Made by a program: the position numbers and the translations under genes
Shown here: piece by piece, positions 1 to 64,000 of the stretch
How positions within the stretch are numbered: position 1 is the stretch's first letter
How the letters are laid out: every line of letters begins with the position of its first letter
Sequence record: ON568341.1
Reading direction: 5' to 3' (one strand)
Length of the DNA stretch: 64,000 nucleotides
From: Escherichia phage UE-S1
The notes under the pieces: model-generated
The model's input: only the letters and a program-made list of their open reading frames with translations
Told to the model about the DNA's origin: nothing
The model's database searches: none

Positions 1-44
1 GAGAAACATATTTCACAATCCGTCACCCAGAAGGATTTGAATTT

Positions 45-980
45 ATGATTAGTGCAAAAAACATGAATGATTTAATTATCAATAATGATATCATTAAAGG
101 TGTTTTTGTAGACCCAATGTTTTTTAACAATAACTTAGAATTGATTAATGGTAAAACAAAAACATTTGCTAAGTTAGTTGAAAAACAAAATAAAAAAGAA
201 CAACAAAAAGAAACTGTGGCAAGTCTTAAAGTTGGTGATGGTTTCACTTATCTTAAAGAAGATTACTATTACTGCGGTAAAGTACATGCAATTTGTATCA
301 AGAAAACTAAAGAATTTGCATATCCAGATAAAAGTTCAATATATCATTTAGTTTTTAATAGTACTCGTGGAACTTATGCATTGAATCAACGTTTGGATAA
401 TTACAATCTGGAACCTCGTGCACTCTTGAATAAGAAGACTACGACAGATGAAGAAATTAAACTTGCTAATGAATTTTGGCAAAGCTATAGAATAAACAGA
501 CATAACCCATTAGGTGAATCTAACATTCCAGTACTGGTACACAATAAATCATTTAAAGCAAAAGACCTTAAAATTAAATACGAAGAAATAAATGTTGATG
601 ATCTTATGAACAATGGACGTTTCAACGAAAACGTACCATTCATGACTAAAGATAATGAACAATCTTATCGCGTATTTTTTGGTGTAAGTGATAATACGAC
701 ACGTAGTTATTATGGACGTAGCGGGGATTATACTATTCATTATATTGATAAATTTGAACGCTTTAGTGCATACCCAGTTCAAATTGATGATAATGGAATT
801 ATGTCAATGGATGTTGATATTAATGAGCACACATCATTTAGTACATGGAATGGTTATCGTTCTCCATTCTTTCCACCAAATGAACGCAAAACATCAAGTA
901 CTCGTTACTATCAGGATAAACCATGTCACGTCCAATTATCAATTAGCAATCCACTTTTTATTGGAAAGTATTATCTATAA
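45..980 (+). CDS. hypothetical protein (311 aa)
   Basis: Long ORF immediately upstream of ligase in a co-directional array; no motif recognised. Confidence 0.5.
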   Translation: MISAKNMNDLIINNDIIKGVFVDPMFFNNNLELINGKTKTFAKLVEKQNKKEQQKETVASLKVGDGFTYLKEDYYYCGKVHAICIKKTKEFAYPDKSSIYHLVFNSTRGTYALNQRLDNYNLEPRALLNKKTTTDEEIKLANEFWQSYRINRHNPLGESNIPVLVHNKSFKAKDLKIKYEEINVDDLMNNGRFNENVPFMTKDNEQSYRVFFGVSDNTTRSYYGRSGDYTIHYIDKFERFSAYPVQIDDNGIMSMDVDINEHTSFSTWNGYRSPFFPPNERKTSSTRYYQDKPCHVQLSISNPLFIGKYYL

Positions 981-991
981 AGGAATATACA

Positions 992-2413
992 ATGAGCATT
1001 TTAGCAATTCTTGAAAGCATTAAAAATACTAGCAGTACTCTGGGTAAAAAAGCTATCCTTGAACAAAACAAAGATAACCAAACATTACAAAAAGTACTGA
1101 AATATACACTAGACCCTTCAATTGTAAGTGGGTATAAAAAGCTACCACAAGCTGATGATGTCTACCAACATATGACATTAGATGAAGCAATTGATAAGCT
1201 AGAATGCATTTACAAACGTGGTGTAACCGGAAATGCTGGACGTGACTTTATTGCTTCAGTACTGGGTTCTGTATCTGAAGATGATCAGGAAGTTCTACGA
1301 AGAATGCTCACTAAGAACCTTGATTGTGGTATTCAAGAAAAGAACTGCAATGATGTGTTCGGGAAAGGTTTTATCAAAGACGAACCATACATGCGTTGTT
1401 CTTTGATTGACAAAAAGACTGCAAAGAACATTAACTTCAAAGATTATGGTTATGCTATATCAGAAGTGAAAATGGATGGTCAGTACTTGAACCACGTTGT
1501 CATTAATGGTTCATTAACTTCTACATCCCGTAATGGTAAACTATACGACTTCCTGGGTTGTCGTGATGGTGAGATGGCAGGTCTTGCTCACATCATCCAA
1601 AGTAAAGATGAACGTTTTAGTAGTGGTGTAGTCTTTATGGGTGAAGGTGTAGTACTGGACAATGATGGAGAAACCATTCTCCCACGCACTACTGGCAATG
1701 GTATAATTCAGAAAGCTGGAAAAGATAGTATCAGTCAGAATGAAGCAATGCGTACTGTATTTGTTCTATGGGATGTTGTTCCATATGATGCATTTTGTGA
1801 AGGTGTATGGGATGTAAAACGTAAAGAACGTCGCGAGATCTTAGTAGATGCAATTAACGAACTCAGTAGTGATTTTGTTCGTATGGTTGGATTCCGTAAA
1901 GTTCTAAACATCAAAGAAGCATTTGAGTACAATAGTGAACTAATGAACGAAGGTGAAGAGGGTTCAGTACTGAAATGTGAAGATGGTATCTGGAAATCTC
2001 ACACTTCTCCTAAGCAATTGAAAATGAAACTTAAAATGCAATTGGACTTGCGTATTGTTGGTTTCAATGAAGGTGAAGGTAAGCGTAAAGGTAGCCTTGG
2101 TTCTTTACAACTGGAAAGTGCTTGTGGTACATTGAAAGTTAATGTAGGTACTGGAATTAAAGAGAAAGACGCAGAATGGACGTTTAAAACCATTTGGGAA
2201 AGAATGCAAGAACTCATTGGTCAAGTAGTAACCGTGCAGTGCAATGATATAGTGTATGATCAGCGTACTGGCGAACCATCACTATTTTTACCTGTGTTTA
2301 TTGAATTTAGATTTGACAAAAACACTTGTGACGACTATACTCGTATCTTAGAAATTCGTGATAGTGCTGTTGAAGTTTTTAGTAATGCTATCATAAAATC
2401 GTTAACTAACTAA
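992..2413 (+). CDS. ATP-dependent DNA ligase (T4 gp30-like)
   Basis: N-terminus KKAILEQNKDN resembles T4 ligase QKQAILEKNKDN; adenylation motif K-x-D-G (EVKMDGQY); AAGGAA RBS before ATG. Confidence 0.85.
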   Translation: MSILAILESIKNTSSTLGKKAILEQNKDNQTLQKVLKYTLDPSIVSGYKKLPQADDVYQHMTLDEAIDKLECIYKRGVTGNAGRDFIASVLGSVSEDDQEVLRRMLTKNLDCGIQEKNCNDVFGKGFIKDEPYMRCSLIDKKTAKNINFKDYGYAISEVKMDGQYLNHVVINGSLTSTSRNGKLYDFLGCRDGEMAGLAHIIQSKDERFSSGVVFMGEGVVLDNDGETILPRTTGNGIIQKAGKDSISQNEAMRTVFVLWDVVPYDAFCEGVWDVKRKERREILVDAINELSSDFVRMVGFRKVLNIKEAFEYNSELMNEGEEGSVLKCEDGIWKSHTSPKQLKMKLKMQLDLRIVGFNEGEGKRKGSLGSLQLESACGTLKVNVGTGIKEKDAEWTFKTIWERMQELIGQVVTVQCNDIVYDQRTGEPSLFLPVFIEFRFDKNTCDDYTRILEIRDSAVEVFSNAIIKSLTN

Positions 2414-2424
2414 AAAAGAATAAT

Positions 2425-3495
2425 ATGTATACTATTGATGATGAAATAATTAATAATAAATTTATTTCTGATACATACAATGCATATGATATATCTAAAA
2501 TAATTCTCAAGGAAAAGTATCCTCAATTTGATTGGGATACTATTGACCTTGAGAATTTAAAAACTGATGATTATTGTAAAAATGACATTATTGGATATAT
2601 ACAAGATAAAAAAAATATAAAATTGTATGGCATTAAATGTGAAAAATGCTCCCAAAATTACAAACTAAATGGTCTAGGGATATATTTTTCATATAAAGGA
2701 AATTTAGTTAAGGGTAAGTGTCCATGTAATTGTAGTAAGCATAAATTCTACACAAAATATCAAAATATTTTTTTGATTAATGAAAAAGCAAAAACGTTAA
2801 ATTATATTTTTTGTGGTTTTGTTGATGAGTATAAAGGTAAAAATAAAACAAAAATAAAATTATATTGTCCAAATAACAAACATGGTATATGGGATACAAC
2901 ATTAATATATAGTTTTATAGAATCAAACAATGGATGTATTAAATGTGCACATGAATCAGTCGGGTTAAGTAATAGTATAACTTTCGCAGATCATATAAAA
3001 GATTTTTTATCAACTGGTAAGTATAATAAAAATACAAAATTTTGGAAATCTAATAAGATTGACAGTAGAGGATATAATAATTATTGGTTTTGCCAATGTC
3101 CAATATGTAAAACTACAGTTGAGGCATCTACTACAAATCTTAAAAGTGGGAAAGTATCATGTTTATGTAACGGGAACACCCAGCAACAGGGATATATAAA
3201 TTTAGTACTTGACAATGATATACCAATTGCATTAAAATATGGAATAACATCTAATACAGAAGTCAGAGAAAAAACACAAAATCGCAATTCAATCTATGAT
3301 ATTGTAAACTGTGGTGTCTGGGAGTTTGAATCTTCTTTGTTATGTAAATCAGCAGAAGCGGAATGTAAAAGAACTTTCTCACCAGTACTTGAAGCTCGTG
3401 AAATGAAAGATGGATATACTGAAACTACATCACCATTAGATATTGACAAAATCATTGAAATATATGAAAATTGGGGTGGTGTGCGAATAAAATAA
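2425..3495 (+). CDS. Cys-rich hypothetical protein with three repeated Cys-cluster modules
   Basis: Clusters CEKC..CPCNC, CPNNKHG..CIKC, CQCPIC..CLCNG; likely zinc-binding. Confidence 0.5.
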   Translation: MYTIDDEIINNKFISDTYNAYDISKIILKEKYPQFDWDTIDLENLKTDDYCKNDIIGYIQDKKNIKLYGIKCEKCSQNYKLNGLGIYFSYKGNLVKGKCPCNCSKHKFYTKYQNIFLINEKAKTLNYIFCGFVDEYKGKNKTKIKLYCPNNKHGIWDTTLIYSFIESNNGCIKCAHESVGLSNSITFADHIKDFLSTGKYNKNTKFWKSNKIDSRGYNNYWFCQCPICKTTVEASTTNLKSGKVSCLCNGNTQQQGYINLVLDNDIPIALKYGITSNTEVREKTQNRNSIYDIVNCGVWEFESSLLCKSAEAECKRTFSPVLEAREMKDGYTETTSPLDIDKIIEIYENWGGVRIK

Positions 3496-3507
3496 CCGGA
3501 GGTAATT

Positions 3508-4299
3508 ATGAAATTTGTTGTAACGTCAGACGTACACGGTGGCACTGATTACCTCCATAGTGGTGATTACAGTGATACAGTACTGTTCATTGCTGGAGAC
3601 TTCGATGAAGTTAAACGCAGTCGTTACCGTACTGGTATCGAATCACTATGTAAGCAGTTCAAAAATGTAGTGCTGGTTCCTGGCAATCACGAATACTATG
3701 GTTCTAATATCCACAAAACGCATAAAGTTCTATCTGACATGCAAGATGAGATTCCCAATTTCATCTTTTTGCAAAACAAATTTGTATGGCTGGATGGGGT
3801 ACTTCTTGTTGGTAGTACTCTGTGGACAGACTTCGATAAAGGTAACTCTTTGACTAAGTTTGATGCTCGTCAAAAGATGAATGATTATAAACATATCCGT
3901 CATGGAACAACATCCGAGCCTTGGCGTAAGAAGTTGACACCAGATGATACGGAGTTCATGCATTATAAAGATAAACAATTTATTAAAAATTCTATTGACA
4001 CGGCTCGCTTTATGCATGATAATGATTTCAAGGTAATTGTGATTACACATCACGCACCAAGTTATCAAAGTGTTTCACCAAAATATAAAAATGATTCCCT
4101 GAATGGCTGTTACTGTTCAGATATGGATCAGTACATTGAAGATTTGGGTGCTGATATTTGGATTCATGGTCATGTTCATAGTAGCTTTGACTACCACATT
4201 GGTAAGACACGTATCATTTGTAATCCACGAGGCTATGAATCGTACAGTGGTGCTTGTGAGAATTTTGATTACAATCCTAAATTAGTATTTGAAATTTAA
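3508..4299 (+). CDS. calcineurin-like metallophosphoesterase
   Basis: Motifs SDVHGG, IAGDFD, PGNHEY, ITHHAPS, HGHVHSS; GGAGG RBS. Confidence 0.75.
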   Translation: MKFVVTSDVHGGTDYLHSGDYSDTVLFIAGDFDEVKRSRYRTGIESLCKQFKNVVLVPGNHEYYGSNIHKTHKVLSDMQDEIPNFIFLQNKFVWLDGVLLVGSTLWTDFDKGNSLTKFDARQKMNDYKHIRHGTTSEPWRKKLTPDDTEFMHYKDKQFIKNSIDTARFMHDNDFKVIVITHHAPSYQSVSPKYKNDSLNGCYCSDMDQYIEDLGADIWIHGHVHSSFDYHIGKTRIICNPRGYESYSGACENFDYNPKLVFEI

Positions 4300-4311
4300 T
4301 AAGAGGATATT

Positions 4312-4695
4312 GTGTCATTAATTTATTTTGAACTACCCGAATATACCAATTATCCAAGCCGAGTTATTTGCTCAATATATAGTAATGCATACCATCACTT
4401 GTTAGTGAATAGTAATAAAGCTGTGCATTATTATCGAGATAAAGAACCAATTATATTAAAGAATCGTTATGGATTTAACTCAACTGATCCTGAAGTTAAA
4501 CTCTGTGATTTATCAGGGGAAGTGTTGGTTGTAATGAAATGTGATACTAATCTTTTCCATACATACAAACTTAATCAGTACTTTATGGAAACACTTTCTA
4601 TACGTTCCCATGCTCCGATGATTAAAGTTGATTTGAATTATGTTGATGATAAATTAAAATACGATCTCATAAATTCACTTGTTTATTTGGAGTAA
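4312..4695 (+). CDS. hypothetical protein
   Basis: ORF in array, GTG start after AAGAGGA. Confidence 0.45.
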   Translation: MSLIYFELPEYTNYPSRVICSIYSNAYHHLLVNSNKAVHYYRDKEPIILKNRYGFNSTDPEVKLCDLSGEVLVVMKCDTNLFHTYKLNQYFMETLSIRSHAPMIKVDLNYVDDKLKYDLINSLVYLE

Positions 4696-4696
4696 T

Positions 4697-5101
4697 ATGA
4701 ATATACGTTCAGTACGAATATTTTCATTTGTTGATAAGAATGAAAAACACTCTTATGTGTTTGAAAATGTCAATAAGTTAAATCCTCATACAGCAAAAAT
4801 GATTGAAACAATGAAAATCTTTAGCTGGAAGATAGAAGTGTTCCATCTTAATGACGATTCTGTTTTTATATATGATGATGGATGGTATGACGGTGTGTTT
4901 TATGAGGACATTAGCACAACCTCAGATTACTACTTTCTAGTGAGTAATCCACTTTTCAGTACTAACACGTTGTTTGACATTACCATTTCAAACGCGTATG
5001 AAACAAGTCATGTTGAGTTACTTAAGTTTGATCCCGTATTATTCAATAAAGAAACAGCTTACTGGATGACTGATTTCTTTTCAAATATTCCAGTAAAATA
5101 G
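4697..5101 (+). CDS. hypothetical protein
   Basis: ORF in array; start moved to ATG at 4697 (GGAG RBS), directly after upstream stop. Confidence 0.45.
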   Translation: MNIRSVRIFSFVDKNEKHSYVFENVNKLNPHTAKMIETMKIFSWKIEVFHLNDDSVFIYDDGWYDGVFYEDISTTSDYYFLVSNPLFSTNTLFDITISNAYETSHVELLKFDPVLFNKETAYWMTDFFSNIPVK

Positions 5102-5102
5102 T

Positions 5103-5131
5103 TTGGACATTTTAAATCTTAGTGATATAAT
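5103..5131 (+). promoter_or_regulatory. sigma70-like promoter with extended -10
   Basis: TTGGAC - 17 nt - TATAAT preceded by TG; upstream of clpP. Confidence 0.5.
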
Positions 5132-5165
5132 ACTCACAACAACGAAATAATAGAGGAAATTAATA

Positions 5166-5861
5166 ATGGTTGAACAATTCAATTTTGGTGGTTATGCTAA
5201 TGGTGAAGTAAGTAACATTTCTATTCCGTATGTAGTTGAAAAAGTTAATGGTTCAGAGCGTACATATGATCTAGCATCTCGTATGATGCAAGACCGTATC
5301 ATTTTCCTTGATACTGATTTCAATGACCAGATGGCACATATCATCAAACAACAATTGGTGTGGTTAGACTCACAAGGTGATTCCCCTATTACATTCTATA
5401 TTAGTTCACCAGGTGGTTCAGTACATGCAGGTTTGGGCATCGCTGATATTGCTAAATCTTGTGTATCACCAATCCGTACTGTAGTAATGGGTTATGCAGC
5501 ATCAATGGGGTGTTATACACAATCTGTTATTGGGACTAAAGGCTTCCGTTTGGGTGGTAAACGTTCCTACTTCATGTGTCACCAAGTAAGTTCTGGTACG
5601 AAAGGTCTAATTACTGACCAGAAAATTTCACTTAAACATTCTGATGAACTGAACACGTTGCTGACGAAAGAAATCGCTGAAGCTGTTGGTGTTTCTCATG
5701 AACAACTACTGAAAGATGCAGACCGTGATTTGTGGTTGAATGCTGAAGAAGCACTCGAATATGGTGAAAAAGGATTTATCGATGGTATTATCCTTGGACC
5801 ACGCAACGAGAAAGGTCAATACCTAGTCAAGCGTCGTGGTGGTGTTGAAGAGTGGGTGTGA
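5166..5861 (+). CDS. clpP: ClpP-family serine peptidase
   Basis: Motifs SSPGGSV, GYAASMG (catalytic Ser), MCHQ (His); extended -10 promoter upstream. Confidence 0.75.
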   Translation: MVEQFNFGGYANGEVSNISIPYVVEKVNGSERTYDLASRMMQDRIIFLDTDFNDQMAHIIKQQLVWLDSQGDSPITFYISSPGGSVHAGLGIADIAKSCVSPIRTVVMGYAASMGCYTQSVIGTKGFRLGGKRSYFMCHQVSSGTKGLITDQKISLKHSDELNTLLTKEIAEAVGVSHEQLLKDADRDLWLNAEEALEYGEKGFIDGIILGPRNEKGQYLVKRRGGVEEWV

Positions 5862-5916
5862 TTTAGTGATGATTACACTTTATACCCACATTGTGTGGTA
5901 TTTCTAAGGAGCAAAA

Positions 5917-6213
5917 ATGACAAAAACTTTAGTTCGTAATAATTCAGCACAAGAGGCTGATGTTCTTGAAGATTCAGAATTCATCACTGTTGCCCTGGAA
6001 CAAATTAGTACTCAAGCATTGGCACTAAAAGATACTACACAGTCAGAAGACCTATTGGTAGGGATGGCTAATATCCTTGAACTAATGCAGGAAGTTCTAG
6101 TAAAGAACAATATTACACCAATTGATGCAGTACAATATGCTGCAAATCTACGAGCAGAATTCGGTTCATTCTGTGATAAGAAATATATCAGTACTGAAGA
6201 GGAAAAAGAATAA
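5917..6213 (+). CDS. hypothetical protein
   Basis: ORF with GGAG RBS. Confidence 0.5.
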   Translation: MTKTLVRNNSAQEADVLEDSEFITVALEQISTQALALKDTTQSEDLLVGMANILELMQEVLVKNNITPIDAVQYAANLRAEFGSFCDKKYISTEEEKE

Positions 6214-6214
6214 T

Positions 6215-6661
6215 ATGTCTAATGCACAACACAAAGAAGGTTATGACGCGTTTAAAAACAAAGTAGTTTTTAACAATGAACAGCTAAAATCACAGCACCC
6301 ACTATTCCGTCAAGGTTATCGTGCTGCACAAGCTGAAGCTATGAAGAAAAACAACGTAACATTCCCAACAACTCTGTATGATATTCCTAAACGTCCATCA
6401 GTGTTTAAAGCAGAATGGACTGACATTATGGCAGCAACTAAACGTCCTCGTTTTGCTAAACTTCACACTGATGAAGGTCGCTGGATGTTGATGGGTATTA
6501 TGAAAGCAGTCGAAAATCAATCACATAAGATTACTCGATATAAAGATGTTATTGCTATGGTTGATAAAGCATTTGATCTTGTTCTACAATATGGTTATGA
6601 CGAAGGTGTTCTAACTATTGCTGATTGTGAGCAATATCAGTACACCCCATATCAAAAATAA
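6215..6661 (+). CDS. hypothetical protein
   Basis: Track ORF 6122-6661 trimmed to internal ATG at 6215 (MSNAQHKEGY) to remove overlap with upstream ORF; terminator follows. Confidence 0.5.
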   Translation: MSNAQHKEGYDAFKNKVVFNNEQLKSQHPLFRQGYRAAQAEAMKKNNVTFPTTLYDIPKRPSVFKAEWTDIMAATKRPRFAKLHTDEGRWMLMGIMKAVENQSHKITRYKDVIAMVDKAFDLVLQYGYDEGVLTIADCEQYQYTPYQK

Positions 6662-6671
6662 TATAACAAAT

Positions 6672-6703
6672 AGGAATCCTAGTATGGGATTCCTATTTTT
6701 ATT
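6672..6703 (+). terminator. intrinsic terminator
   Basis: AGGAATCC / GGATTCCT stem then T-run. Confidence 0.7.
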
Positions 6704-6765
6704 ACTGCACGTCATCTTTTGATATAAATTTGAATACATTGTTGTTTATAATCTAGAGGGACATA

Positions 6766-7290
6766 ATGAAATACACACACCTAAGTATAGATGATACTAA
6801 TATCTGGTTAGATAACATAATCAAGACATTAGAATTAATTAAACTTACATTACAGAAATCAATTGATATTGAAACTAATATTAAACACGAAATATTAAAT
6901 TATTATCACAGAAACAAATATTGTACGTTTTTCTCTAAATTAATTTATGGATTATATGATAGTGAAGATATTTGTATCGGTTACAGTACTGGTATTTGCT
7001 TTACAATTAATGGTTTTATGAATGATTTAAATTTCCGTCTTTCAGAAGAACAGCAAAAGTTTCGTATATTTTGTGAGAATATTATCGATAAAGATGAAAT
7101 ATCATTTGTTATTGAATTAAATAGAACATGGTCTACATATGCAGATAAACCATTTGAAATTAATGAAACAGATGTGTTAAACTATATTCGAGTCATGAAA
7201 ATTCATGATTTGTGTAAAAATGCATTGTTAAGTATTGGAGCTTATAATGAAACATACGACTTGGTTGAAGATAGCAGAAGTAGTTGCTGA
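6766..7290 (+). CDS. hypothetical protein
   Basis: ORF in array; 3' end overlaps cd start. Confidence 0.45.
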   Translation: MKYTHLSIDDTNIWLDNIIKTLELIKLTLQKSIDIETNIKHEILNYYHRNKYCTFFSKLIYGLYDSEDICIGYSTGICFTINGFMNDLNFRLSEEQQKFRIFCENIIDKDEISFVIELNRTWSTYADKPFEINETDVLNYIRVMKIHDLCKNALLSIGAYNETYDLVEDSRSSC

Positions 7291-7726
7291 GGAAAGTAAA
7301 TGTATTTCACAAAAAGTTGGTTGTGTTATTGTTAAAAATAATCGAGTATTGAGTACTGGATATAACGGTACACCATCAAAGCAACCTAACTGTTGTGATG
7401 TTAATAAACATCTCGTAAACAATGGTCAATTTCAAAATTGGATTGATGAAGATGCAAAACACTTACATCACGAGTGGAGCAACATTCATGAGATTCATGC
7501 GGAAATGAATGCATTACTATATAGTTCACCACTAGAACGTCAGGGTGCAACACTTTACACCACACTTCAACCGTGCTATACTTGTTCTAAGTTAATCGCT
7601 GGTAGTGGTATTTCTCGTGTAATTTACGAAAAATCTTATCCTCGCACTCCACCAGAAGCTATTAAAGTACTGGAAGATGCTGGGATTATTGTTAATTGCA
7701 TTTATGATAAGGGTCTTGATAAATGA
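7247..7726 (+). CDS. cd: dCMP deaminase
   Basis: Zinc motifs HAEMNAL and PCYTCSKL; N-terminus aligns with T4 Cd (ESKC..VG.VI.KN.R..STGYNG). Confidence 0.8.
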   Translation: MKHTTWLKIAEVVAEESKCISQKVGCVIVKNNRVLSTGYNGTPSKQPNCCDVNKHLVNNGQFQNWIDEDAKHLHHEWSNIHEIHAEMNALLYSSPLERQGATLYTTLQPCYTCSKLIAGSGISRVIYEKSYPRTPPEAIKVLEDAGIIVNCIYDKGLDK

Positions 7727-7980
7727 CAGTAATGGTGATTATTGGTTTTTTAGTAATATTGTTATTCATTTTTATTTTATCAATGGTTGTCATTGATGAA
7801 CCTAATAGTTCTGTTAGAAATTATGAAGTTCGTTTTTCGGCACAAAACAATAAGTACTATATTGTAAACTGTGTGCATCGTAGTGAGAAAAAGGTAACTG
7901 GTAGGTTTGGATTTACAATTTATTATAAAGATCGAGTAGAAGCTGATATGATTTGTCAGAAACTTAATACAGTAGAATAA
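7723..7980 (+). CDS. small membrane protein
   Basis: Hydrophobic N-terminus IIGFLVILLFIFILSMVVI; bidirectional terminator follows. Confidence 0.45.
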   Translation: MTVMVIIGFLVILLFIFILSMVVIDEPNSSVRNYEVRFSAQNNKYYIVNCVHRSEKKVTGRFGFTIYYKDRVEADMICQKLNTVE

Positions 7981-8007
7981 AAAAAGGAGCCACATGGCTC
8001 CTTTTTT
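7981..8007. terminator. bidirectional intrinsic terminator
   Basis: A5-GGAGCC-ACAT-GGCTCC-T6. Confidence 0.7.
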
Positions 8008-8281
8008 ATGTTTTTACGTAATATGTATAGACAATTATGTAGTTTGATTTTGCGAATCATATACATAGTACAAAAACCTTCAACACTTGCTTCTTCATCT
8101 TTCAATTTAATGAAGAACGTATCATCTCTTAGATTATTAAAATATATAGTTTACAGAAAATAACTTCTCACTATTAATTTTAGCACCTGTAATTTCGATA
8201 CCATCAATAGAAAAAGGTTAATGCAATTATACTTCACGAAGGAAAGTGCATGAAAATTATCATGCACTATATTATTAAAAT

Positions 8282-10183
8282 TTACGCACTGATTGTTACA
8301 GTTGCAGTATCTGTTTTATTACCATCAGCAGTAGCCACTGTAATGACTACAGAACCTTCTTCTAGAGCAGTTACTAATCCCTCATCACTAATAGATACTT
8401 TAGTAGGTTCATCTGCACTATAAGTTACTGATTTGTTAGTTGCGTTAGATGGAAGAACTTCTGGAACTAGTTGAACTGTTTTAGTACCTGATAGTGAAAG
8501 TTCAGTAGTTTTAGGTGTTAAACTAACACTGGATACAGGAACTGGAATATTAACAGTAATAACACCTTGACCTGTTTTACCACTTCCATCAGCAGCAGTT
8601 GCGATAATGTTTGCAGTACCATTAGTTAGTGCAGTTACAATACCAGTACTAGCATCAACTTTTGCTACAGCAGGTTCACTAGAAGACCATGTTACAGATT
8701 TATTAGTTGCGTTAGATGGAAGAACTTCAGCAGCCATTGCTTGAGTTGCTTTAACAGCAGTCAATGTTTTAGTTGCTGGAGTAACATTAATAGATGCTAC
8801 AGGAACTGGAATATTAACAGTTACCACGCAAACTTTAGTAAATCCACCATCAGATGTGGTTGCTGTAATATTTGCAGTACCGTTTGCAACAGCAGTGATT
8901 AACCCAGTTGGACTTACCGTTGCGACACCCTCAGCAGAAGTAGTGTATGAAATATCTTTACGACGAGCGTTATCTGGAATAACAGATGCAGTTAATTGTT
9001 GAGTAGCACCTACCGAAGTTAGGGTTGCGGTCAACGGAGTCATATTAATACCAGTTACTGGGATCGTTACATCAATCACTGATTCAGCAGTTTTAGCACC
9101 ATCATCAGTGGTAACAGTAATAGTTGTAGTACCGTTATCAACCGAAGTTACTAGACCAGTATTACTAACTTTTGCTACGTCTGGATATGAAGAAACATAT
9201 GAAACTGCTTTATTGGATGCAGTTGCAGGAGCAACGGTTGTTTCTAATTGTTTAGTATCACCTAATGTTGAGAATGTATAAGTACTAGGAGTCATAGTGA
9301 CACCAGATACCGGTGTTTTCACAGTGATAGTAGTAGTATCAGTTTTAGCACCATCTTCGGTTGTTGCTGTAATCACCACTGTACCGTTAGCAACACCAGT
9401 TACTAGACCAGAAGTAGGGTTAACGGTTGCTACATCAGGTGTTGCTGAAGACCATGTAACGTTTTTATTAGTTGCATCATCAGGAGATACTGTAGCCGTT
9501 AATTGTTGAGTACCGCCAACGTTAATTGTTGCAGTTTTAGGAGAAACAATAACACCACTAACTGGAGTTGTTACGGTAAATGCACAAACATCGGTGAAAC
9601 CACCATCATGAGTAGTAACTGTTACATTTGCATTACCATTAGCACGGGCAATTGCTAAACCAGTTTCAGCATCAACTTCAACTATTGTTGGAGCAGAGGA
9701 ACTATAACTTACTGTTTTATCATTTGCATAATCTGGATCAATTGTAGCTGATAGCTGTTGTGTACTACCAACTTTAAGTGCTACAACTTTAGGTGAAATA
9801 ATAACACCATCAACTGGAGTAGTATAATCACGTTTAACCACACGACCATTGTTCAATTTAATAATACGACCCATATAAAGAGTAGTATATCCCTTACTAA
9901 TCCCATCATCTACATAAATCATGAATGAATTGTCTTGAACCATATTAATTGCGTCTACTGGTTTAACGGAATTTGGAATGTCGATACCACGGGTATCATA
10001 CCAACACATGGAAACTTTGTAATAGATATCACCATTATCATTTATGAGATCATAAACGTTACTGGAACGTTGACGGTTAATATATAAAGTTTCGGTTAAC
10101 ACCTTACCATCGATTTTAGCGACAGAAACTTTAATACCACCAATACCAAATGGCAATTTACCTTCACTAGATATTGCTTTCAT
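8282..10183 (-). CDS. Ig-like (Big_2-type) repeat protein, possible virion decoration protein
   Basis: Only convincing - strand gene; ~150-aa N-terminal domain then about six ~80-aa repeats (VTVTTHDGGFTDVCAFTVT, ITATTEDGAKTDTTTITV, ITVTTDDGAKTAESVIDV); AAGGAAAG RBS. Confidence 0.75.
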   Translation of the reverse strand: MKAISSEGKLPFGIGGIKVSVAKIDGKVLTETLYINRQRSSNVYDLINDNGDIYYKVSMCWYDTRGIDIPNSVKPVDAINMVQDNSFMIYVDDGISKGYTTLYMGRIIKLNNGRVVKRDYTTPVDGVIISPKVVALKVGSTQQLSATIDPDYANDKTVSYSSSAPTIVEVDAETGLAIARANGNANVTVTTHDGGFTDVCAFTVTTPVSGVIVSPKTATINVGGTQQLTATVSPDDATNKNVTWSSATPDVATVNPTSGLVTGVANGTVVITATTEDGAKTDTTTITVKTPVSGVTMTPSTYTFSTLGDTKQLETTVAPATASNKAVSYVSSYPDVAKVSNTGLVTSVDNGTTTITVTTDDGAKTAESVIDVTIPVTGINMTPLTATLTSVGATQQLTASVIPDNARRKDISYTTSAEGVATVSPTGLITAVANGTANITATTSDGGFTKVCVVTVNIPVPVASINVTPATKTLTAVKATQAMAAEVLPSNATNKSVTWSSSEPAVAKVDASTGIVTALTNGTANIIATAADGSGKTGQGVITVNIPVPVSSVSLTPKTTELSLSGTKTVQLVPEVLPSNATNKSVTYSADEPTKVSISDEGLVTALEEGSVVITVATADGNKTDTATVTISA

Positions 10184-10219
10184 ATACTTTCCTTTATAAA
10201 TTGTATTGTATTGTTATAT

Positions 10220-10227
10220 TATTTATA
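10220..10227 (-). promoter_or_regulatory. T4-late-type TATAAATA box
   Basis: TATAAATA on - strand ~37 nt upstream of the Ig-like gene start. Confidence 0.4.
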
Positions 10228-10251
10228 TTATAACAAAATTATTTTAGTATT

Positions 10252-10276
10252 AAAAAAGGAGTTCTAATGCTCCTTT
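10252..10276 (-). terminator. hairpin with T-run on - strand
   Basis: AGGAG / CTCCT stem, 8-nt loop, A6 on + strand; lies upstream of the - strand gene. Confidence 0.3.
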
Positions 10277-10493
10277 AAAATATAAAGGAACATACTGTGT
10301 AAATCTGGTTTGGTCAGGTTAATCTTTCAGAGAGAAGGAAGTAGTGAATGACATTTTATCATTAAAATCATCTCCTTATCTTTAAAATGGAATTGTAAAC
10401 TGCCTCTTAATATGATACCATAGTTCAAATGGTAAATCAATGAACTTAACAAAAAAAACTTGATACTACAGTCATAATTGTTCAGTTTTGTGC

Positions 10494-10522
10494 TTGACAT
10501 AATTAATCAATTATTGTACTAT
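10494..10522 (+). promoter_or_regulatory. sigma70-like promoter
   Basis: TTGACA - 17 nt - TACTAT in the divergent intergenic region upstream of 10558. Confidence 0.45.
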
Positions 10523-10557
10523 TAATAATGTTCCTTAACTCAAATCCGAGGTAATTA

Positions 10558-11163
10558 ATGAAACGATTATTGAAAGAGATTATACAAACCGTTGTTATAA
10601 TTGCTGCATTAAACTTTCCTGCGGCGGCAGAAGTTTCAAAAAAAGCATCTGTTTTTCTATTAAATGATCATGTTGGGTCAATTGATGGTGAACTAAATGA
10701 TAAAACTGTACAAGATGTGGAGCAGTTGTGGAAAGAAAAAAAATTTAAAATTTTAACAATTACATCACCTGGTGGTGATTTTGATGCTGGTATTAAAATG
10801 GGAAATTTTGTTAGAGACAATGGTATAAATTTAATTGTTTCTAGATATTGCAATTCAGCATGTACTGTGGTATTCTTTAGTGTGCCCCCTGAAAAGCGAT
10901 ATATGACAAATCAATCAGTACTGGGATTACATAACATTTCGATCAAAAGTAACGTTAGAGATAGGGATAATACCTTTGTATCTGTTAGACAATTATCAAC
11001 ATTTACTGAAGAAATGGCAACAAAAGTAGGATTTTTATTTACACTATATTCAGCTAATGGAATTCCACCTAGCGTTCTATATAGAGTTAGTCGTGCACGT
11101 GGTGAAGATGTTGTTATCTTAACAAAAAAAGACCTAATTCATTACGGTTCGGTAAATCCATAA
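10558..11163 (+). CDS. secreted ClpP/S49-fold protein
   Basis: Signal-peptide-like N-terminus (VVIIAALNFPAAAEV); ITSPGGDFDAG and NSACTVV..GLHN pattern parallels the ClpP motifs at 5166. Confidence 0.45.
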   Translation: MKRLLKEIIQTVVIIAALNFPAAAEVSKKASVFLLNDHVGSIDGELNDKTVQDVEQLWKEKKFKILTITSPGGDFDAGIKMGNFVRDNGINLIVSRYCNSACTVVFFSVPPEKRYMTNQSVLGLHNISIKSNVRDRDNTFVSVRQLSTFTEEMATKVGFLFTLYSANGIPPSVLYRVSRARGEDVVILTKKDLIHYGSVNP

Positions 11164-11231
11164 AAATAATTATAATAACAGGATGATTATGTTGTTCTTC
11201 CTTTGTTATTAACTATATCGGAAATATAACT

Positions 11232-11492
11232 ATGACAAACATCCAGAATTTGACGTCTATTATTTTTTATGCTACAGTGGTGATGTATACTATTGTACTT
11301 ATTTTAACAGTTTTTATTTACAAAGATTACAAAAAAGGCTTTATTAATAGCTCAACAATGAAGTTCAATTCTAAATTTGAAGCAATTATATTTTATGTTT
11401 TGACAACATCATATTTGTTGTGTATAATGTTATTAGGGTCATTGATTTATATTTTATATACAACATTATTTGCAATTGGAGCTATTTTATGA
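11232..11492 (+). CDS. small membrane protein
   Basis: Strongly hydrophobic segments; stop overlaps next start (ATGA). Confidence 0.45.
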   Translation: MTNIQNLTSIIFYATVVMYTIVLILTVFIYKDYKKGFINSSTMKFNSKFEAIIFYVLTTSYLLCIMLLGSLIYILYTTLFAIGAIL

Positions 11493-12085
11493 CATGTATT
11501 ATTGCACACACTGATGGTGTAACTTCATTTATTGCAGGGGACAAGATGGGGAGTGATGGTTTTACGAAATCAATCCAAACAGAGCCTAAAGTGTTTGAGA
11601 AAGAATTTGTAAAGATTAGTGGTGATGACGGCTTGACTCGTACAAAAGATGTTATGACAATTGGATTCACTACATCATTTCGTATGGGTCAACTGCTAAC
11701 TTATAATTTAAATTTACCAGACCAAAATTCAAATGAGACGTTTCTACAGTATTTAGTACTGAAAGTTATTCCTATTATTCGTCAAATGTTTAAAGACGAA
11801 TGGGGTGCACGTGATACAACACAAGATGTTGGTGGTGGTCAATTTATTATTTTGCACAATCATAAGATTTATGAAATTCAGGAAGATTTTTCAGTTCTCC
11901 AGGCAAAATCAAGAGTTGCATCAGTTGGTAGTGGTACATATCATGCAATTGCAGCGATGCAAGCATACATTGATCTTGAGAAAGAAACTAACGTACAACT
12001 ACATGAACGTATCAAATCCATTTTCAAAATTGTCAGTGATAATGTGTCGAGTGTAAGCGAAGAGTTTGATGTATTAAAATATTAA
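11489..12085 (+). CDS. HslV-like N-terminal-nucleophile (Thr1) peptidase
   Basis: MTCIIAHTDGVTSFIAGDKMGSDG resembles HslV N-terminus ([23 protein letters not shown]) with Thr directly after Met; VASVGSGTYHAIAAMQA resembles HslV IAIGSGGPYAQAAARA; start set at ATG 11489. Confidence 0.6.
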   Translation: MTCIIAHTDGVTSFIAGDKMGSDGFTKSIQTEPKVFEKEFVKISGDDGLTRTKDVMTIGFTTSFRMGQLLTYNLNLPDQNSNETFLQYLVLKVIPIIRQMFKDEWGARDTTQDVGGGQFIILHNHKIYEIQEDFSVLQAKSRVASVGSGTYHAIAAMQAYIDLEKETNVQLHERIKSIFKIVSDNVSSVSEEFDVLKY

Positions 12086-12100
12086 AATTATAAGAGAGAA

Positions 12101-12295
12101 ATGATGGCATACACAATTTATGAATGGATTTTGAGTTTTATTATAGTATTTTTTATGGTTGTAATTTACAATAATGCTACATGCTTATATAGAGATTTAA
12201 AATCCAATGGTTATCATGCAAACAATAATTTAATGTATGCCTATCATATTGGAATCATTCTATTATTATCAATATATTTAATTGGTTTTATATAA
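12101..12295 (+). CDS. small membrane protein
   Basis: Two hydrophobic helices. Confidence 0.4.
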   Translation: MMAYTIYEWILSFIIVFFMVVIYNNATCLYRDLKSNGYHANNNLMYAYHIGIILLLSIYLIGFI

Positions 12296-12304
12296 GGATT
12301 GCGT

Positions 12305-13057
12305 ATGATATCAGAAAAATTTATAAGTAATGAAGGAAACAAGAGATTACTTATCATCTCAGGAGCAGGTCTTTCCGTTGAAAGTGGGATGGAGCCATTT
12401 CGATTTGATGATGGCTTATGGGATACATTTAAAATTAATGACGTATGTAATATTGCAAATTTAGATACAAAATATCATGTTGTTCATTCGTTTTATAACA
12501 CACTGCGTGTTAAACTGGGTCAATGTGAACCAAATGCAATGCATTATTTTATCAAATCCTTAGAGGATCAATATGGTGATTGTTTCCTTCATATGACCTC
12601 CAACATGGATGATCTTTATACACGTATTGGTGGTAAAGAACTCAAACTTCATGGTAATTTGTGTGAAGTGATAGAAAATTATAGTATTAATGGTGATGAT
12701 TATAACATTGTTAACTGTGGTTATGAGCCATATATACCAAAACATGATGTTTTTGCTAAACCAAATGTAGTGATGATTGGTGAATATCACCGTTACGTTG
12801 ATGGTGTTCGTTTGCCAATATACGAAGAAAGAAATAATGTTTTAAAAACACTTACCGAAAACGATACTGTGATTGTTATTGGAAGTAGCGATACAGTGCT
12901 TGTGTGGTCCAGATTAGCTGCGGCATTGCCCTGTTATAGCGTTAATGTTAACATTCGCAAAAATGATAATGATTTTCTGTTCAATGAAAAAATTATCAAA
13001 CCAGCTACCAAAGCAATACATCAATTAGAGACTATAATTAAGGAACGTATGAAATGA
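12305..13057 (+). CDS. Sir2-family (sirtuin-like) NAD-dependent protein
   Basis: GAGLSVESGMEPFR (NAD-binding GAGIS..GIPDFR motif), TSNMDDL (TQNID-like), LHGNL (catalytic His), VIVIGSSDT; no Zn-binding Cys pairs; start at first ATG (track ORF begins at TTG 12299). Confidence 0.7.
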   Translation: MISEKFISNEGNKRLLIISGAGLSVESGMEPFRFDDGLWDTFKINDVCNIANLDTKYHVVHSFYNTLRVKLGQCEPNAMHYFIKSLEDQYGDCFLHMTSNMDDLYTRIGGKELKLHGNLCEVIENYSINGDDYNIVNCGYEPYIPKHDVFAKPNVVMIGEYHRYVDGVRLPIYEERNNVLKTLTENDTVIVIGSSDTVLVWSRLAAALPCYSVNVNIRKNDNDFLFNEKIIKPATKAIHQLETIIKERMK

Positions 13058-13605
13058 GTGTTAAAGAAGTTCCTTTTGGTGAATATGGTTCACGTGCCAA
13101 TTTTGTATTTTGCTATTTCTTTGCAAGAAAATGTAACCCTTACGAAAATTACGAATTGAATGATATACCAGAAGTAAATTTAGTATTACTCCAATTACGA
13201 TGGGATGGCCTTCTAGGGGGATGTGGTGGGACAGTTGAAAGTACTGATATCTCACTAGAAGATGCGTTACGTCGTGAAATTCAAGAAGAGATGGATTACA
13301 ATATTTTTGTTTCCCATCTTCGACCACTTAAAACTTTTGAAATTTATCCAGGTGCAAACAGTCATAGTTTTAGCTATGAAGTAACCTATGATGAGTTGAA
13401 ACACATTAGAGATGGATACACTAATGCTAAACATGCGAGTGCTGAAGTGGCTGGTGTAAATTTATGTCATATTTCTCGTTATTCTAAGGGACAAAATCGA
13501 GAAGCGGGATATAATAATCTTATGACTCAGAACTTCATTGGTACAGCAAAACAAGAATTGGAGTATCTGGTTCAAAAAGAAAACTTACTAATTAGTTATC
13601 TATAG
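13054..13605 (+). CDS. Nudix-like hydrolase (non-canonical box)
   Basis: GGCGGTVESTDISLEDALRREIQEEMD approximates the Nudix box with a 3-residue insertion; start overlaps Sir2 stop (ATGA). Confidence 0.45.
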   Translation: MSVKEVPFGEYGSRANFVFCYFFARKCNPYENYELNDIPEVNLVLLQLRWDGLLGGCGGTVESTDISLEDALRREIQEEMDYNIFVSHLRPLKTFEIYPGANSHSFSYEVTYDELKHIRDGYTNAKHASAEVAGVNLCHISRYSKGQNREAGYNNLMTQNFIGTAKQELEYLVQKENLLISYL

Positions 13606-13614
13606 GAGTTTAAC

Positions 13615-13935
13615 ATGTCTTACTCAATGTTTTTGGATGATATCCGTGATGCAAATCTATATTATCCAAACCAAGATATGGTGGTATGTCGTGACTTTAA
13701 AAGTGCATGTGAATATGTTATTGAAAATGGAATTCCAGCATTTGTATCATTTGACCATGACTTGGGTGATGTGAGCGAAGACGAAAAGACTGGATATTCT
13801 TTTGCTAAGTTTCTTATTGATTATATGTTTGATAATAATATTAAAGAACCGTTTGAGTACTTTGTTCACAGTAGTAATCCTGTTGGTAAAATTAATATTG
13901 AAACATACTTAAACAATGGGTTTAACGCATTATGA
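13615..13935 (+). CDS. small REC/CheY-like-fold protein (hypothetical)
   Basis: Motifs FLDDIRD, SFDHDLGD, HSSNPVG. Confidence 0.4.
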   Translation: MSYSMFLDDIRDANLYYPNQDMVVCRDFKSACEYVIENGIPAFVSFDHDLGDVSEDEKTGYSFAKFLIDYMFDNNIKEPFEYFVHSSNPVGKINIETYLNNGFNAL

Positions 13936-14234
13936 TTCAAACACACATCAAAAGTCTTATTTGTACTATTCTGTTGGGCACGGGAGTGTTTTTGTTCGGA
14001 CAATATCACGAGAATACTAAGCGTACCAACATTCACTACAATACCGCAGAAGTTGTTAGTTTAGGGCAATGTAGTGAGTCAAAATGTTCGTTTATGTACA
14101 AAACCAGCAATGGTGAAGTACGTAATGGACTATCAAGAGAACCAGTTTCAATTGGTCAACTTGTTTACCAGGAGTGCTGGGAAGAAAAGGTTCGAGGTTC
14201 CCGTTGCTATGTTGAATACGAACCAAATATGTAA
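13932..14234 (+). CDS. hypothetical protein, N-terminal TM helix
   Basis: ORF in array, ATGA overlap with upstream stop. Confidence 0.45.
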   Translation: MIQTHIKSLICTILLGTGVFLFGQYHENTKRTNIHYNTAEVVSLGQCSESKCSFMYKTSNGEVRNGLSREPVSIGQLVYQECWEEKVRGSRCYVEYEPNM

Positions 14235-14294
14235 TAATCCGAGTCAATAACATTAGTCGAGTACAAGGATGTACTCATAACTCAAGGATGTTTT

Positions 14295-15734
14295 ATGAAA
14301 AAATATACAATTGACACAAACGTACTTCTATCTGACCCTAATGCATCTATTGCGTTTGATGGTGCTGCAATCATTCTACCATTTACTGTTCTAGAAGAAT
14401 TGGATTCAATTAAGAGTCGTAGTGTGGATGTTTCACGAGATGCTCGCGTTGCTATTCGTAACATTGAAGCAATTATTGCAAATGCATCTCATGATGAAAT
14501 TAGTAGTTCTGGTGTTAATATTGCTGATGTTCATACCAATATGAATCCTGACAGCAAATTGTTTGTTATTACAAACGAAGAAGCTGAAGCACTAATTCGT
14601 ACTAAAGGTTCAAACGACAAAGTTCAAACCCTTCTCAAAAGCACTGTACCTGATGATAAAATTATTCTGGTAGCTTTAGCAACCGAATCAGTACTGGTAA
14701 CTCGTGATATCAACATGCGTATCAAAGCACTAAGTTATGGTGTCGAGGTACAAGACTATCGTCATGATATTGTTATTGGTGATAGTGATTTGATTCACAT
14801 TGGTCAACATCATATGGAAATTAATTTTTGGGATGTATATAGCAATTTAACAAATACAAATATTAAAACTGAACAAATCGGTCGTCGATTGTATCATTAC
14901 ATCCCTAAAAGCTTGATTGAGCATTTGCTTCCACAAAATCTATGTATTGGTGATTATCTATATGATGATGCTGATGTATTATTTGTATACGAAGGTCAAT
15001 CAGCCATTGAGGAAGATGATGGTACACTAACACCAGAAGATATTTTGGTATTCCAAGATATTGGTCAATCAGTAGCGTTGCGTACTAAAGTATGGGATAT
15101 TAAAGCAAAGAATATTCAGCAAGCACTTGCCATCAACAGTATTCTCGATCCTGATGTACATCTAACAGTACTACTAGGTTCGGCTGGAACTGGCAAAACA
15201 TTAGTGACGATTGCTACTGCACTAGAGTTAGTACTGGAAAAACGCAAATATGACCGTGTTGTGTTCTCAAAACCACAAGATTCACAATGGGCTGAAATTG
15301 GTTTCTTACCAGGTTCCGAAATGGAAAAAATGCTACCACATTGTGGCCCTGCACTGGATGCATTAGAATTTTTACACAAAGATGATGCCTCACCACAAGG
15401 TAGTATCGAAGAGATTCTTAAACGTAACGTGATGCAATTTAAAGCACTAAACTTTGTGCGTGGACGCTCATTCACTAATACGATTCTTGTAGTTGATGAA
15501 TTCCAAAACATTACACCTGCACAAGCAAAAACTATCTTGACACGAGCAGGATTAAACTGTAAAGTAGTGATTATGGGAAACTTAGCACAGATTGATAGCA
15601 AATTTATCAGTCCAGTAAACAGTGGTTTGACATATGTAACTGAAAAATTCAAAGATTGGAGTGGTTGCCGTATCATTGAATTAGAAGGTGTTGTTCGTTC
15701 ACCACTTGCTGAATTTGCTGAAGAAAATATGTAA
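14295..15734 (+). CDS. phoH: PIN-domain PhoH-like ATPase
   Basis: N-terminal PIN motif (IDTNVLL..PFTVLEELD); Walker A GSAGTGKT in C-terminal PhoH domain. Confidence 0.8.
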   Translation: MKKYTIDTNVLLSDPNASIAFDGAAIILPFTVLEELDSIKSRSVDVSRDARVAIRNIEAIIANASHDEISSSGVNIADVHTNMNPDSKLFVITNEEAEALIRTKGSNDKVQTLLKSTVPDDKIILVALATESVLVTRDINMRIKALSYGVEVQDYRHDIVIGDSDLIHIGQHHMEINFWDVYSNLTNTNIKTEQIGRRLYHYIPKSLIEHLLPQNLCIGDYLYDDADVLFVYEGQSAIEEDDGTLTPEDILVFQDIGQSVALRTKVWDIKAKNIQQALAINSILDPDVHLTVLLGSAGTGKTLVTIATALELVLEKRKYDRVVFSKPQDSQWAEIGFLPGSEMEKMLPHCGPALDALEFLHKDDASPQGSIEEILKRNVMQFKALNFVRGRSFTNTILVVDEFQNITPAQAKTILTRAGLNCKVVIMGNLAQIDSKFISPVNSGLTYVTEKFKDWSGCRIIELEGVVRSPLAEFAEENM

Positions 15735-15802
15735 TATAGTATGGGACGTACTGTCCCATACATGATATAATGTTGATATCATAATACAAAAGGAGATATA
15801 AA

Positions 15803-15991
15803 ATGGCTAAACAACCTAAGAAAAAAGAACCAGTAGCTAAAGTTAAAAAAGAAAAAGTTATTCAATCCAAAGAACAACGTCTGTACGAACAACGTAAGAG
15901 TGAAACACTATCTGGACTACAAGCTCTACGTAAACAAGGTATTCTAACTCGTGCACAATATCGTGAACTAGTATCTATGAAAGGCTTTTGA
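15803..15991 (+). CDS. small basic protein
   Basis: Lys-rich N-terminus; AAGGAG RBS. Confidence 0.5.
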   Translation: MAKQPKKKEPVAKVKKEKVIQSKEQRLYEQRKSETLSGLQALRKQGILTRAQYRELVSMKGF

Positions 15992-16009
15992 TTCATTTGA
16001 AGCAATATT

Positions 16010-16076
16010 ATGGAGTTCTTAATAAATACTTTTATAAGAATAATAATACTTTTTATTAAATTAAAAAGAACTCCAT
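16010..16076. repeat. 11-bp inverted repeat flanking a 45-nt AT-rich spacer
   Basis: ATGGAGTTCTT ... AAGAACTCCAT; spacer has repeated TACTTTT(T)AT. Confidence 0.5.
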
Positions 16077-16094
16077 GTGTTATTTCAGTTTTTT

Positions 16095-16122
16095 ATCCCT
16101 GTCAATTGGCAGGGATTTTTTC
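16095..16122 (+). terminator. intrinsic terminator
   Basis: ATCCCTG / CAGGGAT stem then T5. Confidence 0.7.
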
Positions 16123-16217
16123 TATCTCTATCTTGACAAAAGGTTTAAAACATGAGAACATACATTAAAGGTAGAATGACATTCCATTAGGTTATTTTTA
16201 ACTTAAAGGAGATATAT

Positions 16218-16775
16218 ATGTTTTTTGACCAAACATTTACGTTGTATCACGATTCTGGTAAAGTTGAGATTATTGATAATCTGCTACTGTACATTTCTGA
16301 GCATGAAGGGATAGACCGTTTTCATAGTAAGATGAAATTCGATTTAGCTGAATTCAACAAAAAGAATCGTGAAACTTTTTGGAAGAACCGATTCTATTAT
16401 GAAATGTTCCCAGAAAGGTTTGTTGGTTATTATCTTTGTACTGAGAAAGGTTTATTAGTATCTCCAGATTTACTTATGGGTGAATACATGGTTCTCTATA
16501 ATGAGTACTGGAAAAATAAACGCAACGCTCGTGACATTGAATGGAGACACAAGCGTTCTTATATGTACAAACACAACCACTCCCGATACAAACGTCCTAA
16601 AACTCAACAAGAGCGTCGTATGGCGTGTGCGGTACTGAAGGATGAGGGAGAACCTGATATACGTGGAAGACGTAAGATGCGTTCACTACCATCGTATTGG
16701 GACGATACCAGAACAAGACACAGTACTGGCTGGAAATACAGTACTAAGCGTAAAAAACAATACAAAGGGAGCTAA
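16218..16775 (+). CDS. hypothetical protein with basic C-terminus
   Basis: AAGGAG RBS; terminator hairpin overlaps the stop codon. Confidence 0.5.
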   Translation: MFFDQTFTLYHDSGKVEIIDNLLLYISEHEGIDRFHSKMKFDLAEFNKKNRETFWKNRFYYEMFPERFVGYYLCTEKGLLVSPDLLMGEYMVLYNEYWKNKRNARDIEWRHKRSYMYKHNHSRYKRPKTQQERRMACAVLKDEGEPDIRGRRKMRSLPSYWDDTRTRHSTGWKYSTKRKKQYKGS

Positions 16776-16790
16776 TGCTCCCTATTTTAT
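16766..16790 (+). terminator. intrinsic terminator
   Basis: AGGGAGC / GCTCCCT stem overlapping the stop codon. Confidence 0.6.
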
Positions 16791-16802
16791 AGGTTAAACT
16801 TT

Positions 16803-17972
16803 ATGAGCAAAATTAATGTTGATGTAGTTATTGGTTATATTGAAATTGAACCGTGTAGTATTGATACAATGATTGACACTCTTAATAAGTATCGTTTAGA
16901 GTACAGGGGACATATTAGTATTTCGCCCGACGGTGGTTACGGTGGATTCCATGGATACAATGTAATTTGGACCAGAGAAGAAACTGACGAAGAATATAAT
17001 ACACGAATTGAAGCTGAATCTAAAAGACGTGAAGAAATTGATCGTCAAGAAATGAAACACTTAATGAACAAGAAAATCATTAAGTTCCGAAGAGAAAGAA
17101 AAACTTCTAACATACATCAAGGATTACATGTAATGAAAAATGTAACTCAAGAAAAGATTCTGTACCTTGCAAAGTACAATGGTGGTTTCAATATCATTAG
17201 CCGTGAGTATCGTGGTAATTTGGCTAAGTTGATTGACAGCTTGTTAGAATTCGATTTCATTAAATGGGAAACTAATGAACTTTGGTATGAATATGCTGGT
17301 CAGAAATGGGAAAGTGATTATGATAATGCAACACATACCTATACTATCACCAAAGCAGGTGAAGTTCGTCTATTGATTTATCGTCTAGCATATGCTTATA
17401 AGAATCATAAAGATACTGATAAGCACCAACGTAGGATTGATGAATTACAGCAAGCACTTCAACAATATGATTTAGATATTAATAATTTCAAAGATTGTTG
17501 TTCTAAGAATGAACTTAAAGCAATTAATGATTTCAATAGTAAGACCACAAATGTTGAATTAACTGATTCTGTTGACTTAGAACTTTCACCATACAATACC
17601 AATCCTACTTGGGGAAGAACTCTTACTAATATCAATGATATTGATTTCAGCCAACCAGCACTGAATAATATGTTCCAAATGAGTTCAATGCTGGGTGCTA
17701 AAGGTTTTGATGCGTCAAGAACTGATGATTATGTTCTTCGTAAAATAAATGAAGAACTTGGTGAAATGACACTTGAAATGAACATCCGTGATGGGTTATC
17801 ATATAAAGAAGCAGGTAAAGATGGTGTCAAAGGTGAAGCTGTAGATCTTTGCATTTGTGCACTTGACATGTTCGCTTTGCAATGCGATAATATGAGTCCA
17901 GAAGAGATGGAACGTGAGTTCCTTACTTACATGAATGTTAAACTAGCCAAATGGCGTAAATCAATTCAATAG
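16803..17972 (+). CDS. hypothetical protein with C-terminal MazG-like domain
   Basis: C-terminal INEELGEMTLEM ... GEAVDLCICALDMFAL resembles MazG EExGE / ExxD motifs. Confidence 0.45.
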   Translation: MSKINVDVVIGYIEIEPCSIDTMIDTLNKYRLEYRGHISISPDGGYGGFHGYNVIWTREETDEEYNTRIEAESKRREEIDRQEMKHLMNKKIIKFRRERKTSNIHQGLHVMKNVTQEKILYLAKYNGGFNIISREYRGNLAKLIDSLLEFDFIKWETNELWYEYAGQKWESDYDNATHTYTITKAGEVRLLIYRLAYAYKNHKDTDKHQRRIDELQQALQQYDLDINNFKDCCSKNELKAINDFNSKTTNVELTDSVDLELSPYNTNPTWGRTLTNINDIDFSQPALNNMFQMSSMLGAKGFDASRTDDYVLRKINEELGEMTLEMNIRDGLSYKEAGKDGVKGEAVDLCICALDMFALQCDNMSPEEMEREFLTYMNVKLAKWRKSIQ

Positions 17973-17980
17973 GTTTTTTA

Positions 17981-18952
17981 ATGAAAACTAAAATTATTTC
18001 TGAACAAAAAATCGGCAATACTACAGTACTGAATATTGAAGTTCAAGATCTTAGTAATGTTCGTTCTCTTACTGTTTGTACTCAGAGAGATGATTTGACT
18101 GATTTTTATAACTCCGAATACATGTCAGAAGAACATTGGGATATGGGATGGTTAGACGGTAGTAGTTATATCAGTTCTCGTTATAGTTTTGGTTCTCATG
18201 AAAATATTGAACAAGTAAAAAATGAGTATATTAAACTCAGTGATACTATTGAAATGAAAGAAGAAGATTGTGTAGAACTTTTCATTTTTGAATTCGATGC
18301 AGGAAATGGTAATTCATTACTAGTAAGTAATATTGAAGAACATTTAATGTATCATGATATTGAAGATGTAGATTTTAAAAGTATTAAAAATGTTGTTCAT
18401 ATGGTTGGTGGTAGTATTACTGATGATTCAGATATCGGTCATAATATTTCACTGTGCTTAATTTCTCATCCAAAAACTCGTGGTTTTAAAGTTCCACAAG
18501 ATGAAACTTACGTGTTTGAAACTGCTGATGAAGGAATTTATCCTTGGAATGATTATGTAGAATACTATGGTCATTTCTGTTCTGATATAAAAGAACTGAA
18601 AAAAGGCGAACGATATTTTGATATGTTCCGTGCAGCACAGCGTTTAGTACTGAATAATACTGAACTATTTCCTGATCGCGGTGAAGAAAATATGATTGAT
18701 ATTATCTTCAAGAACTATGATTATGTGCAGAACATTCCTGATAATGTACATTTGGAATATGTTCACGGTTCTTCAAACAAATTCTATAATATTGAATTGA
18801 ATGTTTCAGTGTGTGAAGTAATCATTGAGTACGGTGCTATTGGTAAAACCAGTACTACCGATGGTGAAGAATTCGAAACTATTGAAGAAGCACGTAAGTT
18901 CTTCGAGAAGAAAGTAATTTCCAAAATTAAAAGTGGTTATATCCCAAAATGA
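17981..18952 (+). CDS. hypothetical protein with C-terminal WGR-like domain
   Basis: C-terminus KFYNIEL..EYGAIGKTSTTDGEEFETIEEARKFFEKKVISKIKSGY resembles WGR domain. Confidence 0.45.
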   Translation: MKTKIISEQKIGNTTVLNIEVQDLSNVRSLTVCTQRDDLTDFYNSEYMSEEHWDMGWLDGSSYISSRYSFGSHENIEQVKNEYIKLSDTIEMKEEDCVELFIFEFDAGNGNSLLVSNIEEHLMYHDIEDVDFKSIKNVVHMVGGSITDDSDIGHNISLCLISHPKTRGFKVPQDETYVFETADEGIYPWNDYVEYYGHFCSDIKELKKGERYFDMFRAAQRLVLNNTELFPDRGEENMIDIIFKNYDYVQNIPDNVHLEYVHGSSNKFYNIELNVSVCEVIIEYGAIGKTSTTDGEEFETIEEARKFFEKKVISKIKSGYIPK

Positions 18953-18962
18953 GAAAAATATC

Positions 18963-19196
18963 ATGAAAAATATATTCATTACATTAACAATATTTGTATC
19001 CATTATTCTCTGTGGTTGTGCTCCTAAAGTTGATGAGATGGATGCTGAAATCATCCGTCAAGGTTTAACAAAACTAAATCACCAAGGAACACTATACGCA
19101 TGTCATACTATGCGTCATGGGCAAGATCTTAATCTCATGTGCAGGAAGATTGTGAACCGCAAACGTCTTAATACTATTCCGAAGGATGCACAATGA
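18963..19196 (+). CDS. small secreted/lipoprotein-like protein
   Basis: MKNIFITLTIFVSIILCGC signal-like N-terminus; start taken at internal ATG. Confidence 0.4.
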   Translation: MKNIFITLTIFVSIILCGCAPKVDEMDAEIIRQGLTKLNHQGTLYACHTMRHGQDLNLMCRKIVNRKRLNTIPKDAQ

Positions 19197-19363
19197 AAGA
19201 AGTAATTGGCTACAAATGCAAAAATTGTGGCAAAGATATGGGTAAGCATTCAGTACAAGGTATGGCTTGTCCAAATCCAGGACGTGGTAATTTCAGAGGG
19301 TTCAGTACTGAAAAGTTTTATGAACCTGATTATTCAAAACCAGTAATGGGTTATAAATTATGA
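19193..19363 (+). CDS. small Cys-containing (zinc-ribbon-like) protein, 56 aa
   Basis: Not on track (<60 aa); MKEVIGYKCKNCGKDMGKHSVQGMACPN; ATGA overlaps at both ends. Confidence 0.35.
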   Translation: MKEVIGYKCKNCGKDMGKHSVQGMACPNPGRGNFRGFSTEKFYEPDYSKPVMGYKL

Positions 19364-19719
19364 GTGATTATGTGGCATTTCTTCATCGCTTTGGTGAAGC
19401 TAAAGAAAAACATATTATTCGTATGCCCGTATATGGTGAAAAAGACTGGTACAAAAGCACTATCAGTGTTGGTGCATTTCGTGACCGTGAAGCTGAATTC
19501 TTTCTGGGTAAGCAGCATGAACGAGAAGTACTTTGCTCACTTTGGCGTTTAGATGAGTGGGATAGTGAAAATTCCAGAACGGCTGAATCAATGATGGCTA
19601 TTGTTGGTATTGCGAACTATCAGCACCCATATAATCTATTACCTACATTTGAACATGCTTCTTTGTTTGACTTTTACAAAGCTGTAGGGTATGATTATAA
19701 AAAGAAACGTTACGTTTAA
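19360..19719 (+). CDS. hypothetical protein
   Basis: ORF in array. Confidence 0.5.
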   Translation: MSDYVAFLHRFGEAKEKHIIRMPVYGEKDWYKSTISVGAFRDREAEFFLGKQHEREVLCSLWRLDEWDSENSRTAESMMAIVGIANYQHPYNLLPTFEHASLFDFYKAVGYDYKKKRYV

Positions 19720-19752
19720 CATCAGTAATGTTCTTTTAAATTGGAGATTATT

Positions 19753-20367
19753 ATGACTACATCGGAAAAGTACTGGTGGATTTTGGGTCATCCTAAATTC
19801 ATAAACAAAGATATGGTTCCAGCTAGGATTGAGATAGAACCCCATGATGTGTGTCCAATGACAAATCGAATTGAAGATTTCAAAGCATTAAATACAAAGA
19901 CTCAATTTTGGGTAGAATTTCTTTCACCAATGTATATTGAGCAAGACGATGAATGGGTACAAGCACATGATTACCAATTAGATTGTGGTGGTGATACGTA
20001 TGAAGAGGCCATTGATGAATTATACAAAAATGTGCTAAAAACATATGGTGATTATACCCAACAAGAAGCTGACGATAAATTTAATAAGACCCATGCATTC
20101 AAATCTACTCAATCAATTTTTAATCCCACTAAAACTGTTTGGGAGGAACGACATAGTTGGAGTTCATGTGTAATCGATGAAGAAACCAAAGAAACAATTA
20201 TCGATGACATAAAAAATGTAAAAAATACAATAGAAGCCTTGCGTGAATTCATAAAGTCTTGTACAATAGAACAACAGAAAGAGGCAAAGATACATTTGGA
20301 GAGTGAAGAATGTAAACTTTGGGTTCTAGAGAAATCGATTGAAAAGGGTATAGACTTAGACATATGA
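19753..20367 (+). CDS. hypothetical protein
   Basis: Track ORF; start set at MTTSEK Met after GGAG. Confidence 0.45.
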   Translation: MTTSEKYWWILGHPKFINKDMVPARIEIEPHDVCPMTNRIEDFKALNTKTQFWVEFLSPMYIEQDDEWVQAHDYQLDCGGDTYEEAIDELYKNVLKTYGDYTQQEADDKFNKTHAFKSTQSIFNPTKTVWEERHSWSSCVIDEETKETIIDDIKNVKNTIEALREFIKSCTIEQQKEAKIHLESEECKLWVLEKSIEKGIDLDI

Positions 20368-20732
20368 ATAGTAAATTGGCGAAACTAATCGAAGATTTAC
20401 GCCAGATGCCGCCTATTGAACAAGTAGGAAATTACAAACGGTATCGTGTTATTGCTCGTGCACTTGATAAAAAAGGTCGAGTACTGGCAACTCGTACCAA
20501 TTCTTATACACAGACTCACCCAGTACAGAAGGGTTTCGCCATTCGTGCTGGGCGACCGCAAGGTGAGTTTCTTCATGCTGAAATTTCATGCTTACTGGCT
20601 GCTCGTGCTGATGTTCATACTTTACTGATTGCACGGATAAGTAAAGATGGAATTCCTGTTCCAGCCAAGCCTTGTGAGATTTGTACGTTGGCAATTATGG
20701 AATATGGGGTCAAAGAAATTATTCACACATGA
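20364..20732 (+). CDS. small cytidine-deaminase-fold zinc protein
   Basis: FLHAEISCLLAA and KPCEICTLA = H-A-E / P-C-x-x-C zinc-deaminase signature; second CDA-fold gene in window. Confidence 0.5.
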   Translation: MNSKLAKLIEDLRQMPPIEQVGNYKRYRVIARALDKKGRVLATRTNSYTQTHPVQKGFAIRAGRPQGEFLHAEISCLLAARADVHTLLIARISKDGIPVPAKPCEICTLAIMEYGVKEIIHT

Positions 20733-20956
20733 AAAAAATTGAACGCTACAAAAACCATACAGTTGTGGCTGAAGATGATATATTTTATTATTATATTTTC
20801 AGACCCACACACTGTTTACAAATAACGACATTTGATAATGATAATAATTTCAAAGATGTCAACTTCCATATAACAGATTTAGCTAAATATTCCAGTACTG
20901 AACACTTTAGTAATCTAGTATTTGTGTACTGTATACCAAACCCAAATAATAAGTAG
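20729..20956 (+). CDS. hypothetical protein
   Basis: ATGA overlap with upstream stop. Confidence 0.4.
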   Translation: MKKIERYKNHTVVAEDDIFYYYIFRPTHCLQITTFDNDNNFKDVNFHITDLAKYSSTEHFSNLVFVYCIPNPNNK

Positions 20957-20965
20957 GAGATTCAA

Positions 20966-21325
20966 ATGGCTAAAACAATTTCTTTAAAAAATGAAAAGGT
21001 AGGACAACGAAAAGATGGTTTCTATGGTTTTTCTTGGACTACATTATTTTTTGGACCTTTCCCTGCATTGTTCCGTGGTGACTTTATTACGTTCATCGGT
21101 GCATTTGTAATTTACTTTATCCTAAACGCAGTGTCTTTTTGGATTGTAGGTTCTATTGCCATGATCGTATGGGCATTTCTTTATAATAAGTACTACACAG
21201 TGAATCTCATCAAGAATGGGTATAAATTCAATGGTACACATGAAGAAAATGCTGAAGCTGCAATGGCTTTGCAAATTGATTTGAATAAAAACAACACAGT
21301 TGATAAAAATAAAGATCCTGAATAA
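20966..21325 (+). CDS. membrane protein
   Basis: Two long hydrophobic helices; AGGAG RBS. Confidence 0.5.
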   Translation: MAKTISLKNEKVGQRKDGFYGFSWTTLFFGPFPALFRGDFITFIGAFVIYFILNAVSFWIVGSIAMIVWAFLYNKYYTVNLIKNGYKFNGTHEENAEAAMALQIDLNKNNTVDKNKDPE

Positions 21326-21544
21326 ATGGAAAAATACGATATAATTTACGATTATTATGGTAAGGCTTATATGAAGTGTGGGCGTTATGTTGAACTATCT
21401 AATAGAGATTCAATAGATCCTCACACTATTATAACAATTCACAACTCTTACTATAAAAAAGTTACAATAGCTAATTTTGCAACATACGTAAATAATCCTT
21501 TATTTCCTTACATTATTCAGTACTACTGTCGAGTTATAAAATAA
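21326..21544 (+). CDS. hypothetical protein
   Basis: Starts directly after upstream stop. Confidence 0.4.
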   Translation: MEKYDIIYDYYGKAYMKCGRYVELSNRDSIDPHTIITIHNSYYKKVTIANFATYVNNPLFPYIIQYYCRVIK

Positions 21545-21555
21545 GGTAAAAAGAC

Positions 21556-21966
21556 ATGTTAGCCGATGATTTTATGTCTCTAAGTACCAAAATATTTGAT
21601 ATATTAGGAGATGAAATCGATTTTCATCTAAATGATGCAACTATACCGTTAGAAGATGGTGGTTATTTTTTCGCAATTGGTTATAAGTACAATGTTGATT
21701 TTTCAATTCCGATTCCTGATGGAAGTGATTACACATCATCAACATATTTTGAATTTCAGTTCAGAGGACACAAAGAGCGTTTACTAACGTACAGACGTAA
21801 AGGTAATTTCAGTAGACCAGAGATTATATTAATGGATATTGAAAAACGCATAGAAATTGCAAAGAATAATCCATTCTTCAGTTCTTATGCATTAAACCAA
21901 CTTATTGAACTATTTGATGGCTATCCAGACAGAATACGAGGGTCGTTACGTATAAATGCAGAATGA
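21556..21966 (+). CDS. hypothetical protein
   Basis: ORF in array. Confidence 0.45.
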   Translation: MLADDFMSLSTKIFDILGDEIDFHLNDATIPLEDGGYFFAIGYKYNVDFSIPIPDGSDYTSSTYFEFQFRGHKERLLTYRRKGNFSRPEIILMDIEKRIEIAKNNPFFSSYALNQLIELFDGYPDRIRGSLRINAE

Positions 21967-22141
21967 AATCTTCAAAAAAGAATACGATGGTGAAAGTCTC
22001 TATGATATTCAAAGAGACGTACATGAAGCCTTCGATTCAAGATTTAACCCATTAGCTGAACAAATCCCACAAGATGAATTTGGTTTTCAGGAAGGCACTT
22101 TCACAGTGACTATTACATGGAGTCCAGATGAGACTAGCTAA
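21956..22141 (+). CDS. small hypothetical protein
   Basis: Short ORF overlapping upstream stop. Confidence 0.35.
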   Translation: MQNEIFKKEYDGESLYDIQRDVHEAFDSRFNPLAEQIPQDEFGFQEGTFTVTITWSPDETS

Positions 22142-22243
22142 ACTTGTCATAGGGTGTAGTGCAATTGCTGCATATATGATTTTTTCACCTCCAACCAATG
22201 TATTACTGCTAATTTGGGCGGTTGTTATATTAGCAGTACTTTA

Positions 22244-22267
22244 AAAGCACCTTAGTGGTGCTTTTTA
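22244..22267 (+). terminator. intrinsic terminator
   Basis: AAGCACC / GGTGCTT stem then T5. Confidence 0.7.
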
Positions 22268-22404
22268 TATTTGTGCAAATAAAAACCAATGTGACTTTTC
22301 CTTGATATATATCAAGAGAAATAGCCTGTTCTGACGCTATAATATTGTCTGGTGATATTAAATATCTTCACCCCCAGATGATTTCAAAATACAAGGAATG
22401 TACA

Positions 22405-24210
22405 ATGCAGCTAGATAAATTATATAATGACGTAACGAATTTCCTAAATCAGAGTAATACAGATCTCACAAATGAAAATGCGAACAAAGATGCGAAGTGC
22501 GTCAATACACACAGGGATTTACTTGCAGGTATCCTATCTAAACATTATTCACAAGATGTTATCCCAAATGAACTAATGCAGTGGCATAATGATGGTTATG
22601 GACATATTCATGATTTAGACTACTATATCAGTCCATTAACCAACTGTTGCTTAGTCAACTACCCAGATATGCTAAAAAATGGATTTACTATTGGCTGTGC
22701 TAAAATTGAAGAACCAAAAAGTTTTAGTGTTGCATGTACAGTACTAACACAGATTGTACAAGCTGTAGCTAGTTCACAATACGGAGGTCAATCGTTGGCT
22801 CACATTGATGTCGGGTTGGAACCTTACGTTAAAAAGTCATGGGATAAACTATTAGAAAAACAAAAGAAATATAATCTAAGTGATGAATACATTGAAGAAG
22901 AATTACGAAAAGAAGTATACGATGGATGTCAAACATTACTTTATCAAACTAATTCAATGATTAGTACTAATGGTCAAGCTGCATTTATTTCTCTTAGTTT
23001 AGGTTTGAATACTTCCAAATTTGGTAAATTAATCACCGAACAGTACTTAAAAGTTCATGAGAATGGTTTAGGTAAAGATAAGATTACTCCAGTGTTTCCT
23101 AAAGTGATTTTCTTTTTACAAGATGGTATAAACATGAATACCAATGATTGTAATTATGACCTTAAACAGTTAGCTATGCGTTGTGCATCAAAACGAATCT
23201 ACCCAGACTTTGTTTCAGTTCCATTAAATCACAAAGTGACGGGAAGTAGTGGCACTGCTGTAACACCGATGGGCTGTCGTTCATTCTTAGGAAAATGGGA
23301 AGATTCAAATGGAAATGAACAATATAACGGTCGCTTCAATTTAGGTGTAGTTTCTATCAATTTACCACTAATTGCTCTTGAAAGTGCTACAGATGGAGAG
23401 TTTTTTGATAAGATAGATGAGCATATGAATATTGCATATCGTGCTCAGATGAACCGCGTAGAGCGTTTAAAAGGTACAAAAGCGAAACAGAATCCAATTT
23501 TGTTTATGGAAGGTGCATTAGCACGTTTAGATGCAGAAGAGACTATTGACAAGCTATTTTACAATGGTTATGCTAGTATTAGTATTGGTTATGTTGGACT
23601 TGTTGAATGTTCGGAAATCCTCACTGGTTCTATCAGTAAGGAGTTTTGTATGTCAGTACTGAATTATATGAAAGTAAAATGCGATGAGTTTAAAAAAGAA
23701 AGTAATATTGCTTTTAGTTTATATGGAACTCCAGCAGAGTCACTTTGTTATAAATTTGCACGTTGCATTGAAGCAAAGTATCCGTCTGTTCTAAAACGTA
23801 ATTATATTACAAATTCATTCCATCAACCAGTATGGGTTGAAAGTTCTGCTTTTGAAAAGTGGGATTATGAGGAAAACTTTGCTTATCTAAGCAATGGTGG
23901 TAATATTAGCTATGTCGAAACACCAAACTTAACAAACAACATTCAAGCACTTGAAACATTAATCAATTATGCCTATAAAAAAATTCCATATTTTGGAATA
24001 AACCAGCCTATAGATCATTGTCATAAATGTAATTTTGAAGGTGAATTCAGCGTCGATAAAAACGGTTTCCACTGTCCAGTTTGTAATAATAGAGATGAAA
24101 AATCTATGTCAGTTATTCGAAGAGTTAGCGGATATCTTAGTGCACCAAATAGTCGCCCATTCAATAAAGGAAAGCAAGATGAAGTGATTCAGAGAATTCG
24201 CCATTTATAA
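22405..24210 (+). CDS. nrdD: anaerobic ribonucleoside-triphosphate reductase
   Basis: Close resemblance to T4 NrdD (TDLTNENANKD, PLTNCCLV, GCRSFLG); C-terminal Zn ribbon CHKCNFEGEF..CPVCNN and glycyl-radical motif RRVSGYL; start at ATG 22405 aligning with T4 N-terminus. Confidence 0.9.
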   Translation: MQLDKLYNDVTNFLNQSNTDLTNENANKDAKCVNTHRDLLAGILSKHYSQDVIPNELMQWHNDGYGHIHDLDYYISPLTNCCLVNYPDMLKNGFTIGCAKIEEPKSFSVACTVLTQIVQAVASSQYGGQSLAHIDVGLEPYVKKSWDKLLEKQKKYNLSDEYIEEELRKEVYDGCQTLLYQTNSMISTNGQAAFISLSLGLNTSKFGKLITEQYLKVHENGLGKDKITPVFPKVIFFLQDGINMNTNDCNYDLKQLAMRCASKRIYPDFVSVPLNHKVTGSSGTAVTPMGCRSFLGKWEDSNGNEQYNGRFNLGVVSINLPLIALESATDGEFFDKIDEHMNIAYRAQMNRVERLKGTKAKQNPILFMEGALARLDAEETIDKLFYNGYASISIGYVGLVECSEILTGSISKEFCMSVLNYMKVKCDEFKKESNIAFSLYGTPAESLCYKFARCIEAKYPSVLKRNYITNSFHQPVWVESSAFEKWDYEENFAYLSNGGNISYVETPNLTNNIQALETLINYAYKKIPYFGINQPIDHCHKCNFEGEFSVDKNGFHCPVCNNRDEKSMSVIRRVSGYLSAPNSRPFNKGKQDEVIQRIRHL

Positions 24211-24286
24211 TATAGTATAACATGATTACCTCGATTTAACATAAATATTTAAAATTAAATCGAGTAAACTAATTATGAAATGAAAA

Positions 24287-24320
24287 ATGAACAAAGAATC
24301 TAATTTTTTGTTCATTTGTT
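24287..24320 (+). terminator. hairpin downstream of nrdD
   Basis: ATGAACAAA / TTTGTTCAT stem, interrupted T-run. Confidence 0.4.
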
Positions 24321-24384
24321 TATGAAATATCGTTTGATGATAGAATATTAAAAAAAACACTGAAATAAAATTAAGGAGAAATAT

Positions 24385-24744
24385 ATGTTAGAAGCTAAAC
24401 AGGTAATGTCAGGTGAACATCGTGGAACTATTTTTCTAAAAGAAGATGATGTTGTAAAAATTGTAGTATCTAAAACTTTTTCCGAAGATGATGAAGTACT
24501 ATTGAGTACTTTTGATGGTGAGGTTCTACGTGATGTACAGATCAAACATGAACCAGTAATTGAAGGTGGTCAGCATTTAAATGTAAATGTCTTATCTAAA
24601 GAACAACTCATTGATGCACAAAATAATCCAGAAAAATATCCGCAACTTACCATTCGTGTCAGTGGTTATGCTGTTCGTTTCAATTCACTAACAAAAGAAC
24701 AACAAGATGATGTAATTTCTCGTACCTTTACAAAGGAAATTTGA
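24385..24744 (+). CDS. grcA: autonomous glycyl-radical cofactor protein (GrcA/YfiD-like)
   Basis: [11 protein letters not shown] and [26 protein letters not shown] are near-identical to the E. coli GrcA / PFL C-terminal glycyl-radical domain. Confidence 0.75.
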
Positions 24745-25070
24745 TGGATTTAAAGCCAATTGTGGTTAACAAATACAAAGAACCGTATGATGTGTACATT
24801 GGTCGTGGGTCTAAATGGGGTAACCCATTTACCCATATCAATGATAAACAGACGAAAGCCGAGTTCATTGTTGCTACAAGGGAAGAATCAATCGAAAAGT
24901 TCAGAGAATACATAATTGAACGTATTTCTAATGGCGAAGTTAAAATTGATGATTTACTTGAATTAGCAGGGAAACGTCTTGGTTGTTTCTGTAAACCAAA
25001 ATCATGTCATGGTGATGTTCTCGTTGAAATAGTGAGTGCAATACTAGATGAATTACCAGACGATAATTAA
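24741..25070 (+). CDS. DUF4326-like small protein
   Basis: [11 protein letters not shown] and [14 protein letters not shown] motifs. Confidence 0.5.
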
Positions 25071-25518
25071 AGATGACCTTATTAATGGTGAGGGGGTGAG
25101 ATGTTCCCTCTTTGTTAGTGGGTGCAGTCATGGGTGTCCTGGATGCTTTAACGAAGTTGCATGGGATTACCGAAGTGGACAAGAGTTCAGTACTGAAACA
25201 ATTGATATAATTTTAGCTGAACTCAGTAAACCGTACATTAGTGGGTTATCACTACTTGGTGGAGATCCACTAATGAAAAAGAACATCGAAACAATTTTAG
25301 AACTATGTAAAATTGTAAAAGATACTTATCCAAATAAAACTATTTGGTGCTGGAGTGGGTATACTTTACAAGAGATTATGGTCAATCATGCCTCTCCAAT
25401 ACTGGAGTACATAGATGTATTGGTTGATGGTAAATTCATAGAAGCAGAAAAGAATTTAAAATTACCTTTTCGTGGTTCTAACAACCAACGAATTTTATAT
25501 AAAAATAAAGATTTTTAG
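25048..25518 (+). CDS. nrdG: anaerobic RNR activating enzyme (radical SAM)
   Basis: MNYQ..NGEGVRCSLFVSGCSHGCPGCFN aligns with T4 NrdG; Cys cluster; LLGGDPL. Confidence 0.85.
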   Translation: MNYQTIIKDDLINGEGVRCSLFVSGCSHGCPGCFNEVAWDYRSGQEFSTETIDIILAELSKPYISGLSLLGGDPLMKKNIETILELCKIVKDTYPNKTIWCWSGYTLQEIMVNHASPILEYIDVLVDGKFIEAEKNLKLPFRGSNNQRILYKNKDF

Positions 25519-25522
25519 TACA

Positions 25523-25547
25523 AAAGCACCCGTCGGGTGCTTTTTTG
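25523..25547 (+). terminator. intrinsic terminator
   Basis: GCACCC / GGGTGC stem then T6. Confidence 0.7.
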
Positions 25548-25554
25548 TTATGTA

Positions 25555-25562
25555 TATAAATA
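25555..25562 (+). promoter_or_regulatory. T4-late-type TATAAATA box
   Basis: Exact TATAAATA ~30 nt upstream of tail fibre ATG, just after the nrdG terminator. Confidence 0.45.
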
Positions 25563-25593
25563 CATTAACTAATATCTAATTTATAAGGGATAT

Positions 25594-28293
25594 ATGATGT
25601 CAAAGAAAATATATGGTGGATTAGATGTCACACATAATGTGACAGTTAATGGAAAAAGAACAATACAAGGTATTAACAAACAAGTGTTTGACGAAAATGG
25701 TAATATGGTGTTGGATACATATTCAAAAAATGAAATGAATGATATCATTGGTATGTTACCAATTTCACATTATGGTTCCATGAACTATCTACCTGCTGGG
25801 GTCGGTGGGGATTTCAATGGTGCATCAGAAAATCAGGCATATCGCAGGAATAAGGTATTATTGGAAAATGATGGAACACTCGTTCTTTTGCGTAGTGGTA
25901 CAAACGGTAGTGTTGAAGGTTTATATTATTCTTATTTGTCTAATGCATTAGCAGTTACTGATATGAGTCGTACAATTAACACAAGTCGTCAATACAAACC
26001 AGGATTCTTCGGTCCAAATCGTGTTGCACTTGGTTTATTTAACACTGATCAAAATATTATAATGGGGAGATATAAAGATATTTCAAACAACACAATTGGT
26101 ACATTCATTTCTATTACTAATGGTACACTTAATGATACATTACACACAGGTTTTTTTGTAAATCAAACTGATATATCACCTGAAGGTGGTGTTGAATATG
26201 CTATGATGGCAGAAGACGGTTCAATATATGTTTTTAATGTAATTAATGAAAATAATAAATTTGAAATAGCCATTGTTAAAGTTGTATTTAATGTGGATAA
26301 TGGTTCTTACACAGCAACCCGCATCACAGGGTGGACTACAAAAACATTTTATAATACTACTTATTCTGGGCAAAATAATATTGTGATAACTAATGCAATG
26401 ACGTCAACTAATATTGCGGATAAGCCTTATGTATTTGTTCCTCCGAATTTGTATGGTATGGGGATTTATATGACATCTATTGATTTATATGTTGCACAAC
26501 AACCAGGAACACAAAATTTTCGTTTCAGGATGAATGGTGACGCTTATTTCGCCATGCCAACATATAGTTCGCGTCCACAACACAATTATAGTTTCACGTT
26601 CGATATGAACTCAAAGCAATGTACATTAGATGCAGGTAACGATATTGGCTCCTTCCAAGCACCGTTGGTTATAACAAATACAGGTTCTGACTTAGTTGCA
26701 TCTGGTAATGTGTTGAATTTAGACCCACTATATGACCACAATGGATATAGAAACATTTATAGTTCATATTTTTATTTAAATTCTGGTGACGTGTTTTGTA
26801 CTGCATGTCCAAACTTAGCAGAGCCACTCGCTATGCAAAAAGCAAAGTTTCCTGTGCAAATAGTATATAACATGTTAAATGTTCGTGCTGTTATATCATC
26901 AAACTTCATAGGTGGTATCGTCCGACCATCATTTGGTTCAGCGGTTGGTTCATATATTAATGGCGTTGAACTACTTCCAGATAACAGTACTAAACAATAT
27001 TCACGAGCATCTGGTTCAGGTGGTTTTAGTCCGTCATATGCAGTTCATAAAAGTACTCCGAATTTTACATTTCAATCGTTATCATTGGGAACAATTCAAG
27101 GTTATGAACCCACCACTGAGCGTAAAAATGTAAGTGAAAATAACAACAATAGAATTTTCATTAGTACTGTGTCTGGGTCAACAGTTACAACTAATGGTGG
27201 TATTTTTATGGTCGGACAACGTTATTCACAATCACTGTCTTTTGATAAAAACTTAAATGGTACAGGTAGTATTAGTGTTTCGCAATCAGTTCTTGATGGG
27301 TTCAGAGACTCTGAATATGCTAAAGTTTTAAGTGATTGGAATTTATCTCCGCAAGCGGGTAAAGATATGACATTGTTTGTACCGCAACAAGCGGATATTC
27401 CAGCATTTGTCATGCTCAGTACAATAACTAATGATTTTAAAAACTACATTAGAATTGCTGAAGTTAATGTAAACACCAGAGTAGGTGAAATCAAATCGAT
27501 AACATTCAAGCGTTTAGTTCTTGAAAATAGATATGGTGATAGTTTCACACCGAATGTTGGCGGTTATATTGCACCATCATCTGTTGGTTTAACAATTTAT
27601 GATGGTGGTTCTTTTTATTTCATTGGCGGTTCAGATCCATTAACACATCCAACAATTGGTAATACAGCAACACACATATTTCGTGCATACGTAAACAAAT
27701 CATCTGCACAATTTGAGAGTTTTATTATTGATGGTATCCATGCGTACTATAATCAAGGCCGTCAATTCACTGCATTACCTGATATTGGATTTGGATATTT
27801 TGATACAATAGACTATGATAACAAAATGATTTTCCGCAAATGTGGAACTACTATTGAAGAATATAATAACTGGAAAGAACAAGGTAATCCAATCAACGTT
27901 GTTTCACAAGATGTTGCACAAGGATTTGTTGTTTATTTTACAGAAGAAACTCCAGTTATTCTTTCTGGTAAATCATTTACCTTACCAGTGTCAAATATTG
28001 ATTTAAGAACAATAAAGCCAAACCCAGCCAATACAACATTTCATGTATATGTTAAGTTAAAACAAGGATTAGTAACTTATCATATAACTACCGATGTTAT
28101 TTCAGAAACTGGGACAATTGCATATAATATATTGTGGATAGGAACAATTAGAACTAACGATATTCAAATTGTATCAATTGATATACAAAAACGTTCACGA
28201 TTGGATATTTTTGGTGCTTCACTTGAAGCGGCAGGGGTTTCGTTCCCAGTCAGCTACGGTCTACCATCACAAACAGGAACCATAAACTGGTAA
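25594..28293 (+). CDS. tail fibre protein (paralogue A, 899 aa)
   Basis: Large Ser/Thr/Asn/Gly-rich protein; paralogous to 28911-31643; conserved C-terminal module ending TGTINW; TATAAATA late-promoter-like box upstream. Confidence 0.65.
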   Translation: MMSKKIYGGLDVTHNVTVNGKRTIQGINKQVFDENGNMVLDTYSKNEMNDIIGMLPISHYGSMNYLPAGVGGDFNGASENQAYRRNKVLLENDGTLVLLRSGTNGSVEGLYYSYLSNALAVTDMSRTINTSRQYKPGFFGPNRVALGLFNTDQNIIMGRYKDISNNTIGTFISITNGTLNDTLHTGFFVNQTDISPEGGVEYAMMAEDGSIYVFNVINENNKFEIAIVKVVFNVDNGSYTATRITGWTTKTFYNTTYSGQNNIVITNAMTSTNIADKPYVFVPPNLYGMGIYMTSIDLYVAQQPGTQNFRFRMNGDAYFAMPTYSSRPQHNYSFTFDMNSKQCTLDAGNDIGSFQAPLVITNTGSDLVASGNVLNLDPLYDHNGYRNIYSSYFYLNSGDVFCTACPNLAEPLAMQKAKFPVQIVYNMLNVRAVISSNFIGGIVRPSFGSAVGSYINGVELLPDNSTKQYSRASGSGGFSPSYAVHKSTPNFTFQSLSLGTIQGYEPTTERKNVSENNNNRIFISTVSGSTVTTNGGIFMVGQRYSQSLSFDKNLNGTGSISVSQSVLDGFRDSEYAKVLSDWNLSPQAGKDMTLFVPQQADIPAFVMLSTITNDFKNYIRIAEVNVNTRVGEIKSITFKRLVLENRYGDSFTPNVGGYIAPSSVGLTIYDGGSFYFIGGSDPLTHPTIGNTATHIFRAYVNKSSAQFESFIIDGIHAYYNQGRQFTALPDIGFGYFDTIDYDNKMIFRKCGTTIEEYNNWKEQGNPINVVSQDVAQGFVVYFTEETPVILSGKSFTLPVSNIDLRTIKPNPANTTFHVYVKLKQGLVTYHITTDVISETGTIAYNILWIGTIRTNDIQIVSIDIQKRSRLDIFGASLEAAGVSFPVSYGLPSQTGTINW

Positions 28294-28304
28294 AGGATTA
28301 TACA

Positions 28305-28892
28305 ATGGCATATAAAATAAGAGCAGATCTTAAAGCAATGGAACAGGTTACAGTACAAGGTAAAAGAACTGGACTTGGTGTGTTAGGTAATAATATGACG
28401 TATTATCCAACAAATTCAGATGGGGAATGTACTTTCCCATCTATTACAAAAGATGATATTGATTTTATTGTAAATGGTTTTCCCATTACACAATATGGTG
28501 AATTATATGATAATGAAAATCTAAATATTACATCATCTGGTAACAAACTTACATTTAATAGAGAGATACCATCATTTATTGGTGGTTATCTATACAAGTT
28601 TCCGGCAGTTTCTGTTTTTGCATCACCAGTTACATCGGGAACACAGACTCAATATGTATATGCAACATTGGTTCTAGGTGAACCAATTTATAAAGTATCT
28701 CCGATACAAATGCAAGAATCTGAAATTATAATGTTTATTGGTACTATTATTGTTGGAACAAGTGGTATTACAAATATAAACATCGATAAGGTGTCAAGAT
28801 TTAGTACGTTTAGACCTAACGTTACACAAAAAGGTTCGTCATTCCCAGTTAGTTCTGGAAAACCATCCGAAACCGGTTCGATTAGTTGGTAA
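28305..28892 (+). CDS. small tail-fibre-associated protein sharing the fibre C-terminal module
   Basis: 195 aa; C-terminus (ITNINIDKVSRFSTFRP..SGKPSETGSISW) homologous to the C-termini of both flanking fibres. Confidence 0.55.
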   Translation: MAYKIRADLKAMEQVTVQGKRTGLGVLGNNMTYYPTNSDGECTFPSITKDDIDFIVNGFPITQYGELYDNENLNITSSGNKLTFNREIPSFIGGYLYKFPAVSVFASPVTSGTQTQYVYATLVLGEPIYKVSPIQMQESEIIMFIGTIIVGTSGITNINIDKVSRFSTFRPNVTQKGSSFPVSSGKPSETGSISW

Positions 28893-28910
28893 ATTAAGGA
28901 AAAGAAAAAA

Positions 28911-31643
28911 ATGTCATCAAAACGAATTATAGGAAGTGCTGAGATCCTTGGAAACTTAGCGATTGGTGGAAAATATGCAATGCGTACATTTAACGGAACT
29001 TCCCCCGATGCAAACACTGGAATAGTTAATTATCCAATATATAATAGGTCGGAAGTACAACGTATTTTAGACATGCTACCAATATCACGTATAGGAGAAA
29101 TGGATTATCTTCCATTAAACGTGAATGGCTCATATGAAGGGGCAACATCAAATTCAGATATATATCGCGTTCAACCGACTATCATTGAAGATGATGGAAC
29201 TGGTGTGGTATTACGTGCAGGTACTAATGGTAGTGAAAAAGGTTTCTATTATTCTTTCATACGAGATTTAAGAAATGTTTCTTCTTTAACTCAAGATATG
29301 GTCATTTCAACCACAAGTAAATATAAACCATCCATTCTCAGTGCTGGGGAAAGTGTTACTAGATTTATTGGTTCTAATGGGTATGAGCTTTTAGTTTCAT
29401 ATACATCGAACTTAAATTATATTTTTACGTTAACAAATGGTACATTCAATGAAACATCCCATATCCATGCTAAATTGGTTGGTACACAATTTAATACGGA
29501 TAAACCATTATATGCACATATAGTTGGGGCAAATATATTCATTTGGTGTAAAGATACAACAGTAACTAATGGTGGCATGGCATATACATTATACACCGTA
29601 TCAAAAAGTGATGTGATTAATGGCACGATGACATCTTTTGCTAAAGTTACAGGATTTTCTGGACAAACAGTTAGAAATACAAGCTATAGTTCATCAAACA
29701 ACATTCGTGTATTTGATAGTTATTTTTCCACAAATTCTGACTCGGACTCTCTATTTGTTATTAACAGTCCCGTGAATAGTGTAGAGTATATTGATTATAA
29801 TGACTATAATATCCAAGCGAATGCCAGTTCTGATAACTCTAGAATACGAGTTACTTTATATATAACACCACGTTTCAGTACACCATTGATTGTATCTCCT
29901 GTATTCGCAACAGGTATAAGTTTTGTTTATACTATTAGCTCAAAATCTATGTCATTGGACGGTAGTGCCAGAGCACCAGTTACAGTATCGTATACTAATA
30001 ATAAGTTTGTGGTTTCTAACCAGTTTGAAATTTCAATGAGTAATTTTACTGGTTCAAAGAACAGTTTATCTTCATTAGGTGATTGTGGCTCAATATGTCA
30101 AACAACAGATGGTCTAGTTTTCACTTCAAAATCCAGATGGGTTTCTGATGAGACATATGGCTTACAACTATATAAAGTTCAAGGTACACCATACGATAGT
30201 TGGGTTGCTAGTTCCCGTAAAGCAAGTGATTTAATAAACGTAAATGTTAAACCAACATACGGTTCGGCTGTAGGTGAAAACTTACTTGGTGTTAGATTCA
30301 TTGATACCAGAAAGATACTTCTTGCATGTTCAAGTACTAGCAATGGTGTAACTTATGGTTATGATAGTACTGTGTATTCTCAAATTGGGGAAAATCCAAC
30401 ACATACATATAATAGTGTTACTACTGGAAAATCTATAGAAGGGTTTGCACCTGAATCAGAACGTAAATATCTAGGTAATAGTTATGATTACAGTGCTATG
30501 ATTTCGTTAATCGCAGAAGACGGTACAGTAAGGTCTTATGGTTCATCATTTATTGAAGGAATTACCAAAGATGCAACTGGGTTACTAGATCCAGTTACAA
30601 TGACATTCTCTGGAAAATATACAATATCTGATGCTACTTTAATGGAGTTAAAACAATCTATCATTACTAGCTCTAAAATTTCTGGTACTAGTACTTCTAG
30701 AATATGCTTTTATTATGTACCTGACACTACATTCTCAAGATCTATGGCAGTCGTTTGTACATACAGCCCAACTAATAACCAAGGGTATGCTATTTTTGCT
30801 GAAGTTGATGTTGTACTTAGTGGTTCTGAAATCACAAGTGCATCAGTATATTCAACTAGATACGAAGTTGAAGATAATGTTTCTGGTATACAAAGCAATG
30901 CAATATTAAAGCGTTGCACGGGAATGACAGTTGCGAAATACACAGGGTTCAATTATCTTGGAATTGATACAATTCACCAGTTCACTGTACCTGGCGATGT
31001 TCATCAAAAAATGATGATAGCTAAAGTTAAAAATGGAGATATTAGTAGTAATCGTTATTTCACAACTTATCATGTTAATGCTAATAATAGCTTTGCTTTC
31101 CAACATGGTGCAATTCCCAATGTTGGGTTTGGGTATTATAACTTCAACATTTCAGATTTACAGACAAAAGCAGTTTTTTCTGTATTTGGTACAACTGAAG
31201 CACAAATGGATGGTTTGATTGCGGGGACTGGAGCAGTGCTGAATAATTATGTCATTGTGTCACAGGACGTTGCACAGGGTTTTAACGTATACTTCACTCG
31301 TGATGTACCAGTGTTTTTGGGTGGAATGTTTGACAGACTACCAGTTCAAAGTATAGATTTGAAAACTATTAAAACTAATCCTGCTAACAGTACTTTTTAT
31401 ATTTACATTCAAATGGATCGCAACACTGGAAAAGCGGCATACGTTATTAGTACTACCCTTCTCGATGAGACATTGACAAATGTTTATATTGGTAATATCA
31501 TCACTGGAAGTACAAGTATCACGTCGATTGATACTGAAAAGGTAACTCGCTTCTTGACCTACCGACCTAGTACCACAAAACGTGGGTCCGCAATACCTGC
31601 CAGTACTGGTGTACCATCTGGGCCTGGCTCCCGTTGGAAATAA
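28911..31643 (+). CDS. tail fibre protein (paralogue B, 910 aa)
   Basis: Shares N-terminal (MLPIS.IGEM.YLP) and C-terminal (SQDVAQGF..TIK.NPAN) blocks with 25594-28293. Confidence 0.65.
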   Translation: MSSKRIIGSAEILGNLAIGGKYAMRTFNGTSPDANTGIVNYPIYNRSEVQRILDMLPISRIGEMDYLPLNVNGSYEGATSNSDIYRVQPTIIEDDGTGVVLRAGTNGSEKGFYYSFIRDLRNVSSLTQDMVISTTSKYKPSILSAGESVTRFIGSNGYELLVSYTSNLNYIFTLTNGTFNETSHIHAKLVGTQFNTDKPLYAHIVGANIFIWCKDTTVTNGGMAYTLYTVSKSDVINGTMTSFAKVTGFSGQTVRNTSYSSSNNIRVFDSYFSTNSDSDSLFVINSPVNSVEYIDYNDYNIQANASSDNSRIRVTLYITPRFSTPLIVSPVFATGISFVYTISSKSMSLDGSARAPVTVSYTNNKFVVSNQFEISMSNFTGSKNSLSSLGDCGSICQTTDGLVFTSKSRWVSDETYGLQLYKVQGTPYDSWVASSRKASDLINVNVKPTYGSAVGENLLGVRFIDTRKILLACSSTSNGVTYGYDSTVYSQIGENPTHTYNSVTTGKSIEGFAPESERKYLGNSYDYSAMISLIAEDGTVRSYGSSFIEGITKDATGLLDPVTMTFSGKYTISDATLMELKQSIITSSKISGTSTSRICFYYVPDTTFSRSMAVVCTYSPTNNQGYAIFAEVDVVLSGSEITSASVYSTRYEVEDNVSGIQSNAILKRCTGMTVAKYTGFNYLGIDTIHQFTVPGDVHQKMMIAKVKNGDISSNRYFTTYHVNANNSFAFQHGAIPNVGFGYYNFNISDLQTKAVFSVFGTTEAQMDGLIAGTGAVLNNYVIVSQDVAQGFNVYFTRDVPVFLGGMFDRLPVQSIDLKTIKTNPANSTFYIYIQMDRNTGKAAYVISTTLLDETLTNVYIGNIITGSTSITSIDTEKVTRFLTYRPSTTKRGSAIPASTGVPSGPGSRWK

Positions 31644-31649
31644 TTTTAA

Positions 31650-31678
31650 AGCTCGTCTATTGACGGGCTTTTCTTTTG
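31650..31678 (+). terminator. intrinsic terminator
   Basis: AGCTCGTC / GACGGGCT stem (one G-U) then T-rich run. Confidence 0.6.
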
Positions 31679-31711
31679 TGTGTATAATACAAAGAAATAT
31701 AGGAGGAAATT

Positions 31712-32278
31712 ATGGTCAAATCATTACTACCACCACCAAAACGACATAAAATCAAAGAAATGAAAGAACAACGCACATTAAAGATGTACAACAACTTAGT
31801 TAAGTTACTTTGCAAAAGCCCATCACTCAAAGAAGTATTCACAACAGATGATGATCGTAATGCACTTATTGAGATGAAATATATGCTCAGTAAAATGTCC
31901 TTTTACAAATTTGTCAAAGAATACTCAACTGAACCATTCAGTCCTCGTTGGCGAGTCAAACCAAGAGAGTATTTTTTCGGTGGTTCATATACTGATATCA
32001 TTCAAGATACGGTGATAGGCGTAGAGTTCGAGATTGATTATGAGCCTAATGGTGTGGAAAACTGGCAGATTGACAAACATTTACCAAGTGAAGATGAAAT
32101 TTATGTTTATGCAAGAAAACAGACAACCTTCAGTTCAAGAATTGCTCTTAATAATTTAGATTCATTTATTATTTTCTATACACGTGTAGGTGTAGATAAA
32201 ATGGTAACTAAACTCAATGAATTATCATTACAACAAAAACAGATTAATGCATACAAAGACATTACAGATTTATACTAA
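31712..32278 (+). CDS. hypothetical protein, tandem paralogue 1 of 3
   Basis: Shares S.LK....T.DDR..L.E.KY.LSK N-terminal pattern with the next two ORFs. Confidence 0.5.
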   Translation: MVKSLLPPPKRHKIKEMKEQRTLKMYNNLVKLLCKSPSLKEVFTTDDDRNALIEMKYMLSKMSFYKFVKEYSTEPFSPRWRVKPREYFFGGSYTDIIQDTVIGVEFEIDYEPNGVENWQIDKHLPSEDEIYVYARKQTTFSSRIALNNLDSFIIFYTRVGVDKMVTKLNELSLQQKQINAYKDITDLY

Positions 32279-32284
32279 TGAGGA

Positions 32285-32806
32285 TTGGATATGTTTTTTG
32301 GACAGTTAAAAAAACCTAACAGTACTTTAATTTGGCATGAAATCATCTTTAAAATTATATCTAAAAGCTACTCACTAAAAGATATTATCAAAACAGATCA
32401 TGATCGACATGTTCTGTTAGAAGCAAAATATAAATTGAGCAAACACCCGTTACTTTCGTTAATCATTGATTACGTTAATGATTATGAATCCAGTCGTTGG
32501 CAGTGGGAAGACGGAGGTTTATTTCGTGGAAAAACATTCTACGGTGCCGAACGATATGTATTCAGTGATACAGCAAATGATGTTAAGTTTGCTATTAGAA
32601 ACTTTAACTCCAAAGAAAATGATTATCTTGAAAGTGGAGTTAAGGTGTATATAGATAATAATAGCAATGTACTTACATATGACGAATCACTAATTATGTT
32701 ACAAATAATGCGTGGAGTTGAAAGTGTAAGACACAATCTTACTAAGTTGAAAATCCAGCAAAATGATATACATAATAGACAGAAAATTAAGGGTTTATAT
32801 AAATGA
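32285..32806 (+). CDS. hypothetical protein, tandem paralogue 2 of 3
   Basis: YSLKDIIKTDHDRHVLLEAKYKLSK. Confidence 0.5.
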   Translation: MDMFFGQLKKPNSTLIWHEIIFKIISKSYSLKDIIKTDHDRHVLLEAKYKLSKHPLLSLIIDYVNDYESSRWQWEDGGLFRGKTFYGAERYVFSDTANDVKFAIRNFNSKENDYLESGVKVYIDNNSNVLTYDESLIMLQIMRGVESVRHNLTKLKIQQNDIHNRQKIKGLYK

Positions 32807-33312
32807 TTTCATTTTTCAAAAAGAAAGAAAAAGTTGATGAAACTGGATTAGAATCGTTTCTATGGACTCTTATCATTAAAAAAAGTCCATTGATGAAAGA
32901 ATATGCTATCAATGATGCTAATAGAAAAACTATCATTGAATACAAATATGAATTATCAAAATGTGATCCAATTGTTTATCACTTTGCGAAGTACTGTTCT
33001 AACAATTTATCGGATATCACTATTGAACACGAGTCAGTACCAATGAGTTTTCCTTATGGTGATTGGGTAGATACTTTTGATATTTTTGATGGTTCAAATG
33101 GTTTCAGTTTCTTTTACTCGTCAAATAAAGCAAATGTTCGTATTAAAACAGAGATAGGTTGGACACAGCATAGCTCAAATAAAGAAGATTATAATTTACT
33201 AGCTGACGTATACCGAAGTGTGAAGAATTCAAAGGATATTGATGAAAGAATTAAAAAGCAAAATCGTATTTCTTTATCACTTGAAACATACAAGTCAAAG
33301 TATGGTGGTTAA
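32803..33312 (+). CDS. hypothetical protein, tandem paralogue 3 of 3
   Basis: SPLMKEYAINDANRKTIIEYKYELSK. Confidence 0.5.
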   Translation: MISFFKKKEKVDETGLESFLWTLIIKKSPLMKEYAINDANRKTIIEYKYELSKCDPIVYHFAKYCSNNLSDITIEHESVPMSFPYGDWVDTFDIFDGSNGFSFFYSSNKANVRIKTEIGWTQHSSNKEDYNLLADVYRSVKNSKDIDERIKKQNRISLSLETYKSKYGG

Positions 33313-33314
33313 CT

Positions 33315-33716
33315 ATGACTACAGTTGATGATATCTATAGTACTATACGAAATATGAGTACAGATAGAAAAGTATTTGGTGATAAAGAAAAATCTAAGTG
33401 TTATGGTATTGATTCTTTTGATATAATTTCGTATGAGTACAACACGAATGGAAATAGTTCACTGAATATCGTCTGCCCTCGTGACCCAGAAAATAATTTT
33501 ATGTATGTTGAAATTAATAATGATGGGATGTTTTTTACAAAAGTTTTCAAAGGTGGTATTAATTACGAACCTATTGAATGTATGAATGAAGAAACTTTCT
33601 TTCAAGAAGATACAATTATCAATTTAGGTTTTAGTTTTGCGGATTATAAAACATTAGAACATGACTTTAATCGTTATTATAACGGTTTCTTAAAGGAGTT
33701 AACAATTTATCTATGA
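33315..33716 (+). CDS. hypothetical protein
   Basis: ORF in array. Confidence 0.45.
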   Translation: MTTVDDIYSTIRNMSTDRKVFGDKEKSKCYGIDSFDIISYEYNTNGNSSLNIVCPRDPENNFMYVEINNDGMFFTKVFKGGINYEPIECMNEETFFQEDTIINLGFSFADYKTLEHDFNRYYNGFLKELTIYL

Positions 33717-34945
33717 ATAACCAATATGTTGAACAAACAATAGTGAAACACTTGGCTGGGTCACAAGCCTACGGAACCAGTACGCCTGAAAGTGATACTG
33801 ATTATCGTGGTATTTTTCTTGCTAATAAAGAATTTATTCTTACGCCATTCTATAAGGTTAAAGAAGTAGCTGATAAAAATGAAGAAGATACCAAATTCTA
33901 TGAGTTAAATCAGTATTTAAAATTATACACTGAAGCCAACCCTAATATTCTGGAATCACTATGGGTTGAACCAGAACACATTGTAGAAAGTACTGAGATT
34001 TATGACTATCTTCGTTCATTTAACCAAAAACTTCTTAGTTCTAAGATTGCATTTTCATATACTGGATATGCATATAATCAGATTAAGCGTATGACAAATC
34101 ATCACGGTTGGATGGATAAAGAGCGAATTGCTGAAAAACGTTTAAATGAGATTTTAGAAGAACACCCTGTCGATGAGGTTCTTGCGTGGATGTATGATTC
34201 ATTCCCACAATATCTTGTTGAACGTTTAGATACATCTAACTTACATCCATTTAATACTAAAAAGATTGATTTTGAAAAATATATGCGTGATACGTCATTG
34301 CAGTTAGTTTCGAAAAATCCATTAAAGCAATATCATTTTGTAAGATTAGTGCATAACTACACTACTGACAAAATTCTAGATCGTGATTTCAATTTATTGA
34401 ATTTTAATAATGGCTATGAACTAATTCATTACGGAGAAAACATTTTTGCGATTATTAAAAATCCAAATGAAAGCACTATCAACGGTGATGGATCATTGCG
34501 TTATTTTTCTAAAGAGCGTAGTACTGAAGAATTGAAAACTAAACCAGAACTAATTGTCAAATTTAACGAAAAAGAATATCAGGAAAATAGTGAGAATAGA
34601 AAAAGTTATCATAAATGGAAAGAAAATCGTAATGCCAAACGTGCTATTTTAGAATCACAACACGGATACGATTGTAAACATGCTATGCACACAATCCGAC
34701 TTTTGAATAGTGCAGAAGAAGCATTACAAAGTGGAATTATTCAAGTTAAACGACCAGATGCACAAATGTTGATGGATATTCGTAATGGTAAATGGAAGTA
34801 TGAAGAAGTCTTAGAATATTTCGATGATAAAGTACAATACATTCGTGATGTTCTATATAAGAAATCAGTACTTCCCAAAAAACCTAACATCAAGTTAGCA
34901 TCGAAAATTATAATTGATATTCGAGAAATGCAATGGTATAAGTAA
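33713..34945 (+). CDS. pol-beta-superfamily nucleotidyltransferase
   Basis: N-terminal GSQAYGTSTPESDTDYRG matches the NTase-fold signature G[SG]..(9-13)..D.D; 410 aa with uncharacterised C-terminal region. Confidence 0.55.
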   Translation: MNNQYVEQTIVKHLAGSQAYGTSTPESDTDYRGIFLANKEFILTPFYKVKEVADKNEEDTKFYELNQYLKLYTEANPNILESLWVEPEHIVESTEIYDYLRSFNQKLLSSKIAFSYTGYAYNQIKRMTNHHGWMDKERIAEKRLNEILEEHPVDEVLAWMYDSFPQYLVERLDTSNLHPFNTKKIDFEKYMRDTSLQLVSKNPLKQYHFVRLVHNYTTDKILDRDFNLLNFNNGYELIHYGENIFAIIKNPNESTINGDGSLRYFSKERSTEELKTKPELIVKFNEKEYQENSENRKSYHKWKENRNAKRAILESQHGYDCKHAMHTIRLLNSAEEALQSGIIQVKRPDAQMLMDIRNGKWKYEEVLEYFDDKVQYIRDVLYKKSVLPKKPNIKLASKIIIDIREMQWYK

Positions 34946-35007
34946 TATATGGGTGTAATAGTTATAAAAATTCCATTACACACCAAATCACTTCAGTGAT
35001 TTATAAC

Positions 35008-35035
35008 TTGACATTGAAAAATAATTATGTATAAT
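35008..35035 (+). promoter_or_regulatory. sigma70-like promoter
   Basis: TTGACA - 16 nt - TATAAT; -10 abuts the terminator hairpin. Confidence 0.5.
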
Positions 35036-35037
35036 TA

Positions 35038-35065
35038 GAGAACTTCATATGGAGTTCTCTTTTTT
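35038..35065 (+). terminator. intrinsic terminator
   Basis: GAGAACT / AGTTCTC stem then T6. Confidence 0.6.
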
Positions 35066-35079
35066 ATAAGGGTGATAAA

Positions 35080-35481
35080 ATGTTAAATGAACGTATTAAA
35101 AATGCACTATATGTATTGAACCAAGAAGTTAATTCTATTCATAAAAGTACTGAGCGATATAAAGTATTACATGAAATTAGACAAGAATTGGAATCCATTA
35201 ATAAGGGAAAATGGGTTCTTGAACGCGAACGAACTATTGTTGAAAAAGCAATTGCAAAATTCATCTCGGAACGTTATGGTAAAATTTCAGAGGAAGATGT
35301 ACTAATGAACTTACATCTTTCACAAACGGAAGTGATGGAGAAATTTCATTTTGATTCATTAGACTGGTTAGAAATGATCATGGAATTGGAAGAAGAATTC
35401 AATGTAGAAGTAGATTTATATTATGAAAAACAAGAAACCAAACTATATGAACTAGCAGAACACATTAAACTAATGATGTAA
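35080..35481 (+). CDS. acyl-carrier-protein-like protein
   Basis: C-terminal FDSLDWLEMIMELEEEFNVEVD matches the ACP phosphopantetheine-attachment region (DSLD..E..M.LEEEF); ~55-aa N-terminal extension. Confidence 0.55.
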   Translation: MLNERIKNALYVLNQEVNSIHKSTERYKVLHEIRQELESINKGKWVLERERTIVEKAIAKFISERYGKISEEDVLMNLHLSQTEVMEKFHFDSLDWLEMIMELEEEFNVEVDLYYEKQETKLYELAEHIKLMM

Positions 35482-35534
35482 ACATATACCATTATATACT
35501 CTAAATAATATCATCAACCACAGGAGATATTATT

Positions 35535-35909
35535 ATGAGTATACTAGAAATAATAGTTTCAAACATTCTTATTCCATATTGGAAACCAATTTCTTTTGCA
35601 TTATTAATTAGTGGTTCAGCAATTGCGGGTTGGAAAGCTAATACTTATTATACTGGTTATCAAGAAAGTATAGAGCAACAAATAGCCAAAAAAGTTGATA
35701 TAGCACTTGATAAAATGCAACAAGAAAATACAAAAAGCTATCTTGAAACAAAAAAAATTATGGAAGATAATACAAAAGTCATTGAAACAAAGGTTCCTTA
35801 TATAGTAGAACGTGAAGTTTATAAAAATGTTTGTTTAGATGAAGATGGTGTGAAAGTACTGAATGAACTTAAACAAAATTCTAAAGCGGCAAGGAATAAA
35901 TTCAAATGA
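35535..35909 (+). CDS. i-spanin-like protein
   Basis: N-terminal TM helix (ISFALLISGSAIAGW) then charged coiled-coil-like region; overlaps next gene by ATGA. Confidence 0.5.
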   Translation: MSILEIIVSNILIPYWKPISFALLISGSAIAGWKANTYYTGYQESIEQQIAKKVDIALDKMQQENTKSYLETKKIMEDNTKVIETKVPYIVEREVYKNVCLDEDGVKVLNELKQNSKAARNKFK

Positions 35910-36214
35910 AAAAAATGTTAGTACCGTTTATTTCTTTTTTAATTATAAGTGGATGTGCAGAACAAGTAAAAGTACAATCCCCTGCACCAATTAAACAAGA
36001 AATTCTGTTAGAAAGATGTGATGATGACACACCACTACCACAAAAAATTATGATTGACCAAAACGGATTTAAAGGGTATAGTGGGAGTGAAATTCTCAAA
36101 GTTCTTACCCGTTGGGATGCAATCTATAACGAATGTGCATTGAAACATGATGCATTGATCAAAACCATTCGTGATTTACAAGGTAAAGATATTAAAATAA
36201 ATATCAAGGATTAA
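35906..36214 (+). CDS. o-spanin-like lipoprotein
   Basis: Lipobox-like FLIISGC at N-terminus; position immediately after TM/coiled-coil gene. Confidence 0.5.
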   Translation: MKKMLVPFISFLIISGCAEQVKVQSPAPIKQEILLERCDDDTPLPQKIMIDQNGFKGYSGSEILKVLTRWDAIYNECALKHDALIKTIRDLQGKDIKINIKD

Positions 36215-36215
36215 A

Positions 36216-36827
36216 ATGAACAAATATCATGTTTATTATACAACAAAGTTATCCCTTCTTGATGAATTAAATCACCGAAGTACTAAGATGAAACGTTATA
36301 CTTTAAATGGTATTACTTTTCGATATTTCCCACAAAAAGTCCTTACTTTTGTCAAGAATCCAAAATGCGTGGCATGTGGGATTGAAGCCACTGAAGTACG
36401 CATTGAACGTACATTTAGTTCTGATCCAGTTTATGGTAAACCACATTTAAATGTATATGCGGTATGTGGTCTTTATGAAGTGTTGATGACAGTTGATCAC
36501 AACCATCTGGCATCGAAGGGTGGTTGTGATTTAGAGTCAAACTTTAATACTATGTGCTCCAAATGCAATCAACTACGTTCTAATAAAACCGAAACAGTTG
36601 ATGAGTTTCTTGAGAAAGTTAAAGATCGTAATCTTCTCCAAGAACATATGAATAAATTCTTTAACGTACAAAAAAAGAAAAATAACATTGACAAGTCGAA
36701 ACTACTAGAAGAACGTAGGTTACGTCAAGAATTATGGGAAACAGACCATCTATGGCATGTTCGAGAATTTGGTCGTCATATGAAAGCTTTGAAAAAAGAA
36801 CAGAAGAAATTGAATAAACATGATTGA
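36216..36827 (+). CDS. HNH endonuclease
   Basis: VDHNHLASKGGCDLESNFNTMCSKCNQLRSN (HNH core with CxxC); CxxC also upstream (CVAC); strong terminator follows. Confidence 0.7.
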   Translation: MNKYHVYYTTKLSLLDELNHRSTKMKRYTLNGITFRYFPQKVLTFVKNPKCVACGIEATEVRIERTFSSDPVYGKPHLNVYAVCGLYEVLMTVDHNHLASKGGCDLESNFNTMCSKCNQLRSNKTETVDEFLEKVKDRNLLQEHMNKFFNVQKKKNNIDKSKLLEERRLRQELWETDHLWHVREFGRHMKALKKEQKKLNKHD

Positions 36828-36840
36828 TATGATATTATAG

Positions 36841-36868
36841 GGACTTGAGTATTCAAGTCCTTTTTTTT
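36841..36868 (+). terminator. intrinsic terminator
   Basis: GGACTTGA / TCAAGTCC stem then T8. Confidence 0.8.
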
Positions 36869-36879
36869 GGAGAAGATAA

Positions 36880-37236
36880 ATGAAATCTAAAATATTTTTA
36901 CCACAATTAATGTGGCATCTGGCAGAGTTAGATGAAGATGATGAATATACTGACTATGGTGCATGGGATGACAGTACTGAAACTTTTAAATCAGATGTAA
37001 AATATAAAATCATCTGCAATGAAAGCAAAGGGCACAGAAGGTGGACTGAAGAATTTGATCTCGTATTTCTTGACATGAGTACAAATAAGTTTTATCATTG
37101 TACTTATGAACGAGGTTTAACAGAAGATAGACCAGTACAACCATTCAGTAATGAAACGGATGGTGTTAAGTGCAATGAAGTTTCTGTAACCAGAGAAGAA
37201 ATTATTACTTATCGAACTTTGTGGAAATATTTGTAA
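36880..37236 (+). CDS. hypothetical protein
   Basis: ORF with GGAG RBS. Confidence 0.5.
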   Translation: MKSKIFLPQLMWHLAELDEDDEYTDYGAWDDSTETFKSDVKYKIICNESKGHRRWTEEFDLVFLDMSTNKFYHCTYERGLTEDRPVQPFSNETDGVKCNEVSVTREEIITYRTLWKYL

Positions 37237-37237
37237 A

Positions 37238-37636
37238 ATGCTTAAAGAATTAGATTTTTCAAACTTAGAAATTATCAGTGCTGTAAAAAACATTTCCGAT
37301 ATGGGTGATGAGAAAGCAGTTCTTGTTACTATTACTTTTGTAAAAGAAAAAGATAGCTATAGCCATTTAACGGGTATTGAAGAACTAATTCATAAAACCA
37401 ATCTTGAGAATGATGGTAAACTCATCAAGCTTCAGGCTTCCTATACGCAAAAAACGTCAAATTTTATAGACCTAAATAATGTAGTCAAGGTGGTATACAA
37501 TCATCCTGAACACACATATAGGAATACGTCAAGAAATGAAAATGTTGCTAACGATTCGAATATTATCGAAGATGTTGAATTCATAAACACAATTTTTGAT
37601 CGTTGTTCTAAGGATTTAAAAAAAGTATACATGTAA
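37238..37636 (+). CDS. hypothetical protein
   Basis: ORF in array. Confidence 0.5.
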   Translation: MLKELDFSNLEIISAVKNISDMGDEKAVLVTITFVKEKDSYSHLTGIEELIHKTNLENDGKLIKLQASYTQKTSNFIDLNNVVKVVYNHPEHTYRNTSRNENVANDSNIIEDVEFINTIFDRCSKDLKKVYM

Positions 37637-37656
37637 TGGGACATTATATGTTCCAA

Positions 37657-37665
37657 TGATATAAT
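37657..37665 (+). promoter_or_regulatory. extended -10 promoter element
   Basis: TGATATAAT at the start of the ORF-poor island. Confidence 0.4.
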
Positions 37666-37739
37666 GTATATAGAAAATGACAACGGACATTGAAAAATGG
37701 ACACTGAGAACCTACTTCTCTTGAAAATGTAAAGGATAG

Positions 37740-37856
37740 ATGAGCTTTACCGTTGTAGCGAACAGCAGAAGAAACCTGTTAGAGTACTGGCATTCAAACA
37801 AACACGATATAAGACCACGAATCACGGCGACACGGCTGTATAAAGAACTCCGATAA
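37740..37856 (+). CDS. candidate small ORF (38 aa) in island
   Basis: AAAGGA RBS 4 nt upstream of ATG; MSFTVVANSRRNLLEYWHSNKHDIRPRITATRLYKELR. Confidence 0.25.
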   Translation: MSFTVVANSRRNLLEYWHSNKHDIRPRITATRLYKELR

Positions 37857-37879
37857 GCATACAGAGAGTTCCTAGATAG

Positions 37880-38044
37880 ATGTATAAGGTTCGCACCTTA
37901 CCAGATTTGCTAAGGGAGTTCAAGAATTGCGGACGCATTTTTACAAGAAAGTTGCGTCCAAAATTTGAGAACAAGTACTACTTTGATCGAATAGAGTTAG
38001 TACTGAGTGCTGTTGATGAAAAGACCAGCGACCGTTGCATATGA
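37880..38044 (+). CDS. candidate small ORF (54 aa) in island, contains repeat copy A
   Basis: Encodes ..FTRKLRPKFENKYYF..; weak RBS; stop overlaps next ATG (ATGA). Confidence 0.25.
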   Translation: MYKVRTLPDLLREFKNCGRIFTRKLRPKFENKYYFDRIELVLSAVDEKTSDRCI

Positions 38045-38139
38045 CTGCGATAGAGAGAAACCGAGCAACCCGCTTTCGCTCTCTAATTTTTGGTACAAGA
38101 AAGATCCGTCCAAAATTTGAGAAATTCGCAATTCGATAA
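38041..38139 (+). CDS. candidate small ORF (32 aa) in island, contains repeat copy B
   Basis: Encodes ..FGTRKIRPKFEKFAIR; the repeat is in the same frame as in the 54-aa ORF. Confidence 0.25.
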   Translation: MTAIERNRATRFRSLIFGTRKIRPKFEKFAIR

Positions 38140-38161
38140 TATCCGATGCCATCATCGTCAA

Positions 38162-38186
38162 GAGAGACTTAATTGTCTCTTTTTTA
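38162..38186 (+). terminator. intrinsic terminator at end of ORF-poor island
   Basis: GAGAGAC / GTCTCT stem then T6. Confidence 0.6.
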
Positions 38187-38325
38187 TTACCTTCATTCCC
38201 CTGCGGGGGGATGTAATAGTCCTCAACAAATCCCGTCAAGTTTTTAAAGTACATTATCATTTTTAGAAGGAACTAGTTTACGAAGTAAACGCAGTGACTT
38301 CTTGAGTTACGAGAGAACGAAGTGA

Positions 38326-38754
38326 ATGAGTAACACAACGAAAATATCCGATAAATCTGAATTAACACAAATGTTATTCAAAGAATATTTTGAGTTTCAG
38401 ATAAAAGACGAACATCAATTACCACAGCAATATTTGAAAAGAATTAAAGATCCGTCAATAATTACTAAAGAAACAAATTTTTATAATAGTATTTTTGATT
38501 TCGTTAAATCAGTTCATACAACAAGACCTATTGTAGTTTTGTTTTTTGATAAATCTATTCCTTTAGTAGTTCCTGAAAATGTATTTTTTATTTCAGAAAC
38601 TGATTTAAATAACCAAAGTACTGTAAGTAGATTAAGAAATTGCTTACTTGTAGTATGTGATTCTTCATTATATAATAACAGAATACTATGGGATAGAAGT
38701 AAACGCAATGCAATTGCAGAAATGAATCCTGAAGTTACATTTATTATTAACTAA
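38326..38754 (+). CDS. hypothetical protein
   Basis: ORF in array. Confidence 0.5.
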   Translation: MSNTTKISDKSELTQMLFKEYFEFQIKDEHQLPQQYLKRIKDPSIITKETNFYNSIFDFVKSVHTTRPIVVLFFDKSIPLVVPENVFFISETDLNNQSTVSRLRNCLLVVCDSSLYNNRILWDRSKRNAIAEMNPEVTFIIN

Positions 38755-38785
38755 ATACCATATAATAACTCTAAGGAGAGATTTT

Positions 38786-39226
38786 ATGGAAAATATTGAA
38801 AATTTAAGACATGTTATGGATTTTATCATTGATACTGAAGAAGATAATGCTTATGATGAAATCTTACTAACTTTTATTGAAAATAGTTTGTTTTTAAGTT
38901 CTGCTGCACATAGCTGGCATTTACAAAGCCGTTTCTACACAAAGCATCTTCAATTGGATGAACTATACAAAGAGTTACCAGAGTACGTTGATGCATTTGT
39001 TGAGGGTATAATGAATACTCGTGGGGCATTACAGGTAGGTACTGGTAACAGTTATCGATTTACCCACATTGAGGATTGTGTTCCAATTCTTGAAGAGTAT
39101 TCTAGCCAATGTAAAGCAATTCATGCTATGCTCGAAGAGGCAGAAGACTATGGCAGTACTAACACACTAGAAGATATTATGAGTTTTGTTGATGGTGTGC
39201 TTTACAAACTTAAAGTTTTACAATAA
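38786..39226 (+). CDS. hypothetical protein
   Basis: AAGGAGAG RBS; terminator follows. Confidence 0.5.
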   Translation: MENIENLRHVMDFIIDTEEDNAYDEILLTFIENSLFLSSAAHSWHLQSRFYTKHLQLDELYKELPEYVDAFVEGIMNTRGALQVGTGNSYRFTHIEDCVPILEEYSSQCKAIHAMLEEAEDYGSTNTLEDIMSFVDGVLYKLKVLQ

Positions 39227-39233
39227 ACTATAT

Positions 39234-39262
39234 GGAGAGTCATAGTGACTCTCCTTTTCTTT
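39234..39262 (+). terminator. intrinsic terminator
   Basis: GGAGAGTCA / TGACTCTCC stem then T-rich run. Confidence 0.8.
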
Positions 39263-39272
39263 TGGAGAATAT

Positions 39273-39626
39273 ATGAGTGACTACCGAGTAACATCTGGAC
39301 TAATGGCACGTCTTACTGAAGCAGTTCCTGAAGATGATTATGAAGCTATTTCAGATCGTCTTTTTGACGCAGATTCTAAACTCCATATTACATATGATGG
39401 TGCATTGATTTACAGTACTGATATTGATATCCCTAGCTATGAATTTGAGATTTCTTTTGGTAGTAAATTAACCACTGAAGAATTCGCTCGAAAATGTGAG
39501 CGTGAAGGGTTGTGTATTGATATTAGTTCAGTTCAGCCATATACATCACTGTGGTATGATGGTGCTGATAGTCCAATGTCTACTACATCTTTAAAGGATT
39601 TTCTAAATGCAAATCAAAAAGATTAA
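39273..39626 (+). CDS. hypothetical protein
   Basis: GGAG RBS. Confidence 0.5.
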   Translation: MSDYRVTSGLMARLTEAVPEDDYEAISDRLFDADSKLHITYDGALIYSTDIDIPSYEFEISFGSKLTTEEFARKCEREGLCIDISSVQPYTSLWYDGADSPMSTTSLKDFLNANQKD

Positions 39627-39999
39627 ATTCCACCAGCATTGTTCTATACATGAATGTGATGATTGTGGTATGAACATGAGTAACATTTATACAGTTTCCT
39701 GTAAAGGATTTAAATTCACTCACGGTGAACCTGCTTATTGTTATGGCACAGAAGAAGGTGATATCGAGGTAGTTCTGAAAGAATTATTCCAATACTTGCA
39801 AAGTACTGGACATGATGTTACAATGCCCACATATTACGAAGATGATTATGACTCACATATAGAAGAAAATACATATTATAATCAATTCGTTCATGGTAAT
39901 GGTTTTATCACATACCTTCATGAGAATGGCATTGAGGTAAAAACTAAGTACACTAGTGATGATTATGAAGGTGATGACTCTATGGAGATTGAAGATTGA
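39607..39999 (+). CDS. hypothetical Cys/His-containing protein
   Basis: HQHCSIHECDDCG near N-terminus. Confidence 0.45.
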   Translation: MQIKKIKFHQHCSIHECDDCGMNMSNIYTVSCKGFKFTHGEPAYCYGTEEGDIEVVLKELFQYLQSTGHDVTMPTYYEDDYDSHIEENTYYNQFVHGNGFITYLHENGIEVKTKYTSDDYEGDDSMEIED

Positions 40000-40577
40000 A
40001 AGCAAAAGACTTAGCAGCACTGTTGATGCAGAATCCTGAAATGGAAGTGTATCATGAGCACATGCATATTAATGATATGTGTGAATCGTACTATTCACCA
40101 GAAAATGTGTCTGGAATTGAAATCACACCAAGTGGTGTATTCATCAGTACTGAATATATTGATTTCGATGACCGTCAAGAAATCAAAACTCCACACAATA
40201 AGCCCAGAATCGGAACTATCGATCTGGTATTCCATCAGGAACGTTTAGTTGAGTACGATGAAGACGATGGTTCTATGGTAACTGATGTTGAAAATGTCGT
40301 TTTTCCTTTTTATAACGCATATGAAGACCCAACTACTGGAGAAGATTTCTTCCGTGAGCTATTCGAGGATGGTCAAGTTTATGGTCAGGATGGTACTGTT
40401 TTTGTACTGGACCCTAACTATGTGCCAGATCACAATACATGGCAATTCTATACACCACAAGATGTAATGGAAGTTAAAGTACTTACGGACATTGACGAAA
40501 AATGGAATCCGGTATATACTACAATGACATATGAAGAGGCTAAAAAATACTTCATTTCTAAATTAAACATTACATAA
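39996..40577 (+). CDS. hypothetical protein
   Basis: ATGA overlap with upstream stop. Confidence 0.5.
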   Translation: MKAKDLAALLMQNPEMEVYHEHMHINDMCESYYSPENVSGIEITPSGVFISTEYIDFDDRQEIKTPHNKPRIGTIDLVFHQERLVEYDEDDGSMVTDVENVVFPFYNAYEDPTTGEDFFRELFEDGQVYGQDGTVFVLDPNYVPDHNTWQFYTPQDVMEVKVLTDIDEKWNPVYTTMTYEEAKKYFISKLNIT

Positions 40578-40597
40578 TAGTAAGGATTCATAAATTT

Positions 40598-40879
40598 ATG
40601 AAAATTGTTGCAAGTGCATGGATGAAACTGACAGATGGTACAACTGCTTTTGAAGATTATGGTTTTGTTGAAAGTGTTGATGATTTAAAGCGTTTTAAAC
40701 GTGATAACAGTGATAATGTATTTGAAATTGTATTTACATATCATCACATTTCAAACGATACTGATTATGAACATTATTACTATCATCCTGAGTTATTGGA
40801 AATCCTTGTATGTGATAATCATCATGAAATTGATGAAAATACAGCTTTGATTATGTTGAGTACCGTATCTCCGGTATAA
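40598..40879 (+). CDS. hypothetical protein
   Basis: AAGGA RBS. Confidence 0.45.
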   Translation: MKIVASAWMKLTDGTTAFEDYGFVESVDDLKRFKRDNSDNVFEIVFTYHHISNDTDYEHYYYHPELLEILVCDNHHEIDENTALIMLSTVSPV

Positions 40880-40887
40880 GGAGTAAT

Positions 40888-41367
40888 ATGTATAATCTTA
40901 TAATTATCCGAGAGCCACATTATAGTGGTGATGAATCAGTAGAGGGTGAGGTTTTAGTATATCAAAGTTATGAATACAGTGGGATTGAAACTGAATTAAT
41001 GGTTTATTTACGTGAGCATTTGTATCTGTATCGCACAGAACCCCATAAACAGTATGGGGATATAATGTTTATCGTAACGCATAATGGTACAGTTATTGAA
41101 CATGTTAATATGACAAATAACATGGATTTTCATAATTACACACAACCTACTAAACCCATAAGTAATAAATTCATTGATGTTTATAATGAATTACGTAAGA
41201 ATGTTTCCAAAAATGATGCATTCTGTACTAATATTAGGATAGAAGAAAGTAAAACAAAAAGGAATCTTATTAAAAAGTATGAGGAAGAACGTAAAAAAGA
41301 TCAGGAGATTAAACGTTTACATGAGTTAATGAAGAAATATCCAGATGAGGTTAAAAGTGGCACTTAG
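40888..41367 (+). CDS. hypothetical protein
   Basis: AGGAG RBS. Confidence 0.5.
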   Translation: MYNLIIIREPHYSGDESVEGEVLVYQSYEYSGIETELMVYLREHLYLYRTEPHKQYGDIMFIVTHNGTVIEHVNMTNNMDFHNYTQPTKPISNKFIDVYNELRKNVSKNDAFCTNIRIEESKTKRNLIKKYEEERKKDQEIKRLHELMKKYPDEVKSGT

Positions 41368-41695
41368 AGGTTCAACTCAATATAAATGCATTACTGAGAT
41401 CAGGAAGAAAGACGGAACACTAATTGACAGGCAATTAAAACAGGAGTATAAAGACCTAATAGATGTTCTACGAAATGAAAGTTTTGGTGGTAAGCGTAGA
41501 CAGAAGATTTATGAATTCATGAAGAATGGTTTGGAAATTCAAGTTAATGGTATTCATTGTACACAAACCAAAAATGATCCAGATATTTTACGTCTTTTAA
41601 AAGAGGGTAAAATAGAAATGTTTAATGTCCCTATTTCATCCTACGGCAATAGACTAAAATGTAAGCACACATACTTAAGGATGAAAAATGGGTAA
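41345..41695 (+). CDS. hypothetical protein
   Basis: Track ORF; exact start uncertain. Confidence 0.4.
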   Translation: MRLKVALRGSTQYKCITEIRKKDGTLIDRQLKQEYKDLIDVLRNESFGGKRRQKIYEFMKNGLEIQVNGIHCTQTKNDPDILRLLKEGKIEMFNVPISSYGNRLKCKHTYLRMKNG

Positions 41696-42272
41696 ATTAG
41701 TATATTACTATGGTAGTATGTCCAGTGGTAAAAGCACTCATCTTTTACAAAACGCATATAACCATAAGAAAAATGGAATGAAGGTAATTTACTTAACCAG
41801 TGCACTTGATGATCGTTATGGAACCGGAAAGATCACTTCAAGAATTGGTATTGAAGCTGATGCTGAAGTAATTCCAAAAAATGACATTAGTGTTCTTCTT
41901 AAAGTTAAAGAAACACTCAATAATGATGTTGACATTAACAGCATTTATGTTGATGAATGTCAATTTTTAAACAGAGAGCAGATTGACCATTTGGCTGATA
42001 TTGCCGATAATTATGGTGTTGATGTTTCCTGTTATGGTATTCGAACAGATTTTGAATCTAATCTATTTGAAGGTTCCCACCGACTTTTTGAAATAGCTGA
42101 TGATATACATGAACTTAAGAATGTGTGTGAGAATCAGAAGTGTGGGAAAGAAGCTACCATGAATGCACGTATTGTAGACAGTACTGAAAAAGTTTTCATT
42201 GGTGGTAACGAATCCTATAAAAGTTTGTGTAGAAAATGTTATAAAGAATATATGAGGAATAAAAATGGTTGA
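41688..42272 (+). CDS. tk: thymidine kinase
   Basis: P-loop YYGSMSSGKST; C-terminal Cys pairs (CENQKCG .. CRKCY). Confidence 0.85.
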   Translation: MGKLVYYYGSMSSGKSTHLLQNAYNHKKNGMKVIYLTSALDDRYGTGKITSRIGIEADAEVIPKNDISVLLKVKETLNNDVDINSIYVDECQFLNREQIDHLADIADNYGVDVSCYGIRTDFESNLFEGSHRLFEIADDIHELKNVCENQKCGKEATMNARIVDSTEKVFIGGNESYKSLCRKCYKEYMRNKNG

Positions 42273-42486
42273 TTCATTCATGAAACGAGTTTTAACAGAT
42301 GTTCTATCTGGATTTAAAAAAGCAACTAATATTATTTTCAGTTCAATTGTGATGGTTATTACTGTATTGACATTTTCTCTAGTGTTACATTTTGTGCCAT
42401 TCTGGTTAATCTTTATTGTATTAATTGGTCTTCTATGTGCACATGTTTATCATGTTTACAGTGAAATGTTGGATAATGACGATTAA
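42265..42486 (+). CDS. small membrane protein
   Basis: Two hydrophobic helices; terminator follows. Confidence 0.45.
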   Translation: MVDSFMKRVLTDVLSGFKKATNIIFSSIVMVITVLTFSLVLHFVPFWLIFIVLIGLLCAHVYHVYSEMLDNDD

Positions 42487-42494
42487 ATATATTT

Positions 42495-42518
42495 GACCCC
42501 ACTATGTGGGGTCTTTTT
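42495..42518 (+). terminator. intrinsic terminator
   Basis: GACCCCA / TGGGGTC stem then T5. Confidence 0.7.
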
Positions 42519-42531
42519 GAAGGTAAATTTT

Positions 42532-42975
42532 ATGTACATTGAAGTTGAAACATTCAAACGATTTATTGACATTTGTCGTCATACTAATCTTATATATTTG
42601 GGTCCAGGAGCAAACTTCAGAACTTTATCTTCAATTTTAGGATATACTGAACCATCATGCTTATATTGCGATGGGAACATGATTCATCTCACTGATGGTG
42701 ATTACAATGTTCAGTACATTTCTCAATGTGATTTGTATGTATTAAATACTCCAGAATATAATATTATTATTGAAGAACGTACTAAAGATAATTACCCAAC
42801 CCAATATGTAAGTTGGGATAGAACAGATTGCGTATATGCCACTGGTCCAGTACAGAAACCTATGAACTATCCTACTATTCATTTGAATGTTATCCATGAT
42901 GAATTGAAAGATTACTGTAACAGTATTTCAGATTCGGAAACAAAATACTTTCCTATTATATTTTATAAGGTTTAA
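42532..42975 (+). CDS. hypothetical protein
   Basis: Track ORF 42493-42975 trimmed to ATG 42532 because the terminator hairpin occupies 42495-42518. Confidence 0.45.
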   Translation: MYIEVETFKRFIDICRHTNLIYLGPGANFRTLSSILGYTEPSCLYCDGNMIHLTDGDYNVQYISQCDLYVLNTPEYNIIIEERTKDNYPTQYVSWDRTDCVYATGPVQKPMNYPTIHLNVIHDELKDYCNSISDSETKYFPIIFYKV

Positions 42976-42977
42976 TT

Positions 42978-43367
42978 ATGAGATGGCGTAAACGACATAC
43001 TAAAAGATTTAATACTATAATTAAGAAATATTATTCCCATAAGTTGGATTCAATGATTCTTCAATTAAGAAGTAGTATTTTTGACAGGCGTTATCCACAG
43101 TGTTTAGAATCGTACAGTAGGAGGCGTTCAAAGAATGAGTATCAAATATATCGTTATGATCTATCTGAATTATTTTTGAATACCCGTGTTTCTGTACCAA
43201 TTAGACTGTATTCAAGGTCTAAACGAAGTAGAATTCAAGATATTACATATGGATATCTCATGCTTGATATTGACGAATTGAATGAAAAAATGGATAGAAA
43301 CTTCAGTGCTTTATGTCTGGAAAACAATAATACCATTAAACATATCATAAAAAATTTGGATAAGTAG
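42978..43367 (+). CDS. hypothetical basic protein
   Basis: ORF in array. Confidence 0.45.
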   Translation: MRWRKRHTKRFNTIIKKYYSHKLDSMILQLRSSIFDRRYPQCLESYSRRRSKNEYQIYRYDLSELFLNTRVSVPIRLYSRSKRSRIQDITYGYLMLDIDELNEKMDRNFSALCLENNNTIKHIIKNLDK

Positions 43368-43384
43368 AAGTTTTAGTGATATAA

Positions 43385-43741
43385 TTGGAGATGAGTATGA
43401 AATATATAGATAAAGGTACAGTGGAGACACAGTACTGGAATATTCATATTGCGGGTGATATTAACACCGCAAGAGAGTACACAAGAAAGTTTGCGTTTAA
43501 AAATGGGTTTTGTGTACAATTGATTCCATGTGAATATATCTATACTGGTGGTCTTGAAAGTGGAATCTGTGCTCGTATTATTCAGTACCCACGCTTTCCT
43601 AAAGAAGAAGTGTACCTAAATCGAGATGTACTAAATTACGCTAAGGGATTAGCTGAAGAGTTGTGTCAGAAGAGTTTCACTATTGAGAGAAATAATGATA
43701 CAATTTATTATGAAAGTGATGACCCTTTACACAAGAAATAA
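43385..43741 (+). CDS. hypothetical protein
   Basis: GGAG RBS. Confidence 0.5.
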   Translation: MEMSMKYIDKGTVETQYWNIHIAGDINTAREYTRKFAFKNGFCVQLIPCEYIYTGGLESGICARIIQYPRFPKEEVYLNRDVLNYAKGLAEELCQKSFTIERNNDTIYYESDDPLHKK

Positions 43742-43752
43742 AAGGAAACTAT

Positions 43753-43884
43753 ATGAATGGACTAAAAAAGTTTGGTAAAGATTTTCTACAGTGCATCAAA
43801 TATACATATGATGCAAATCCAGAAATGACTGCGATTGTAGGTGTATTTATTGCATTAGTTGTATTAAGTTTCATTATGGGGTAA
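43753..43884 (+). CDS. small membrane protein (43 aa)
   Basis: Not on track; AAAGGAAA RBS; C-terminal TM segment TAIVGVFIALVVLSFIMG. Confidence 0.35.
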   Translation: MNGLKKFGKDFLQCIKYTYDANPEMTAIVGVFIALVVLSFIMG

Positions 43885-43887
43885 CAT

Positions 43888-44091
43888 ATGATTGAAATTA
43901 ATGCTGATATCTACTGTAGTGCTTTTCCAAATTACTTCATTTATGCATTAAGTACATTTGGTGAAACAGAAGGTGAGACGTTTGTTTTAGTAGATAATAC
44001 TACTTGGTATAAAACAAGTAATAAAATTTCTGAAGATGTTTTTGAAACATATGTTCGTATTGAAAATAAAAACATATATGTAAATTTATAG
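43888..44091 (+). CDS. small hypothetical protein
   Basis: ORF in array. Confidence 0.4.
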   Translation: MIEINADIYCSAFPNYFIYALSTFGETEGETFVLVDNTTWYKTSNKISEDVFETYVRIENKNIYVNL

Positions 44092-44098
44092 GTAAAAT

Positions 44099-44509
44099 AT
44101 GATTGAAATGGAAGGCATTCTGGTGTATGATCCAGATCGTGGAGCTATGAAAAAGAAGAAGGATTTCTGGTTAGTCCTACAACTTCCATTACAGTTGGTT
44201 AGATACTACCAGTACTTCATTCGAACTGACTTACATATTGACATTAAAGACCCACAATGGGGTGCACACGTCAGTATTGTTCGTGGGGAAGTGCCACCAA
44301 ATCCAGAGTACTGGAAGAAGTACCATGGTAAAAAAATCAAAATAAAATTTAATCCTGATATCATACAAGTGAAAGACAAAAAGAATCCAGGTTCGTTCTT
44401 TATTATAGAGTTTGATGATGAATTTATTGGTCATATTCGAAATGAATTAGGATTACAATCGAAGTTCTTACGTTATCACATTACAGTTGGTAGAACGTAC
44501 TACGATTAG
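44099..44509 (+). CDS. 2H-phosphoesterase-like protein
   Basis: Two H-x-[ST]-x motifs ~70 residues apart (HVSIV and HITVG), the arrangement typical of 2H phosphoesterases. Confidence 0.45.
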   Translation: MIEMEGILVYDPDRGAMKKKKDFWLVLQLPLQLVRYYQYFIRTDLHIDIKDPQWGAHVSIVRGEVPPNPEYWKKYHGKKIKIKFNPDIIQVKDKKNPGSFFIIEFDDEFIGHIRNELGLQSKFLRYHITVGRTYYD

Positions 44510-44527
44510 TTTAGTGGTAAATATATC

Positions 44528-44555
44528 TTGACTGAAAATAAAAATATGCTATAAT
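44528..44555 (+). promoter_or_regulatory. sigma70-like promoter with extended -10
   Basis: TTGACT - 16 nt - TATAAT preceded by TGC; upstream of lysozyme gene. Confidence 0.5.
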
Positions 44556-44673
44556 ACTTAAACACTTGAAAATAACGTTTTAGTACTGTAGAAAGTCCGA
44601 TGAGGCTTTTGCAAAATGGCCTCTTTGCCATCTTTGTGATTGCCCCGTCTTAACAATCAACAAAGGAGGCGTT

Positions 44674-45600
44674 TTGAAACAAGCGAAAAAAGCACTGAAA
44701 ACTAAAATTGCCGTAGGCGTATTAGTTTCATCAGCCCTATTCGCTGCTATTGGATTTTATGGTTTTTCACGACATGATCATGTACCATCATTAGACGAAA
44801 GTCAGGTGCATAATTTAAAACCACAGTTTACTCAAATTCAAAAGCAGGAACTTCCAGTGGTGTCAATACCGAAAGAAGTTTCAAGCAGCGAGAAACATTA
44901 TACGGTTCAACCAGGTGATAGTTATTATTCTATTGCTAAAAAGTTTAAGCCTAAAAATGTACAACTTGAAGAGTATGTTATTTTGTTGAAAAATATCAAT
45001 TTAAATGCTACACTTCATACTTCTCAGGGTATCTTTATCCCAACAAAAGAGGATTTGAAAAACATATTATTACCAGATGTGACTGTACTGTTTGATTATA
45101 CTGATCCTGAAATTGTCAATCACATCAAAGAAGCTGAAGGTTCAATTGAATTTCAGTCTAAAAATAAACGCCGTTTACTTGGTGGGCAAGTTGGTGTATC
45201 ATATCGTAATTCTAAATTTTATCCATATCGTGATGTAAAAGGTAACTACACAATTGGGTACGGACATTACCTTGGAAGGAATGCTTCAGATGCAAGTAAA
45301 TATCGCAATGGAATTACTAAATCGCAAGCACATGAACTTTTATTGTCTGATATGGAACGAATTAATAATGATTTAATTTTATTATTGAAGAAAAGAAATG
45401 CAACAAACCTTACGGTTGAACAACAAAGAATTTTATTTGAGATGGCATTTACTTTAGGTGTTGATAAATTAAACACTTTCAACAAACTATGGAAAAGTGT
45501 TGAAAATCAAAATTACAACAAGTTCAAAAAAGAAATTAAGAATTCTCTATGGTATCGACAAGTTGGAAACCGTGCAGAATTGTTGTTAAGTTCACTCTAA
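44674..45600 (+). CDS. membrane-anchored LysM-lysozyme (T4-lysozyme-fold; endolysin candidate)
   Basis: N-terminal TM/signal-anchor (IAVGVLVSSALFAAIGFYGF); LysM motif YTVQPGDSYYSIAKKF; C-terminal YTIGYGHYL .. GITK .. SLWYRQVGNRAELL resembles T4 lysozyme; TTG start after AAAGGAGG. Confidence 0.75.
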   Translation: MKQAKKALKTKIAVGVLVSSALFAAIGFYGFSRHDHVPSLDESQVHNLKPQFTQIQKQELPVVSIPKEVSSSEKHYTVQPGDSYYSIAKKFKPKNVQLEEYVILLKNINLNATLHTSQGIFIPTKEDLKNILLPDVTVLFDYTDPEIVNHIKEAEGSIEFQSKNKRRLLGGQVGVSYRNSKFYPYRDVKGNYTIGYGHYLGRNASDASKYRNGITKSQAHELLLSDMERINNDLILLLKKRNATNLTVEQQRILFEMAFTLGVDKLNTFNKLWKSVENQNYNKFKKEIKNSLWYRQVGNRAELLLSSL

Positions 45601-45617
45601 AAAAAGGAAGGTGAAAT

Positions 45618-45950
45618 ATGCTAAATCTAAATATTCAAGGCAACGTTGATATCACTCCAGCAATCCAAGATGCTATTTATAATGAAGCAAAAAGTCTGGA
45701 TAAGTACCGTACTTCTTCAGTACTAGACATTGGTGTTCATGTTAAGAAAGAGCATAAAACTCAATATGCTGTAACTTTAACTGCTGGTAGTAAATCAGTA
45801 ACTGCTGATGATGCTGATTTGTATAAAGCAATTGTTGAATCTTTTGATAAGATGGAAACTGTATTCAGTAAAGACAAAAGCATTAAATTACACCGCCGAA
45901 ACCATCCAGAACACCCCGTTCTTGATGATTTGACAGAAAACGAAGAGTAA
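45618..45950 (+). CDS. hypothetical protein
   Basis: AAGGAAGG RBS; terminator follows. Confidence 0.5.
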   Translation: MLNLNIQGNVDITPAIQDAIYNEAKSLDKYRTSSVLDIGVHVKKEHKTQYAVTLTAGSKSVTADDADLYKAIVESFDKMETVFSKDKSIKLHRRNHPEHPVLDDLTENEE

Positions 45951-45961
45951 GATAGACTAAA

Positions 45962-45990
45962 GGGACAGATTAATTCTGTCCCTTTTCTTA
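45962..45990 (+). terminator. intrinsic terminator
   Basis: GGGACAGA / TCTGTCCC stem then T-rich run. Confidence 0.8.
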
Positions 45991-46003
45991 TGGAGTTTTA
46001 ATT

Positions 46004-46399
46004 ATGAATTATTCCTGGATGGAAATTGTAAAATCTCTAATATCAACACATGATATGGACTTACCTGAACACTTAGTTATTAATAGATGGTACTATCCAT
46101 ATCCAGATAACCGTTGTGTTGGGATTGGATTTTTTATTAATGAAAAATCTCAATATATTGGATTAATTGAAGATTATACAAAAACCAACATTGCGTTCTC
46201 AATTGAGTTGAATGTAGATCACATAAAATACTACACTAATAAAATGGACGAAGACGATGGTGATGTTATAATTCCAGCAGAAATAGATGAAGCTTCATTT
46301 TTTCAGTTATCATTAATTCATGATGTATCTGATATTACTTATGATAATGTGAAAGACCTTTTTATATTGTACAATAAACTGTATAATTACTTTTTATAA
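46004..46399 (+). CDS. hypothetical protein
   Basis: ORF in array. Confidence 0.5.
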   Translation: MNYSWMEIVKSLISTHDMDLPEHLVINRWYYPYPDNRCVGIGFFINEKSQYIGLIEDYTKTNIAFSIELNVDHIKYYTNKMDEDDGDVIIPAEIDEASFFQLSLIHDVSDITYDNVKDLFILYNKLYNYFL

Positions 46400-46412
46400 C
46401 AGAGGAATTGTA

Positions 46413-46598
46413 ATGGAATATACCATATGTGTAATTGTATGTATCGTAGCCTTACTTGCAGGAGTTGGTGTGATGATTTACTGTGATGCGGAACCCAGTA
46501 CAGAAACAGGAACAACTATTGAACTTAAGCCTGGTGTTAAGGTAAATGATTCATATTGTTACGATCCACATAGTAATAAGTATGTGATTTGTCTATGA
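46413..46598 (+). CDS. small membrane protein
   Basis: N-terminal TM helix ICVIVCIVALLAGVGVMIY. Confidence 0.4.
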   Translation: MEYTICVIVCIVALLAGVGVMIYCDAEPSTETGTTIELKPGVKVNDSYCYDPHSNKYVICL

Positions 46599-47005
46599 AA
46601 AAGTTTGATATTAAACCTATGATCGATGCTATCGAAATTAAATTAAAAAATACTAAAAAGACAGATAGTACATGTTTGTTCTTTAGCTTAGATAAAATGT
46701 ATTATGAAACACACGTGTCAAGTTATGATAGAACAGGAAATCTCTTCATCCGTACTTATAACATATTTTATAGTGACGATGTTTTTATGATAGATATAAA
46801 TCTGGATGAAAGTATAGTGTTGATGTATATTGAGGATGTTCAATCAACAGAACAACGAAACGGGACTCTTCCTATTGCTGCTACAGAGGAAGAGTTTATG
46901 CAATATCAGTTCATTGATGATACCTTTGGCATTGACTTTGACACATATCAGAGTATAATGAGGGTATACGAACTTTATGAGGATTATGTGATTGGACGTT
47001 ACTAA
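46589..47005 (+). CDS. hypothetical protein, paralogue 1 of 2
   Basis: C-terminal QYQFIDDTFGIDFDTYQSIMRVYELY paralogous to next ORF. Confidence 0.5.
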   Translation: MSMKKFDIKPMIDAIEIKLKNTKKTDSTCLFFSLDKMYYETHVSSYDRTGNLFIRTYNIFYSDDVFMIDINLDESIVLMYIEDVQSTEQRNGTLPIAATEEEFMQYQFIDDTFGIDFDTYQSIMRVYELYEDYVIGRY

Positions 47006-47414
47006 AATTTCAAAATTTAATGAAACTTTAAAGTACTTTGCTGAACACGAAATCAGTACTGAAAGACGCGGTTTAATTTCATACAATCCACATCGTGTTC
47101 TGTACACTAATAATTTTCAGGGTACAGTTCGTATTAAATTTCGTAATGCACTCGAAGACAATGATGAATTGTTAATTTTACTACGAAAAAGTAAGATTGA
47201 ATTAACATACGTAACTCACGATATTGAAAGTGAGTTGATGTGGCACACGCTGTCAAAAAAAGAAGGTTCATTGCCAGTTGTTGATAATGGCCCTGAAACA
47301 CTTGATCAGTACATGTTCATTGATGATACATTTGGCATTGACTATTCTGCGTATCAATGTATACTAGCTATATACGAAAAATATTACGACCGTCTACGTG
47401 ACAGATTAATTTAA
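46992..47414 (+). CDS. hypothetical protein, paralogue 2 of 2
   Basis: C-terminal DQYMFIDDTFGIDYSAYQCILAIYEKY. Confidence 0.5.
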   Translation: MDVTKISKFNETLKYFAEHEISTERRGLISYNPHRVLYTNNFQGTVRIKFRNALEDNDELLILLRKSKIELTYVTHDIESELMWHTLSKKEGSLPVVDNGPETLDQYMFIDDTFGIDYSAYQCILAIYEKYYDRLRDRLI

Positions 47415-47425
47415 TTGGAGGCATT

Positions 47426-47548
47426 GTGATTACAGTATTAGAAGAGGATTGGGGTGTTTCAGAGCAAGGAACTGACGAATATGAATACCCAGAATATAAG
47501 ACTAAAGGCTTTTGGGAACGTTTTCGTGATTGGTTGATGGGGGAATAA
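47426..47548 (+). CDS. candidate small ORF (40 aa)
   Basis: Not on track; GTG start 5 nt after GGAGG; stop directly precedes CCA-enzyme ATG. Confidence 0.3.
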   Translation: MITVLEEDWGVSEQGTDEYEYPEYKTKGFWERFRDWLMGE

Positions 47549-47549
47549 T

Positions 47550-48662
47550 ATGAAAAAGTATTTGGTTGGCGGTTACGTCCGTGACCGTTTAATGGGTCTT
47601 CGTGCAAAAGACAAAGATTATGTCATTGTTGGTGCATCCGAATCTGATCTTAAGTACTTGCAAAGTATTGGCTATAAGCAAGTAGGTAAGGATTTCCCAG
47701 TATATCTAAGTCCAGAAGGTAATGAACACGCATTAGCCCGTACTGAGCGTAAAACTGGTACTGGATATGGTGGATTTGAAGTGGATACAAAAGGCGTAAC
47801 ACTAGAACAAGATTTGTATCGCCGTGACCTTACAATAAACAGTATCGCGTATGATCCAGTACTGCAAATTCACATCGACCCATACGGTGGAAAAGCTGAT
47901 ATCAAGAATAAAGTTCTACGCCATGTATCCGAACACTTCAAAGAAGATCCATTGCGTGTATTACGCCTGTGTCGCTTTGCAACGCGTTATTCTGATTTCT
48001 CTATACACGAGACTACTGAAGCACTTGTCATCGATATGGTAGCGTCTGGTGAGCTAAATCATCTTGTTCCAGACCGTGTTTTTGTGGAATTTGAAAAAGC
48101 ACTGTCGGAAGAAAAGCCAGCTAAGTTCCTTAAGACTCTAAGTCATTTTGGTTATTACGAAAATGTGTTTAAAACACCATTGACCAAAAAGAATTTGGAT
48201 CTCATTGATTATATTTCAGATAACTGTACTGATGTATATAAACCATATTTTCTGTGGTCTATTCTTCTAGAAAATGAAGAAGTAAATAATGACTCAGAAA
48301 TTAACGGTGCTATTAAAGTTCCTGTTAAATATGTCAAATTTAGTAATTACATCAAACTTTTCCGTGATGATATCAAAACATTCCGTAAAAAGACCCCAAA
48401 TGAAATGGGACAGTTATTACTGGATATGAATATTAAAAATAATGGAGGTGAAGAATTCCTTTATAAAGTGTTGGAATACTTCATTTTGCGAAAAGAAATT
48501 GATTTAGAACTTGAAGATCTAATTATTAAAGTTTATGATCGTTATACTGATGTTGAATTACCTGATATTCAGCAAATGGTTAAAGATGGTGAACTTGAAA
48601 CGTCAGAAATTCGTGATTTTGTTTGTGAACTCCGATGTGAAGCAATCAAGAAACTATTCTAA
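47550..48662 (+). CDS. tRNA nucleotidyltransferase (CCA-adding enzyme)
   Basis: N-terminal GGYVRDRLMG and KDKDYV match the Pol-beta head domain of CCA-adding enzymes / poly(A) polymerases. Confidence 0.7.
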   Translation: MKKYLVGGYVRDRLMGLRAKDKDYVIVGASESDLKYLQSIGYKQVGKDFPVYLSPEGNEHALARTERKTGTGYGGFEVDTKGVTLEQDLYRRDLTINSIAYDPVLQIHIDPYGGKADIKNKVLRHVSEHFKEDPLRVLRLCRFATRYSDFSIHETTEALVIDMVASGELNHLVPDRVFVEFEKALSEEKPAKFLKTLSHFGYYENVFKTPLTKKNLDLIDYISDNCTDVYKPYFLWSILLENEEVNNDSEINGAIKVPVKYVKFSNYIKLFRDDIKTFRKKTPNEMGQLLLDMNIKNNGGEEFLYKVLEYFILRKEIDLELEDLIIKVYDRYTDVELPDIQQMVKDGELETSEIRDFVCELRCEAIKKLF

Positions 48663-48770
48663 AAAACAGTGGGACAGAATACCAATAACTGATATAATTA
48701 TTAGTATCTGAACATCGATTGATGAAAAAGAGATAAGATATGCGTTATAGTTGTGGTATAATATTTTATC

Positions 48771-49172
48771 GTGATGGTCAGATACTTATCGGACATACAA
48801 CACGGACAGAAACATTGGGATTTACCTAAAGGGAAAGCAGAGGGTGAAGAAACATTCAAAGAAGCTGCTGTGCGTGAATGTTTTGAAGAGACAGGATACG
48901 AAATCGATGAAGATGATCTTCTGTTTCTTGGTGATGTATCCTATAGAAAGGGAAAAAGGTTGGTTCTTTTCTTTTATACTGCTAAAGACAAGCCTGTACC
49001 AGATGAATTAGTATGTAAAAGTACATATACTAATAGATATGGTAAGAGTCATCCAGAATTGGATAAGTTCATGTACATTGATGTGCGAGAATGTCAAAAG
49101 TATTTGACTGAACGAATGTGTAACAGTATAATAAAAGCGGTTAAAGCTTTTCAAAGAAATAAAAGGAAATAA
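48771..49172 (+). CDS. Nudix hydrolase (N-terminal strand encoded in a different frame; possible frameshift)
   Basis: Canonical Nudix box GKAEGEETFKEAAVRECFEETGYEI; a 29-codon ORF at 48740-48829 in another frame encodes MRYSCGIIFYRDGQILIGHTTRT, the expected Nudix N-terminal strand. Confidence 0.55.
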   Translation: MMVRYLSDIQHGQKHWDLPKGKAEGEETFKEAAVRECFEETGYEIDEDDLLFLGDVSYRKGKRLVLFFYTAKDKPVPDELVCKSTYTNRYGKSHPELDKFMYIDVRECQKYLTERMCNSIIKAVKAFQRNKRK

Positions 49173-49173
49173 T

Positions 49174-49422
49174 ATGAAAGTTAAAATTTATGGTCGCACG
49201 ACTGGTTGTAAATTTTGCGATACTGCAAAAGCTGTATGTGAGCAAAATAAATTTGACATGGAATTTGTAGATATTGTTACTGAAGGTATTGATGGTGCAA
49301 AGCTATCAGAAATTTGTGGTGAGCCAGTACGTCAGGTTCCTCAAATTTTTGTAAATGACATTTATGTACCTGGGGGTTGTACTGGATTTATTGAAGGACT
49401 TAAAGAAGGTCGTTGGAAATAA
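49174..49422 (+). CDS. nrdC: glutaredoxin/thioredoxin (NrdC-like)
   Basis: KIYGRTTGCKFCDTAK CxxC active site; overall resemblance to T4 NrdC (KVYG..C.YCDNAK .. PQ.F). Confidence 0.65.
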   Translation: MKVKIYGRTTGCKFCDTAKAVCEQNKFDMEFVDIVTEGIDGAKLSEICGEPVRQVPQIFVNDIYVPGGCTGFIEGLKEGRWK

Positions 49423-49664
49423 TGGATATTGAAAAAGTATCATCTCGTGCAAAACAACTAGCTGACACGTTGGGAGTAGAGTTCAAAATTCCTGATATCA
49501 CCATCGCTAAAGAAAAAGCACAGAATAAAATTAATAAGATGAAAGAATATCTATCTAAACAGGAGCAATATGATTCTGCTGTAGAATTTATTATGAAATC
49601 ATTTAGTAAAGATGATATTTTGGCATTCATCAAATATGTGAAGGTTTCTGGTAACCCTAAATAA
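49422..49664 (+). CDS. hypothetical protein
   Basis: Start overlaps upstream stop (TAATG). Confidence 0.45.
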   Translation: MDIEKVSSRAKQLADTLGVEFKIPDITIAKEKAQNKINKMKEYLSKQEQYDSAVEFIMKSFSKDDILAFIKYVKVSGNPK

Positions 49665-49694
49665 CAATGAAGAACAAAAGTTCTTCTTAACAAT

Positions 49695-49949
49695 TTGGGA
49701 GATACTATTATGCTCAGTTTTCGTGAACAATTAGCAAAAGGTCAAATTAAGACTCAAGCTCAAACTAATATTCCTAAAAAATCTGCATTTTTGGGAACAA
49801 TTACGGAAGATGGATATTGTGACTATGATGCACCAGAAGATTCATGGTATATTACAAAAGACACAAAACGTAGTAATAGACTTCACAAAAGTACAATAGC
49901 TAGAAAGCATCGAAAAGAATTGAAAAAAATTCGTTTCGGTGAAGAATAA
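49695..49949 (+). CDS. small basic protein
   Basis: GGGAGA RBS; terminator follows. Confidence 0.45.
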   Translation: MGDTIMLSFREQLAKGQIKTQAQTNIPKKSAFLGTITEDGYCDYDAPEDSWYITKDTKRSNRLHKSTIARKHRKELKKIRFGEE

Positions 49950-49963
49950 TAAAATATAAATTA

Positions 49964-49993
49964 AGGACTCTGTGTTTGGAGTCCTTTCTTTTC
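49964..49993 (+). terminator. intrinsic terminator
   Basis: AGGACTC / GAGTCCT stem then T-rich run. Confidence 0.7.
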
Positions 49994-50003
49994 GGAGAAC
50001 ATA

Positions 50004-50480
50004 ATGATACATGAGCACCGAGGTAATCTGTTTGAATTGTTCAGTACTGTAACCGATGATGAAACTGCATTGCATATTATTGCACATGGTTGCAACGCCC
50101 AAGGTAAAATGGGTTCTGGTTTTGCAAAAGAACTAAGAAATCGTTACCCAATGGCATATGATGATTATAAAGCATATGAAAAGGAAATGGGATTTCTAAG
50201 AACTGGAAAAATTGCATATTCTTCGGTAAGTGATGATTTACTTATTGCAAACTGTATTACCCAACAATTCTACGGGAATGATGGTAAAAAATATGTAAGT
50301 TATGATGCAATTGATGATATTTTCAAAGAGATAAATTACTTATGTAATATTGAACGTAGTGTTTATGTACACTTTCCGAAAATTGGAGCCGATTTGGGTG
50401 GTGGTAACTGGAACGTTATCAAAGAAATTATTGATCACAGACTGGTCAATGCAGAAAAACACTTATATATTCTAAAATAA
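50004..50480 (+). CDS. macro-domain protein (ADP-ribose binding/processing)
   Basis: HGCNAQGKMGSGFAKEL and HFPKIGADLGGGNW resemble macro-domain Gly-rich loops. Confidence 0.6.
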   Translation: MIHEHRGNLFELFSTVTDDETALHIIAHGCNAQGKMGSGFAKELRNRYPMAYDDYKAYEKEMGFLRTGKIAYSSVSDDLLIANCITQQFYGNDGKKYVSYDAIDDIFKEINYLCNIERSVYVHFPKIGADLGGGNWNVIKEIIDHRLVNAEKHLYILK

Positions 50481-50491
50481 TCAAAAAGGAC

Positions 50492-50809
50492 TTGACAAAA
50501 ATGACTATGACCGTTAAACTACTAAACATCAATAACATTGGCCCAGTACTAGCTGTTCTTCAAACTGATTCTGCTGAAGCAGTGGTAGTTAACTACCCAG
50601 CACAATTAGGTACTGATGAAAATGGTGAAATCATTCTTCGTGATTATCTAGAGTTTGTTAGTATGGAGAAAAATGTTATTTTTTATAAATCCAACATTAT
50701 TAGTGTTAGTGATGCAAACCCTGCATTAGTTGATGCTTATGTTGATGCTATTAAAGCAATCGAAGACACTCCAAAAGTTTTTGTTCCTGAGAATAAAATT
50801 ATTCTATAA
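50492..50809 (+). CDS. hypothetical protein
   Basis: ORF in array. Confidence 0.5.
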   Translation: MTKMTMTVKLLNINNIGPVLAVLQTDSAEAVVVNYPAQLGTDENGEIILRDYLEFVSMEKNVIFYKSNIISVSDANPALVDAYVDAIKAIEDTPKVFVPENKIIL

Positions 50810-50823
50810 TAGAGGTATATAAA

Positions 50824-51201
50824 ATGGCTGTTAATGACGTTAAAGTAAAAACTATTCAAGCTATCGTAGTACTGAAAGATTCAACTCCATCTCCAAAAGA
50901 ATTGGTAATGGCTGGGATGACAATGCTTCATCAATACAATCCTGAATCACCAAATTATGTTCAAGAATACGAAGCAAAGCAGTTTAAAGAACATTGGCAG
51001 TCATGGATTAAAGATAATGAAATGGAGCAAGTTGTTTATGCTGCTGATGACATTTTCGAATTAGAACAAATTGAATATCTAGCAGGTCAACAATCTGTGC
51101 CGTTGAGTATCTTCGGTAATGGTGAAGAAGTCTTAGTTCTAGGACCATTCACTGCCGATGTAATTACACACTTACTAAGTAATTGTGAAAAAATTGGCTA
51201 A
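50824..51201 (+). CDS. hypothetical protein
   Basis: ORF in array. Confidence 0.5.
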   Translation: MAVNDVKVKTIQAIVVLKDSTPSPKELVMAGMTMLHQYNPESPNYVQEYEAKQFKEHWQSWIKDNEMEQVVYAADDIFELEQIEYLAGQQSVPLSIFGNGEEVLVLGPFTADVITHLLSNCEKIG

Positions 51202-51412
51202 ATGCTTAAAATTATCAGGATACCGAAACAATACATTGATGTTAAATAATATAAAGTATTGGGTTGATCCATACTTTAATAATTCATTGTTAATGTACAG
51301 AGATAAAAGTCGAGATTTATACGGAATATATGTTACACAGTTAATATATGCTATAGATTCAGAACATTTTACTCCGTTGGTATACCTGTACTGTTTGTAT
51401 AATTCAGAATAA
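51185..51412 (+). CDS. small hypothetical protein
   Basis: ORF overlapping upstream stop. Confidence 0.35.
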   Translation: MKKLAKCLKLSGYRNNTLMLNNIKYWVDPYFNNSLLMYRDKSRDLYGIYVTQLIYAIDSEHFTPLVYLYCLYNSE

Positions 51413-51417
51413 GTATT

Positions 51418-51465
51418 AGCACCTCTAAATAATGTATATATAAACATTAATGAGGTGCTTTTTTA
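51418..51465 (+). terminator. long-loop hairpin with T-run
   Basis: AGCACCTC / GAGGTGCT stem, 26-nt AT-rich loop, T6 running into the next ATG. Confidence 0.4.
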
Positions 51466-52256
51466 TGTCTTACAATTATATGGGTGGAAATCCAGATGCT
51501 CCTAACTTTGATCATCGTGAAAAACTGAAAGATGTTATCACTCAAATGTTGGGAGCAGGTGCAGTTGAGGTAGAAATTACTGATGGTCAATTAGAAATTG
51601 CAATTGATAATGCTGTATCAAATTACAGAGCGTGGAGTTCTGCTTCTAAAGAAGAAGCTTTTTTAAATATGAAATTTTATGATTCACAATCTGTATATAT
51701 GCTCCCAACTGAAGTTGAAATAGTTAAAAAGATTTACCGCTATGGTAATGGTTATTTAAGTTCTGGGTCAGGTAACAGCGTAGACCCATTCTCATTGGCA
51801 TTCACGAATACATATCTATTGACGTCGGCTAGGAATGCAGGTGGATATGATCTAACAACTTATGATTTCAGCTTTCAATTTCAAGAATTGGTTGGTCGTA
51901 TGTTTGGACGTGAAATTATATTCCAATTTAACCCAATGACTAAGAAACTTATTATTGATCGTGATATTCGCGGTACAGAAGAAGTATTACTACATGTGTA
52001 TCATAATATTCCAGAACCATTATTGTTCCAACGTCAGCAAAGCTACCCGTGGCTTCGTGATTGGGCATTGTCTGAAGCAATGATTATGCTTGGTCGTAAC
52101 CGTGCTAAGTTTGCTAGTTTGCCTGGACCACAAGGGACATTTTCAATGGATGGTGATACATTAAGAAATGAAGGTATCCAATTACAAGAACAACTAAAAG
52201 AACAGTTGAAGCGATATAAAGATGGTGGAGAACCACTTGGAATGATTATCGGGTAA
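51465..52256 (+). CDS. hypothetical protein (possible virion/tail-associated)
   Basis: Track ORF 51450-52256 trimmed to MSYNYMGG Met; sits upstream of the tail module. Confidence 0.45.
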   Translation: MSYNYMGGNPDAPNFDHREKLKDVITQMLGAGAVEVEITDGQLEIAIDNAVSNYRAWSSASKEEAFLNMKFYDSQSVYMLPTEVEIVKKIYRYGNGYLSSGSGNSVDPFSLAFTNTYLLTSARNAGGYDLTTYDFSFQFQELVGRMFGREIIFQFNPMTKKLIIDRDIRGTEEVLLHVYHNIPEPLLFQRQQSYPWLRDWALSEAMIMLGRNRAKFASLPGPQGTFSMDGDTLRNEGIQLQEQLKEQLKRYKDGGEPLGMIIG

Positions 52257-52284
52257 ATTTTAAACATTAAAAAAAGAGTACTAT

Positions 52285-54279
52285 ATGAATAATGAAGAAT
52301 TGAAAAAACTTTTGTTGTCAAAACATATTAATTCATGGGTACATTTATACAAAGGGGACTCTCATGTGAGAGATCTCCTTTCTGTTTTTGGAATAGAACC
52401 AAAAACTGATTTCGAAATATATAAAATTCTATATATGTTCATGAATGATATAACAACAGTTCCAACTGCATATTGTGGAAAAAAAGCAAGATACAAAAAT
52501 TTTCAAAAAGGATTTTATAAATTTTGTGATGATTATGTAATTAATAAGAAAAATACGTGTAATGTATGCCATGAGATGTATTATAAAAATCGAACTAATA
52601 AAACAAAATCAACATTAATGAATATGTATGGTGTATCTAATGTATCCCAGATCCAAGAAGTAAAACAAAAGAAAGAAAAAACTAACATTGAACGTTATGG
52701 TGTCTCTACTAATTTACAGACAACAGAATCTAAAGAGAAAATCAAACAAACTAATATAGAGCGATATGGATGTGAATATCCAAATCAAAACCCTGAAATA
52801 TTCAATAAAGTAAAAGAAACAAATTTAAAAAAGTATGGTGTTGAATTCCAAAGTAAAAGAAATGAAGTAAAAGAGAAAGCCAAAAATACAAATATATTAA
52901 GATACGGAACTGAGTATTCTTTATCATCACCGACTATTCGCGAAAAAATCAATAAAACAAATCTTGAACGATATGGTGGAAACCCACTATCAAATAAAAT
53001 TATCCAAGATAAAATAAAAAACACCAACACATTGAAGTATAATTCATTTTATCCAATGAGCAATATGAGTATTCAGGAAAAAGTTCATAATACCAATGTG
53101 GAACGATATGGTGTAAAATACCCAGCCCAAAATAATTCTATCATTGAAAAAATGAAAGAAACCACAAAAAATAGATATGGTTCAGAACACTACTCACAAA
53201 CAGATGAGTATAAAGATAAAATATCACTTGCCCGTCTAGACGAAAGATATAATATAATTGTTGCAAATATTGATAAAAACTATATTCCATTATTTGAAAA
53301 TACCGATCTGATTATGAAAGTTAATACAGACGAATACCCATTTTGGTGTGAGTATTGTGATGATTTGTTTTATAGTAAGTATAAAAATCATAAAGTGAAA
53401 TGTAAGTGTCAGAAAAATAATGGTCATTCCTTGAAAGAGAAAGATTTAGTTGATTATATAAAATCATTAATACCAAATACCGAAATCATAGAAAATGACC
53501 GTTCAGTACTGAAACCTAAAGAGTTGGATGTGTATATCCCTGACCGAAATCTAGCTATTGAATTTAATGGTGTGTATTGGCATAATGATGAAAATGTCAA
53601 TTCTACTAAACACCAAGATAAGGTATTGGATTGTTTAAAACATGGGGTGAATCTTATTCACATTTATGAAGATGAATGGGATAACCCATTAACAAATAAA
53701 ATAATCAAGGAACGTTTAAAGAATAAACTTCTAGTGTCAAATAGAATTTATGCTAGAAAATGTACTGTTAGAAATATAGACAAACAAGTAAGTAATATGT
53801 TTACTAAATCACACCATATTCAAGGTGTTGCACAAGCAAGTATTCACATTGGACTTTACTATGGAAGTGAGTTGGTTGCAGTTATGACCTTTGGTAAATC
53901 AAGGTTTGATAAAAACTATGAATATGAATTAATCAGATACTGTTCATCCGGTACAGTTGTTGGTGGTGCATCAAAATTACTAAAATATTTTGAAACAGTA
54001 TATAATCCACAATCATTATTGACATATGCGGATATGGATTGGAGTAGTGGTGATCTTTATACAGTTCTAGGCTTTGAGTTTGATAGTTATACAGAACCAG
54101 GATATTTTTATTATGACCCACAAACACATGAGAGGATTTCACGTCAGAAATGTCAAAAACATAAATTGGTCAAGAAAGGTTATGATATTAACTTAACCGA
54201 GAGACAAATTTGCTGTGATGTGTTGGGATATTATAAGATTTACAACTCTGGTAATATAAAATACACAAAAAAATATTAA
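52285..54279 (+). CDS. free-standing homing-endonuclease-like protein with tandem peptide repeats and a Vsr/PD-(D/E)xK-like nuclease core
   Basis: Eight or nine tandem ~23-29-aa repeats with core TN(I/L/V)ERYG; nuclease-like block ELDVYIPDRNLAIEFNGVYWH; extra C-terminal domain (GGASKLL). Confidence 0.6.
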   Translation: MNNEELKKLLLSKHINSWVHLYKGDSHVRDLLSVFGIEPKTDFEIYKILYMFMNDITTVPTAYCGKKARYKNFQKGFYKFCDDYVINKKNTCNVCHEMYYKNRTNKTKSTLMNMYGVSNVSQIQEVKQKKEKTNIERYGVSTNLQTTESKEKIKQTNIERYGCEYPNQNPEIFNKVKETNLKKYGVEFQSKRNEVKEKAKNTNILRYGTEYSLSSPTIREKINKTNLERYGGNPLSNKIIQDKIKNTNTLKYNSFYPMSNMSIQEKVHNTNVERYGVKYPAQNNSIIEKMKETTKNRYGSEHYSQTDEYKDKISLARLDERYNIIVANIDKNYIPLFENTDLIMKVNTDEYPFWCEYCDDLFYSKYKNHKVKCKCQKNNGHSLKEKDLVDYIKSLIPNTEIIENDRSVLKPKELDVYIPDRNLAIEFNGVYWHNDENVNSTKHQDKVLDCLKHGVNLIHIYEDEWDNPLTNKIIKERLKNKLLVSNRIYARKCTVRNIDKQVSNMFTKSHHIQGVAQASIHIGLYYGSELVAVMTFGKSRFDKNYEYELIRYCSSGTVVGGASKLLKYFETVYNPQSLLTYADMDWSSGDLYTVLGFEFDSYTEPGYFYYDPQTHERISRQKCQKHKLVKKGYDINLTERQICCDVLGYYKIYNSGNIKYTKKY

Positions 54280-54286
54280 TAAAAAA

Positions 54287-54310
54287 GACTCCTATGTGGG
54301 GTCTTTTTTC
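54287..54310 (+). terminator. intrinsic terminator
   Basis: GACTCC / GGGGTC stem (one G-U) then T6; loop and 3' arm nearly identical to terminator at 42495. Confidence 0.6.
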
Positions 54311-54354
54311 TTTATCTGTGATATAATGATAATATTAATAGAAGAGAATATAAC

Positions 54355-54624
54355 ATGAATGATAATATAAATGTAATGTATAACAGATATCGTTGCGGGA
54401 AACCAACGCTTGATTATGAATCTACGGAAAAGTATTGGAAATTTATAAAAGATTCAATTGTTGATGTATTCGGTCGAGATCGTATAAATGCGTGGGCCAG
54501 TATATATCGTGATGAGCATGGAGAAACATTTTTCATTACTTATGTTTCTGTTTATAATAGTAACGAATCAATAGTTAAATTGCTTCAATGTTTGGTGGGG
54601 AAGGATTTTGTTGTATTGGAATAA
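54355..54624 (+). CDS. hypothetical protein
   Basis: ORF in array. Confidence 0.45.
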   Translation: MNDNINVMYNRYRCGKPTLDYESTEKYWKFIKDSIVDVFGRDRINAWASIYRDEHGETFFITYVSVYNSNESIVKLLQCLVGKDFVVLE

Positions 54625-54641
54625 TTTCATGGAGAAATATT

Positions 54642-55268
54642 ATGGAAAGACAAATAATCGCAATTAATGGAACAATAGGAAGTGGAAAAGATACTTTTGC
54701 AAAAACATTTATTGAAAATGGATATACAAAAATGTCATTTGCTACCAATTTAAAAGACTCAGTATCTTCTATTTTTGGGTGGGATCGTGAAATGCTTGAA
54801 GGAACGACTAAGGAAAGCCGCATGATTCGTGAAAAACCGGATAAGTACTGGTGTGAAAAATTGGGGCGTGATGATGTATCCCCTCGATGGGTATTACAAA
54901 ATTATGGTACTAATATACTACGTAAGTATTTTCATAATGATATTTGGGTATTCAGTTTAGAAAAATCTATGCAAGAAGTAAATGGAAATATCATCATCAC
55001 TGATTGTCGTTTTCCTAATGAATTAAAAATGATTAGATCTCAACATGGTACGATTATTGAAGTGCAACGTGTACTTCCACATTGGTATGGATTGGCTGCA
55101 TCTTATAATAAAGGAAATATTAAAATTAAACCAGTAGAACTTGAATCAGTACATGAATCAGAGTGGGCTTGGATTGGAATAAACAAACCTGATATAATTA
55201 TTCATAATAGCAGCACATTAGATGACTTACATCAAAAAGCAATGGCGATTATTTATTCTAATATGTAA
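54642..55268 (+). CDS. P-loop kinase, dNMP-kinase-like (T4 gp1-like)
   Basis: INGTIGSGKDTFAKTF P-loop resembles T4 dNMP kinase (LSGVKRSGKDTTADFI); start at ATG after GGAG. Confidence 0.55.
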   Translation: MERQIIAINGTIGSGKDTFAKTFIENGYTKMSFATNLKDSVSSIFGWDREMLEGTTKESRMIREKPDKYWCEKLGRDDVSPRWVLQNYGTNILRKYFHNDIWVFSLEKSMQEVNGNIIITDCRFPNELKMIRSQHGTIIEVQRVLPHWYGLAASYNKGNIKIKPVELESVHESEWAWIGINKPDIIIHNSSTLDDLHQKAMAIIYSNM

Positions 55269-55365
55269 AATATAAACAATAAAGACTTGTCATTTAGATC
55301 CTTCAATAAATAAGATTATACGAATATATAATTCGAACAACCAATTATTTTTGGAGGATTTTAAT

Positions 55366-58029
55366 ATGGCAGGAGATCTACTCTCACCTGGCGTGTCTAT
55401 CTCAGTAACTGATAACAGTATGAGTACTGCTGCTGCTCCAGGCACAGTACCACTATTTGTAATTGCTACTGCTGAAGACAAACTTGTTCCTGGTAGCAAT
55501 GCAATTGCTGTAGGAACTACTAAAGCAAATGCTGGAAAACTACAGCTTTTGACATCACAAAAAAGCTCACTTGATACCTATGGTACACCAATTTTCCAAA
55601 CGAATAACGGTTCTGTTGTTCAGGGGGATGAACTAAACGAATATGGTCTACATGCAGTATATTCTTATCTAGGGATTACTAATCGTGCATATGTAATTCG
55701 TGCTGACATTGATCTAGCACAATTAGCACCAAGTGCACAAGCCCCAACTGGTCCAGTTTCAAATGGCACTTTGTGGTTTGATACTGCACAATCACAAGTT
55801 GAGGCATATGTAGCTAAGAAAGACAGCCCTAGTAGTTTTTATGATTGGCAGCTTAAACCAGTCACTATTGTAAGTGCAGAAGAAGTTGAGGATGTAAGTT
55901 TAGTTGGTTTGAATGTTGATGATTTGGTTCTACGTTATAAACCAAGTAATGGTCAGATGCTAATGTATAAACGTTCCGCTTCTGGTTTGGTGCAAATGGA
56001 AACTTACCTATCCCCTATCAACAAAGTTCCAGTAGGCTCCACTGTGGAGAAAGGAAACATTTGGATTCGTGATGGTTATACCCAAAATGGGTCAAACTAT
56101 TTTGGCACTCGTTTTGTTATTAAACGTTATGCATCTTTAACTCAAGTTTGGAATATTGTGCCAGCATTTACTGGTAATTCATTCCAAGAAATTGAAGCGA
56201 AAAGTGGTGTTCTAAATAATAGTTATATCGCATCTCGCTTTGATGATGATAGCAAAAGTTTCTCTTTTTATATTCAAAGTGCAAAACTATCAACAATTAG
56301 TGCTCCTGCTTTGCCATTAGGTGAAACCATTATTGAACAAGCAGGTGATGATAGTTATATGATTTTCACTTATTTGAACAAATCTGTTAAAGTTCTAGCA
56401 GTACCTAATGGTGGTGTTATCAATACACAAACTATCATCAATAATCTAAATTCTAATGCTGAAGTAATTAACGATGGTTTCAAATTCAAACGTGAAACTA
56501 ATGGAGGTTTGGTTATCACCAATACTAAAGGGTATAGTTTCAAAATTACCCAAAGTGGTGATGATATTTTTGCAGCAGATGAACTACAAAAACTAACTGT
56601 AAACAGTAACAACTACTCCCAAATCAATCTTAAAAACTTCCGTGTTAGTTATGAAGTACCACGTAATATCGCAAAAGATGGTACATTATGGTATAATTTT
56701 GGAAACTCTGATAATTTAAATGTTACTTTGTATGTAGCTGATGTAGCAAACGACAAATGGGAGCTTGTTCAAGACGAAAACAAATATGTACAAGTCGATG
56801 AGCCAGCAGCAGATCGTACAATTTGGGTATGCCCTCTTTCACAAGGTATCGATGGATACGAATTCTATCGTAATGTCGATGGTGAATGGGTTAAACTTGA
56901 CAATACAGATCAAAGCACATTAAATGGTATGGTTTTCCATGACTTTAATACTCCATCAAAAGTTCCCGCTGCTGCATTGTATCAAAATGGTATGTTGGCA
57001 GTAGACTTAGGCAATACTGAAGGTGTTGTTAAGAAAATGGTTAATGGAAAATGGGAAGTTGTTAGTGGTGTAAGTATTGATGGTGCTGGTTTGTTTGGTC
57101 GTGCTGCACAACGTCAACTTGTCGTCGAAGCACTGGCAGCAGTTATTGTTGGTAATGATGAAATTCGTTCCGAATTTATTGATTTCAATCTAATTTGTGT
57201 ACCTGGTTATGTTGAAACTCTAGCTGAATGTGTAACTTTAAATACAGATCGTAAAGAAACTGCATTTATCGTAACTGACGTTCCTGCACGATTGGACCCA
57301 ACTGGTAATGGTAGTGCTGTTCAGAAATGGGCTACTAATGCTAATAATGCACCAAGTAATGGCCCAGTTGGTAGAACAACTGCATATGATTATGCAGCCC
57401 AGTATATGGGGTGGTGTCTAAGTACAAACGTAGATGGTATGGAAGTTGCTGTACCAGGAAGCACTATTGCAATGCGTACTTATGCATATAGTGATAGCGT
57501 TAGTTATGTGTGGTATCCACCTGCTGGTACAACTCGTGGCGTTGTGACTAATGCTGCAAGTACTGGTTTCATTAATAGTGAAGGTGAATATCAACCAGTT
57601 GTATACAATCAAGGCCAACGTGATGTTATGTATACAAACAACATTAACCCAATTGCAATGCGTCCGAATCGTGGCTTACTTGTGTATGGAGATAAAACGC
57701 TATCTGCTAATCAAACATCAGCACTAAGCCGCGTTAACGTCGCACGTTTAGTTGTTTATATTCGTCGTCAACTTGAAATTATTTCTGAACCATTCCTATT
57801 CCGTTTGAATACCCCAAGTACTCGTCAGGAATTCAGTGGTGTAGTTAATAGTTTTTTGGCAGAAATTGTTCAACAACAAGGTCTATATAATTTCGCAGTA
57901 GTTTGTGACGAAAGTAACAACACTTCTGAACGTATTGACCGTAATGAACTTTGGATGGATATTGCAATCCAACCAACCAAGTCTATTAACTTCATATACG
58001 TACCAATTCGTATTGAAAAGACTCAATAA
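55366..58029 (+). CDS. tail sheath protein (gp18-like)
   Basis: N-terminal LLSPGV and C-terminal RVNVARL .. VVCDESNNTSERIDRNELW .. IQPTKSINFIYV match conserved myovirus sheath termini; GGAGG RBS; terminator follows. Confidence 0.85.
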   Translation: MAGDLLSPGVSISVTDNSMSTAAAPGTVPLFVIATAEDKLVPGSNAIAVGTTKANAGKLQLLTSQKSSLDTYGTPIFQTNNGSVVQGDELNEYGLHAVYSYLGITNRAYVIRADIDLAQLAPSAQAPTGPVSNGTLWFDTAQSQVEAYVAKKDSPSSFYDWQLKPVTIVSAEEVEDVSLVGLNVDDLVLRYKPSNGQMLMYKRSASGLVQMETYLSPINKVPVGSTVEKGNIWIRDGYTQNGSNYFGTRFVIKRYASLTQVWNIVPAFTGNSFQEIEAKSGVLNNSYIASRFDDDSKSFSFYIQSAKLSTISAPALPLGETIIEQAGDDSYMIFTYLNKSVKVLAVPNGGVINTQTIINNLNSNAEVINDGFKFKRETNGGLVITNTKGYSFKITQSGDDIFAADELQKLTVNSNNYSQINLKNFRVSYEVPRNIAKDGTLWYNFGNSDNLNVTLYVADVANDKWELVQDENKYVQVDEPAADRTIWVCPLSQGIDGYEFYRNVDGEWVKLDNTDQSTLNGMVFHDFNTPSKVPAAALYQNGMLAVDLGNTEGVVKKMVNGKWEVVSGVSIDGAGLFGRAAQRQLVVEALAAVIVGNDEIRSEFIDFNLICVPGYVETLAECVTLNTDRKETAFIVTDVPARLDPTGNGSAVQKWATNANNAPSNGPVGRTTAYDYAAQYMGWCLSTNVDGMEVAVPGSTIAMRTYAYSDSVSYVWYPPAGTTRGVVTNAASTGFINSEGEYQPVVYNQGQRDVMYTNNINPIAMRPNRGLLVYGDKTLSANQTSALSRVNVARLVVYIRRQLEIISEPFLFRLNTPSTRQEFSGVVNSFLAEIVQQQGLYNFAVVCDESNNTSERIDRNELWMDIAIQPTKSINFIYVPIRIEKTQ

Positions 58030-58037
58030 AACACAAA

Positions 58038-58062
58038 GGGAACCTCGTGGTTCCCTTTTTTA
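58038..58062 (+). terminator. intrinsic terminator after sheath gene
   Basis: GGGAACC / GGTTCCC stem then T6. Confidence 0.8.
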
Positions 58063-58113
58063 TTATTTAAAATTAAATATATTATCTATTAATCACACTT
58101 TTTTGGATATATT

Positions 58114-58260
58114 ATGGAAGAAATACTCAAAAAAACATTACAAGAAGTTAGTAACACCGTATCAACACAGGCTGAATCATTATTGATATTAAAAGCATTT
58201 ATGGAGAATTTAGAACATTGTCGGTATTATTCGTGGTTATACTGTATACACAAATGGTAA
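58114..58260 (+). CDS. candidate small ORF (48 aa)
   Basis: Not on track; between sheath terminator and tube gene; weak RBS. Confidence 0.2.
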   Translation: MEEILKKTLQEVSNTVSTQAESLLILKAFMENLEHCRYYSWLYCIHKW

Positions 58261-58418
58261 ATGGTCTATTGGAATAAATTATATAGATTATAAACAAACT
58301 AAAAAATACTTGTATTGTGTTAATATAGATTGGTTCCCATGTTAATGACATACTTGAATAAAAGTATAAGTAATCGATAAATAAAATAAAGATGTCATTC
58401 CATGATAGGAGAATATAA

Positions 58419-59105
58419 ATGGCTACAATGCTTGATCGATATGGCGTGCCGCTGGCAGGTGGTGGTCGTATCTCTATGAAACAACCGAAGGCAAAATATA
58501 AATTTCGTGTCATTTTCTTTGGTTTCGGTACTAATGATGATGGTAATATGATTACACTAGACACTAATACCGTAGGTGCAGTATCGGTATCACATGAAAA
58601 CGTTACTGTTCATAGTTATAACAGTTCTGCACACTATAAAGGTAAGTACACATGGGATACTATTGAAATTGCTTTCCGTGATTCAGTTGGTAATGCTTCT
58701 GCTAAAGCACTATATAACCAAATGCGTAAAGAATTTAACTATTATAGTCAAGAATCACGTATGACCGATTCTCAATTCAAGTTCGAAATGTGGATTCAAG
58801 AACTTGATGGCTCTAATAGTGAAAATACGTCAAACCTGTTTGAAGGTACATTAAGTACTTGGGTATGTCAAGGTTGCTTTATTGAATCTAGTAACTTTGG
58901 TGATTGGGACTATTCTTCAAGTGATGCACAAGTCATTTCTATGACAGTACAACCTGATGGGTGTGCCAAGTTGGGTCCAAACGGTGAAGCATTTGGTGAT
59001 GAAGTTAGTGGTTTCGGTAATCCATCAACAGCTACTTCTATTTCTGGTGCACAAACTAATATTAGTAGCACTACACTACCAGATAGTAATTTCTATGAAA
59101 AATAA
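58419..59105 (+). CDS. tail tube-like protein (paralogue 1)
   Basis: Follows sheath; N-terminal KYGVPL..GGR.SM.QPKAKYKFRVI shared with next gene; GGAGAA RBS; terminator follows. Confidence 0.6.
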   Translation: MATMLDRYGVPLAGGGRISMKQPKAKYKFRVIFFGFGTNDDGNMITLDTNTVGAVSVSHENVTVHSYNSSAHYKGKYTWDTIEIAFRDSVGNASAKALYNQMRKEFNYYSQESRMTDSQFKFEMWIQELDGSNSENTSNLFEGTLSTWVCQGCFIESSNFGDWDYSSSDAQVISMTVQPDGCAKLGPNGEAFGDEVSGFGNPSTATSISGAQTNISSTTLPDSNFYEK

Positions 59106-59124
59106 TTTCATTTAAACTTAATAT

Positions 59125-59153
59125 AGCCTCGAATCATTTCGAGGCTTTTTTTA
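59125..59153 (+). terminator. intrinsic terminator after first tube gene
   Basis: AGCCTCGAA / TTCGAGGCT stem then T7. Confidence 0.8.
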
Positions 59154-59197
59154 TGCTAAATAAAGTATAATACCTTATAAAATAAAAAGAGGTTGCT

Positions 59198-59974
59198 ATG
59201 GCAAATAACATGATTAATAAATATGGGGTTCCTTTACCATCAGGGCGTAATAGATCTATGCTACAACCAAAAGCAAAATACAAGTTTCGTGTTATTGTAT
59301 ATAATTTCGGTACTGAAATAAATGAACGAGATCACATTGCACTTGATGTGGATAAAATAGATAGACCTACTGTCACATTTAGTACACATAAACTGTATCA
59401 ATTTACTACAAATACATCATATATTGGTAGTTATGATTGGGAACCAATCACATTATCGATCCGTGATTCGGTTGGTAACGCTTCTGCAAAAGCATTATCT
59501 AGACAGTTACAAAAACAACTTGACTTTCAGCGTAGAATAACATCAAGAAGAGTTCATGACTATGGTTCATATAAATTTGGATTAGTTATACAAATGCTTA
59601 GTGGACGTAACTCTGATGATACATTAGATAATTTGGGTAGAGATACATTAGTTGATGCATCCACCGCAGCAACAAATAATACTGGATTGGTTAATGCTGT
59701 CGATCAATTTATAGGTGGTTCGTCTTATAATAGTGCTGGTGTCATGGAATACTTTGTTTTAACGGGATGTGTTATACAAAACATAACATATGACTCTCTT
59801 GATTATAGTTCAAGTTCACCAGTTGAAATGGTAGTAACAATAAAACCAGATAACTGTATACAATTTGATAACATTGAAGAAATGTATAGTACCAGAATAA
59901 ATTCTCTTTTACCTGAAAATGTCAATCAAGGATTAGATATCATTGATCGTGTTTTTGGTAATGTTGGATTTTAA
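59198..59974 (+). CDS. tail tube-like protein (paralogue 2)
   Basis: N-terminus KYGVPLPSGRNRSMLQPKAKYKFRVI and RDSVGNASAKAL shared with 58419-59105. Confidence 0.6.
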   Translation: MANNMINKYGVPLPSGRNRSMLQPKAKYKFRVIVYNFGTEINERDHIALDVDKIDRPTVTFSTHKLYQFTTNTSYIGSYDWEPITLSIRDSVGNASAKALSRQLQKQLDFQRRITSRRVHDYGSYKFGLVIQMLSGRNSDDTLDNLGRDTLVDASTAATNNTGLVNAVDQFIGGSSYNSAGVMEYFVLTGCVIQNITYDSLDYSSSSPVEMVVTIKPDNCIQFDNIEEMYSTRINSLLPENVNQGLDIIDRVFGNVGF

Positions 59975-59985
59975 GGAGATGATGG

Positions 59986-61080
59986 ATGAGTGATTTTTTT
60001 GATTCATTTGTCAGTACTGGCACAAGTATTGTAAATGGGGTTGTTGATAATATAGAAATAGTAAAAGACCCTGCATTCAAAAACTATAATGCTGCTCAAC
60101 GTGTTTTTGGAACAGCAGGTGAAATGGGTTTTTCATTTTATAATTTACCTAAATTTAAAAATAGTTTTATAATTGAATTTGTGTTAACTCCTTTTGCAAA
60201 AAACTTTATTAAAACTCAATTACCAGACACACATACTGGTTTTGACGTTAATAATGTATCATGTTTTGTTAAAGATGTTACATTACCAAGCTTTTCATTT
60301 AATATTGAAACAGTCAATCAATATAATAAAAAACGATTAGTTACTGGAGACATAGTTTATAAACCAAGTAATGTGGTTTTTTATGATACTGTTGATGGTG
60401 CTGGGTACTTATTATTGGATGCATATAGAAAGTTTTATTATGGTGATTTCTTTGATAAAAATCCCCAATCGTACCGTAATGATGTTCTAAGTACACCTGA
60501 TAACTTTAATGGTTTGGGGGGTAACTGGGGTCGTTCCGTTATGAACAACGGTAATTATGATAACCAATACTTTTTTAAATCAATTAATATATATGAAATT
60601 GATAATGAAACATACACAGTACATAATATGATAAACGTATTCATCGAAGATGTACAGTTAGAAACTAAATCTATGGAAAGTGAAGCAGAACCGTCTGTTA
60701 TTTCTTTAACTATGAGATACGAAGCATGTAACAACTTTGGACCTGATGGATATTTGAGTATTAGTGTACCTTCAATGGAGATTGCACATTTGATTACAAA
60801 CACAGAAGGACTTGGTGTTAGTGGTTTCTTCAAATATTTTGGTGAATTGGATGATAAAACAACAGGAATAGAGACAGTTGGCAAAATTATCCGAGCAGGT
60901 ACGTCAGTTAGTGATATAATCAGTAGTGTTGATGATATATTGCGTGGGGACACTACACCTGACACTATTAGAAACATCGGGGCGGCTGTAACCAGAGGTT
61001 CTAATGCTATTGGATTTGGTAGTGTTGTGTCTGAAGCAAGTTCTAAATTTGGACTTGGTAATATACTAGGAGATTTCTAA
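59986..61080 (+). CDS. tail tube-related structural protein (paralogue 3, 364 aa)
   Basis: Shares blocks (SFIIEFVL; ISLTMRYEACNNFGPDG vs ISMTVQPDGCAKLGPNG) with the two upstream tube-like genes. Confidence 0.5.
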   Translation: MSDFFDSFVSTGTSIVNGVVDNIEIVKDPAFKNYNAAQRVFGTAGEMGFSFYNLPKFKNSFIIEFVLTPFAKNFIKTQLPDTHTGFDVNNVSCFVKDVTLPSFSFNIETVNQYNKKRLVTGDIVYKPSNVVFYDTVDGAGYLLLDAYRKFYYGDFFDKNPQSYRNDVLSTPDNFNGLGGNWGRSVMNNGNYDNQYFFKSINIYEIDNETYTVHNMINVFIEDVQLETKSMESEAEPSVISLTMRYEACNNFGPDGYLSISVPSMEIAHLITNTEGLGVSGFFKYFGELDDKTTGIETVGKIIRAGTSVSDIISSVDDILRGDTTPDTIRNIGAAVTRGSNAIGFGSVVSEASSKFGLGNILGDF

Positions 61081-61152
61081 CACACATTTCGTGGAATATT
61101 GAAATGTTTAGAATTAAATATTGTTAAATTAATAAAATCAAAAGGTATATAA

Positions 61153-62163
<1,011 letters not shown>

Positions 62164-62192
62164 CTAAAACATCTATTTAATGGAGTTATTAA

Positions 62193-62729
62193 ATGAACAA
62201 GCTACAACAAATTCTAACACAAAATAAGCCTGTATATGAATATCGTGTCAAATTTGCATTTGAGCCTAGTGCTGAACAATTGAGTAAAGTAACGCAACGT
62301 CTTGTTGATCGTTATGATGCTTTTGAAGTTGGTGCGTTAAAGAAAACAATTTTTATGGAAAAACCACTAGATTTTTATGAACTTGATTGTGGTGAAATTT
62401 GGATGTTTGATTTTAAATGCAATCGTGGTGTACAGTCTAATGTACTAATGTATGAAATTGGAAACCTTCTATCTGTCACCGAAGCACTTATTCGTGTTCG
62501 TAATAAAGATGAACCTCGTCAAATTGAAATGACTGATTTGGAAGATGATATTGATTTTGATGATATCGATGAACCAATTATCGGGGTGGATTTTGGGAAA
62601 CCAGAAGACAGTTATGATTTAGCAGGACAAGAACGTGCTGATACAGCAGTTTCTGATGCAATTGATGCATTTAAAAAAGACAATAAATACTCTCAATATA
62701 TGAGTGCTGGTTTTGGTAAAAAGGATTAA
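62193..62729 (+). CDS. hypothetical protein
   Basis: GGAG RBS. Confidence 0.5.
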   Translation: MNKLQQILTQNKPVYEYRVKFAFEPSAEQLSKVTQRLVDRYDAFEVGALKKTIFMEKPLDFYELDCGEIWMFDFKCNRGVQSNVLMYEIGNLLSVTEALIRVRNKDEPRQIEMTDLEDDIDFDDIDEPIIGVDFGKPEDSYDLAGQERADTAVSDAIDAFKKDNKYSQYMSAGFGKKD

Positions 62730-62732
62730 CAC

Positions 62733-63284
62733 ATGAGTATACTTAATGAAATGTTAGACTATGATGACAAAGAGTTAAACGAGGCTCGCCCATATAGTCG
62801 TTCACAAAGTGCTATTGATAGTGCTAAAGGTAAAGTGAAAGGTTTTTTTGGTAGTGGGCAAATTGAACAAGGTGCACAAGAAGTTGGTGCTGAAGCGAAC
62901 AAGTTGTGGGCTGAGTTTAAACGATATGTAGGCCGCAAATATGGAAAAGCACAGCCAACCGTACCTTATGCTGATGTTGCACAGTTTTTTAAAGGGAACA
63001 ATCTTGATATTAAATACTTGGGTAATAATACACGTCGTTCTTTTACACCAAAAGATGTAGGTACTGCTTTATTAAACGCTGCTCGTGATCTAATGAATGA
63101 CTATCGTGACCAACAAGGCGAGGAAGAACGTTCTGAACCACAACAGTCACAGCGTACTGCACCAGAACAGCAAGAACAGCCAGCACAACAAGAACAACCA
63201 AAAGCACAAGGTTCCAGTATCCCTGATGCTCTACAAAAATTAAGTCCAGAGCAACGCGACCAACTGTTACGTATGCTTTCTTAA
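62733..63284 (+). CDS. hypothetical protein with Gln/Glu-rich low-complexity C-terminus
   Basis: QQSQRTAPEQQEQPAQQEQPKAQ. Confidence 0.5.
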   Translation: MSILNEMLDYDDKELNEARPYSRSQSAIDSAKGKVKGFFGSGQIEQGAQEVGAEANKLWAEFKRYVGRKYGKAQPTVPYADVAQFFKGNNLDIKYLGNNTRRSFTPKDVGTALLNAARDLMNDYRDQQGEEERSEPQQSQRTAPEQQEQPAQQEQPKAQGSSIPDALQKLSPEQRDQLLRMLS

Positions 63285-63298
63285 GGAGAATCAACGCA

Positions 63299-64000
63299 TG
63301 GATAATTTTTTCAGTACTGAAACTGTCACCGTTCCTAATGGTTATGTATATACGTCACATACTGGTGCAAAATATGTATTTCTTGAAGGATTCTGGTTTA
63401 ATGACAGCAACATGTTAATGGTAGACCCTAGAAAATACCCATCCATGTACGCAAGTGCTCGTCAACAAATTGTCGAGCATAATCTAGCCTCAAATGAATA
63501 TAAGATTGGTAAAAAATATATTGTTGAAGGTAAAGAGTGTACATTTATTGGTGAAAACCGTTTCAAAACAAAAGATGGAATTCTGCTGTCTGAAAGTGAA
63601 ATCATCACAGAATTAATGGCAGATGATCATCGTGTATATAACGTTTCAAAAGAAACACTCCAAAAAGAATGGAATGCATTAAAATTTTACATTCTTCCTC
63701 CCTATGCTGATGATATATCAATTCCAGCAGGTATGGAAATTAGTGGTTTTAAGTTTGTTCCAAAGAATCACCGTTTTGTCGATATGAAATCAGGCAGACC
63801 AGTTGATCCAGCAATGACCCGCAAGCTATCCGATGAAGGCATACGTATTGCTCGTCAGTTAGCTTCAAAAAACAAACTAATTCCAATCAAATCAACTTTA
63901 GTTCAAGGTAATACACGTTGTGAGTGGAATGGTAAAGACTTTTGCGATAACGATGGTAATGTGGTAATTCCAGAACAAAATGCACATGCAATTATTAAGG
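63299..64000 (+). CDS. hypothetical protein (5' part; ORF runs off window end)
   Basis: ATG after AAGGAGAA; open to end of window. Confidence 0.4.

Follow-up and report, generated by a model that had tools for sequence, protein, structure and literature searches.

A jumbo-coliphage nucleotidyltransferase of the RlaP family with a predicted role in RNA repair

The 64,000-nucleotide stretch of DNA analysed here (the window) comes from an Asteriusvirus, a jumbo coliphage of the 121Q/PBECO4/SP27 type. One of its genes had been described, in an initial annotation, as encoding a 410-aa Pol-beta-superfamily nucleotidyltransferase (NTase) of unknown substrate, in which a minimal N-terminal signature is followed by ~330 residues with no recognised domain and which might modify nucleic acids or proteins or interfere with nucleotide signalling. 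On what does such an enzyme act? The open frame, which begins with ATG, was recovered with exactly the ends and strand originally assigned (Table 1). At ~30% GC a random codon is a stop in about 8% of cases, which gives a frame of 410 codons a chance probability (0.92^410) of ~1e-15.

Table 1. Features of the NTase locus, in window coordinates
Feature	Coordinates	Strand	Basis and remarks
Terminator-like hairpin overlapping a sigma70-like promoter (TTGACG-17-TATAAT)	31648..31688	+	Consensus scan; putative
133-aa ORF upstream of the NTase gene	33315..33716	+	Stop overlaps NTase start (ATGA); phrog_22376, function unknown
Gene for RlaP-family (PF10127) Pol-beta nucleotidyltransferase	33713..34945	+	ORF, Pfam, PHROG
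N-terminal NTase (catalytic) domain, aa 1-131	33713..34105	+	Pfam, AF2 model, identity to compact RlaPs
G16-S17, NTP-binding hG[GS] motif	33758..33763	+	Invariant in alignments A1 and A3; junction of strand 9-15 and helix 16-20
D28-T-D30, metal-binding carboxylate pair	33794..33802	+	Invariant in A1 and A3; start of strand 30-35
D59, putative third catalytic carboxylate	33887..33889	+	Invariant in A1 and A3; before strand 60-64
Helical insert of ~60 aa (aa ~137-197)	34121..34303	+	Jumbo-phage clade only; alignment A1, AF2 model
Beta-meander module (aa ~198-291)	34304..34585	+	Common to ~350-aa PHROG 388 proteins; missing from compact RlaPs
C-terminal helical domain (aa 292-410)	34586..34942	+	Homologous to RlaP C-terminal domain; predicted RNA-binding side of cleft
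Terminator-like hairpin with T-run, ~90 nt past NTase stop	35037..35060	+	Consensus scan; putative
Class II CCA-adding enzyme, candidate functional partner	47550..48662	+	PolyA_pol head and PolyA_pol_RNAbd domains

Family, catalytic residues and architecture

The Pfam RlaP profile (PF10127) matches the protein at 60.4 bits (E=2.9e-16), above the curated gathering cutoff of 23, through aa 12-131 aligned with positions 23-144 of its 249, and PHROG 388, labelled 'nucleotidyltransferase', matches aa 3-409 (E=1.4e-76). Proteins 97-99.5% identical to it in ph0011, SP27 and 121Q (gp506) carry the same general label; 795 homologues are present in a clustered database and, among the matches listed, all were already annotated as PF10127. 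NCBIfam returned a single spurious sub-threshold match, and PDB sequence searches with the NTase and with a 39-sequence profile gave no match at E<=10. We regard membership in the RlaP family, a very large one (6,881 clusters at 50% identity, E<=1e-3), as near certain. The superfamily originally proposed thus stands; the class of substrate, however, is less obscure than that annotation held, since two bacterial members of the family act on RNA 3'-OH ends.

Residues 16-33, GSQAYGTSTPESDTDYRG, carry the NTase signature as first quoted. Its G16, S17, D28 and D30, and also D59, are invariant both in an alignment of 39 homologues of 25-87% identity (A1) and in one of 26 diverse sequences comprising compact RlaPs, exonuclease fusions and T4-type NrdC.11 (A3); E64, unlike D59, is invariant in the closer set A1 only. 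Conservation of the catalytic Asp pair, on which the original proposal depended, is therefore borne out, and such invariance among homologues argues that the motif is no chance match. The three strictly conserved carboxylates and G[GS] that characterize RlaPs are all present, and the protein is predicted to be an active RlaP-family Pol-beta nucleotidyltransferase. In the AF2 model its N-terminal domain is alpha/beta, with strands at 9-15, 30-35, 51-54, 60-64 and 90-93, and displays the minimal NTase fold of the superfamily (Pfam clan CL0260): a mixed beta-sheet in which G[GS] follows strand 1 and precedes helix 2, while strands 2 and 3 bear the carboxylates. Over aa 10-127 the protein shares 50-51% identity with compact RlaPs.

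The remainder is less featureless than had been supposed. Pfam does align only the N-terminal segment, and neither the C-terminal nor the middle part alone gave a Pfam match, but the PHROG match runs almost to the end, and the C-terminal domain of compact (~250-aa) RlaPs has a homologous counterpart in aa 292-408 (E 1e-21 and 7e-20). Because the C-terminus alone has no Pfam match, this homology is shown transitively, through the compact RlaPs. Structure prediction, proposed as a check at the outset, agrees with it: aa 286-409 are all-helical in the AF2 model. The combination of NTase domain and C-terminal helical domain forming a cleft, seen in the PfRlaP crystal structure, is thus found here in model and homology, with an insertion of ~160 aa between the two domains. 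A HEPN RNase motif (Rx4-6H), considered for the C-terminal bundle, was not found there.

The insertion consists of a ~60-aa helical piece and the beta-module. The former is confined to forms of ~410-436 aa and is a gap in all ~350-aa forms of A1; the model places helices at 154-163, 166-169, 187-190 and 194-199. The beta-module has no PDB neighbour. The insertion as a whole probably tunes substrate recognition and, with its beta-module, could change the acceptor relative to that of characterised RlaPs.

RNA-repair genes and known relatives

The immediate neighbours of the gene are of unknown function and poorly kept; outside Asteriusvirus, the upstream 133-aa ORF is conserved in a RaK2-like Klebsiella phage alone. 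The ORFs at 33315-33716 and 35080-35481 had been put forward as a source of partners, and since their conservation extends to the nearest genera only, we reject both as obligate partners of the NTase. The hairpin-promoter site and the downstream hairpin of Table 1 are the putative start and end of a unit of five ORFs of which the NTase gene is the last; the consensus scan gave 6 terminator-like sites against 1.9 expected. No tRNA genes lie within the window.

RNA-repair genes are found at greater distance. The CCA-adding gene is 12.6 kb downstream, and the same lineage (SP27, 121Q, PBECO4 and ph0011) encodes an Rnl1 RNA ligase (PF09511 + PF20819) and a Pnkp (kinase + HAD_PNKP), ~36-39 kb from the NTase gene and beyond the window. 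The NTase gene is not operonic with any of these in the source genome; their co-occurrence is at the level of the genome. The label 'aminoacyl-tRNA hydrolase' given to 50824-51201 in ph0011 was not reproduced by Pfam, and we dropped it as evidence.

That the NTase is distinct from the CCA-adding enzyme, as originally asserted, was confirmed: Pfam finds no PF01743 (CCA-adding/poly(A) polymerase) match in it. The two have in common the Pol-beta superfamily and, if the NTase acts as predicted, template-free addition to RNA 3' ends and phage tRNA maintenance, but class II CCA-adding enzymes have other body and RNA-binding domains and add a defined CCA rather than one or two unspecified nucleotides.

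RlaPs, reportedly first described by Burroughs and Aravind in 2016, take their name from genomic association with RNA ligase and RNA-repair genes. Their distribution mirrors that of RNA ligases, according to a review of jumbo phages (PMC7824862). Two Pseudomonas enzymes, PfRlaP and PaRlaP, are described in a preprint as an NTase domain joined to a helical one, with a basic cleft; they prefer Mn2+ and add one or two NMPs to RNA 3'-OH ends, favouring the 5' half when given a cleaved tRNA mimic and, in a nicked one, the anticodon-loop break over the acceptor end (PMC12776372). The 3'-OH product is directly suited to 5'-phosphate RNA ligases. Our NTase resembles these enzymes in its G-S motif, DxD, third Asp and homologous C-terminal helical domain, in a predicted two-domain cleft and in the presence of RNA-repair enzymes in the same genome. 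It differs in its ~160 extra residues, in aligning with only the first half of the Pfam model, and in lacking an operon with RtcB, RtcA or a ligase, the ligase of its lineage being of the Rnl1 (5'-phosphate) type and not RtcB.

T4 NrdC.11, a phage RlaP (cluster 5 in PMC12776372) which we compared through its 336-aa RB9 orthologue, is a more distant relative: it has the same catalytic residues and aligns at both ends (aa 8-150, 29%; aa 275-377, 24%), but its middle region is unrelated by sequence. Like the NTase gene, nrdC.11 is a dispersed accessory gene, and the T4 genome that carries it also encodes Rnl1, Rnl2 and Pnkp; it sits in the nrdC-mobD region beside homing endonucleases. Closer are the ~350-aa PHROG 388 proteins of Vequintavirinae/Seunavirus, Erwinia/Pantoea and many metagenomic phages, which are homologous over their full length (33-47% identity), beta-module included, but are without the ~60-aa helical insert. 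Many of their genes are found just 3' of a CCA-adding gene (group B) or in a gp32-UvsX-UvsW module (group A); the source gene is in neither setting.

Candidate roles

These settings bear on what the family might do other than extend RNA for ligation. If a CCA-adding gene counts as linked when it precedes RlaP on the same strand by <=3.5 kb, 11 clusters out of 35 related ones (70% identity) show linkage, represented by 20 sampled loci with the CCA gene 0-2.8 kb away. At one of these (L014) the end of the CCA gene and the RlaP start share 4 nt and an RNA ligase is ~9.5 kb off; three others (L008, L013, L079) have Pnkp-CCA-RlaP clusters with no ligase between, and at L075 Rnl1 is 2.9 kb from RlaP. 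Such pairs suggest restoration of tRNA 3' tails without ligation: once nuclease trimming of tRNAs has gone beyond the CCA and reached into the discriminator base, Pnkp would remove the 3'-phosphate, RlaP would re-add the missing nucleotide(s) and the CCA-adding enzyme would rebuild the CCA. Substrates of this kind do arise, Cas12a3 immune nucleases truncating tRNAs 2-4 nt from the 3' end, to the discriminator base (PMC12851939), and bacterial RlaPs do label full-length tRNAs and free 3' ends in vitro (PMC12776372). In the jumbo-phage clade of the source, however, CCA-RlaP adjacency is missing, the anticodon-loop preference of the characterised enzymes points elsewhere, and the linked loci may stem from few phage lineages, so that their counts are not independent events. 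Group-B genomes, moreover, also carry RNA ligases: when a complete one without a ligase was sought, KE22 proved to have two annotated RNA ligases, and ligase independence therefore gained no support. We consider this role unlikely for the NTase, and we hold equally low expectations of its extended form, in which insertion-bearing phage RlaPs would be the first step of ligase-independent tail repair against Cas12a3- or HEPN-type trimming and the beta-module would recognise the acceptor stem.

Among the ~350-aa relatives, the largest lineage sampled, with 47 loci and 23 of 41 clusters, suggests something else. There RlaP lies between UvsX/RecA and UvsW in a conserved, Pfam-verified gp32-UvsX(RecA)-RlaP-x-x-UvsW block, and no RNA-repair genes adjoin it; some homologues are moreover fused to a DEDD RNase_T/DnaQ-type 3'-5' exonuclease. 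(Homologues of 660-760 aa, considered as ligase or kinase fusions, are instead such RNase_T fusions or probable inteins, with LAGLIDADG in P0122.) These arrangements would suit a terminal transferase that works on DNA 3' ends or on RNA primers while the phage replicates or recombines its DNA, and the subfamily-specific beta-module could have altered acceptor specificity. But the block is multi-gene synteny in one lineage and so amounts to roughly one evolutionary observation, neither the source clade nor group B shows this context, and T4 nrdC.11, outside the replication module, belongs to a fragment without which genome-reduced T4 can still be viable (PMC9825161). Since characterised RlaPs also refuse genomic and synthetic DNA as acceptors (PMC12776372), we judge a DNA role decidedly improbable. 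Scarcely to be expected is an activity away from nucleic acids, whether AMPylation of proteins, ANT-like nucleotidylylation of small molecules, or HalB- or CD-NTase-like synthesis or sequestration of nucleotide signals as an anti-defence; here the initial annotation, partly supported in its overall interpretation, had been most open-ended. The structural neighbours that recall such activities (3c18 NTase-like protein, Hailong HalB, ANT(4')/KNTase, ANT(3'')(9) and MNT antitoxins), which act on aminoglycosides or proteins or synthesise free oligo-dA, are generic Pol-beta-fold matches at 8-15% identity and Foldseek E>=0.014, with no sequence-level kinship to the NTase and none of its insertion modules. 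PADLOC gave no match at E<=1, Foldseek comparison with CdnC and CdnE yielded E ~1-2 and TM ~0.1, so that the protein does not qualify as a CD-NTase/SMODS enzyme, and the tested members of its own family leave proteins unmodified (PMC12776372).

The reading we favour, and think reasonably likely from family kinship, genome content and the RNA-repair neighbourhoods and exonuclease fusions of some relatives, is that the NTase works within a phage RNA-repair toolkit, adding one or two NMPs to healed RNA 3'-OH ends. Host ribotoxins would cleave tRNA or some other RNA with loss of nucleotides; the phage Pnkp would supply 3'-OH and 5'-phosphate ends; RlaP would extend the healed 3'-OH without a template; and the Rnl1-type ligase would reseal the extended end or, at the acceptor end, the CCA-adding enzyme would complete it instead. 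In the protein itself G16-S17 would position the NTP triphosphate, D28, D30 and D59 would coordinate a pair of divalent metals (Mn2+, if characterised RlaPs are a guide), and the conserved basic C-terminal helical domain would form the RNA-binding side of the cleft. For this member of the family, we infer that RNA is its substrate and that it serves in counter-defence, and likewise how many nucleotides it adds and what it targets in vivo.

Implications

The main practical value of these results is a better annotation: what has been called a 'hypothetical protein' or 'nucleotidyltransferase' becomes an 'RlaP-family RNA 3'-end nucleotidyltransferase'. Leads on substrate choice within the RlaP family come from the insertion, from the recurrence of a CCA gene ahead of RlaP and from the recombination module that houses RlaP in other lineages. 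If the toolkit reading is right, the gene would complete a T4-style RNA-repair kit of Pnkp, Rnl1, CCA-adding enzyme and RlaP in therapeutically relevant jumbo coliphages, and would enable the phage to survive ribotoxins that delete tRNA nucleotides, damage beyond simple religation.

Domain structure and family of the nucleotidyltransferase

The gene singled out by the initial annotation as a nucleotidyltransferase (NTase) of unknown substrate has exactly the limits proposed, opening with ATG, and residues 16-33 read GSQAYGTSTPESDTDYRG, as described there. At the ~30% GC of this region roughly 8% of random codons would be stops, so an open frame of 410 codons is not a product of chance; its ATG overlaps the stop of the preceding ORF (ATGA), and AAGGAG lies 14 nt upstream. 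The source is an Asteriusvirus, one of the jumbo coliphages of ~350 kb that make up the 121Q/PBECO4/SP27/ph0011 group, and the SP27 counterpart of the protein is 99.5% identical.

Pfam places the protein in PF10127, RlaP ("RNA repair pathway DNA polymerase beta family"; E=2.9e-16, 60.4 bits against a cutoff of 23), aa 12-131 aligning with profile positions 23-144 of 249, and PHROG 388 'nucleotidyltransferase' matches aa 3-409 (E=1.4e-76); sequence searches of NCBIfam, PADLOC and PDB gave no match. A clustered protein database holds 795 homologues, with PF10127 already assigned to all among the matches listed, and an exhaustive HMMER search returned 6,881 clusters (50% identity, E<=1e-3), 463 of them at E<=1e-30. 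Across 39 homologues (25-87% identity) G16, S17, D28, D30, D59 and E64 are invariant, as are W302, R306, N307, R310, E314, D320, K322, H323, H326, R329, R347, D349, R357 and G359 in the C-terminal part. A broader set of 26 sequences, taking in compact ~250-aa RlaPs, exonuclease fusions and T4-type NrdC.11, retains G16, S17, S27, D28, D30 and D59 without exception, and K322, H326, R329, E336, D349 and G359 in at least 90%; this invariance points to D28/D30/D59 as the catalytic triad. The aspartate pair on which the initial annotation had staked its assignment, D28 and D30, is thus unchanged in both alignments, and the protein is almost certainly a catalytically competent member of the RlaP family.

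The alignment-based AlphaFold2 model is confident (pLDDT 90.9, pTM 0.80). Two compact RlaPs, P0162 (264 aa) and P0218 (247 aa), which reach positions 227 and 208 of the 249 in the Pfam model, align with the NTase over two stretches, the first (aa 10-127) with 50-51% identity and the second, aa 292-408 (P0162; E 1e-21) or 307-408 (P0218; E 7e-20), with 33-40%. The NTase is an uncharacterised, insertion-bearing RlaP. Some homologues have about double the usual length. Among these, P0150 and P0165 end in a DEDD RNase_T-type 3'-5' exonuclease domain, consistent with action at 3' ends of nucleic acids, and in P0122 a LAGLIDADG domain, probably an intein, separates RlaP segments; other homologues likewise seem intein-interrupted. 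RlaP ORFs of 713-789 aa occur at three viral loci.

Coordinates of features in the NTase protein, the window and related sequences
Feature	Sequence	Position	Remark
Alpha/beta NTase domain	NTase	to about aa 110	AlphaFold2 model
Long helix	NTase	aa 112-150	AlphaFold2 model
Helical segment	NTase	aa 154-209	AlphaFold2 model
Four-stranded beta-module	NTase	aa 210-284	AlphaFold2 model
All-helical C-terminal domain	NTase	aa 286-409	AlphaFold2 model
ATP-dependent DNA ligase	window	992-2413	
CapR-homology-domain protein	window	2425-3495	PHROG 'endonuclease'
Calcineurin-like metallophosphoesterase	window	3508-4299	
PIN-domain + PhoH-like ATPase fusion	window	14295-15734	479 aa
Hairpin, terminator-like, + sigma70-like promoter	window	31648-31688	upstream of five-ORF run; consensus match only
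NTase gene	window	33713-34945 (+)	410 aa
Perfect sigma70 consensus promoter, TTGACA-16-TATAAT	window	35008-35035	just before hairpin; consensus match only
10-bp hairpin + T-run	window	35037-35060	downstream of NTase gene; consensus match only
HNH gene	window	36216-36827	
HPF/S30AE ribosome hibernation-factor homologue	window	45618-45950	
Class II CCA-adding enzyme	window	47550-48662	
NUDIX	window	48771-49172	
Macro domain	window	50004-50480	weak
Rnl1	SP27	200,111-201,250	
Pnkp	SP27	202,077-203,006	
RlaP	SP27	238,963-240,192	
CCA-RlaP pair	L014	8781-11029	4-nt overlap
Group A block, example	L010	7952-13599	largest sampled lineage
Double-length RlaP	L072	6221-8587	
Double-length RlaP	L091	9926-12064	
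Double-length RlaP	L092	194-2332	

RNA-repair genes and local neighbours in the phage

RlaP takes its name from sharing operons with RNA ligases, and the prediction was that it replaces nucleotides missing from damaged RNA ends so that these can then be ligated (PMC7824862, PMC12776372). Two Pseudomonas members were characterised in a December 2025 preprint: offered E. coli RNA, DNA and protein they label RNA only, adding one or two NMPs (or dNMPs) to a 3'-OH, with a 3'-phosphate blocking the reaction, DNA not serving as acceptor, the 5' half of a cleaved-tRNA mimic preferred, and Mn2+ or Co2+ used better than Mg2+ (PMC12776372). The crystal structure has an NTase domain, a helical domain and a basic cleft, and pre-treatment with RlaP partly rescued aminoacylation of a religated tRNA lacking one nucleotide; the authors regard the 3'-OH product as directly suited to 5'-phosphate RNA ligases and problematic for RtcB (PMC12776372). 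They count T4 NrdC.11 in the family (PMC12776372); its gene falls within a fragment lost from a viable genome-reduced T4, which fits an accessory, host-dependent function.

The window contains no RNA ligase and no tRNA gene. The related phage vB_Ec-M-J encodes an RNA ligase and a polynucleotide kinase, 6-9 kb upstream of its counterpart to the ATP-dependent DNA ligase at window 992-2413, and Pfam identifies them as Rnl1 (RNA_lig_T4_1 + T4_Rnl1_C) and Pnkp (P-loop kinase + HAD_PNKP). The pair is found throughout the genus; it lies just beyond the window, ~36-39 kb from the NTase gene, as the SP27 coordinates in the table show; an Asteriusvirus genome paper lists eight tRNA genes and an RNA ligase (PMC12805682). 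With the CCA-adding enzyme, Rnl1 and Pnkp give the phage a T4-type healing-and-sealing set, its genes dispersed as they are in T4, and the ligase chemistry suits the RlaP product.

Several other genes deserve mention. The CCA-adding enzyme belongs to a translation/nucleotide cluster (45618-51201) with the hibernation factor, NUDIX and Macro-domain genes; Pfam did not bear out the 'aminoacyl-tRNA hydrolase' label that 50824-51201 carries in ph0011. The PIN-PhoH combination has a role called enigmatic in a jumbo-phage review (PMC7824862). The CapR-homology gene sits between DNA ligase and phosphoesterase in a row (992-4299) from which vB_Ec-M-J lacks it. The stretch 16803-18952, with ORFs of 389 aa (no Pfam match, C-terminal part resembling a MazG-like PHROG) and 323 aa (C-terminal WGR domain), has shorter ORFs in ph0011 and vB_Ec-M-J and so looks like a variable island.

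The NTase gene ends a tightly packed run of five + strand ORFs (31712, 32285, 32803, 33315 and itself). The first three (31712-33312; 188, 173 and 169 aa; phrog_18641, phrog_7868) are weak paralogues at about 29% identity, forming with it a putative transcription unit; the promoter and hairpin at 35008-35060 occupy the 134-nt gap that follows, in an arrangement similar to that at 31648-31688. The flanking ORFs put forward initially as partners, 33315-33716 and 35080-35481, find no support, being conserved beside the gene only in Asteriusvirus and a Klebsiella RaK2-like phage and absent from its vicinity in Eneladusvirus and Seunavirus. The second of them (133 aa) has an N-terminal extension and an acyl-carrier-protein-like C-terminal region (PP-binding exactly at the Pfam cutoff; PHROG ACP families), and is labelled 'carrier domain' or 'D-alanyl carrier protein' in relatives. 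For the SP27/121Q/PBECO4 sub-clade, Megablast coverage (window 34982-37000) ends just past the NTase gene despite the 99.5% identical NTase, and it goes on in ph0011 and slurp01, so the ACP-like/spanin/HNH-endonuclease segment has been rearranged between sub-clades, possibly via the HNH gene.

Gene context in relatives

Pfam-annotated contigs and 80 viral loci, scanned locally with HMMs from Pfam-verified seeds, fall into three groups. In group B (20 loci) RlaP is preceded on the same strand, at a distance of 0-2.8 kb, by a gene for a CCA-adding enzyme, an adjacency seen in 11/35 RlaP clusters at 70% identity and 14/54 at 90%; as a rough estimate, one specific gene would be nearby by chance in 1-2% of cases in a 100-150-kb genome. 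In L014 the CCA gene directly precedes RlaP, with an RNA ligase about 9.5 kb off; three loci (L008, L013, L079) have Pnkp, CCA and RlaP in that order inside about 6 kb, and L075 has Rnl1 2.9 kb downstream of RlaP. Such pairs, in unrelated-looking contigs and often with Pnkp a few kb upstream, look like a compact tRNA end repair module. Group A (47 loci, 23/41 clusters), which does not overlap group B, has RlaP within a conserved, Pfam-verified gp32-UvsX(RecA)-RlaP-x-x-UvsW block, a DNA recombination module; in L040 its UvsW gene carries an intein. The jumbo clade, group J (15 loci including the window), shows neither context and is about equidistant from the other two (median identity 38-40%). 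Synteny is extended within each group, so that counts of loci and clusters do not represent independent events and the neighbourhood evidence is supportive but mixed.

Proposed role and its alternatives

What we observe is that the RlaP enzyme is intact and conserved and that the genome also encodes Pnkp, Rnl1 and a CCA-adding enzyme; from this we infer, with moderate confidence, a role in extending 3' ends during RNA repair. Host ribotoxins would cut tRNAs during infection, possibly with loss of nucleotides as well: the wobble base is excised by RloC (PMC2610378, PMC3458546), and Cas12a3 shortens tRNA tails up to the discriminator base (PMC12851939). Pnkp would then make 3'-OH and 5'-phosphate ends, and the RlaP enzyme would put one or two NMPs on the 3'-OH, presumably by two-metal catalysis at D28/D30/D59, with the NTP held by G16-S17 and the RNA bound by the basic helical domain. 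Rnl1 would reseal the break, or the CCA-adding enzyme finish the acceptor end, and a fraction of the repaired products would regain function.

The CCA-RlaP pairs of group B bring to mind repair of tRNA tails by RlaP together with the CCA enzyme, independently of any ligase. We consider this unlikely: the complete group-B phage genome KE22 carries two annotated RNA ligases, so RlaP is accompanied by ligases in that genome as well, and this comparison does not favour a role strictly independent of them. A part in DNA replication or recombination, as the group A block might suggest, is less likely still, set beside Pseudomonas enzymes that leave DNA unextended and a clade J lacking that block. 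Nucleotidyl transfer to a protein or a signalling function, both entertained by the initial annotation, or transfer to a small molecule, is the least probable, the same enzymes having left protein unlabelled.

The RlaP family is already known from the literature, as are the role predicted for it and its occurrence in jumbo phages. The gene itself already bears the PF10127/'nucleotidyltransferase' label in databases (121Q gp506, ph0011 and many other records). Apparently undescribed in the literature examined are the two-part insertion, including a beta-module without structural neighbour in the PDB, the recurrent CCA-to-RlaP gene pair, and the recombination-module context of the largest RlaP lineage. 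These are leads on the RlaP family more than they are surprises at this locus.

Follow-up and report, generated by a model that had tools for sequence, protein, structure and literature searches.

A compact element at positions 35008–35065 of the analysed DNA (a stretch of 64,000 nt, hereafter the window) probably acts as a composite promoter–terminator, a reading to which we assign a probability of roughly 70%. On the basis of its sequence, it would stop transcripts arriving from upstream and initiate new ones inside the 5′ arm of the terminator hairpin, which would escape termination. Megablast comparison places the window in Asteriusvirus, the 121Q/PBECO4-like jumbo coliphages with genomes of ~350 kb; the nearest record is phage ph0011, and other matches include 121Q, PBECO4 and slurp01. 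Genes in the window lie nearly all on the + strand, and the genome has 33% G+C, corresponding to a mean A+T content of 67%. Upstream of the element lies a gene for a 410-aa RlaP-family nucleotidyltransferase (33713–34945, + strand, from the ORF list; Pfam RlaP, E = 2.9e-16), which is annotated as a nucleotidyltransferase in the ph0011 and 121Q records and is the last gene of a five-gene operon that would feed the terminator. Downstream, the ORF list places a gene for a 133-aa carrier-domain (acyl-carrier-like) protein (35080–35481, + strand). Its product matches Pfam PP-binding, the phosphopantetheine-attachment (carrier) domain, at cutoff, and the annotations of ph0011, phAPEC6 and Sharanji call it a carrier or acyl carrier protein. 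This gene is preceded by a Shine-Dalgarno-like AAGGGTGA (35068–35075, + strand), located 4 nt before the ATG at 35080 and reading AAGGTGA in relatives.

The promoter part of the element was identified by a consensus scan and consists of a −35 hexamer TTGACA (35008–35013) and a −10 hexamer TATAAT (35030–35035), both on the + strand and separated by a 16-nt spacer (35014–35029) containing an A-run of variable length among relatives. A sequence-only reading of this DNA had proposed precisely this arrangement, and it is present in the sequence at 35008–35035. The two hexamers match the consensus at 12/12 positions, and the spacer falls within the 16–18 nt range of sigma-70 (RpoD) promoters. The chance expectation for such sites was estimated from 300 first-order Markov simulations of the 64-kb window. 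Sites with 12/12 matches were expected 0.09 times per strand in 64 kb, and two were observed on the coding strand (11400 and 35008) and none on the other. For sites with at least 11/12 matches, the expectation was 3.5 ± 1.9, against 15 observed on the + strand and 1 on the − strand; four of the 15 + strand sites (5104, 31660, 35008 and 44528) are intergenic. This strand bias argues that the coding strand carries a real population of host-type promoters.

A single base, T35036, separates TATAAT from the hairpin AGAGAACTTC-ATAT-GGAGTTCTCT (35037–35060, + strand), which was detected by terminator scanning and folding and comprises 10 pairs, four of them G–C and one G·U, closed by a 4-nt loop. It is followed directly by the T-run TTTTT (35061–35065, + strand), the prospective U-tract, with 5 T in the window and 6–8 T in relatives. 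With a folding energy of −12.5 kcal/mol (z = −4.9), it is more stable than any of 200 shuffled sequences; the energy is that of the hairpin. The segment thus has the anatomy of an intrinsic (Rho-independent) terminator, namely a stable G–C-containing stem-loop with a U-tract directly 3′. Independently, this hairpin is listed in the GenBank record of phage G17 as a terminator predicted by ARNOLD. The sequence-only reading had placed the terminator stem at 35038–35065, with a 3-nt gap after the −10 hexamer. The predicted terminator is indeed present there, but that span covers the stem together with the T-run, and the gap has to be corrected to 1 nt up to the first pair (A35037–T35060), or 2 nt up to the first G–C pair. 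An Rfam search returned no known RNA family, the sole match, to RsaF, scoring 20 bits where the gathering score is 60.

In sigma-70 promoters, the +1 usually lies seven nucleotides past the last −10 base. With the last T of the −10 hexamer at 35035, this geometry places the +1 at 35042 ± 1, so that the predicted start is A35041, A35042 or C35043 (35041–35043, + strand), within the 5′ arm; A35041 and A35042 are purines. An RNA beginning there can form only a 5-bp stem, ACUUC/GGAGU, with one G·U pair and a folding energy of −2.6 kcal/mol (z = −1.6). Such a stem is equalled by 16 of 200 shuffled sequences and is set 4 nt (UCUC) away from the U-run. Intrinsic termination demands a stable stem that abuts the U-tract; since the truncated stem is both weak and detached, transcripts from this promoter are expected to read through. 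On window coordinates, sigma-70 geometry therefore agrees with the earlier proposal of a start inside the 5′ arm. The companion proposals, that the promoter's own transcripts read through while upstream transcripts terminate, are supported, in prediction, by the weak, detached stem of the former and by the complete −12.5 kcal/mol terminator that the latter would carry. The suggestion of an insulator-like arrangement likewise agrees with the context in 121Q and JNE01, in which the promoter is squeezed between a coding end and its terminator.

Following this model, the hairpin and U-run (35037–35065) would stop polymerases arriving from the five-gene nucleotidyltransferase operon, which probably start at the promoter at 31660–31688; in 121Q-type relatives, the incoming polymerases would instead come from the tail-fibre genes gp507–509. 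The consensus sigma-70 promoter (35008–35035), placed between the upstream stop codon and the hairpin, would start new transcripts at about A35041/A35042. Lacking AGAGA, the base of the stem, these RNAs would form only the 5-bp stem and then read on through the carrier-protein gene, the first gene served by the promoter, and the spanin-like and HNH genes. Two jobs would thereby be done within 58 bp, providing transcriptional insulation of the neighbouring units at almost zero intergenic cost. Transcripts from the promoter itself could still be attenuated to some degree by a residual 5–6-bp hairpin with UCUCUUUUUU behind it. Furthermore, with the promoter placed ahead of the terminator, polymerases arriving from upstream have to pass over it before they can stop, and this order leads one to expect occlusion, or collision with a promoter-bound polymerase. 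The element gives its promoter no protection from occlusion, and a promoter-bound polymerase may in turn block incoming polymerases ahead of the hairpin. Later in infection, phage modification of the host polymerase may silence sigma-70 promoters. Literature searches for 5′-end, 3′-end or transcript mapping in Asteriusvirus found none.

Comparison among relatives indicates which parts of the element are maintained. An alignment of seven phages shows no variation in the −35 hexamer or in the stem base GAGAAC/GTTCTC, and every one of them has a T-run of 5 or more. The −10 hexamer is TATAAT in 5/7, TATAGT in ph0011 and TATAAA or TAAACT in A4. Spacer length is 16 nt in the window and JNE01, 17 nt in 121Q, slurp01 and G17, 18 nt in ph0011 and 15 or 17 nt in A4, and the spacer sequence is unrelated in A4 and JNE01. 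The A-run within the spacer differs in length among the window, 121Q/slurp01/G17 and ph0011 (spacers of 16, 17 and 18 nt, respectively), and homopolymer slippage there may tune promoter strength; the ph0011 version is weakened by its 18-nt spacer combined with TATAGT.

In 121Q, the element separates gp509, a tail-fibre gene, from the carrier-protein homologue gp510: the TAA that stops gp509 ends 1 nt before TTGACA, followed by a 17-nt spacer, TATAAT, one base, an identical hairpin and T8, after which come the Shine-Dalgarno sequence and ATG of gp510. The −35 hexamer of JNE01 and Turkey5 contains the TGA stop codon of the upstream gene (tTGAca), TTGACA-16-TATAAT is kept around a spacer of unrelated sequence in both, and the hairpin GAGAACTTCA-ATA-TGAGGTTCTC directly abuts TATAAT and is followed by AT7; the element persists in these phages even though their carrier protein shares only 37% identity with that of the window. 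A4 retains TTGACA with the hairpin AGAGAACTTC-ATGA-GAGGTTCTCT. Promoter and hairpin are thus conserved together across lineages with about 70% nucleotide identity or less. The stem also changes in an informative manner. Replacement of GGAG in the window by GAGG in A4 preserves pairing through an exchange of U–A and U·G pairs. For three hairpin variants, the + strand RNA folds at −12.9, −14.0 and −13.5 kcal/mol, against −9.4, −11.2 and −9.3 kcal/mol for the complement; the + strand form is therefore stabler by 2.8–4.2 kcal/mol in all three, owing to the G·U pairs. As judged from these sequences, the substitution pattern is the one expected if selection acts on the hairpin as a + strand transcript, not on a DNA palindrome.

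These observations bear on several other explanations. The hexamers might form a promoter that is silent or negligible in infected cells, leaving only a terminator; possible causes are occlusion by transcription reading in, the 16-nt spacer or a phage-modified host polymerase, and the downstream genes would then be expressed by read-through of the terminator or from another type of promoter. Tolerance of TATAGT with an 18-nt spacer in ph0011, and of TATAAA or TAAACT in A4, is in line with this explanation. So is the report of additional promoter classes in Rak2-like phages, including a T4-late-like ATAAATA (PMC5259590), a motif that TATAATTA in the window and TATAAACT in A4 resemble. Against it stand the invariance of TTGACA in seven phages, in sequence that is non-coding or overlaps a stop codon and lies beside a scrambled spacer, the low expectation of a 12/12 match (0.09 per strand) and the 15-fold enrichment of near-consensus sites on the coding strand over the other, and we regard a silent promoter as unlikely. 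About as unlikely is an active promoter followed by a promoter-proximal attenuator, at which a substantial share of the promoter's own transcripts would stop ~20–24 nt after the start, with the residual ACUUC/GGAGU hairpin and the U-rich tract tuning downstream expression. An RNA from 35042 can still form the 5-bp stem, and UCUCUUUUUU behind it would make a weak RNA–DNA hybrid; the stem nevertheless reaches only −2.6 kcal/mol, a value equalled in 16/200 shuffles, contains a G·U pair and stands 4 nt from the U-run, where terminator rules call for a stable abutting stem.

The inverted repeat, which extends from −5 to +19, could instead be read at the DNA level, as an operator bound by a dimeric phage or host regulator that shuts the promoter off, its terminator-like appearance being secondary or a second function. 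Repressor operators typically cover the start site, as this repeat does, and a terminator palindrome is able to double as a LexA site (bioRxiv 10.64898/2026.08.19.745784). As DNA, however, the repeat is imperfect (one T·G pair), and its variants keep RNA pairing through U–A/U·G swaps without a fixed half-site in the upper stem. In addition, the + strand RNA is consistently stabler than its complement, a conserved T-run follows the repeat, and no second copy of the repeat was present in the 257 kb searched, which together make an operator a very improbable explanation. Least probable of all, we consider, is a chance juxtaposition of AT-rich hexamers with a real but functionally unrelated terminator. 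The genome has only 33% G+C, and weak 9/12 hexamers do precede the terminators at 36810, 39201 and 45930, but coincidence accounts poorly for a perfect 12/12 match in non-coding sequence and for its co-conservation with the hairpin across lineages at about 70% nucleotide identity or less. The composite promoter–terminator accordingly remains the preferred reading.

The occurrence of the element across lineages connects it with a neighbouring tail-fibre module. The gene order in 121Q is 506-507-508-509-510, of which gp507–509 constitute the tail-fibre module (121Q L004 36372–39790). The element is present in 4/4 lineages that have an upstream tail gene (121Q/G17, A4, JNE01 and Turkey5). Neither promoter nor hairpin was found in fEgEco12 and CMSTMSU, in which the carrier gene follows directly on the nucleotidyltransferase gene with no tail genes between, or in Klebsiella phage RaK2, in which the carrier homologue overlaps the upstream ORF. 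This pattern of presence and absence implies that the element is tied to the tail-fibre module, at its 3′ end, and not to the carrier gene. Scans of IMG/VR with proteins and with a DNA pattern returned only the 121Q genome itself. The spacing of the genes in the module-free lineages is tight: the carrier gene begins 10 nt after the RlaP-type nucleotidyltransferase gene in fEgEco12 (L007 380–403) and CMSTMSU, and in RaK2 the overlap with the upstream ORF is 4 nt (L016 601–604). Such linkage hints that the carrier protein and the product of the gene before it may be functionally paired.

In the window phage, only a remnant of the module is left. Similarity to the window is lost at 34981 in 19 of 23 megablast records, because those relatives carry gp507–509 at this position, whereas the module is absent from the locus in the window phage, ph0011, slurp01, ECO103 4-12-1 and EC22.5-2. 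The element hence sits exactly at the edge of a presence/absence polymorphism of gp507–509. What remains in the window is the 3′ end of a homologue of 121Q gp509 (34980–35006, + strand), eight codons encoding TPNHFSDL with the stop codon TAA at 35004–35006. Immediately before the element, 121Q reads ...aaaCACACCAAATCgtttccgtgatttaTAAc-TTGACA and the window ccattaCACACCAAATCacttcagtgatttaTAAc-TTGACA, and the slurp01 junction reads ...ctGGCACACCAAATC. In slurp01, the third codon of gp507 is joined to the gp509 tail via CACA(A/C)CAAAT; in the window and ph0011, the junction lies at CAC, slightly to the left of that in slurp01. The deletion junctions thus coincide with microhomologies of 3–4 nt (CACA and CAC) and contain no second cassette, which speaks against cassette-mediated deletion of the tail-fibre genes, and the promoter–terminator is intact at both. 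Two differing microhomology junctions suggest separate or stepwise deletions. In this phage, the gp507–509 module appears to have been removed by microhomology deletion with the element kept, and among the relatives either insertion or loss may be involved.

A motif caaTATAAATTaac located upstream of gp507 in 121Q (L002 4296–4308) resembles the T4-type late promoter TATAAATA. It is kept in slurp01 (L003 2802–2814) despite the loss of the tail-fibre genes that it presumably served, and is absent from the window. Tentatively, and with less than even odds, the element may be regarded as an integral part, at the 3′ end, of a tail-fibre (host-range) module that is portable, a self-insulating insertion cassette. 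The module would then consist, in order, of a late-type promoter, gp507–509, a stop codon, a sigma-70 promoter and a terminator. If this is true, the module could insert between two co-transcribed genes and have no harmful polar effect. Its late transcripts would end at the terminator, and the downstream genes that the insertion cuts off would be expressed again from the nested promoter. Subsequent loss of the module would leave the element behind as a scar, as in this phage.

Several features of the flanking genes were recorded alongside. The gene order 3′ of the carrier gene is a spanin-like pair and then an HNH endonuclease gene. The first ORF of the pair (35535–35909) has an N-terminal membrane segment, and the second (35906–36214), which overlaps it by 4 nt, has a lipobox (LIISGC) and a weak Rz1-like LysC match; by these sequence features, the two look like an i-spanin/o-spanin pair between the carrier-protein and HNH genes. 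Within the carrier-protein gene, the segment 35213–35512 (the C-terminal two thirds) shares 72–77% identity with slurp01, while its flanks share 90–100%, and the protein is 67% identical to 121Q gp510. Either local mosaicism or fast evolution of a segment within one small gene would account for this divergence. A recombination breakpoint at the element was rejected, given that identity to slurp01 is 89–93% through the element and drops only in that segment. A separate hairpin without a T-run lies directly 3′ of the nucleotidyltransferase stop codon (34950–34985, + strand; −8.9 kcal/mol, z = −2.2). Its arms read GTGTAATGG/CCATTACAC in 121Q and GTATAATGG/CCATTATAC in slurp01, a compensatory G–C to A–T change suggestive of selection for the RNA structure. 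Although no canonical terminator, this hairpin may serve as a 3′-end stability or processing structure.

The number of copies of the element, and of comparable arrangements, was surveyed in the 64-kb window together with an assembled 193.5 kb of 121Q, 257 kb in all. A blastn-short search with the 97-nt element recovered itself in the window and one orthologous copy in 121Q, so that membership in a repeated cassette family was rejected; two further 16-nt matches in 121Q lie inside coding sequence and were attributed to chance. A general design rule of the genome was also discarded: when distances from the ends of promoter-like −10 hexamers to the starts of terminator hairpins were measured in 121Q, 1 of 56 + strand terminators in the 193.5 kb, that of the element, began 0–5 nt after a promoter with at least 10/12 matches. 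A strong promoter in this arrangement thus occurs a single time across the 64 kb and the 193 kb. The 9/12 look-alikes in 121Q, which have window counterparts at 36810 and 39201, fall in the 3′ ends of coding sequences, and the window site at 45930 matches at 10/12. Window hairpins at 36810–36862, 39201–39254 and 45930–45985 are directly preceded by weak promoter-like hexamers (9–10/12), which lie within the 3′ ends of upstream coding sequences and, as far as their sequences indicate, may be either active internal promoters or merely AT-rich coding ends. A different geometry occurs at 31648–31688, upstream of an ORF at 31712. Here, the hairpin AAAGCTCGTCTATTGACGGGCTTT (−14.0 kcal/mol) contains a −35 hexamer TTGACG in its 3′ half, with a T-tract in the spacer and TATAAT at 31683–31688. 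This layout, with the hairpin over the −35 and the T-tract in the spacer, occurs four times in the 193.5 kb of 121Q.

Overlapping promoters and terminators are a kind of phage regulatory cassette already known, and the PeSL (promoter-early stem-loop) cassettes of T4-type phages precede the present element (PMC2839356; PMC4122927). In reporter assays, PeSLs proved to be strong promoters and efficient terminators (PMC2839356). They number ~50 per genome and share ~100 bp of similarity, which drives recombination and mini-circle formation (PMC2839356; PMC4122927). The element resembles them in its intergenic position and in the order of its parts, i.e. stop codon, near-consensus sigma-70 promoter, stem-loop terminator, Shine-Dalgarno sequence and ATG, and its geometry equals that of the PeSL subclass whose stem-loop follows the −10 (PMC2839356). 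Furthermore, its host is a large T4-related myovirus, both kinds of element have been proposed as insulators of adjacent transcription units, and both lie near insertions and deletions. There are differences as well. The element is single-copy in 64 kb + 193 kb. PeSLs have an AT-rich tract upstream of the −35, whereas the 19 nt preceding the −35 here (cacttcagtgatttataac) have ~68% A+T by count, matching the genome mean, and correspond in 121Q to the coding end of gp509. Finally, the deletions beside the element proceeded via 3–4-nt microhomology, and the slurp01-divergent patch is inside the carrier gene. By analogy, the element is considered PeSL-like in function without being a PeSL, because it lacks the repeat family and the AT-rich upstream tract and bears no sign of cassette recombination.

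A second point of reference is provided by promoter-coupled terminators in bacteria, in which the terminator and promoter of tandem units share a few tens of base pairs, termination precedes the start by ~10 bp and by no more than 35 bp, and the hairpin lies over or upstream of the −35 with the T-tract just before the −10 (bioRxiv 10.64898/2026.08.19.745784). The element has the compact overlap in common with them, and polymerase interference is expected in both. Its order is reversed, however, with the predicted start ~20–24 nt upstream of the termination site, and with hairpin and T-run downstream of the −10 it falls outside their definition. The arrangement at 31648–31688 is a true example of that geometry. 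Phage morons, inserted genes with their own promoter and terminator (PMC2839356), offer a further parallel: in 121Q-type phages, the gp507–509 module stands between genes that are adjacent in other lineages and has signals of its own, a late-like TATAAATT motif at its 5′ side and the promoter–terminator at its 3′ side. Unlike in a moron, the genes served by the 3′-edge promoter are those already resident downstream and not those of the insertion. In addition, for the Rak2-like relative CBB, RpoD-like, TGAAACG-type and late ATAAATA-type promoters as well as 74 terminators have been predicted (PMC5259590).

Altogether, the element opens no long-standing question and is unlikely to surprise specialists in phage transcription. 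As a compact insulator part, it may be of interest to synthetic biologists. If confirmed, it would represent a clean natural case in which 58 bp terminate one transcription unit and initiate the following one within the hairpin of the terminator, in a geometry that reverses the terminator-then-promoter coupling recently reported to be widespread in bacteria. Confirmation would likewise aid the annotation of operons in poorly annotated jumbo phage genomes, and would carry the PeSL concept beyond T4-type phages, to the jumbo phages of Asteriusvirus with their 350-kb genomes.

Follow-up and report, generated by a model that had tools for sequence, protein, structure and literature searches.

Results

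Organization of the locus

We analyzed a stretch of 64,000 nucleotides from Escherichia phage UE-S1 (ON568341.1), here called the window, which contains an open reading frame for a 133-aa protein related to acyl carrier proteins (ACPs). The segment bearing the DSL motif, FDSLDWLEMIMELEEEFNVEVD, lies within the product of this ORF at 35080–35481. The gene stands between a nucleotidyltransferase (NTase) gene of the RlaP type and a pair of spanin genes, as the original prediction had described, and an HNH endonuclease gene follows the spanins. The features of the locus are summarized in Table 1.

Table 1. Predicted genes, protein segments, and expression signals at the ACP-like locus of the window.
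Feature	Position	Strand	Evidence and remarks
RlaP-type nucleotidyltransferase, upstream neighbour	33713..34945	+	PF10127, E 3e-16
Sigma-70 consensus promoter-like site, TTGACA-16 nt-TATAAT	35008..35035	+	12/12 in motif scan
10-bp hairpin and T-run, terminator-like, between -10 box and ribosome-binding site	35037..35066	+	Motif scan
Shine-Dalgarno-like AAGGGTGA	35068..35075	+	4 nt before ATG; sequence inspection
ORF of N-extended ACP-like protein (PHROG 18343)	35080..35481	+	133 aa
Long amphipathic N-terminal helix, residues 4-48	35089..35223	+	AlphaFold2 model
ACP-fold four-helix bundle, residues 53-132	35236..35475	+	Model and family profile; acidic, pI 4.6
D92-S93-L94-D95-W96 motif	35353..35367	+	Alignment to AcpP
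i-spanin, Rz-like, N-terminal transmembrane segment	35535..35909	+	phrog_1152, E 4e-27; Muenster orthologue annotated i-spanin
o-spanin, lipobox IISGC, 4-nt overlap with i-spanin stop	35906..36214	+	Weak LysC/Rz1 Pfam match; Muenster annotation
HNH endonuclease, last gene of predicted transcription unit	36216..36827	+	phrog_23285, E 9e-126
Second promoter-like site and hairpin/T-run module, closing the unit	36810..36870	+	Motif scan

Perfect sigma-70 consensus sites occurred twice in the 64-kb window against an expectation of 0.14, and one of them directly precedes the ACP-like gene. This promoter-like site and the hairpin behind it form a module that is conserved upstream of the orthologue in phages 121Q and A4. 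The module is absent in fEgEco12, where the stop codon of the NTase gene lies 10 nt from the ATG. No terminator-like site was found between the ACP-like gene and the spanins in a scan of the window. This arrangement suggests that the ACP-like gene, the i-spanin, the o-spanin, and the HNH gene form one four-gene transcription unit. The hairpin at 35037–35066 would stop read-through from upstream. For transcripts initiated at the promoter-like site, the first nucleotide would fall within the hairpin's 5′ arm, and they would probably escape termination for this reason. The annotation of fHe-Yen9-03 gives the spanin genes a promoter of their own, placed within the 3′-terminal part of the ACP gene.

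Phage group and distribution of the gene

The phage had been taken for a T4-like virus. Megablast and tblastn searches assigned it instead to Asteriusvirus, a genus of ~350-kb jumbo coliphages of the 121Q/PBECO4/phAPEC6 type within the RaK2-like supergroup. The accompanying remark that ACPs are uncommon in T4-like phages is thus inapplicable, since an ACP-like gene is a conserved core gene of RaK2-like jumbo phages. In the closest relative, phage ph0011, the protein is 99% identical at the amino-acid level and is annotated as ‘carrier domain-containing protein’. Other orthologues are annotated as ‘acyl carrier protein’ (phAPEC6 and vB_Ec-M-J), ‘acpP’ (Sharanji), and ‘D-alanyl carrier protein 1’ (fEgEco12). 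The ACP annotation of the orthologue dates from the GAP32 and CBB records (cf. PMC7760394).

A word-indexed search yielded 35 homologue clusters. When 1.84 billion representatives were searched exhaustively with a profile, 57 clusters matched at E≤1e-3; full-length N-extended proteins made up about 20 of them, and the remainder were ordinary ACPs of 75–100 aa that matched at E about 1e-4. The family extends over Asteriusvirus, Alcyoneusvirus (RaK2, K64-1, and Muenster), Eneladusvirus (fHe-Yen9-03/04 and Serratia BF), Mimasvirus (CBB and GAP32), and uncultured relatives.

The i-spanin/o-spanin pair immediately follows the ACP-like gene in every lineage examined, even where the proteins share 20–30% identity. 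The adjacency of an ACP to a spanin-like gene had already been remarked at the annotation level for Erwinia phages of the genus Eneladusvirus (PMC7760394). Behind the spanins, the HNH endonuclease gene keeps its place in the loci of Asteriusvirus, Alcyoneusvirus, and Eneladusvirus and in metagenomic contigs; at the CBB locus an HNH match was not found. The upstream side is variable. The window, ph0011, and fEgEco12 have RlaP as the immediate neighbour. In 121Q, phAPEC6, Sharanji, Turkey5, and A4, one or two genes for tail fibres intervene, and three small ORFs separate the NTase gene from the ACP-like gene in RaK2, Muenster, CBB, and fHe-Yen9-03.

The ACP of an Erwinia phage was detected by mass spectrometry in virion preparations (PMC7760394). 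On the other hand, the virion proteome table of phAPEC6 lists the fibre protein gp314c and contains neither the ACP-like gp313c nor the spanins. We did not adopt a structural role in view of this disagreement.

Homology to acyl carrier proteins and predicted fold

The original prediction of an ACP-like domain with an N-terminal extension was confirmed. The C-terminal ~80 residues are homologous to ACPs, and residues 4–48 are modelled as one long helix. The C-terminal half, including the Ser of the DSL motif, also proved to correspond to the helix II region of ACPs, with S93 (codon TCA, 35356–35358) aligned to Ser36 of Escherichia coli AcpP. The search against PF00550 that had been proposed gave 20.8 bits (E 4.8e-4), a score equal to the gathering cut-off of 20.8, and the alignment was confined to 23 residues (91–113).

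Other searches with the single sequence gave a similar picture. The PHROG families of ACPs matched at 1e-7 and 6e-5, and a phmmer search of the PDB aligned residues 53–113 with E. coli AcpP (E about 3e-4). The strongest match was to phrog_18343, an unnamed family from RaK2-like jumbo phages (E 5.4e-40; residues 2–132 against profile positions 1–137 of 138). With a profile built from the 35 homologues, only ACPs were matched in the PDB, 34 sequences at E≤1e-3; the best E was 4e-7, and the whole ACP domain was covered. These results indicate that the ACP resemblance of the single sequence is statistically real yet marginal and that it is firm at the family level.

In the AlphaFold2 model, residues 53–132 form a helical bundle, for which pLDDT exceeds 90. 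The best 50 Foldseek matches of the model in the PDB were all ACPs, with target-normalised TM scores of 0.55–0.77, mostly about 0.7. The RaK2-type orthologue, which has Thr at the attachment position and lacks an NCBIfam match, was also modelled as an ACP fold.

The strength of the ACP matches differed among the members. PF00550 was matched at E≤0.01 by 8 of the 17 wide-family members examined. With the NCBIfam ACP models, the Eneladusvirus and Mimasvirus orthologues scored 47–55 bits, the window protein 29, and the 121Q protein 24, and RaK2 gave no match. The cut-offs of the NCBIfam ACP equivalogs are 66–106 bits, and every family member scored falls below them.

N-terminal helix

The N-terminal helix was predicted with pLDDT 67–80 and a length of about 45–50 residues. 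Its orientation relative to the bundle was poorly predicted (pTM 0.61; linker pLDDT below 50). The residues N3, I6, A9, L10, E16, S23, Y27, and E38 are family-invariant in the alignment of the 35 clusters. The helix is neutral to basic, with a pI of 8.1 in the window protein and 6.7–9.4 across Asteriusvirus and Alcyoneusvirus. The bundle in the same two genera has a pI of 4.0–4.8, for comparison with 4.05 in AcpP. A canonical coiled coil was considered for the helix and rejected, as the best register has only 57% hydrophobic residues at positions a and d; the helix is amphipathic and has no clear coiled coil. By its sequence, the ACP-like protein is soluble, highly charged, and helical, without a transmembrane span, signal peptide, lipobox, or hydrophobic stretch. 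It gave no match to lysis families in Pfam or PHROGs and none to defence or anti-defence families in PADLOC.

Attachment position and recognition helix

We compared the residues at the position equivalent to Ser36 of AcpP. Among the 35 close clusters, Thr was the commonest residue here (18 clusters), followed by Trp (9) and Ser (7); Asn and Arg each occurred once, and more distant N-extended members added Asp, Glu, and Lys. The isolates show the same pattern: Ser occurs in the alleles of the window, ph0011, and A4, Trp in 121Q, Sharanji, and fEgEco12, Asn in Turkey5, and Thr in RaK2 and Muenster. Position 93 varies (S, W, T, N, and R) even between alleles that are 62–74% identical inside one genus. 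The Ser/Trp allele type was not linked to the tail-fibre indel.

The surroundings of this position are conserved. D92, D95, W96, and F107 were invariant in all 35 Asteriusvirus/Alcyoneusvirus clusters, which gives these genera the signature D-x-[L/W/C]-D-W with x variable. The Eneladusvirus and Mimasvirus orthologues retain the canonical DSLD[E/Y] motif. The acidic residues D35, D38, E41, E47, and E48 in helix II of E. coli ACP correspond to D92, D95, E98, E104, and E105 of the window protein. D35, E41, and E47/E48 are the residues of E. coli ACP recognized by AcpS and client enzymes (bioRxiv 10.1101/2025.01.28.635281).

The original prediction had suggested that the protein might be a carrier in a modification pathway and had staked this role on the conservation of the DSL Ser among homologues. 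The Ser is not conserved, and the carrier idea is undermined because of this. The alignments indicate that the attachment Ser is most likely dispensable across the family. With Ser93 and the residues recognized by AcpS, the window allele may well be phosphopantetheinylated in E. coli, and we regard such modification as incidental to what the family does. In RaK2-type proteins the residue is Thr, whose chemistry would also permit a phosphoester, but AcpS is not known to use Thr as the acceptor.

Selection and divergence

The Nei-Gojobori dN/dS values of the window gene against its orthologues were 0.19–0.30 (0.29 against 121Q and 0.19 against fEgEco12). The value between the two Trp-type alleles of 121Q and fEgEco12 was 0.20 (49 non-synonymous and 38 synonymous differences), which indicates that purifying selection continues after the loss of the Ser. 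About 46 phage genomes and numerous metagenomic contigs carry an intact reading frame of 129–141 aa, and 13 columns are invariant across genera, 8 of them in the N-terminal helix. By the sequence measures available, the gene appears to be still functional.

The ACP-like protein was the most diverged of its gene block in every comparison. Its identity was 67% against 88–98% for the block neighbours in 121Q, 37% against 52–79% in Turkey5, and 30% against 45–74% in RaK2. The dN/dS of 0.29 contrasts with 0.04–0.13 for the neighbouring genes at comparable dS, and dN was three to four times theirs. Rapid evolution of this kind is typical of host-interface proteins; alternatively, it could reflect relaxed constraint on a marginally useful gene.

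Search for partners of a carrier pathway

We found no gene for a phosphopantetheinyl transferase (PPTase), adenylating enzyme, ketosynthase, or acyltransferase in the neighbourhood, which comprises the NTase, spanin, and HNH genes and genes whose products lack an assignment. No PPTase or acyl-handling product is named in 126 kb of the ph0011 annotation, about 90% of which reads ‘hypothetical protein’, and the annotated contexts of the other genera contain no such gene. In a tblastn search with E. coli AcpS, PPTase genes were found in other phages, and no AcpS-like gene was detected in any RaK2-like phage at E≤1. The screen thus covered the annotations, which for ph0011 meant 126 kb of a genome of the ~350-kb class, and PPTases of the AcpS type in this one tblastn search.

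Discussion

A probable phosphopantetheine-independent binding module

With considerable reserve, we think it probable that the protein is an ACP-derived, phosphopantetheine-independent protein-binding module that serves as a mimic or an adaptor. Our data show the ACP homology and fold, the variable Ser with continued selection, the synteny, and the promoter motif; the binding through helix II, the partner, and the timing of expression are inferred. In the simplest history, the ancestor of the RaK2-like phages would have possessed a genuine N-extended ACP. In the branch leading to Asteriusvirus and Alcyoneusvirus, to which the window belongs, the protein would have become independent of the attachment site, leaving the Ser free to vary. 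It would have kept the acidic recognition helix II (D92, D95, E98, E104/E105, and F107) and the N-terminal amphipathic helix, which has invariant residues of its own, and gained the invariant Trp96 beside the former attachment site. The bundle may use helix II to dock on a partner's basic patch, much as ACP binds its client enzymes, and the N-terminal helix might make another contact or allow the protein to oligomerise.

A host ACP-client enzyme would be the likeliest kind of partner, toward which the protein would act as an apo-ACP-like mimic. A host partner of this class fits both the fast evolution of the gene and its host-type promoter. The alternative partner is a phage protein, for example the co-transcribed spanin pair. 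The further suggestion in the original prediction, that the protein is a decoy that binds the partners of host ACP, is compatible with all of our observations. ACP is among the most highly connected proteins of bacteria. We also considered a more specific scenario, in which a cofactor-independent mimic of host ACP is expressed from the consensus host-type promoter, docks on host ACP clients through helix II and Trp96, and shuts down or redirects an ACP-dependent process. We assign this scenario a low probability. The candidate clients would be PlsB, LpxA/LpxD, AcpS, SpoT, and MukB, and the process affected might be envelope lipid synthesis or another ACP-dependent one. The rapid evolution of the mimic would then correspond to an arms race at the client interface.

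Evaluation of other explanations

The protein could instead be a genuine carrier. Host AcpS would load Ser93 with phosphopantetheine, and the holo-protein would supply an acyl or aminoacyl group with which the phage modifies, for example, the envelope, a lipoprotein, or a different phage product; the orthologues without Ser would then have lost or changed the carrier function. The alleles of the window, ph0011, and A4 retain DSLD and the acidic residues for AcpS recognition, and PF00550 accepts the orthologues of Eneladusvirus and Mimasvirus, whose motifs are canonical. Some ACPs are dedicated to the acylation of particular proteins, as is IacP of the Salmonella type III secretion system (cf. 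PMC5279801). However, within a single genus the Ser varies inside an otherwise invariant motif, and lineages that lack it remain under purifying selection. A PPTase, adenylating enzyme, ketosynthase, or acyltransferase was not found near the gene in any lineage examined, the AcpS search gave no homologue in RaK2-like phages, and the 29 bits of the window protein compare poorly with the equivalog cut-offs of 66–106. In addition, the acylation of lipoproteins by Lgt and Lnt draws on phospholipids and not on acyl-ACP. We consider a carrier function of the Ser-bearing alleles unlikely, though it is the main rival. A role in lysis, as a cytoplasmic regulator or chaperone of the co-transcribed i-spanin/o-spanin pair, is more doubtful still. 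In every lineage examined, the spanin pair is directly downstream while the upstream genes vary. In the window, a terminator-like site before the spanins was not found, and promoter/hairpin modules bracket the four-gene unit; the literature also remarks on the adjacency (PMC7760394). Nevertheless, the whole neighbourhood is collinear in related phages, and the adjacency may be inherited and not functional. The protein lacks a transmembrane segment and a signal peptide, whereas spanins act in the periplasm, and the annotated promoter of fHe-Yen9-03 would serve its spanins from within the ACP gene. No spanin system is known to need such an accessory factor.

Two further explanations have little to recommend them. 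A decaying ACP relic without remaining function would account for the protein being the most diverged of its block, for the loss of the hallmark Ser in most lineages, and for the progressive fall of the ACP model scores from 55 bits to none. It is very improbable given the preservation of the frame and its length in the ~46 phage genomes and the numerous metagenomic contigs, dN/dS values (0.19–0.30) well below 1, the 13 cross-genus invariant columns with 8 in the N-terminal helix, a confidently predicted fold, and the presence of a strong promoter-like site and a ribosome-binding site. The possibility that the protein is an assembly chaperone of the upstream tail fibre in 121Q-type phages is barely credible. 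The gene does directly follow a 2.8-kb fibre gene, whose product gp314c is a verified virion protein, in 121Q, phAPEC6, Sharanji, Turkey5, and A4, and such chaperones are commonly encoded downstream of the fibre. But no fibre gene lies upstream in the window, ph0011, fEgEco12, RaK2, Muenster, CBB, fHe-Yen9-03, or the metagenomic contigs. We rejected this role because the gene is present without a fibre gene in so many phages and because the S/W allele type is independent of the fibre.

Comparison with known systems

The phage protein resembles E. coli AcpP (PF00550) in its four-helix-bundle fold, in its acidic helix II with equivalents of D35, D38, E41, E47/48, and F50, and, in the window allele, in the DSL motif; the homology is evident from both the profile (E 4e-7) and the fold. 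It differs from AcpP in having the extra N-terminal helix and a Trp where AcpP has Thr39, in the lack of a conserved attachment Ser among its orthologues, and in scores far below the ACP equivalog cut-offs. No FAS, PKS, or PPTase genes were found with the phage gene in the contexts screened.

The annotated ACPs of other RaK2-like phages, namely those of Cronobacter GAP32, Pectobacterium CBB (CBB_163), Yersinia fHe-Yen9-03 (g156), Serratia BF, and Erwinia pEa_SNUABM_12/47/50, are orthologues. They share a length of about 135–140 aa, the combination of N-terminal helix and ACP, and the location upstream of spanin-like genes (PMC7760394). They differ in that the GAP32, CBB, fHe-Yen9-03, BF, and Erwinia members keep DSLD[E/Y] and match PF00550 and the ACP models more strongly.

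Two systems illustrate how an ACP can act without its prosthetic group. The mitochondrial ACP of Plasmodium falciparum is without phosphopantetheine (Ppant), yet it is an essential binder of Isd11-Nfs1 (PMC8547962). There, as in the phage family, the ACP fold has been kept under selection after the loss of the attachment site, and the protein is purely a binding or stabilising subunit. The Plasmodium protein, however, is eukaryotic and organellar, has the LYR protein Isd11-Nfs1 as its partner, and lacks such an N-terminal helix, so the likeness is an analogy only. The apo-ACP of E. coli is a potent inhibitor of glycerol-3-phosphate acyltransferase (PMC3896788). In this case, an unmodified ACP acts as a competitive client binder that stops growth, and it provides a template for a phage mimic. 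The effect is nevertheless an overexpression phenotype of the host's own protein, and the binding of PlsB by a phage mimic would be an analogy to it.

Databases already carry the ACP-like annotation, and among RaK2-like phages the gene is nothing unusual. Our search of the literature for a functional study of the family, or of a phage ‘pseudo-ACP’, returned annotation-level mentions only. To our knowledge, the dispensability of the Ser across the family, the selection in its absence, and the conserved D-x-L-D-W signature have not been described. If the protein does act free of the cofactor, it would be a natural probe for the interfaces between ACP and its clients and might represent a new route of host takeover through lipid or envelope synthesis; a demonstrated host ACP-client target would raise the interest considerably. 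If the Ser alleles are true carriers, a prosthetic-group site would have been gained or lost repeatedly inside a single phage genus. The names ‘acyl carrier protein’, ‘acpP’, and ‘D-alanyl carrier protein’ imply a carrier role that appears impossible for most members, in which the attachment position is W, T, N, R, D, E, or K.

Mosaicism around the ACP-like gene

We compared the four-gene unit, the inferred transcription unit comprising the ACP-like, i-spanin, o-spanin, and HNH genes (window 35080-36827), with its counterparts in ph0011 and 121Q and found it to be mosaic. The ACP-like gene was nearly identical to that of ph0011 (dS 0.055) and distant from that of 121Q (dS 0.68), whereas the HNH gene was nearer to that of 121Q (dS 0.24) than to that of ph0011 (dS 0.70). 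These opposite nearest relatives imply a recombination breakpoint between the ACP-like and HNH genes.

The HNH gene occupied a constant place after the o-spanin gene in Asteriusvirus, Alcyoneusvirus, Eneladusvirus, and metagenomic relatives, but the CBB locus yielded no HNH match. Such a constant position is unusual for a free-standing HNH gene, a normally mobile kind of gene, and suggests domestication or a fixed role.

One or two tail-fibre genes separated the NTase gene from the ACP-like gene in 121Q, phAPEC6, Sharanji, Turkey5, and A4, whereas no tail-fibre gene was present at this junction in the window, ph0011, and fEgEco12. These results indicate that the NTase/ACP-like junction carries an indel relevant to host range. 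One of the inserted fibre genes, phAPEC6 gp314c (2.8 kb), encodes a verified virion fibre.

Coordinates of the features described in this section
Feature	Window position	Strand	Compared region in relatives
Three tandem ORFs (188, 173, and 169 aa)	31712-33312	+	
NTase/ACP-like junction	34946-35007		121Q (L002) 4430-7925; Turkey5 (L003) 2426-5933; A4 (L017) 1-2925
Promoter/hairpin module, copy 1	35008-35066		
Promoter/hairpin module, copy 2	36810-36870		
HNH endonuclease gene	36216-36827	+	
Perfect TTGACA-N17-TATAAT consensus	11400-11428	+	

Promoter-like elements

The promoter/hairpin module, a sigma-70-like promoter with a 10-bp hairpin and T-run directly behind it, was found twice in the window and is kept in 121Q and A4. 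The predicted transcription start lies within the stem's 5' arm, and the module looks like a combined terminator-and-restart element. Apart from that of copy 1, the only perfect sigma-70 consensus within the 64-kb window (TTGACA-N17-TATAAT, 11400-11428) contains an inverted repeat (ACAACA..TGTTGT) in its spacer.

Database records and neighbouring ORFs

The orthologue is abnormally long in some database records, namely P0008 from Salmonella phage SD-15_S21 (192 aa), which shows a low-complexity read-through at its C-terminal end, and the BFVD entry A0A2Z5HFQ2 (432 aa). Both probably result from a sequencing frameshift or a gene-calling artefact and not from a real fusion. The two spanin-like proteins encoded 3' of the CBB orthologue, CBB_164 and CBB_165 (L013 4490-5169), are annotated as 'structural protein', presumably due to their detection in virion preparations; the label is odd for spanins and may stem from membrane carry-over.

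The three tandem ORFs upstream of the NTase gene share the N-terminal motif KSPSLKE..D.DR..L.E.KY.LSK, and the first and third matched each other in BLASTP (E 2e-5). By sequence, the three appear to be paralogues. Similar ORF arrays precede the NTase gene in RaK2 and Muenster.

Follow-up and report, generated by a model that had tools for sequence, protein, structure and literature searches.

On the evidence of its sequence, the locus at positions 37637-38325 of the 64,000-nucleotide stretch of Escherichia phage UE-S1 analysed here (ON568341.1, hereafter the window) is almost certainly a self-contained gene that encodes a ~515-nt non-coding RNA and runs from a sigma-70 promoter to an intrinsic terminator, and this RNA is the founder of a previously undescribed family. 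The RNA is probably central to the working of RaK2-like phages and of the elements that exploit them, since two to four copies are kept per RaK2-like phage genome and whole copies have been taken up by a few bacterial islands. Among the options raised by the first-pass annotation (a structured non-coding RNA, repeat-containing micro-proteins, or a dual-function locus), the first is strongly supported by ~14 covarying helices and a pseudoknot.

Promoter, Terminator, and Extent of the Gene

The ORF listing confirms that 37637-38325 is devoid of any + strand ORF of 60 aa or more, as had been remarked, and the G+C content is 0.40-0.42 inside the locus versus 0.24-0.33 in its flanks. A promoter and a terminator belonging to the locus had also been proposed, and both have been borne out (Table 1). 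The promoter is of the sigma-70 type with an extended -10 element, by which the host’s sigma-70 RNA polymerase would read the gene, and in the alignments the TGnTATAAT box stands at the same place in the relatives and in the copies from bacterial islands. The transcription start is placed at ~37672 by the promoter consensus match only. At the other end, the stem of the intrinsic terminator (helix 8 of the covariation count) covaries across relatives, with four of its five pairs altered on both sides (GAGAC/GUCUC, GUACA/UGUAC, GAUCC/GGGUC), and the U-run that follows (U6-7) is conserved. A simple terminator scan overlooked 38164-38186, where the terminator is evident from the sequence itself and from covariation; one divergent paralogue class lacks it. 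With a sigma-70 promoter upstream and an intrinsic terminator at the 3’ end, the locus reads as a stand-alone RNA gene of the bacterial type, and the suggestion of a discrete transcription unit appears to have been right on the basis of these two elements. No second copy was found inside the 64-kb window, in which the sole match (7891-8012, 16 bits, E 0.06) is probably noise.

Table 1. Features of the RNA gene and of the tail that follows it, in window positions.
Feature	Position	Strand	Remarks
Sigma-70-type promoter	37638..37665	+	consensus match, 10/12 plus TG
-35 GGGACA	37638-43	+	16-nt spacer to -10
Extended -10 TG-n-TATAAT	37657-65	+
5’ domain	37672..37972	+	covariation
P1 hairpin	37688-99	+	GAAA loop
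P2	37712-14/37737-39 and 37719-22/37732-35	+	conserved loop GAAAAYGUA
P3	37744-46/37757-59	+
P4	37762-66/37835-39	+	encloses P5
P5	37776-79/37824-27	+	optional extension 37780-37823
P6	37845-50/37866-71	+
P7	37885-89/37896-900	+
Invariant AAGGGA	37912-17	+	inside near-invariant CUAAGGGAG (37910-18)
P8	37918-21/37969-72	+	bears repeat module 1
Repeat copy 1	37943..37971	+	makes up the loop and the 3’ strand of the module hairpin on P8
3’ domain	37974..38162	+	covariation
P9	37974-84/37993-38004	+	loop AUCGAAU, 37986-92
7-bp pseudoknot	37986-92 with 38131-37	+	AUCGAAU (P9 loop) with AUUCGAU
P10	38008-12/38026-30	+
Invariant GACCGUUGC	38030-38	+
P11	38046-50/38126-30	+	closing helix of the three-way junction
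P12	38053-57/38073-77	+	loop AAACCGAGCAACCCG, within which GCAACCCGC is invariant
P13	38080-83/38119-22	+	bears repeat module 2
Repeat copy 2	38095..38123	+	inside the hairpin module extending P13
P14	38145-48/38156-59	+
Three sub-60-aa ORFs	37740..38139	+	chance reading frames inside the RNA gene, not genes
Intrinsic terminator	38164..38186	+	GAGAC/GUCUC stem (38164-68/38175-79), 6-nt loop, U6 run
Conserved tail	38187..38334	+	always follows the RNA; ~135-170 nt across copies
G+C-rich tail hairpin	38193-38214	+	UUCAUUCCCC-UGC-GGGGGGAUG
UCCUCAACAAAUCCCGUCAAG	38220-40	+	holds the second CGUCAAG copy
A/T-rich TATAAA-like box	within the tail	+
Tail hairpin GUUUAC-GAA-GUAAAC	38276-90	+
Tail hairpin GUUAC/GUAAC	38306-10/38330-34	+	loop contains conserved ACGAAGUGA and the AUG of the next gene (38326)

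A Two-Domain Fold Supported by Covariation

The homologues have in common a two-domain fold of ~14 helices, which includes a three-way junction (P11-P13) beside a 7-bp pseudoknot. Across 33-35 sequences, 92-93% of the cells are paired, versus ~76% in shuffles and 31-52% when the partners are slid, and 55 of the 76 pairs (30 counted in the 5’ domain and 46 in the 3’ domain) are altered on both sides. The observed values of this compensatory-change test were reached by none of 500 shuffles, and a second, independent covariation scan also supports the fold. The + strand is fixed by G-U pairs, and folding gives a z-score of -2.7 for the minimum free energy.

Both domains contribute to this signal. 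The 5’ domain shows 93.3% of cells paired (76.5% in shuffles, 31-52% slid) and 20 of 30 pairs altered on both sides, and no measure was matched by any of 500 shuffles; P8 was read separately and left out of this count. The 3’ domain shows 92.4% (76.3% in shuffles, 36-44% slid) and 35 of 46 pairs altered on both sides, with model R1 scoring 206.7 bits at 37971-38190. Here P11 directly adjoins the pseudoknot, in which the P9 loop pairs with the bases that immediately follow the junction on its 3’ side; all seven of its pairs show compensatory changes, and pairing is 100% in the 35 sequences. P14 exhibits no change on both sides, only U-G/C-G variation. A total of 42 columns of the 3’ domain are invariant, most of them unpaired, and invariant unpaired stretches (GACCGUUGC, GCAACCCGC and AAGGGA) surround the junction and the pseudoknot.

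At the level of DNA, the element keeps 67-71% identity across 430-540 nt even where the baseplate-hub proteins of the phages share only 42-58%; in those phages the homologous region is mostly unannotated. Relatives were checked for a single long intact gene at this place, or for a lack of anything conserved, and the outcome favours a real element.

Repeated Hairpin Modules

The 29-nt direct repeat that had been described at this locus is beyond chance (28 of 30 positions identical, self-BLAST E-value 5e-7). Its first copy lies where it had been reported, at 37943-37971, whereas the second had been placed 8 nt too high, at 38103-38131 instead of 38095-38123. The repeat is a hairpin module carried by two peripheral helices, P8 and P13, and other clades hold it at one position only or bear a GNRA-capped stub. 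In GAP32-type copies module 1 is swapped for a short GCCA-GAAA-UGGC hairpin, the P13 module is missing from the copies between EndoVII and the baseplate hub, and in general the peripheral helices alternate between GNRA- or UUCG-capped stubs and long modules. The peptide TRK(L/I)RPKFE, encoded in the same frame by both copies, is a by-product of this duplicated RNA module.

The inverted pair GAATTGCG/CGCAATTC claimed by the first-pass annotation forms no real helix, as covariation pairs its bases elsewhere. GAATTGCG contributes to the module 1 stem. The position of CGCAATTC is 38127-38134 rather than 38135-42, in a region where UCGCA (38126-30) pairs with UGCGA (38046-50; helix 4 of the count, 100% paired). 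The further hairpin CCCCTGCGGGGGG was indeed found, at 38198, and is unique in the window.

A Conserved Tail Downstream of the RNA

The tail is present at every locus with sufficient downstream sequence (88 loci, 68 of them distinct), in all four phage contexts as well as in the islands. Its stems covary around conserved loops, its elements are unique in the window, and its two CGTCARG copies change together; a conserved third sequence complementary to both CGUCARG copies was not found. The tail is not markedly richer in A+T than the genome, and the terminator stands between it and the RNA. The idea that it is a miniature copy of the RNA was rejected, as there is no profile similarity.

Distribution in RaK2-Like Jumbo Phages and Bacterial Islands

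The family comprises ~90 homologues in RaK2-like jumbo phages of Asteriusvirus, Mimasvirus, Eneladusvirus and Alcyoneusvirus and in metagenomic relatives. Core-motif scans retrieved 20 + 53 + 3 loci, with a profile search bearing out every one of the 53 from metagenomes. A relaxed scan of viral contigs yielded ~26 extra loci that are chance matches in G+C-rich coding DNA, so the pattern was tightened for the genome and metagenome scans. The two to four copies of each genome are diverged and occupy fixed syntenic sites, of which one separates EndoVII from the baseplate hub (nine or more lineages), another comes after a GAP32_343 homologue, and a third before Muenster_136 homologues; the copies persist at fixed loci in many genera and are not at genome ends. 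Neighbouring genes differ from site to site, and a search across the sites revealed no protein gene conserved downstream as a candidate partner. Literature searches retrieved neither a prior description of this RNA nor Asteriusvirus transcriptomes. The phages concerned include 121Q, PBECO4, RaK2, GAP32 and CBB, which are cultured and widely studied jumbo phages, some of them therapy candidates.

Complete copies also occur, adjoining an integrase, in rare enterobacterial islands with defence genes. One complete module is located in an E. coli island adjoining ffs. A second island family has the module next to an integrase or recombinase gene in most loci, and in all seven it is convergent with a gene for a CI-like repressor. 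No phage homologues were found for the tested island proteins flanking the RNA, Pfam and PHROGs were of no help with most of the core proteins, and no replication or transfer gene was recognised in the islands. The island copies retain what look like strong constitutive promoters, and therefore the RNA by itself probably does the cell no harm.

These islands resemble the Pseudomonas island I55, which holds an integrase and defence cargo without transfer genes and is mobilised (transduced) by the jumbo phage JPTI55 (PMC12595487). The likeness concerns the integrase and the defence cargo in the absence of recognised transfer genes; host and phage differ, no shared RNA has been reported for I55, and mobilisation of the enterobacterial islands is putative. 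As a tentative and rather unlikely proposal, the module, as a new type of large pseudoknotted RNA, could be a handle linking RaK2-like phages to islands, acting in the phage in cis and through its RNA, for instance as an RNA-primed origin or a factor-gated read-through switch, with whole copies captured at least twice by integrase-bearing defence islands for replication, induction or mobilisation on infection. If true, the islands would be the first satellites of jumbo phages that can be recognised from an RNA they share. The whole island copies provide a sequence marker for finding and testing such satellites, a newly opened field.

Comparison with Known RNAs

The first-pass annotation could not place the locus in any known family, and this has held. 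Rfam 15 (4,227 models, among them RNase P, tmRNA, group I/II introns, ROOL, GOLLD, OLE, HEARO, raiA, 6S and SRP) gave no match to the whole window at gathering score, and with E up to 10 only five chance-level matches to eukaryotic snoRNA, miRNA and lncRNA models (15-24 bits versus cut-offs of 45-80); ARAGORN found no tRNA or tmRNA gene in the 64 kb.

One likeness is to ROOL, GOLLD and OLE/raiA-type RNAs, which are also ~0.5 kb or longer, with many helices, pseudoknots and invariant unpaired nucleotides, and which were likewise discovered by comparative genomics, are often phage-borne, and have an unexplained biochemical function. However, the fold is unrelated (no covariance-model match at E up to 10), and the present RNA differs in its several diverged copies per genome at fixed sites, its obligatory tail, and its whole copies in integrase-bearing islands. 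It adds a pseudoknotted RNA of ~0.5 kb to the short list of large RNAs without an assigned function and, unlike most of that list, resides in tractable E. coli phages, which makes genetics and biochemistry immediately feasible.

RNase P, tmRNA and group I/II introns share with this RNA the size class, the pseudoknots and the swaps of peripheral tetraloops and extensions, but the 5’ and 3’ ends of the present RNA do not pair with each other and there is no host gene to splice. A few short strings similar to RNase P by eye (UAGAUGA, CAGAAnnCCCG) stand in another order and form local pairs (P5) instead of P4. This likeness, and that of the string ACCUGAUC to a TPP riboswitch, were rejected because neither models nor pairing pattern support them.

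PA5oct, a jumbo phage related to 121Q and RaK2, produces intergenic RNAs of 236-451 nt, ncRNA001 and ncRNA002, which were defined by RNA-seq, are highly transcribed throughout infection and reach up to 5% of phage reads (PMC7318152). Homology to them was rejected, as no profile HMM or covariance-model match was found in PA5oct 7.5-23.5 kb, the segment that contains both of them, and no common motifs are seen by eye.

Possible Functions of the RNA and Its Tail

The conserved multi-copy layout and the fixed association of RNA and tail point to a core process, such as the start of replication or the timing of expression. The preferred reading, put forward with considerable reserve from the whole of the analysis, is that RNA and tail may constitute a portable, cis-acting origin at which replication is primed by RNA, in the manner of T4 R-loops or ColE1 RNA II; a ribonucleoprotein or ribozyme acting in trans follows closely in likelihood. 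In an origin of this kind, the host polymerase would start from the promoter as soon as infection begins, its folded product, or a longer one arising by read-through, would remain annealed in the tail, and the T4-type replisome of the phage would load there. This would explain that several copies are kept at fixed, dispersed sites, that the tail is never parted from the RNA, and that whole copies lie beside integrases in islands without recognised replication or transfer genes.

The structured primer RNA II of ColE1 measures ~550 nt and bears a hairpin and a U-run near its 3’ end. The ColE1 origin and oriE, oriF and oriG of T4 are similar to the present locus in having a host-polymerase promoter ~0.5 kb upstream of a conserved non-coding element. 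T4 has at least five origins, each with a promoter and a downstream A+T-rich element, at which the RNA of an R-loop is the primer; oriE needs its early promoter, and the origins sit at transcription strand switches (PMC3016281). These several origins per genome are reminiscent of the multiple RNA copies per phage. In addition, T4-infected cells replicate plasmids that carry an origin or homology to the phage, the latter mostly as long concatemers (PMC3016281).

Nevertheless, the ColE1 and T4 origins show no sequence similarity to this RNA, no equivalent of the ColE1 antisense RNA I is seen at the locus, and the T4 origins, unlike this family, have no sequence or RNA fold common among them. A further difference is that here a true terminator precedes the tail; as it is canonical and covarying, most transcripts should stop before any unwinding element. 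A strand switch is absent at the copy in this window, and the A+T content of the tail does not clearly exceed that of the genome. The invariant columns and the perfectly compensated pseudoknot also resemble a catalytic or protein-binding core more than a primer, and action in trans is usual among known structured RNAs of this size.

These last features would suit a terminated RNA of ~515 nt that is an abundant early product and acts in trans, either as a subunit or scaffold together with a phage protein or as a ribozyme, a possibility that is itself rather unlikely. The promoter and covarying terminator point to a discrete RNA, whose invariant junction and loop nucleotides, mostly unpaired, would be the active or binding site, and whose peripheral modules would stabilise the fold; the exchange of stubs and modules on peripheral helices is known from RNase P and group I/II introns. 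The island copies would be decoys or would exploit the phage partner. The relative PA5oct does make abundant non-coding RNAs (PMC7318152), yet these are not detectably related. Redundant copies of a trans-acting RNA would be expected to vanish, whereas diverged copies persist at fixed loci, and the unbroken link between RNA and tail, also in the islands, is left unexplained. Moreover, there is no adjacent partner protein, because neighbour genes differ between sites.

The origin reading and the trans-acting one are followed, at a distance, by an improbable third, in which RNA and terminator would gate read-through into the tail in cis and a phage factor relieving termination would time expression. 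Read-through would run sense into downstream genes in this window and at the GAP32-type site, and elsewhere antisense into the baseplate-hub operon (phages) or the CI-like repressor gene (islands), so that the same phage factor would turn off the island repressor upon infection. Consistent with this are the conserved terminator followed at once by a conserved structured leader, the last tail hairpin in the window, which encloses the start codon of the next gene, and the convergence of the RNA with late baseplate-hub genes at the EndoVII site and with the repressor gene in every island of the second family. Read-through forms exist, since one paralogue class has no terminator. Known processive antitermination RNAs (put, EAR) measure 70-120 nt, against which 500 nt of such invariance appears excessive; the downstream genes are unrelated between sites, and an antiterminator was not identified.

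It is very improbable that the element works at the DNA level only and that its RNA fold is incidental; it would then offer homology to recombination-dependent replication, mark a packaging site or present an array of protein-binding sites. The islands have copied the element, the joint change of the CGTCARG copies could reflect a DNA-binding protein, and T4 replicates any plasmid sharing homology with its genome (PMC3016281). However, selection on DNA alone would not keep compensatory changes, strand-specific G-U pairs and a pseudoknot, an identity of 70-76% is low for homologous recombination, and the copies lie away from genome ends.

The Small Open Reading Frames

The three small ORFs noticed earlier are present, at 37740-37856 (38 aa), 37880-38044 (54 aa) and 38041-38139 (32 aa from its ATG, listed as 34 aa from a TTG at 38035). 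Micro-protein and dual-function options are unsupported, as starts are lost and premature stops arise in the nearest diverged relatives. In Turkey5 (86% identical), ORF1 ends at aa 17 and ORF3 at aa 26, and ACA stands where ORF2 has its ATG; in A4 (79%), ORF1 ends at aa 26, ORF2 meets an in-frame stop at aa 33, and ORF3 ends at aa 21. The substitutions are even across codon positions, with no third-position bias, and module-sized indels (20-82 nt) delete whole ORF segments in other clades. Small-protein genes of 38, 54 and 32 aa, or a decayed ancestral long ORF, are thus effectively refuted already as the functional product: AAAGGA precedes ORF1, and ORF2 and ORF3 overlap in ATGA with the repeat in frame in both, but these disruptions appear already at 79-86% identity, no relative examined has a long ORF here, and the identical nucleotides covary as RNA helices. 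ORF calls by annotation pipelines should cease in this region.

In the records of 121Q, PBECO4, RaK2, GAP32 and CBB, the region is either blank or annotated as spurious ‘hypothetical proteins’.

RNA gene and small ORFs

The source of the window is an Asteriusvirus-type jumbo coliphage, and 741 bases around the island share 99% identity with PBECO4, G17 and phAPEC6 and 97% with 121Q (blastn). The 121Q counterpart is the gp515-gp517 gap, in which the sole annotation is a 51-aa minus-strand 'hypothetical protein'. As the first-pass annotation had described, no + strand ORF of 60 aa or more lies within 37637-38325, which holds three small ORFs, and a promoter scan recovered the promoter proposed for it. 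The proposed terminator escaped a simple terminator scanner and was read in the sequence as a stem with a U-run; this stem (helix 8) covaries among relatives. The G+C content is 0.40-0.42 inside the island, versus 0.24-0.33 outside. The reported direct repeat is real (29-30 nt, self-BLAST E 5e-7), but its second copy had been placed 8 nt too high, as had CGCAATTC, which is found at 38127-38134.

The island had been thought to encode a structured RNA, micro-proteins or both. In Turkey5 (86% identical) and A4 (79%), ORF1 meets a stop at aa 17 and aa 26, and ORF3 at aa 26 and aa 21, respectively, while ORF2 has lost its ATG to ACA in Turkey5 and in A4 is cut short by an in-frame stop at aa 33. 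Substitutions over the three ORFs in these phages are even across codon positions, and in other clades blocks of 20-82 nt are deleted within them. On this evidence, micro-proteins and a dual-function locus are both rejected. Over the RNA gene, the GenBank records of many relatives carry two to six short 'hypothetical proteins' on one strand or the other (six in SHEFM2K; g347/g348 in fHe-Yen9-04; RaK2_00245; Muenster_135), which are probably spurious calls.

Features of the RNA locus and of its bacterial counterparts (window positions unless a locus or record is named)
Feature	Position	Remarks
HNH endonuclease ORF	36216-36827	203 aa, two genes upstream of RNA; 121Q gp513 annotated likewise
Promoter	37638-37665	GGGACA-16 nt-TATAAT with preceding TG
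RNA	about 37672-38186	~515 nt, predicted ends
5' domain	37672-37972	P1-P8
ORF1	37740-37856	
ORF2	37880-38044	
ORF3	38041-38139	
P8	37918-37921/37969-37972	peripheral
3' domain	37974-38162	P9-P14
Pseudoknot	37986-37992/38131-38137	7 bp, with P9 hairpin loop
Invariant core	38030-38052	GACCGTTGCAYRTGACNGYRATA
P11	38046-38050/38126-38130	closing helix of three-way junction
P13	38080-38083/38119-38122	peripheral
Direct repeat, copy 2	38095-38123	
CGUCAAG, first copy	38156-38162	3' strand of P14
Terminator stem	38164-38168/38175-38179	
Tail	38187-38334	
CGUCAAG, second copy	38234-38240	78 nt from first
Dps-like gene	38786-39226	two genes downstream of RNA; 121Q gp518 'starvation-inducible DNA-binding protein', Turkey5 DpsA
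E. coli LR-29-1 island (NZ_AP027515.1)	L074 10900-21300	~10.6 kb, ffs-ybaA gap
Module in LR-29-1 island	L074 14860-15500	
Iteron-like repeats	L074 15900-15985	~450 nt downstream of LR-29-1 module
Second E. coli module	NZ_CM130020.1 245292-245781	
Silvania island defence genes	L075 1368-3728	DarT + ADP-ribosylglycohydrolase

RNA fold

That the island encodes a structured non-coding RNA is borne out by covariation in both of its domains. The fold model was built from an all-against-all column scan of 33 sequences and from RNAalifold on sub-alignments, which were consistent, and pairs were counted on two tool-made alignments. In the 3' domain (35 sequences, 46 pairs), 92.4% of the cells are standard-paired, versus 76.3% in shuffles and 36-44% with slid partners; both sides have changed in 35 of the 46 pairs, and none of 500 shuffles attains any observed measure. 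In the 5' domain (33 sequences, 30 pairs), the corresponding values are 93.3%, 76.5% and 31-52%, with both sides changed in 20 pairs. The G-U pairs assign the RNA to the + strand, and its single-sequence fold is stabler than shuffles (z = -2.7). With the 3'-domain covariance model, the window and 121Q both reach 207 bits, and the E. coli island copy reaches 201.

The most striking element of the 3' domain is the pseudoknot, which is 100% paired and compensated at 7/7 pairs (AUCGAAU/AUUCGAU, AUUGUAU/AUACAAU, CUUGAAU/AUUCAAG, UUCAUGU/ACAUGAA, ACUGUAU/AUACAGU). It directly adjoins the closing helix of a three-way junction formed by P11, P12 and P13. This domain has 42 invariant columns, most of them unpaired, in stretches that include GACCGUUGC and, in the P12 loop, GCAACCCGC.

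The direct repeat copies are parts of hairpin modules that extend P8 and P13. GAP32-type copies hold the module at P13 only, P8 being a GCCA-GAAA-UGGC stub, copies at the EndoVII site hold it at P8 only, and the Asteriusvirus copy in the window holds it at both. In RNAs of compact tertiary fold (RNase P, group I/II introns), tetraloop stubs and extension modules typically replace each other in this way.

Conservation and synteny

A sensitive blastn search of 50,697 phage records matched the island in 71 of them. Distant RaK2-like phages (GAP32, CBB, XbC2, fHe-Yen9-04, Serratia BF, the pEa_SNUABM phages, Hallingskeid, Kaldavass, SE_PL, Munch, fENko-Kae01 and EJP2) align over 430-540 nt at 67-71% identity, most of them with no annotation there, while in RaK2, K64-1 and Muenster BLAST showed a 45-nt core only. 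Since the baseplate-hub protein of the same distant phages is only 42-58% identical, a non-coding stretch as conserved as this must be under strong selection.

The invariant core was found at 20 loci in an IMG/VR scan, with two copies each in six genomes, including 121Q, RaK2 and Serratia BF. Motif searches of viral, genome and metagenome collections with relaxed and refined patterns, after profile-HMM filtering, bring the family to about 90 copies, up to four per genome and one in the window. A 16-bit match to the 3'-domain covariance model at window 7891-8012 (E 0.06, rough calibration) is probably noise, and a full copy on L113, a metagenome contig, is followed about 0.8 kb downstream by a weak partial match to the 5' domain only (128-271, minus strand, 40 bits), perhaps a decayed tandem copy.

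Copies sit at fixed syntenic sites. One site, used in at least nine lineages (in 121Q it holds the second copy), separates EndoVII from a small gene that the baseplate hub follows; the others are after the GAP32_343 homologue, in front of Muenster_136 homologues, and after ORF244 of RaK2, which is sigma-like. This makes the paralogues old and stable in position rather than recently mobile. In other phages, the HNH endonuclease gene found near the window copy shows no linkage to the RNA.

Like the first-pass annotation, which could name no family, Rfam 15 at gathering score gave no match in the whole window; at E up to 10, the island gave only chance-level matches to eukaryotic snoRNA, miRNA and lncRNA models, and ARAGORN found neither tRNA nor tmRNA. 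The related phage PA5oct produces abundant non-coding RNAs (PMC7318152). No homology to the UE-S1 family was detectable in these highly expressed RNAs (L073, from PA5oct, 764-999 and 14452-14902), so related jumbo phages may carry other, independent large RNAs. The literature search found neither a description of the family nor a transcriptome of these phages. The UE-S1 element founds a family that is unmatched in the RNA libraries and literature searched: large, pseudoknotted, multi-copy, bound to a conserved tail, and common to phages and bacterial islands.

The conserved tail

Conservation extends past the terminator into a tail present at every locus with enough downstream sequence (88 loci, 68 distinct) and once in the window. 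It comprises a G+C hairpin (UUCAUUCCCC-UGC-GGGGGGAUG), a block with a second CGUCARG at its end, and an A/T-rich TATAAA-like box similar to the late promoter reported in CBB and GAP32 (PMC5259590). Two further hairpins combine covarying stems with conserved loops, one with (A)ACGAAGUGA and the other CAUUC-GAA-GAAUG, alternating with CAAUC-GAA-GAUUG and CUAAC-GGA-GUUAG. The variable base of the second CGUCARG is that of the first in nearly all sequences, and the two copies co-vary across the family (AAG/AAG, AGA/AGU, AAA/AAU; CUUCAAG in both in RaK2); a common pairing partner was looked for and none was found. The tail is not simply a translation leader, because no + strand gene follows it at the EndoVII site. 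Comparison with the RNA led to rejection of the tail as a reduced copy of it. In one divergent class of paralogues the terminator hairpin is missing between RNA and tail, so read-through forms must exist.

Bacterial islands

The complete module (promoter, RNA with both repeat modules, terminator, G+C hairpin and second CGTCAG), 76% identical, occurs in only two of 5,426 complete E. coli genomes. Besides the module, a resolvase and unknown genes, the LR-29-1 island has an IS3-split tyrosine integrase and an mSLOG-DUF4326/DUF488/DuOB cluster. The iteron-like repeats in this island (ACGATCGGTAATA / TATCGATCGTTAT / TATCGATCGTTTT), in A/T-rich unannotated sequence, are suggestive of an origin or operator.

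A one-genome-per-species scan found the module in Silvania hatchlandensis, Enterobacteriaceae RIT714 and a mis-binned MAG, and a metagenome scan found several further chromosomal contexts. Seven loci (L075, L090, L092, L105, L082, L084 and L094) define a second island family, in which a tyrosine integrase or large serine recombinase lies beside a host gene (miaB, rlmI-like, corC, tilS). The RNA module follows, and after it a gene for a CI-like S24 repressor, convergent with the module and paired with a divergent HTH_35 gene. Next come genes for an unknown protein of 286 aa, an LprI-like protein and a resolvase, together with defence cargo (DarT with ADP-ribosylglycohydrolase, or Kiwa KwaB). 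An ADP-ribosylglycohydrolase gene also lies directly downstream of the module in XbC2, Kaldavass (L007 2271-3197, L003 2573-3480) and several metagenomic phages; its occurrence both there and in the Silvania-type defence cargo could reflect phage-island exchange or counter-defence.

No phage homologues were found for the island proteins tested. The E. coli copy and the Silvania-type copies are likest different phage paralogue classes, and, as judged from this resemblance, islands probably captured the module at least twice. Transduction by a jumbo phage has been shown for islands with an integrase and defence cargo and without transfer genes (PMC12595487), which makes jumbo-phage satellites a realistic category, and the second island family may consist of satellites of RaK2-like jumbo phages.

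Possible functions

The single likeliest mechanism, put forward tentatively and by a small margin, is that of a cis-acting RNA-primed origin, in which RNA and tail would form the replication origin and the transcript would serve as primer. ColE1 RNA II is a folded primer RNA of about 550 nt. In T4-type phages, early replication starts from several origins with a promoter and an unwinding element, where the transcript acts as R-loop primer; oriE uses an early promoter, and the origins tend to lie at strand switches (PMC3016281), as does the EndoVII-site copy. Plasmids bearing T4 origins replicate in infected cells, and those with phage-genome homology are replicated mostly to long concatemers (PMC3016281). 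Of the models considered, an origin would best account for the multiple fixed copies, the unbreakable link between RNA and tail, the probably harmless constitutive expression in islands, and a whole module kept beside an integrase in islands without recognised replication or transfer genes. However, a terminator intervenes between RNA and tail, the unpaired nucleotides are very highly invariant, and T4 origins have no RNA in common.

An alternative that is nearly as probable is a ribonucleoprotein or ribozyme acting in trans, with which the invariant core, a discrete transcript that ends at a terminator, and the precedent of other large RNAs agree, although it deals less well than a primed origin with the retention of copies, the tail and the islands. 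A termination/read-through switch sending sense or antisense transcription into adjacent genes is improbable given the size of the RNA, even though the repressor is convergent with the module in 7/7 islands and the last tail hairpin of the window encloses a start codon.
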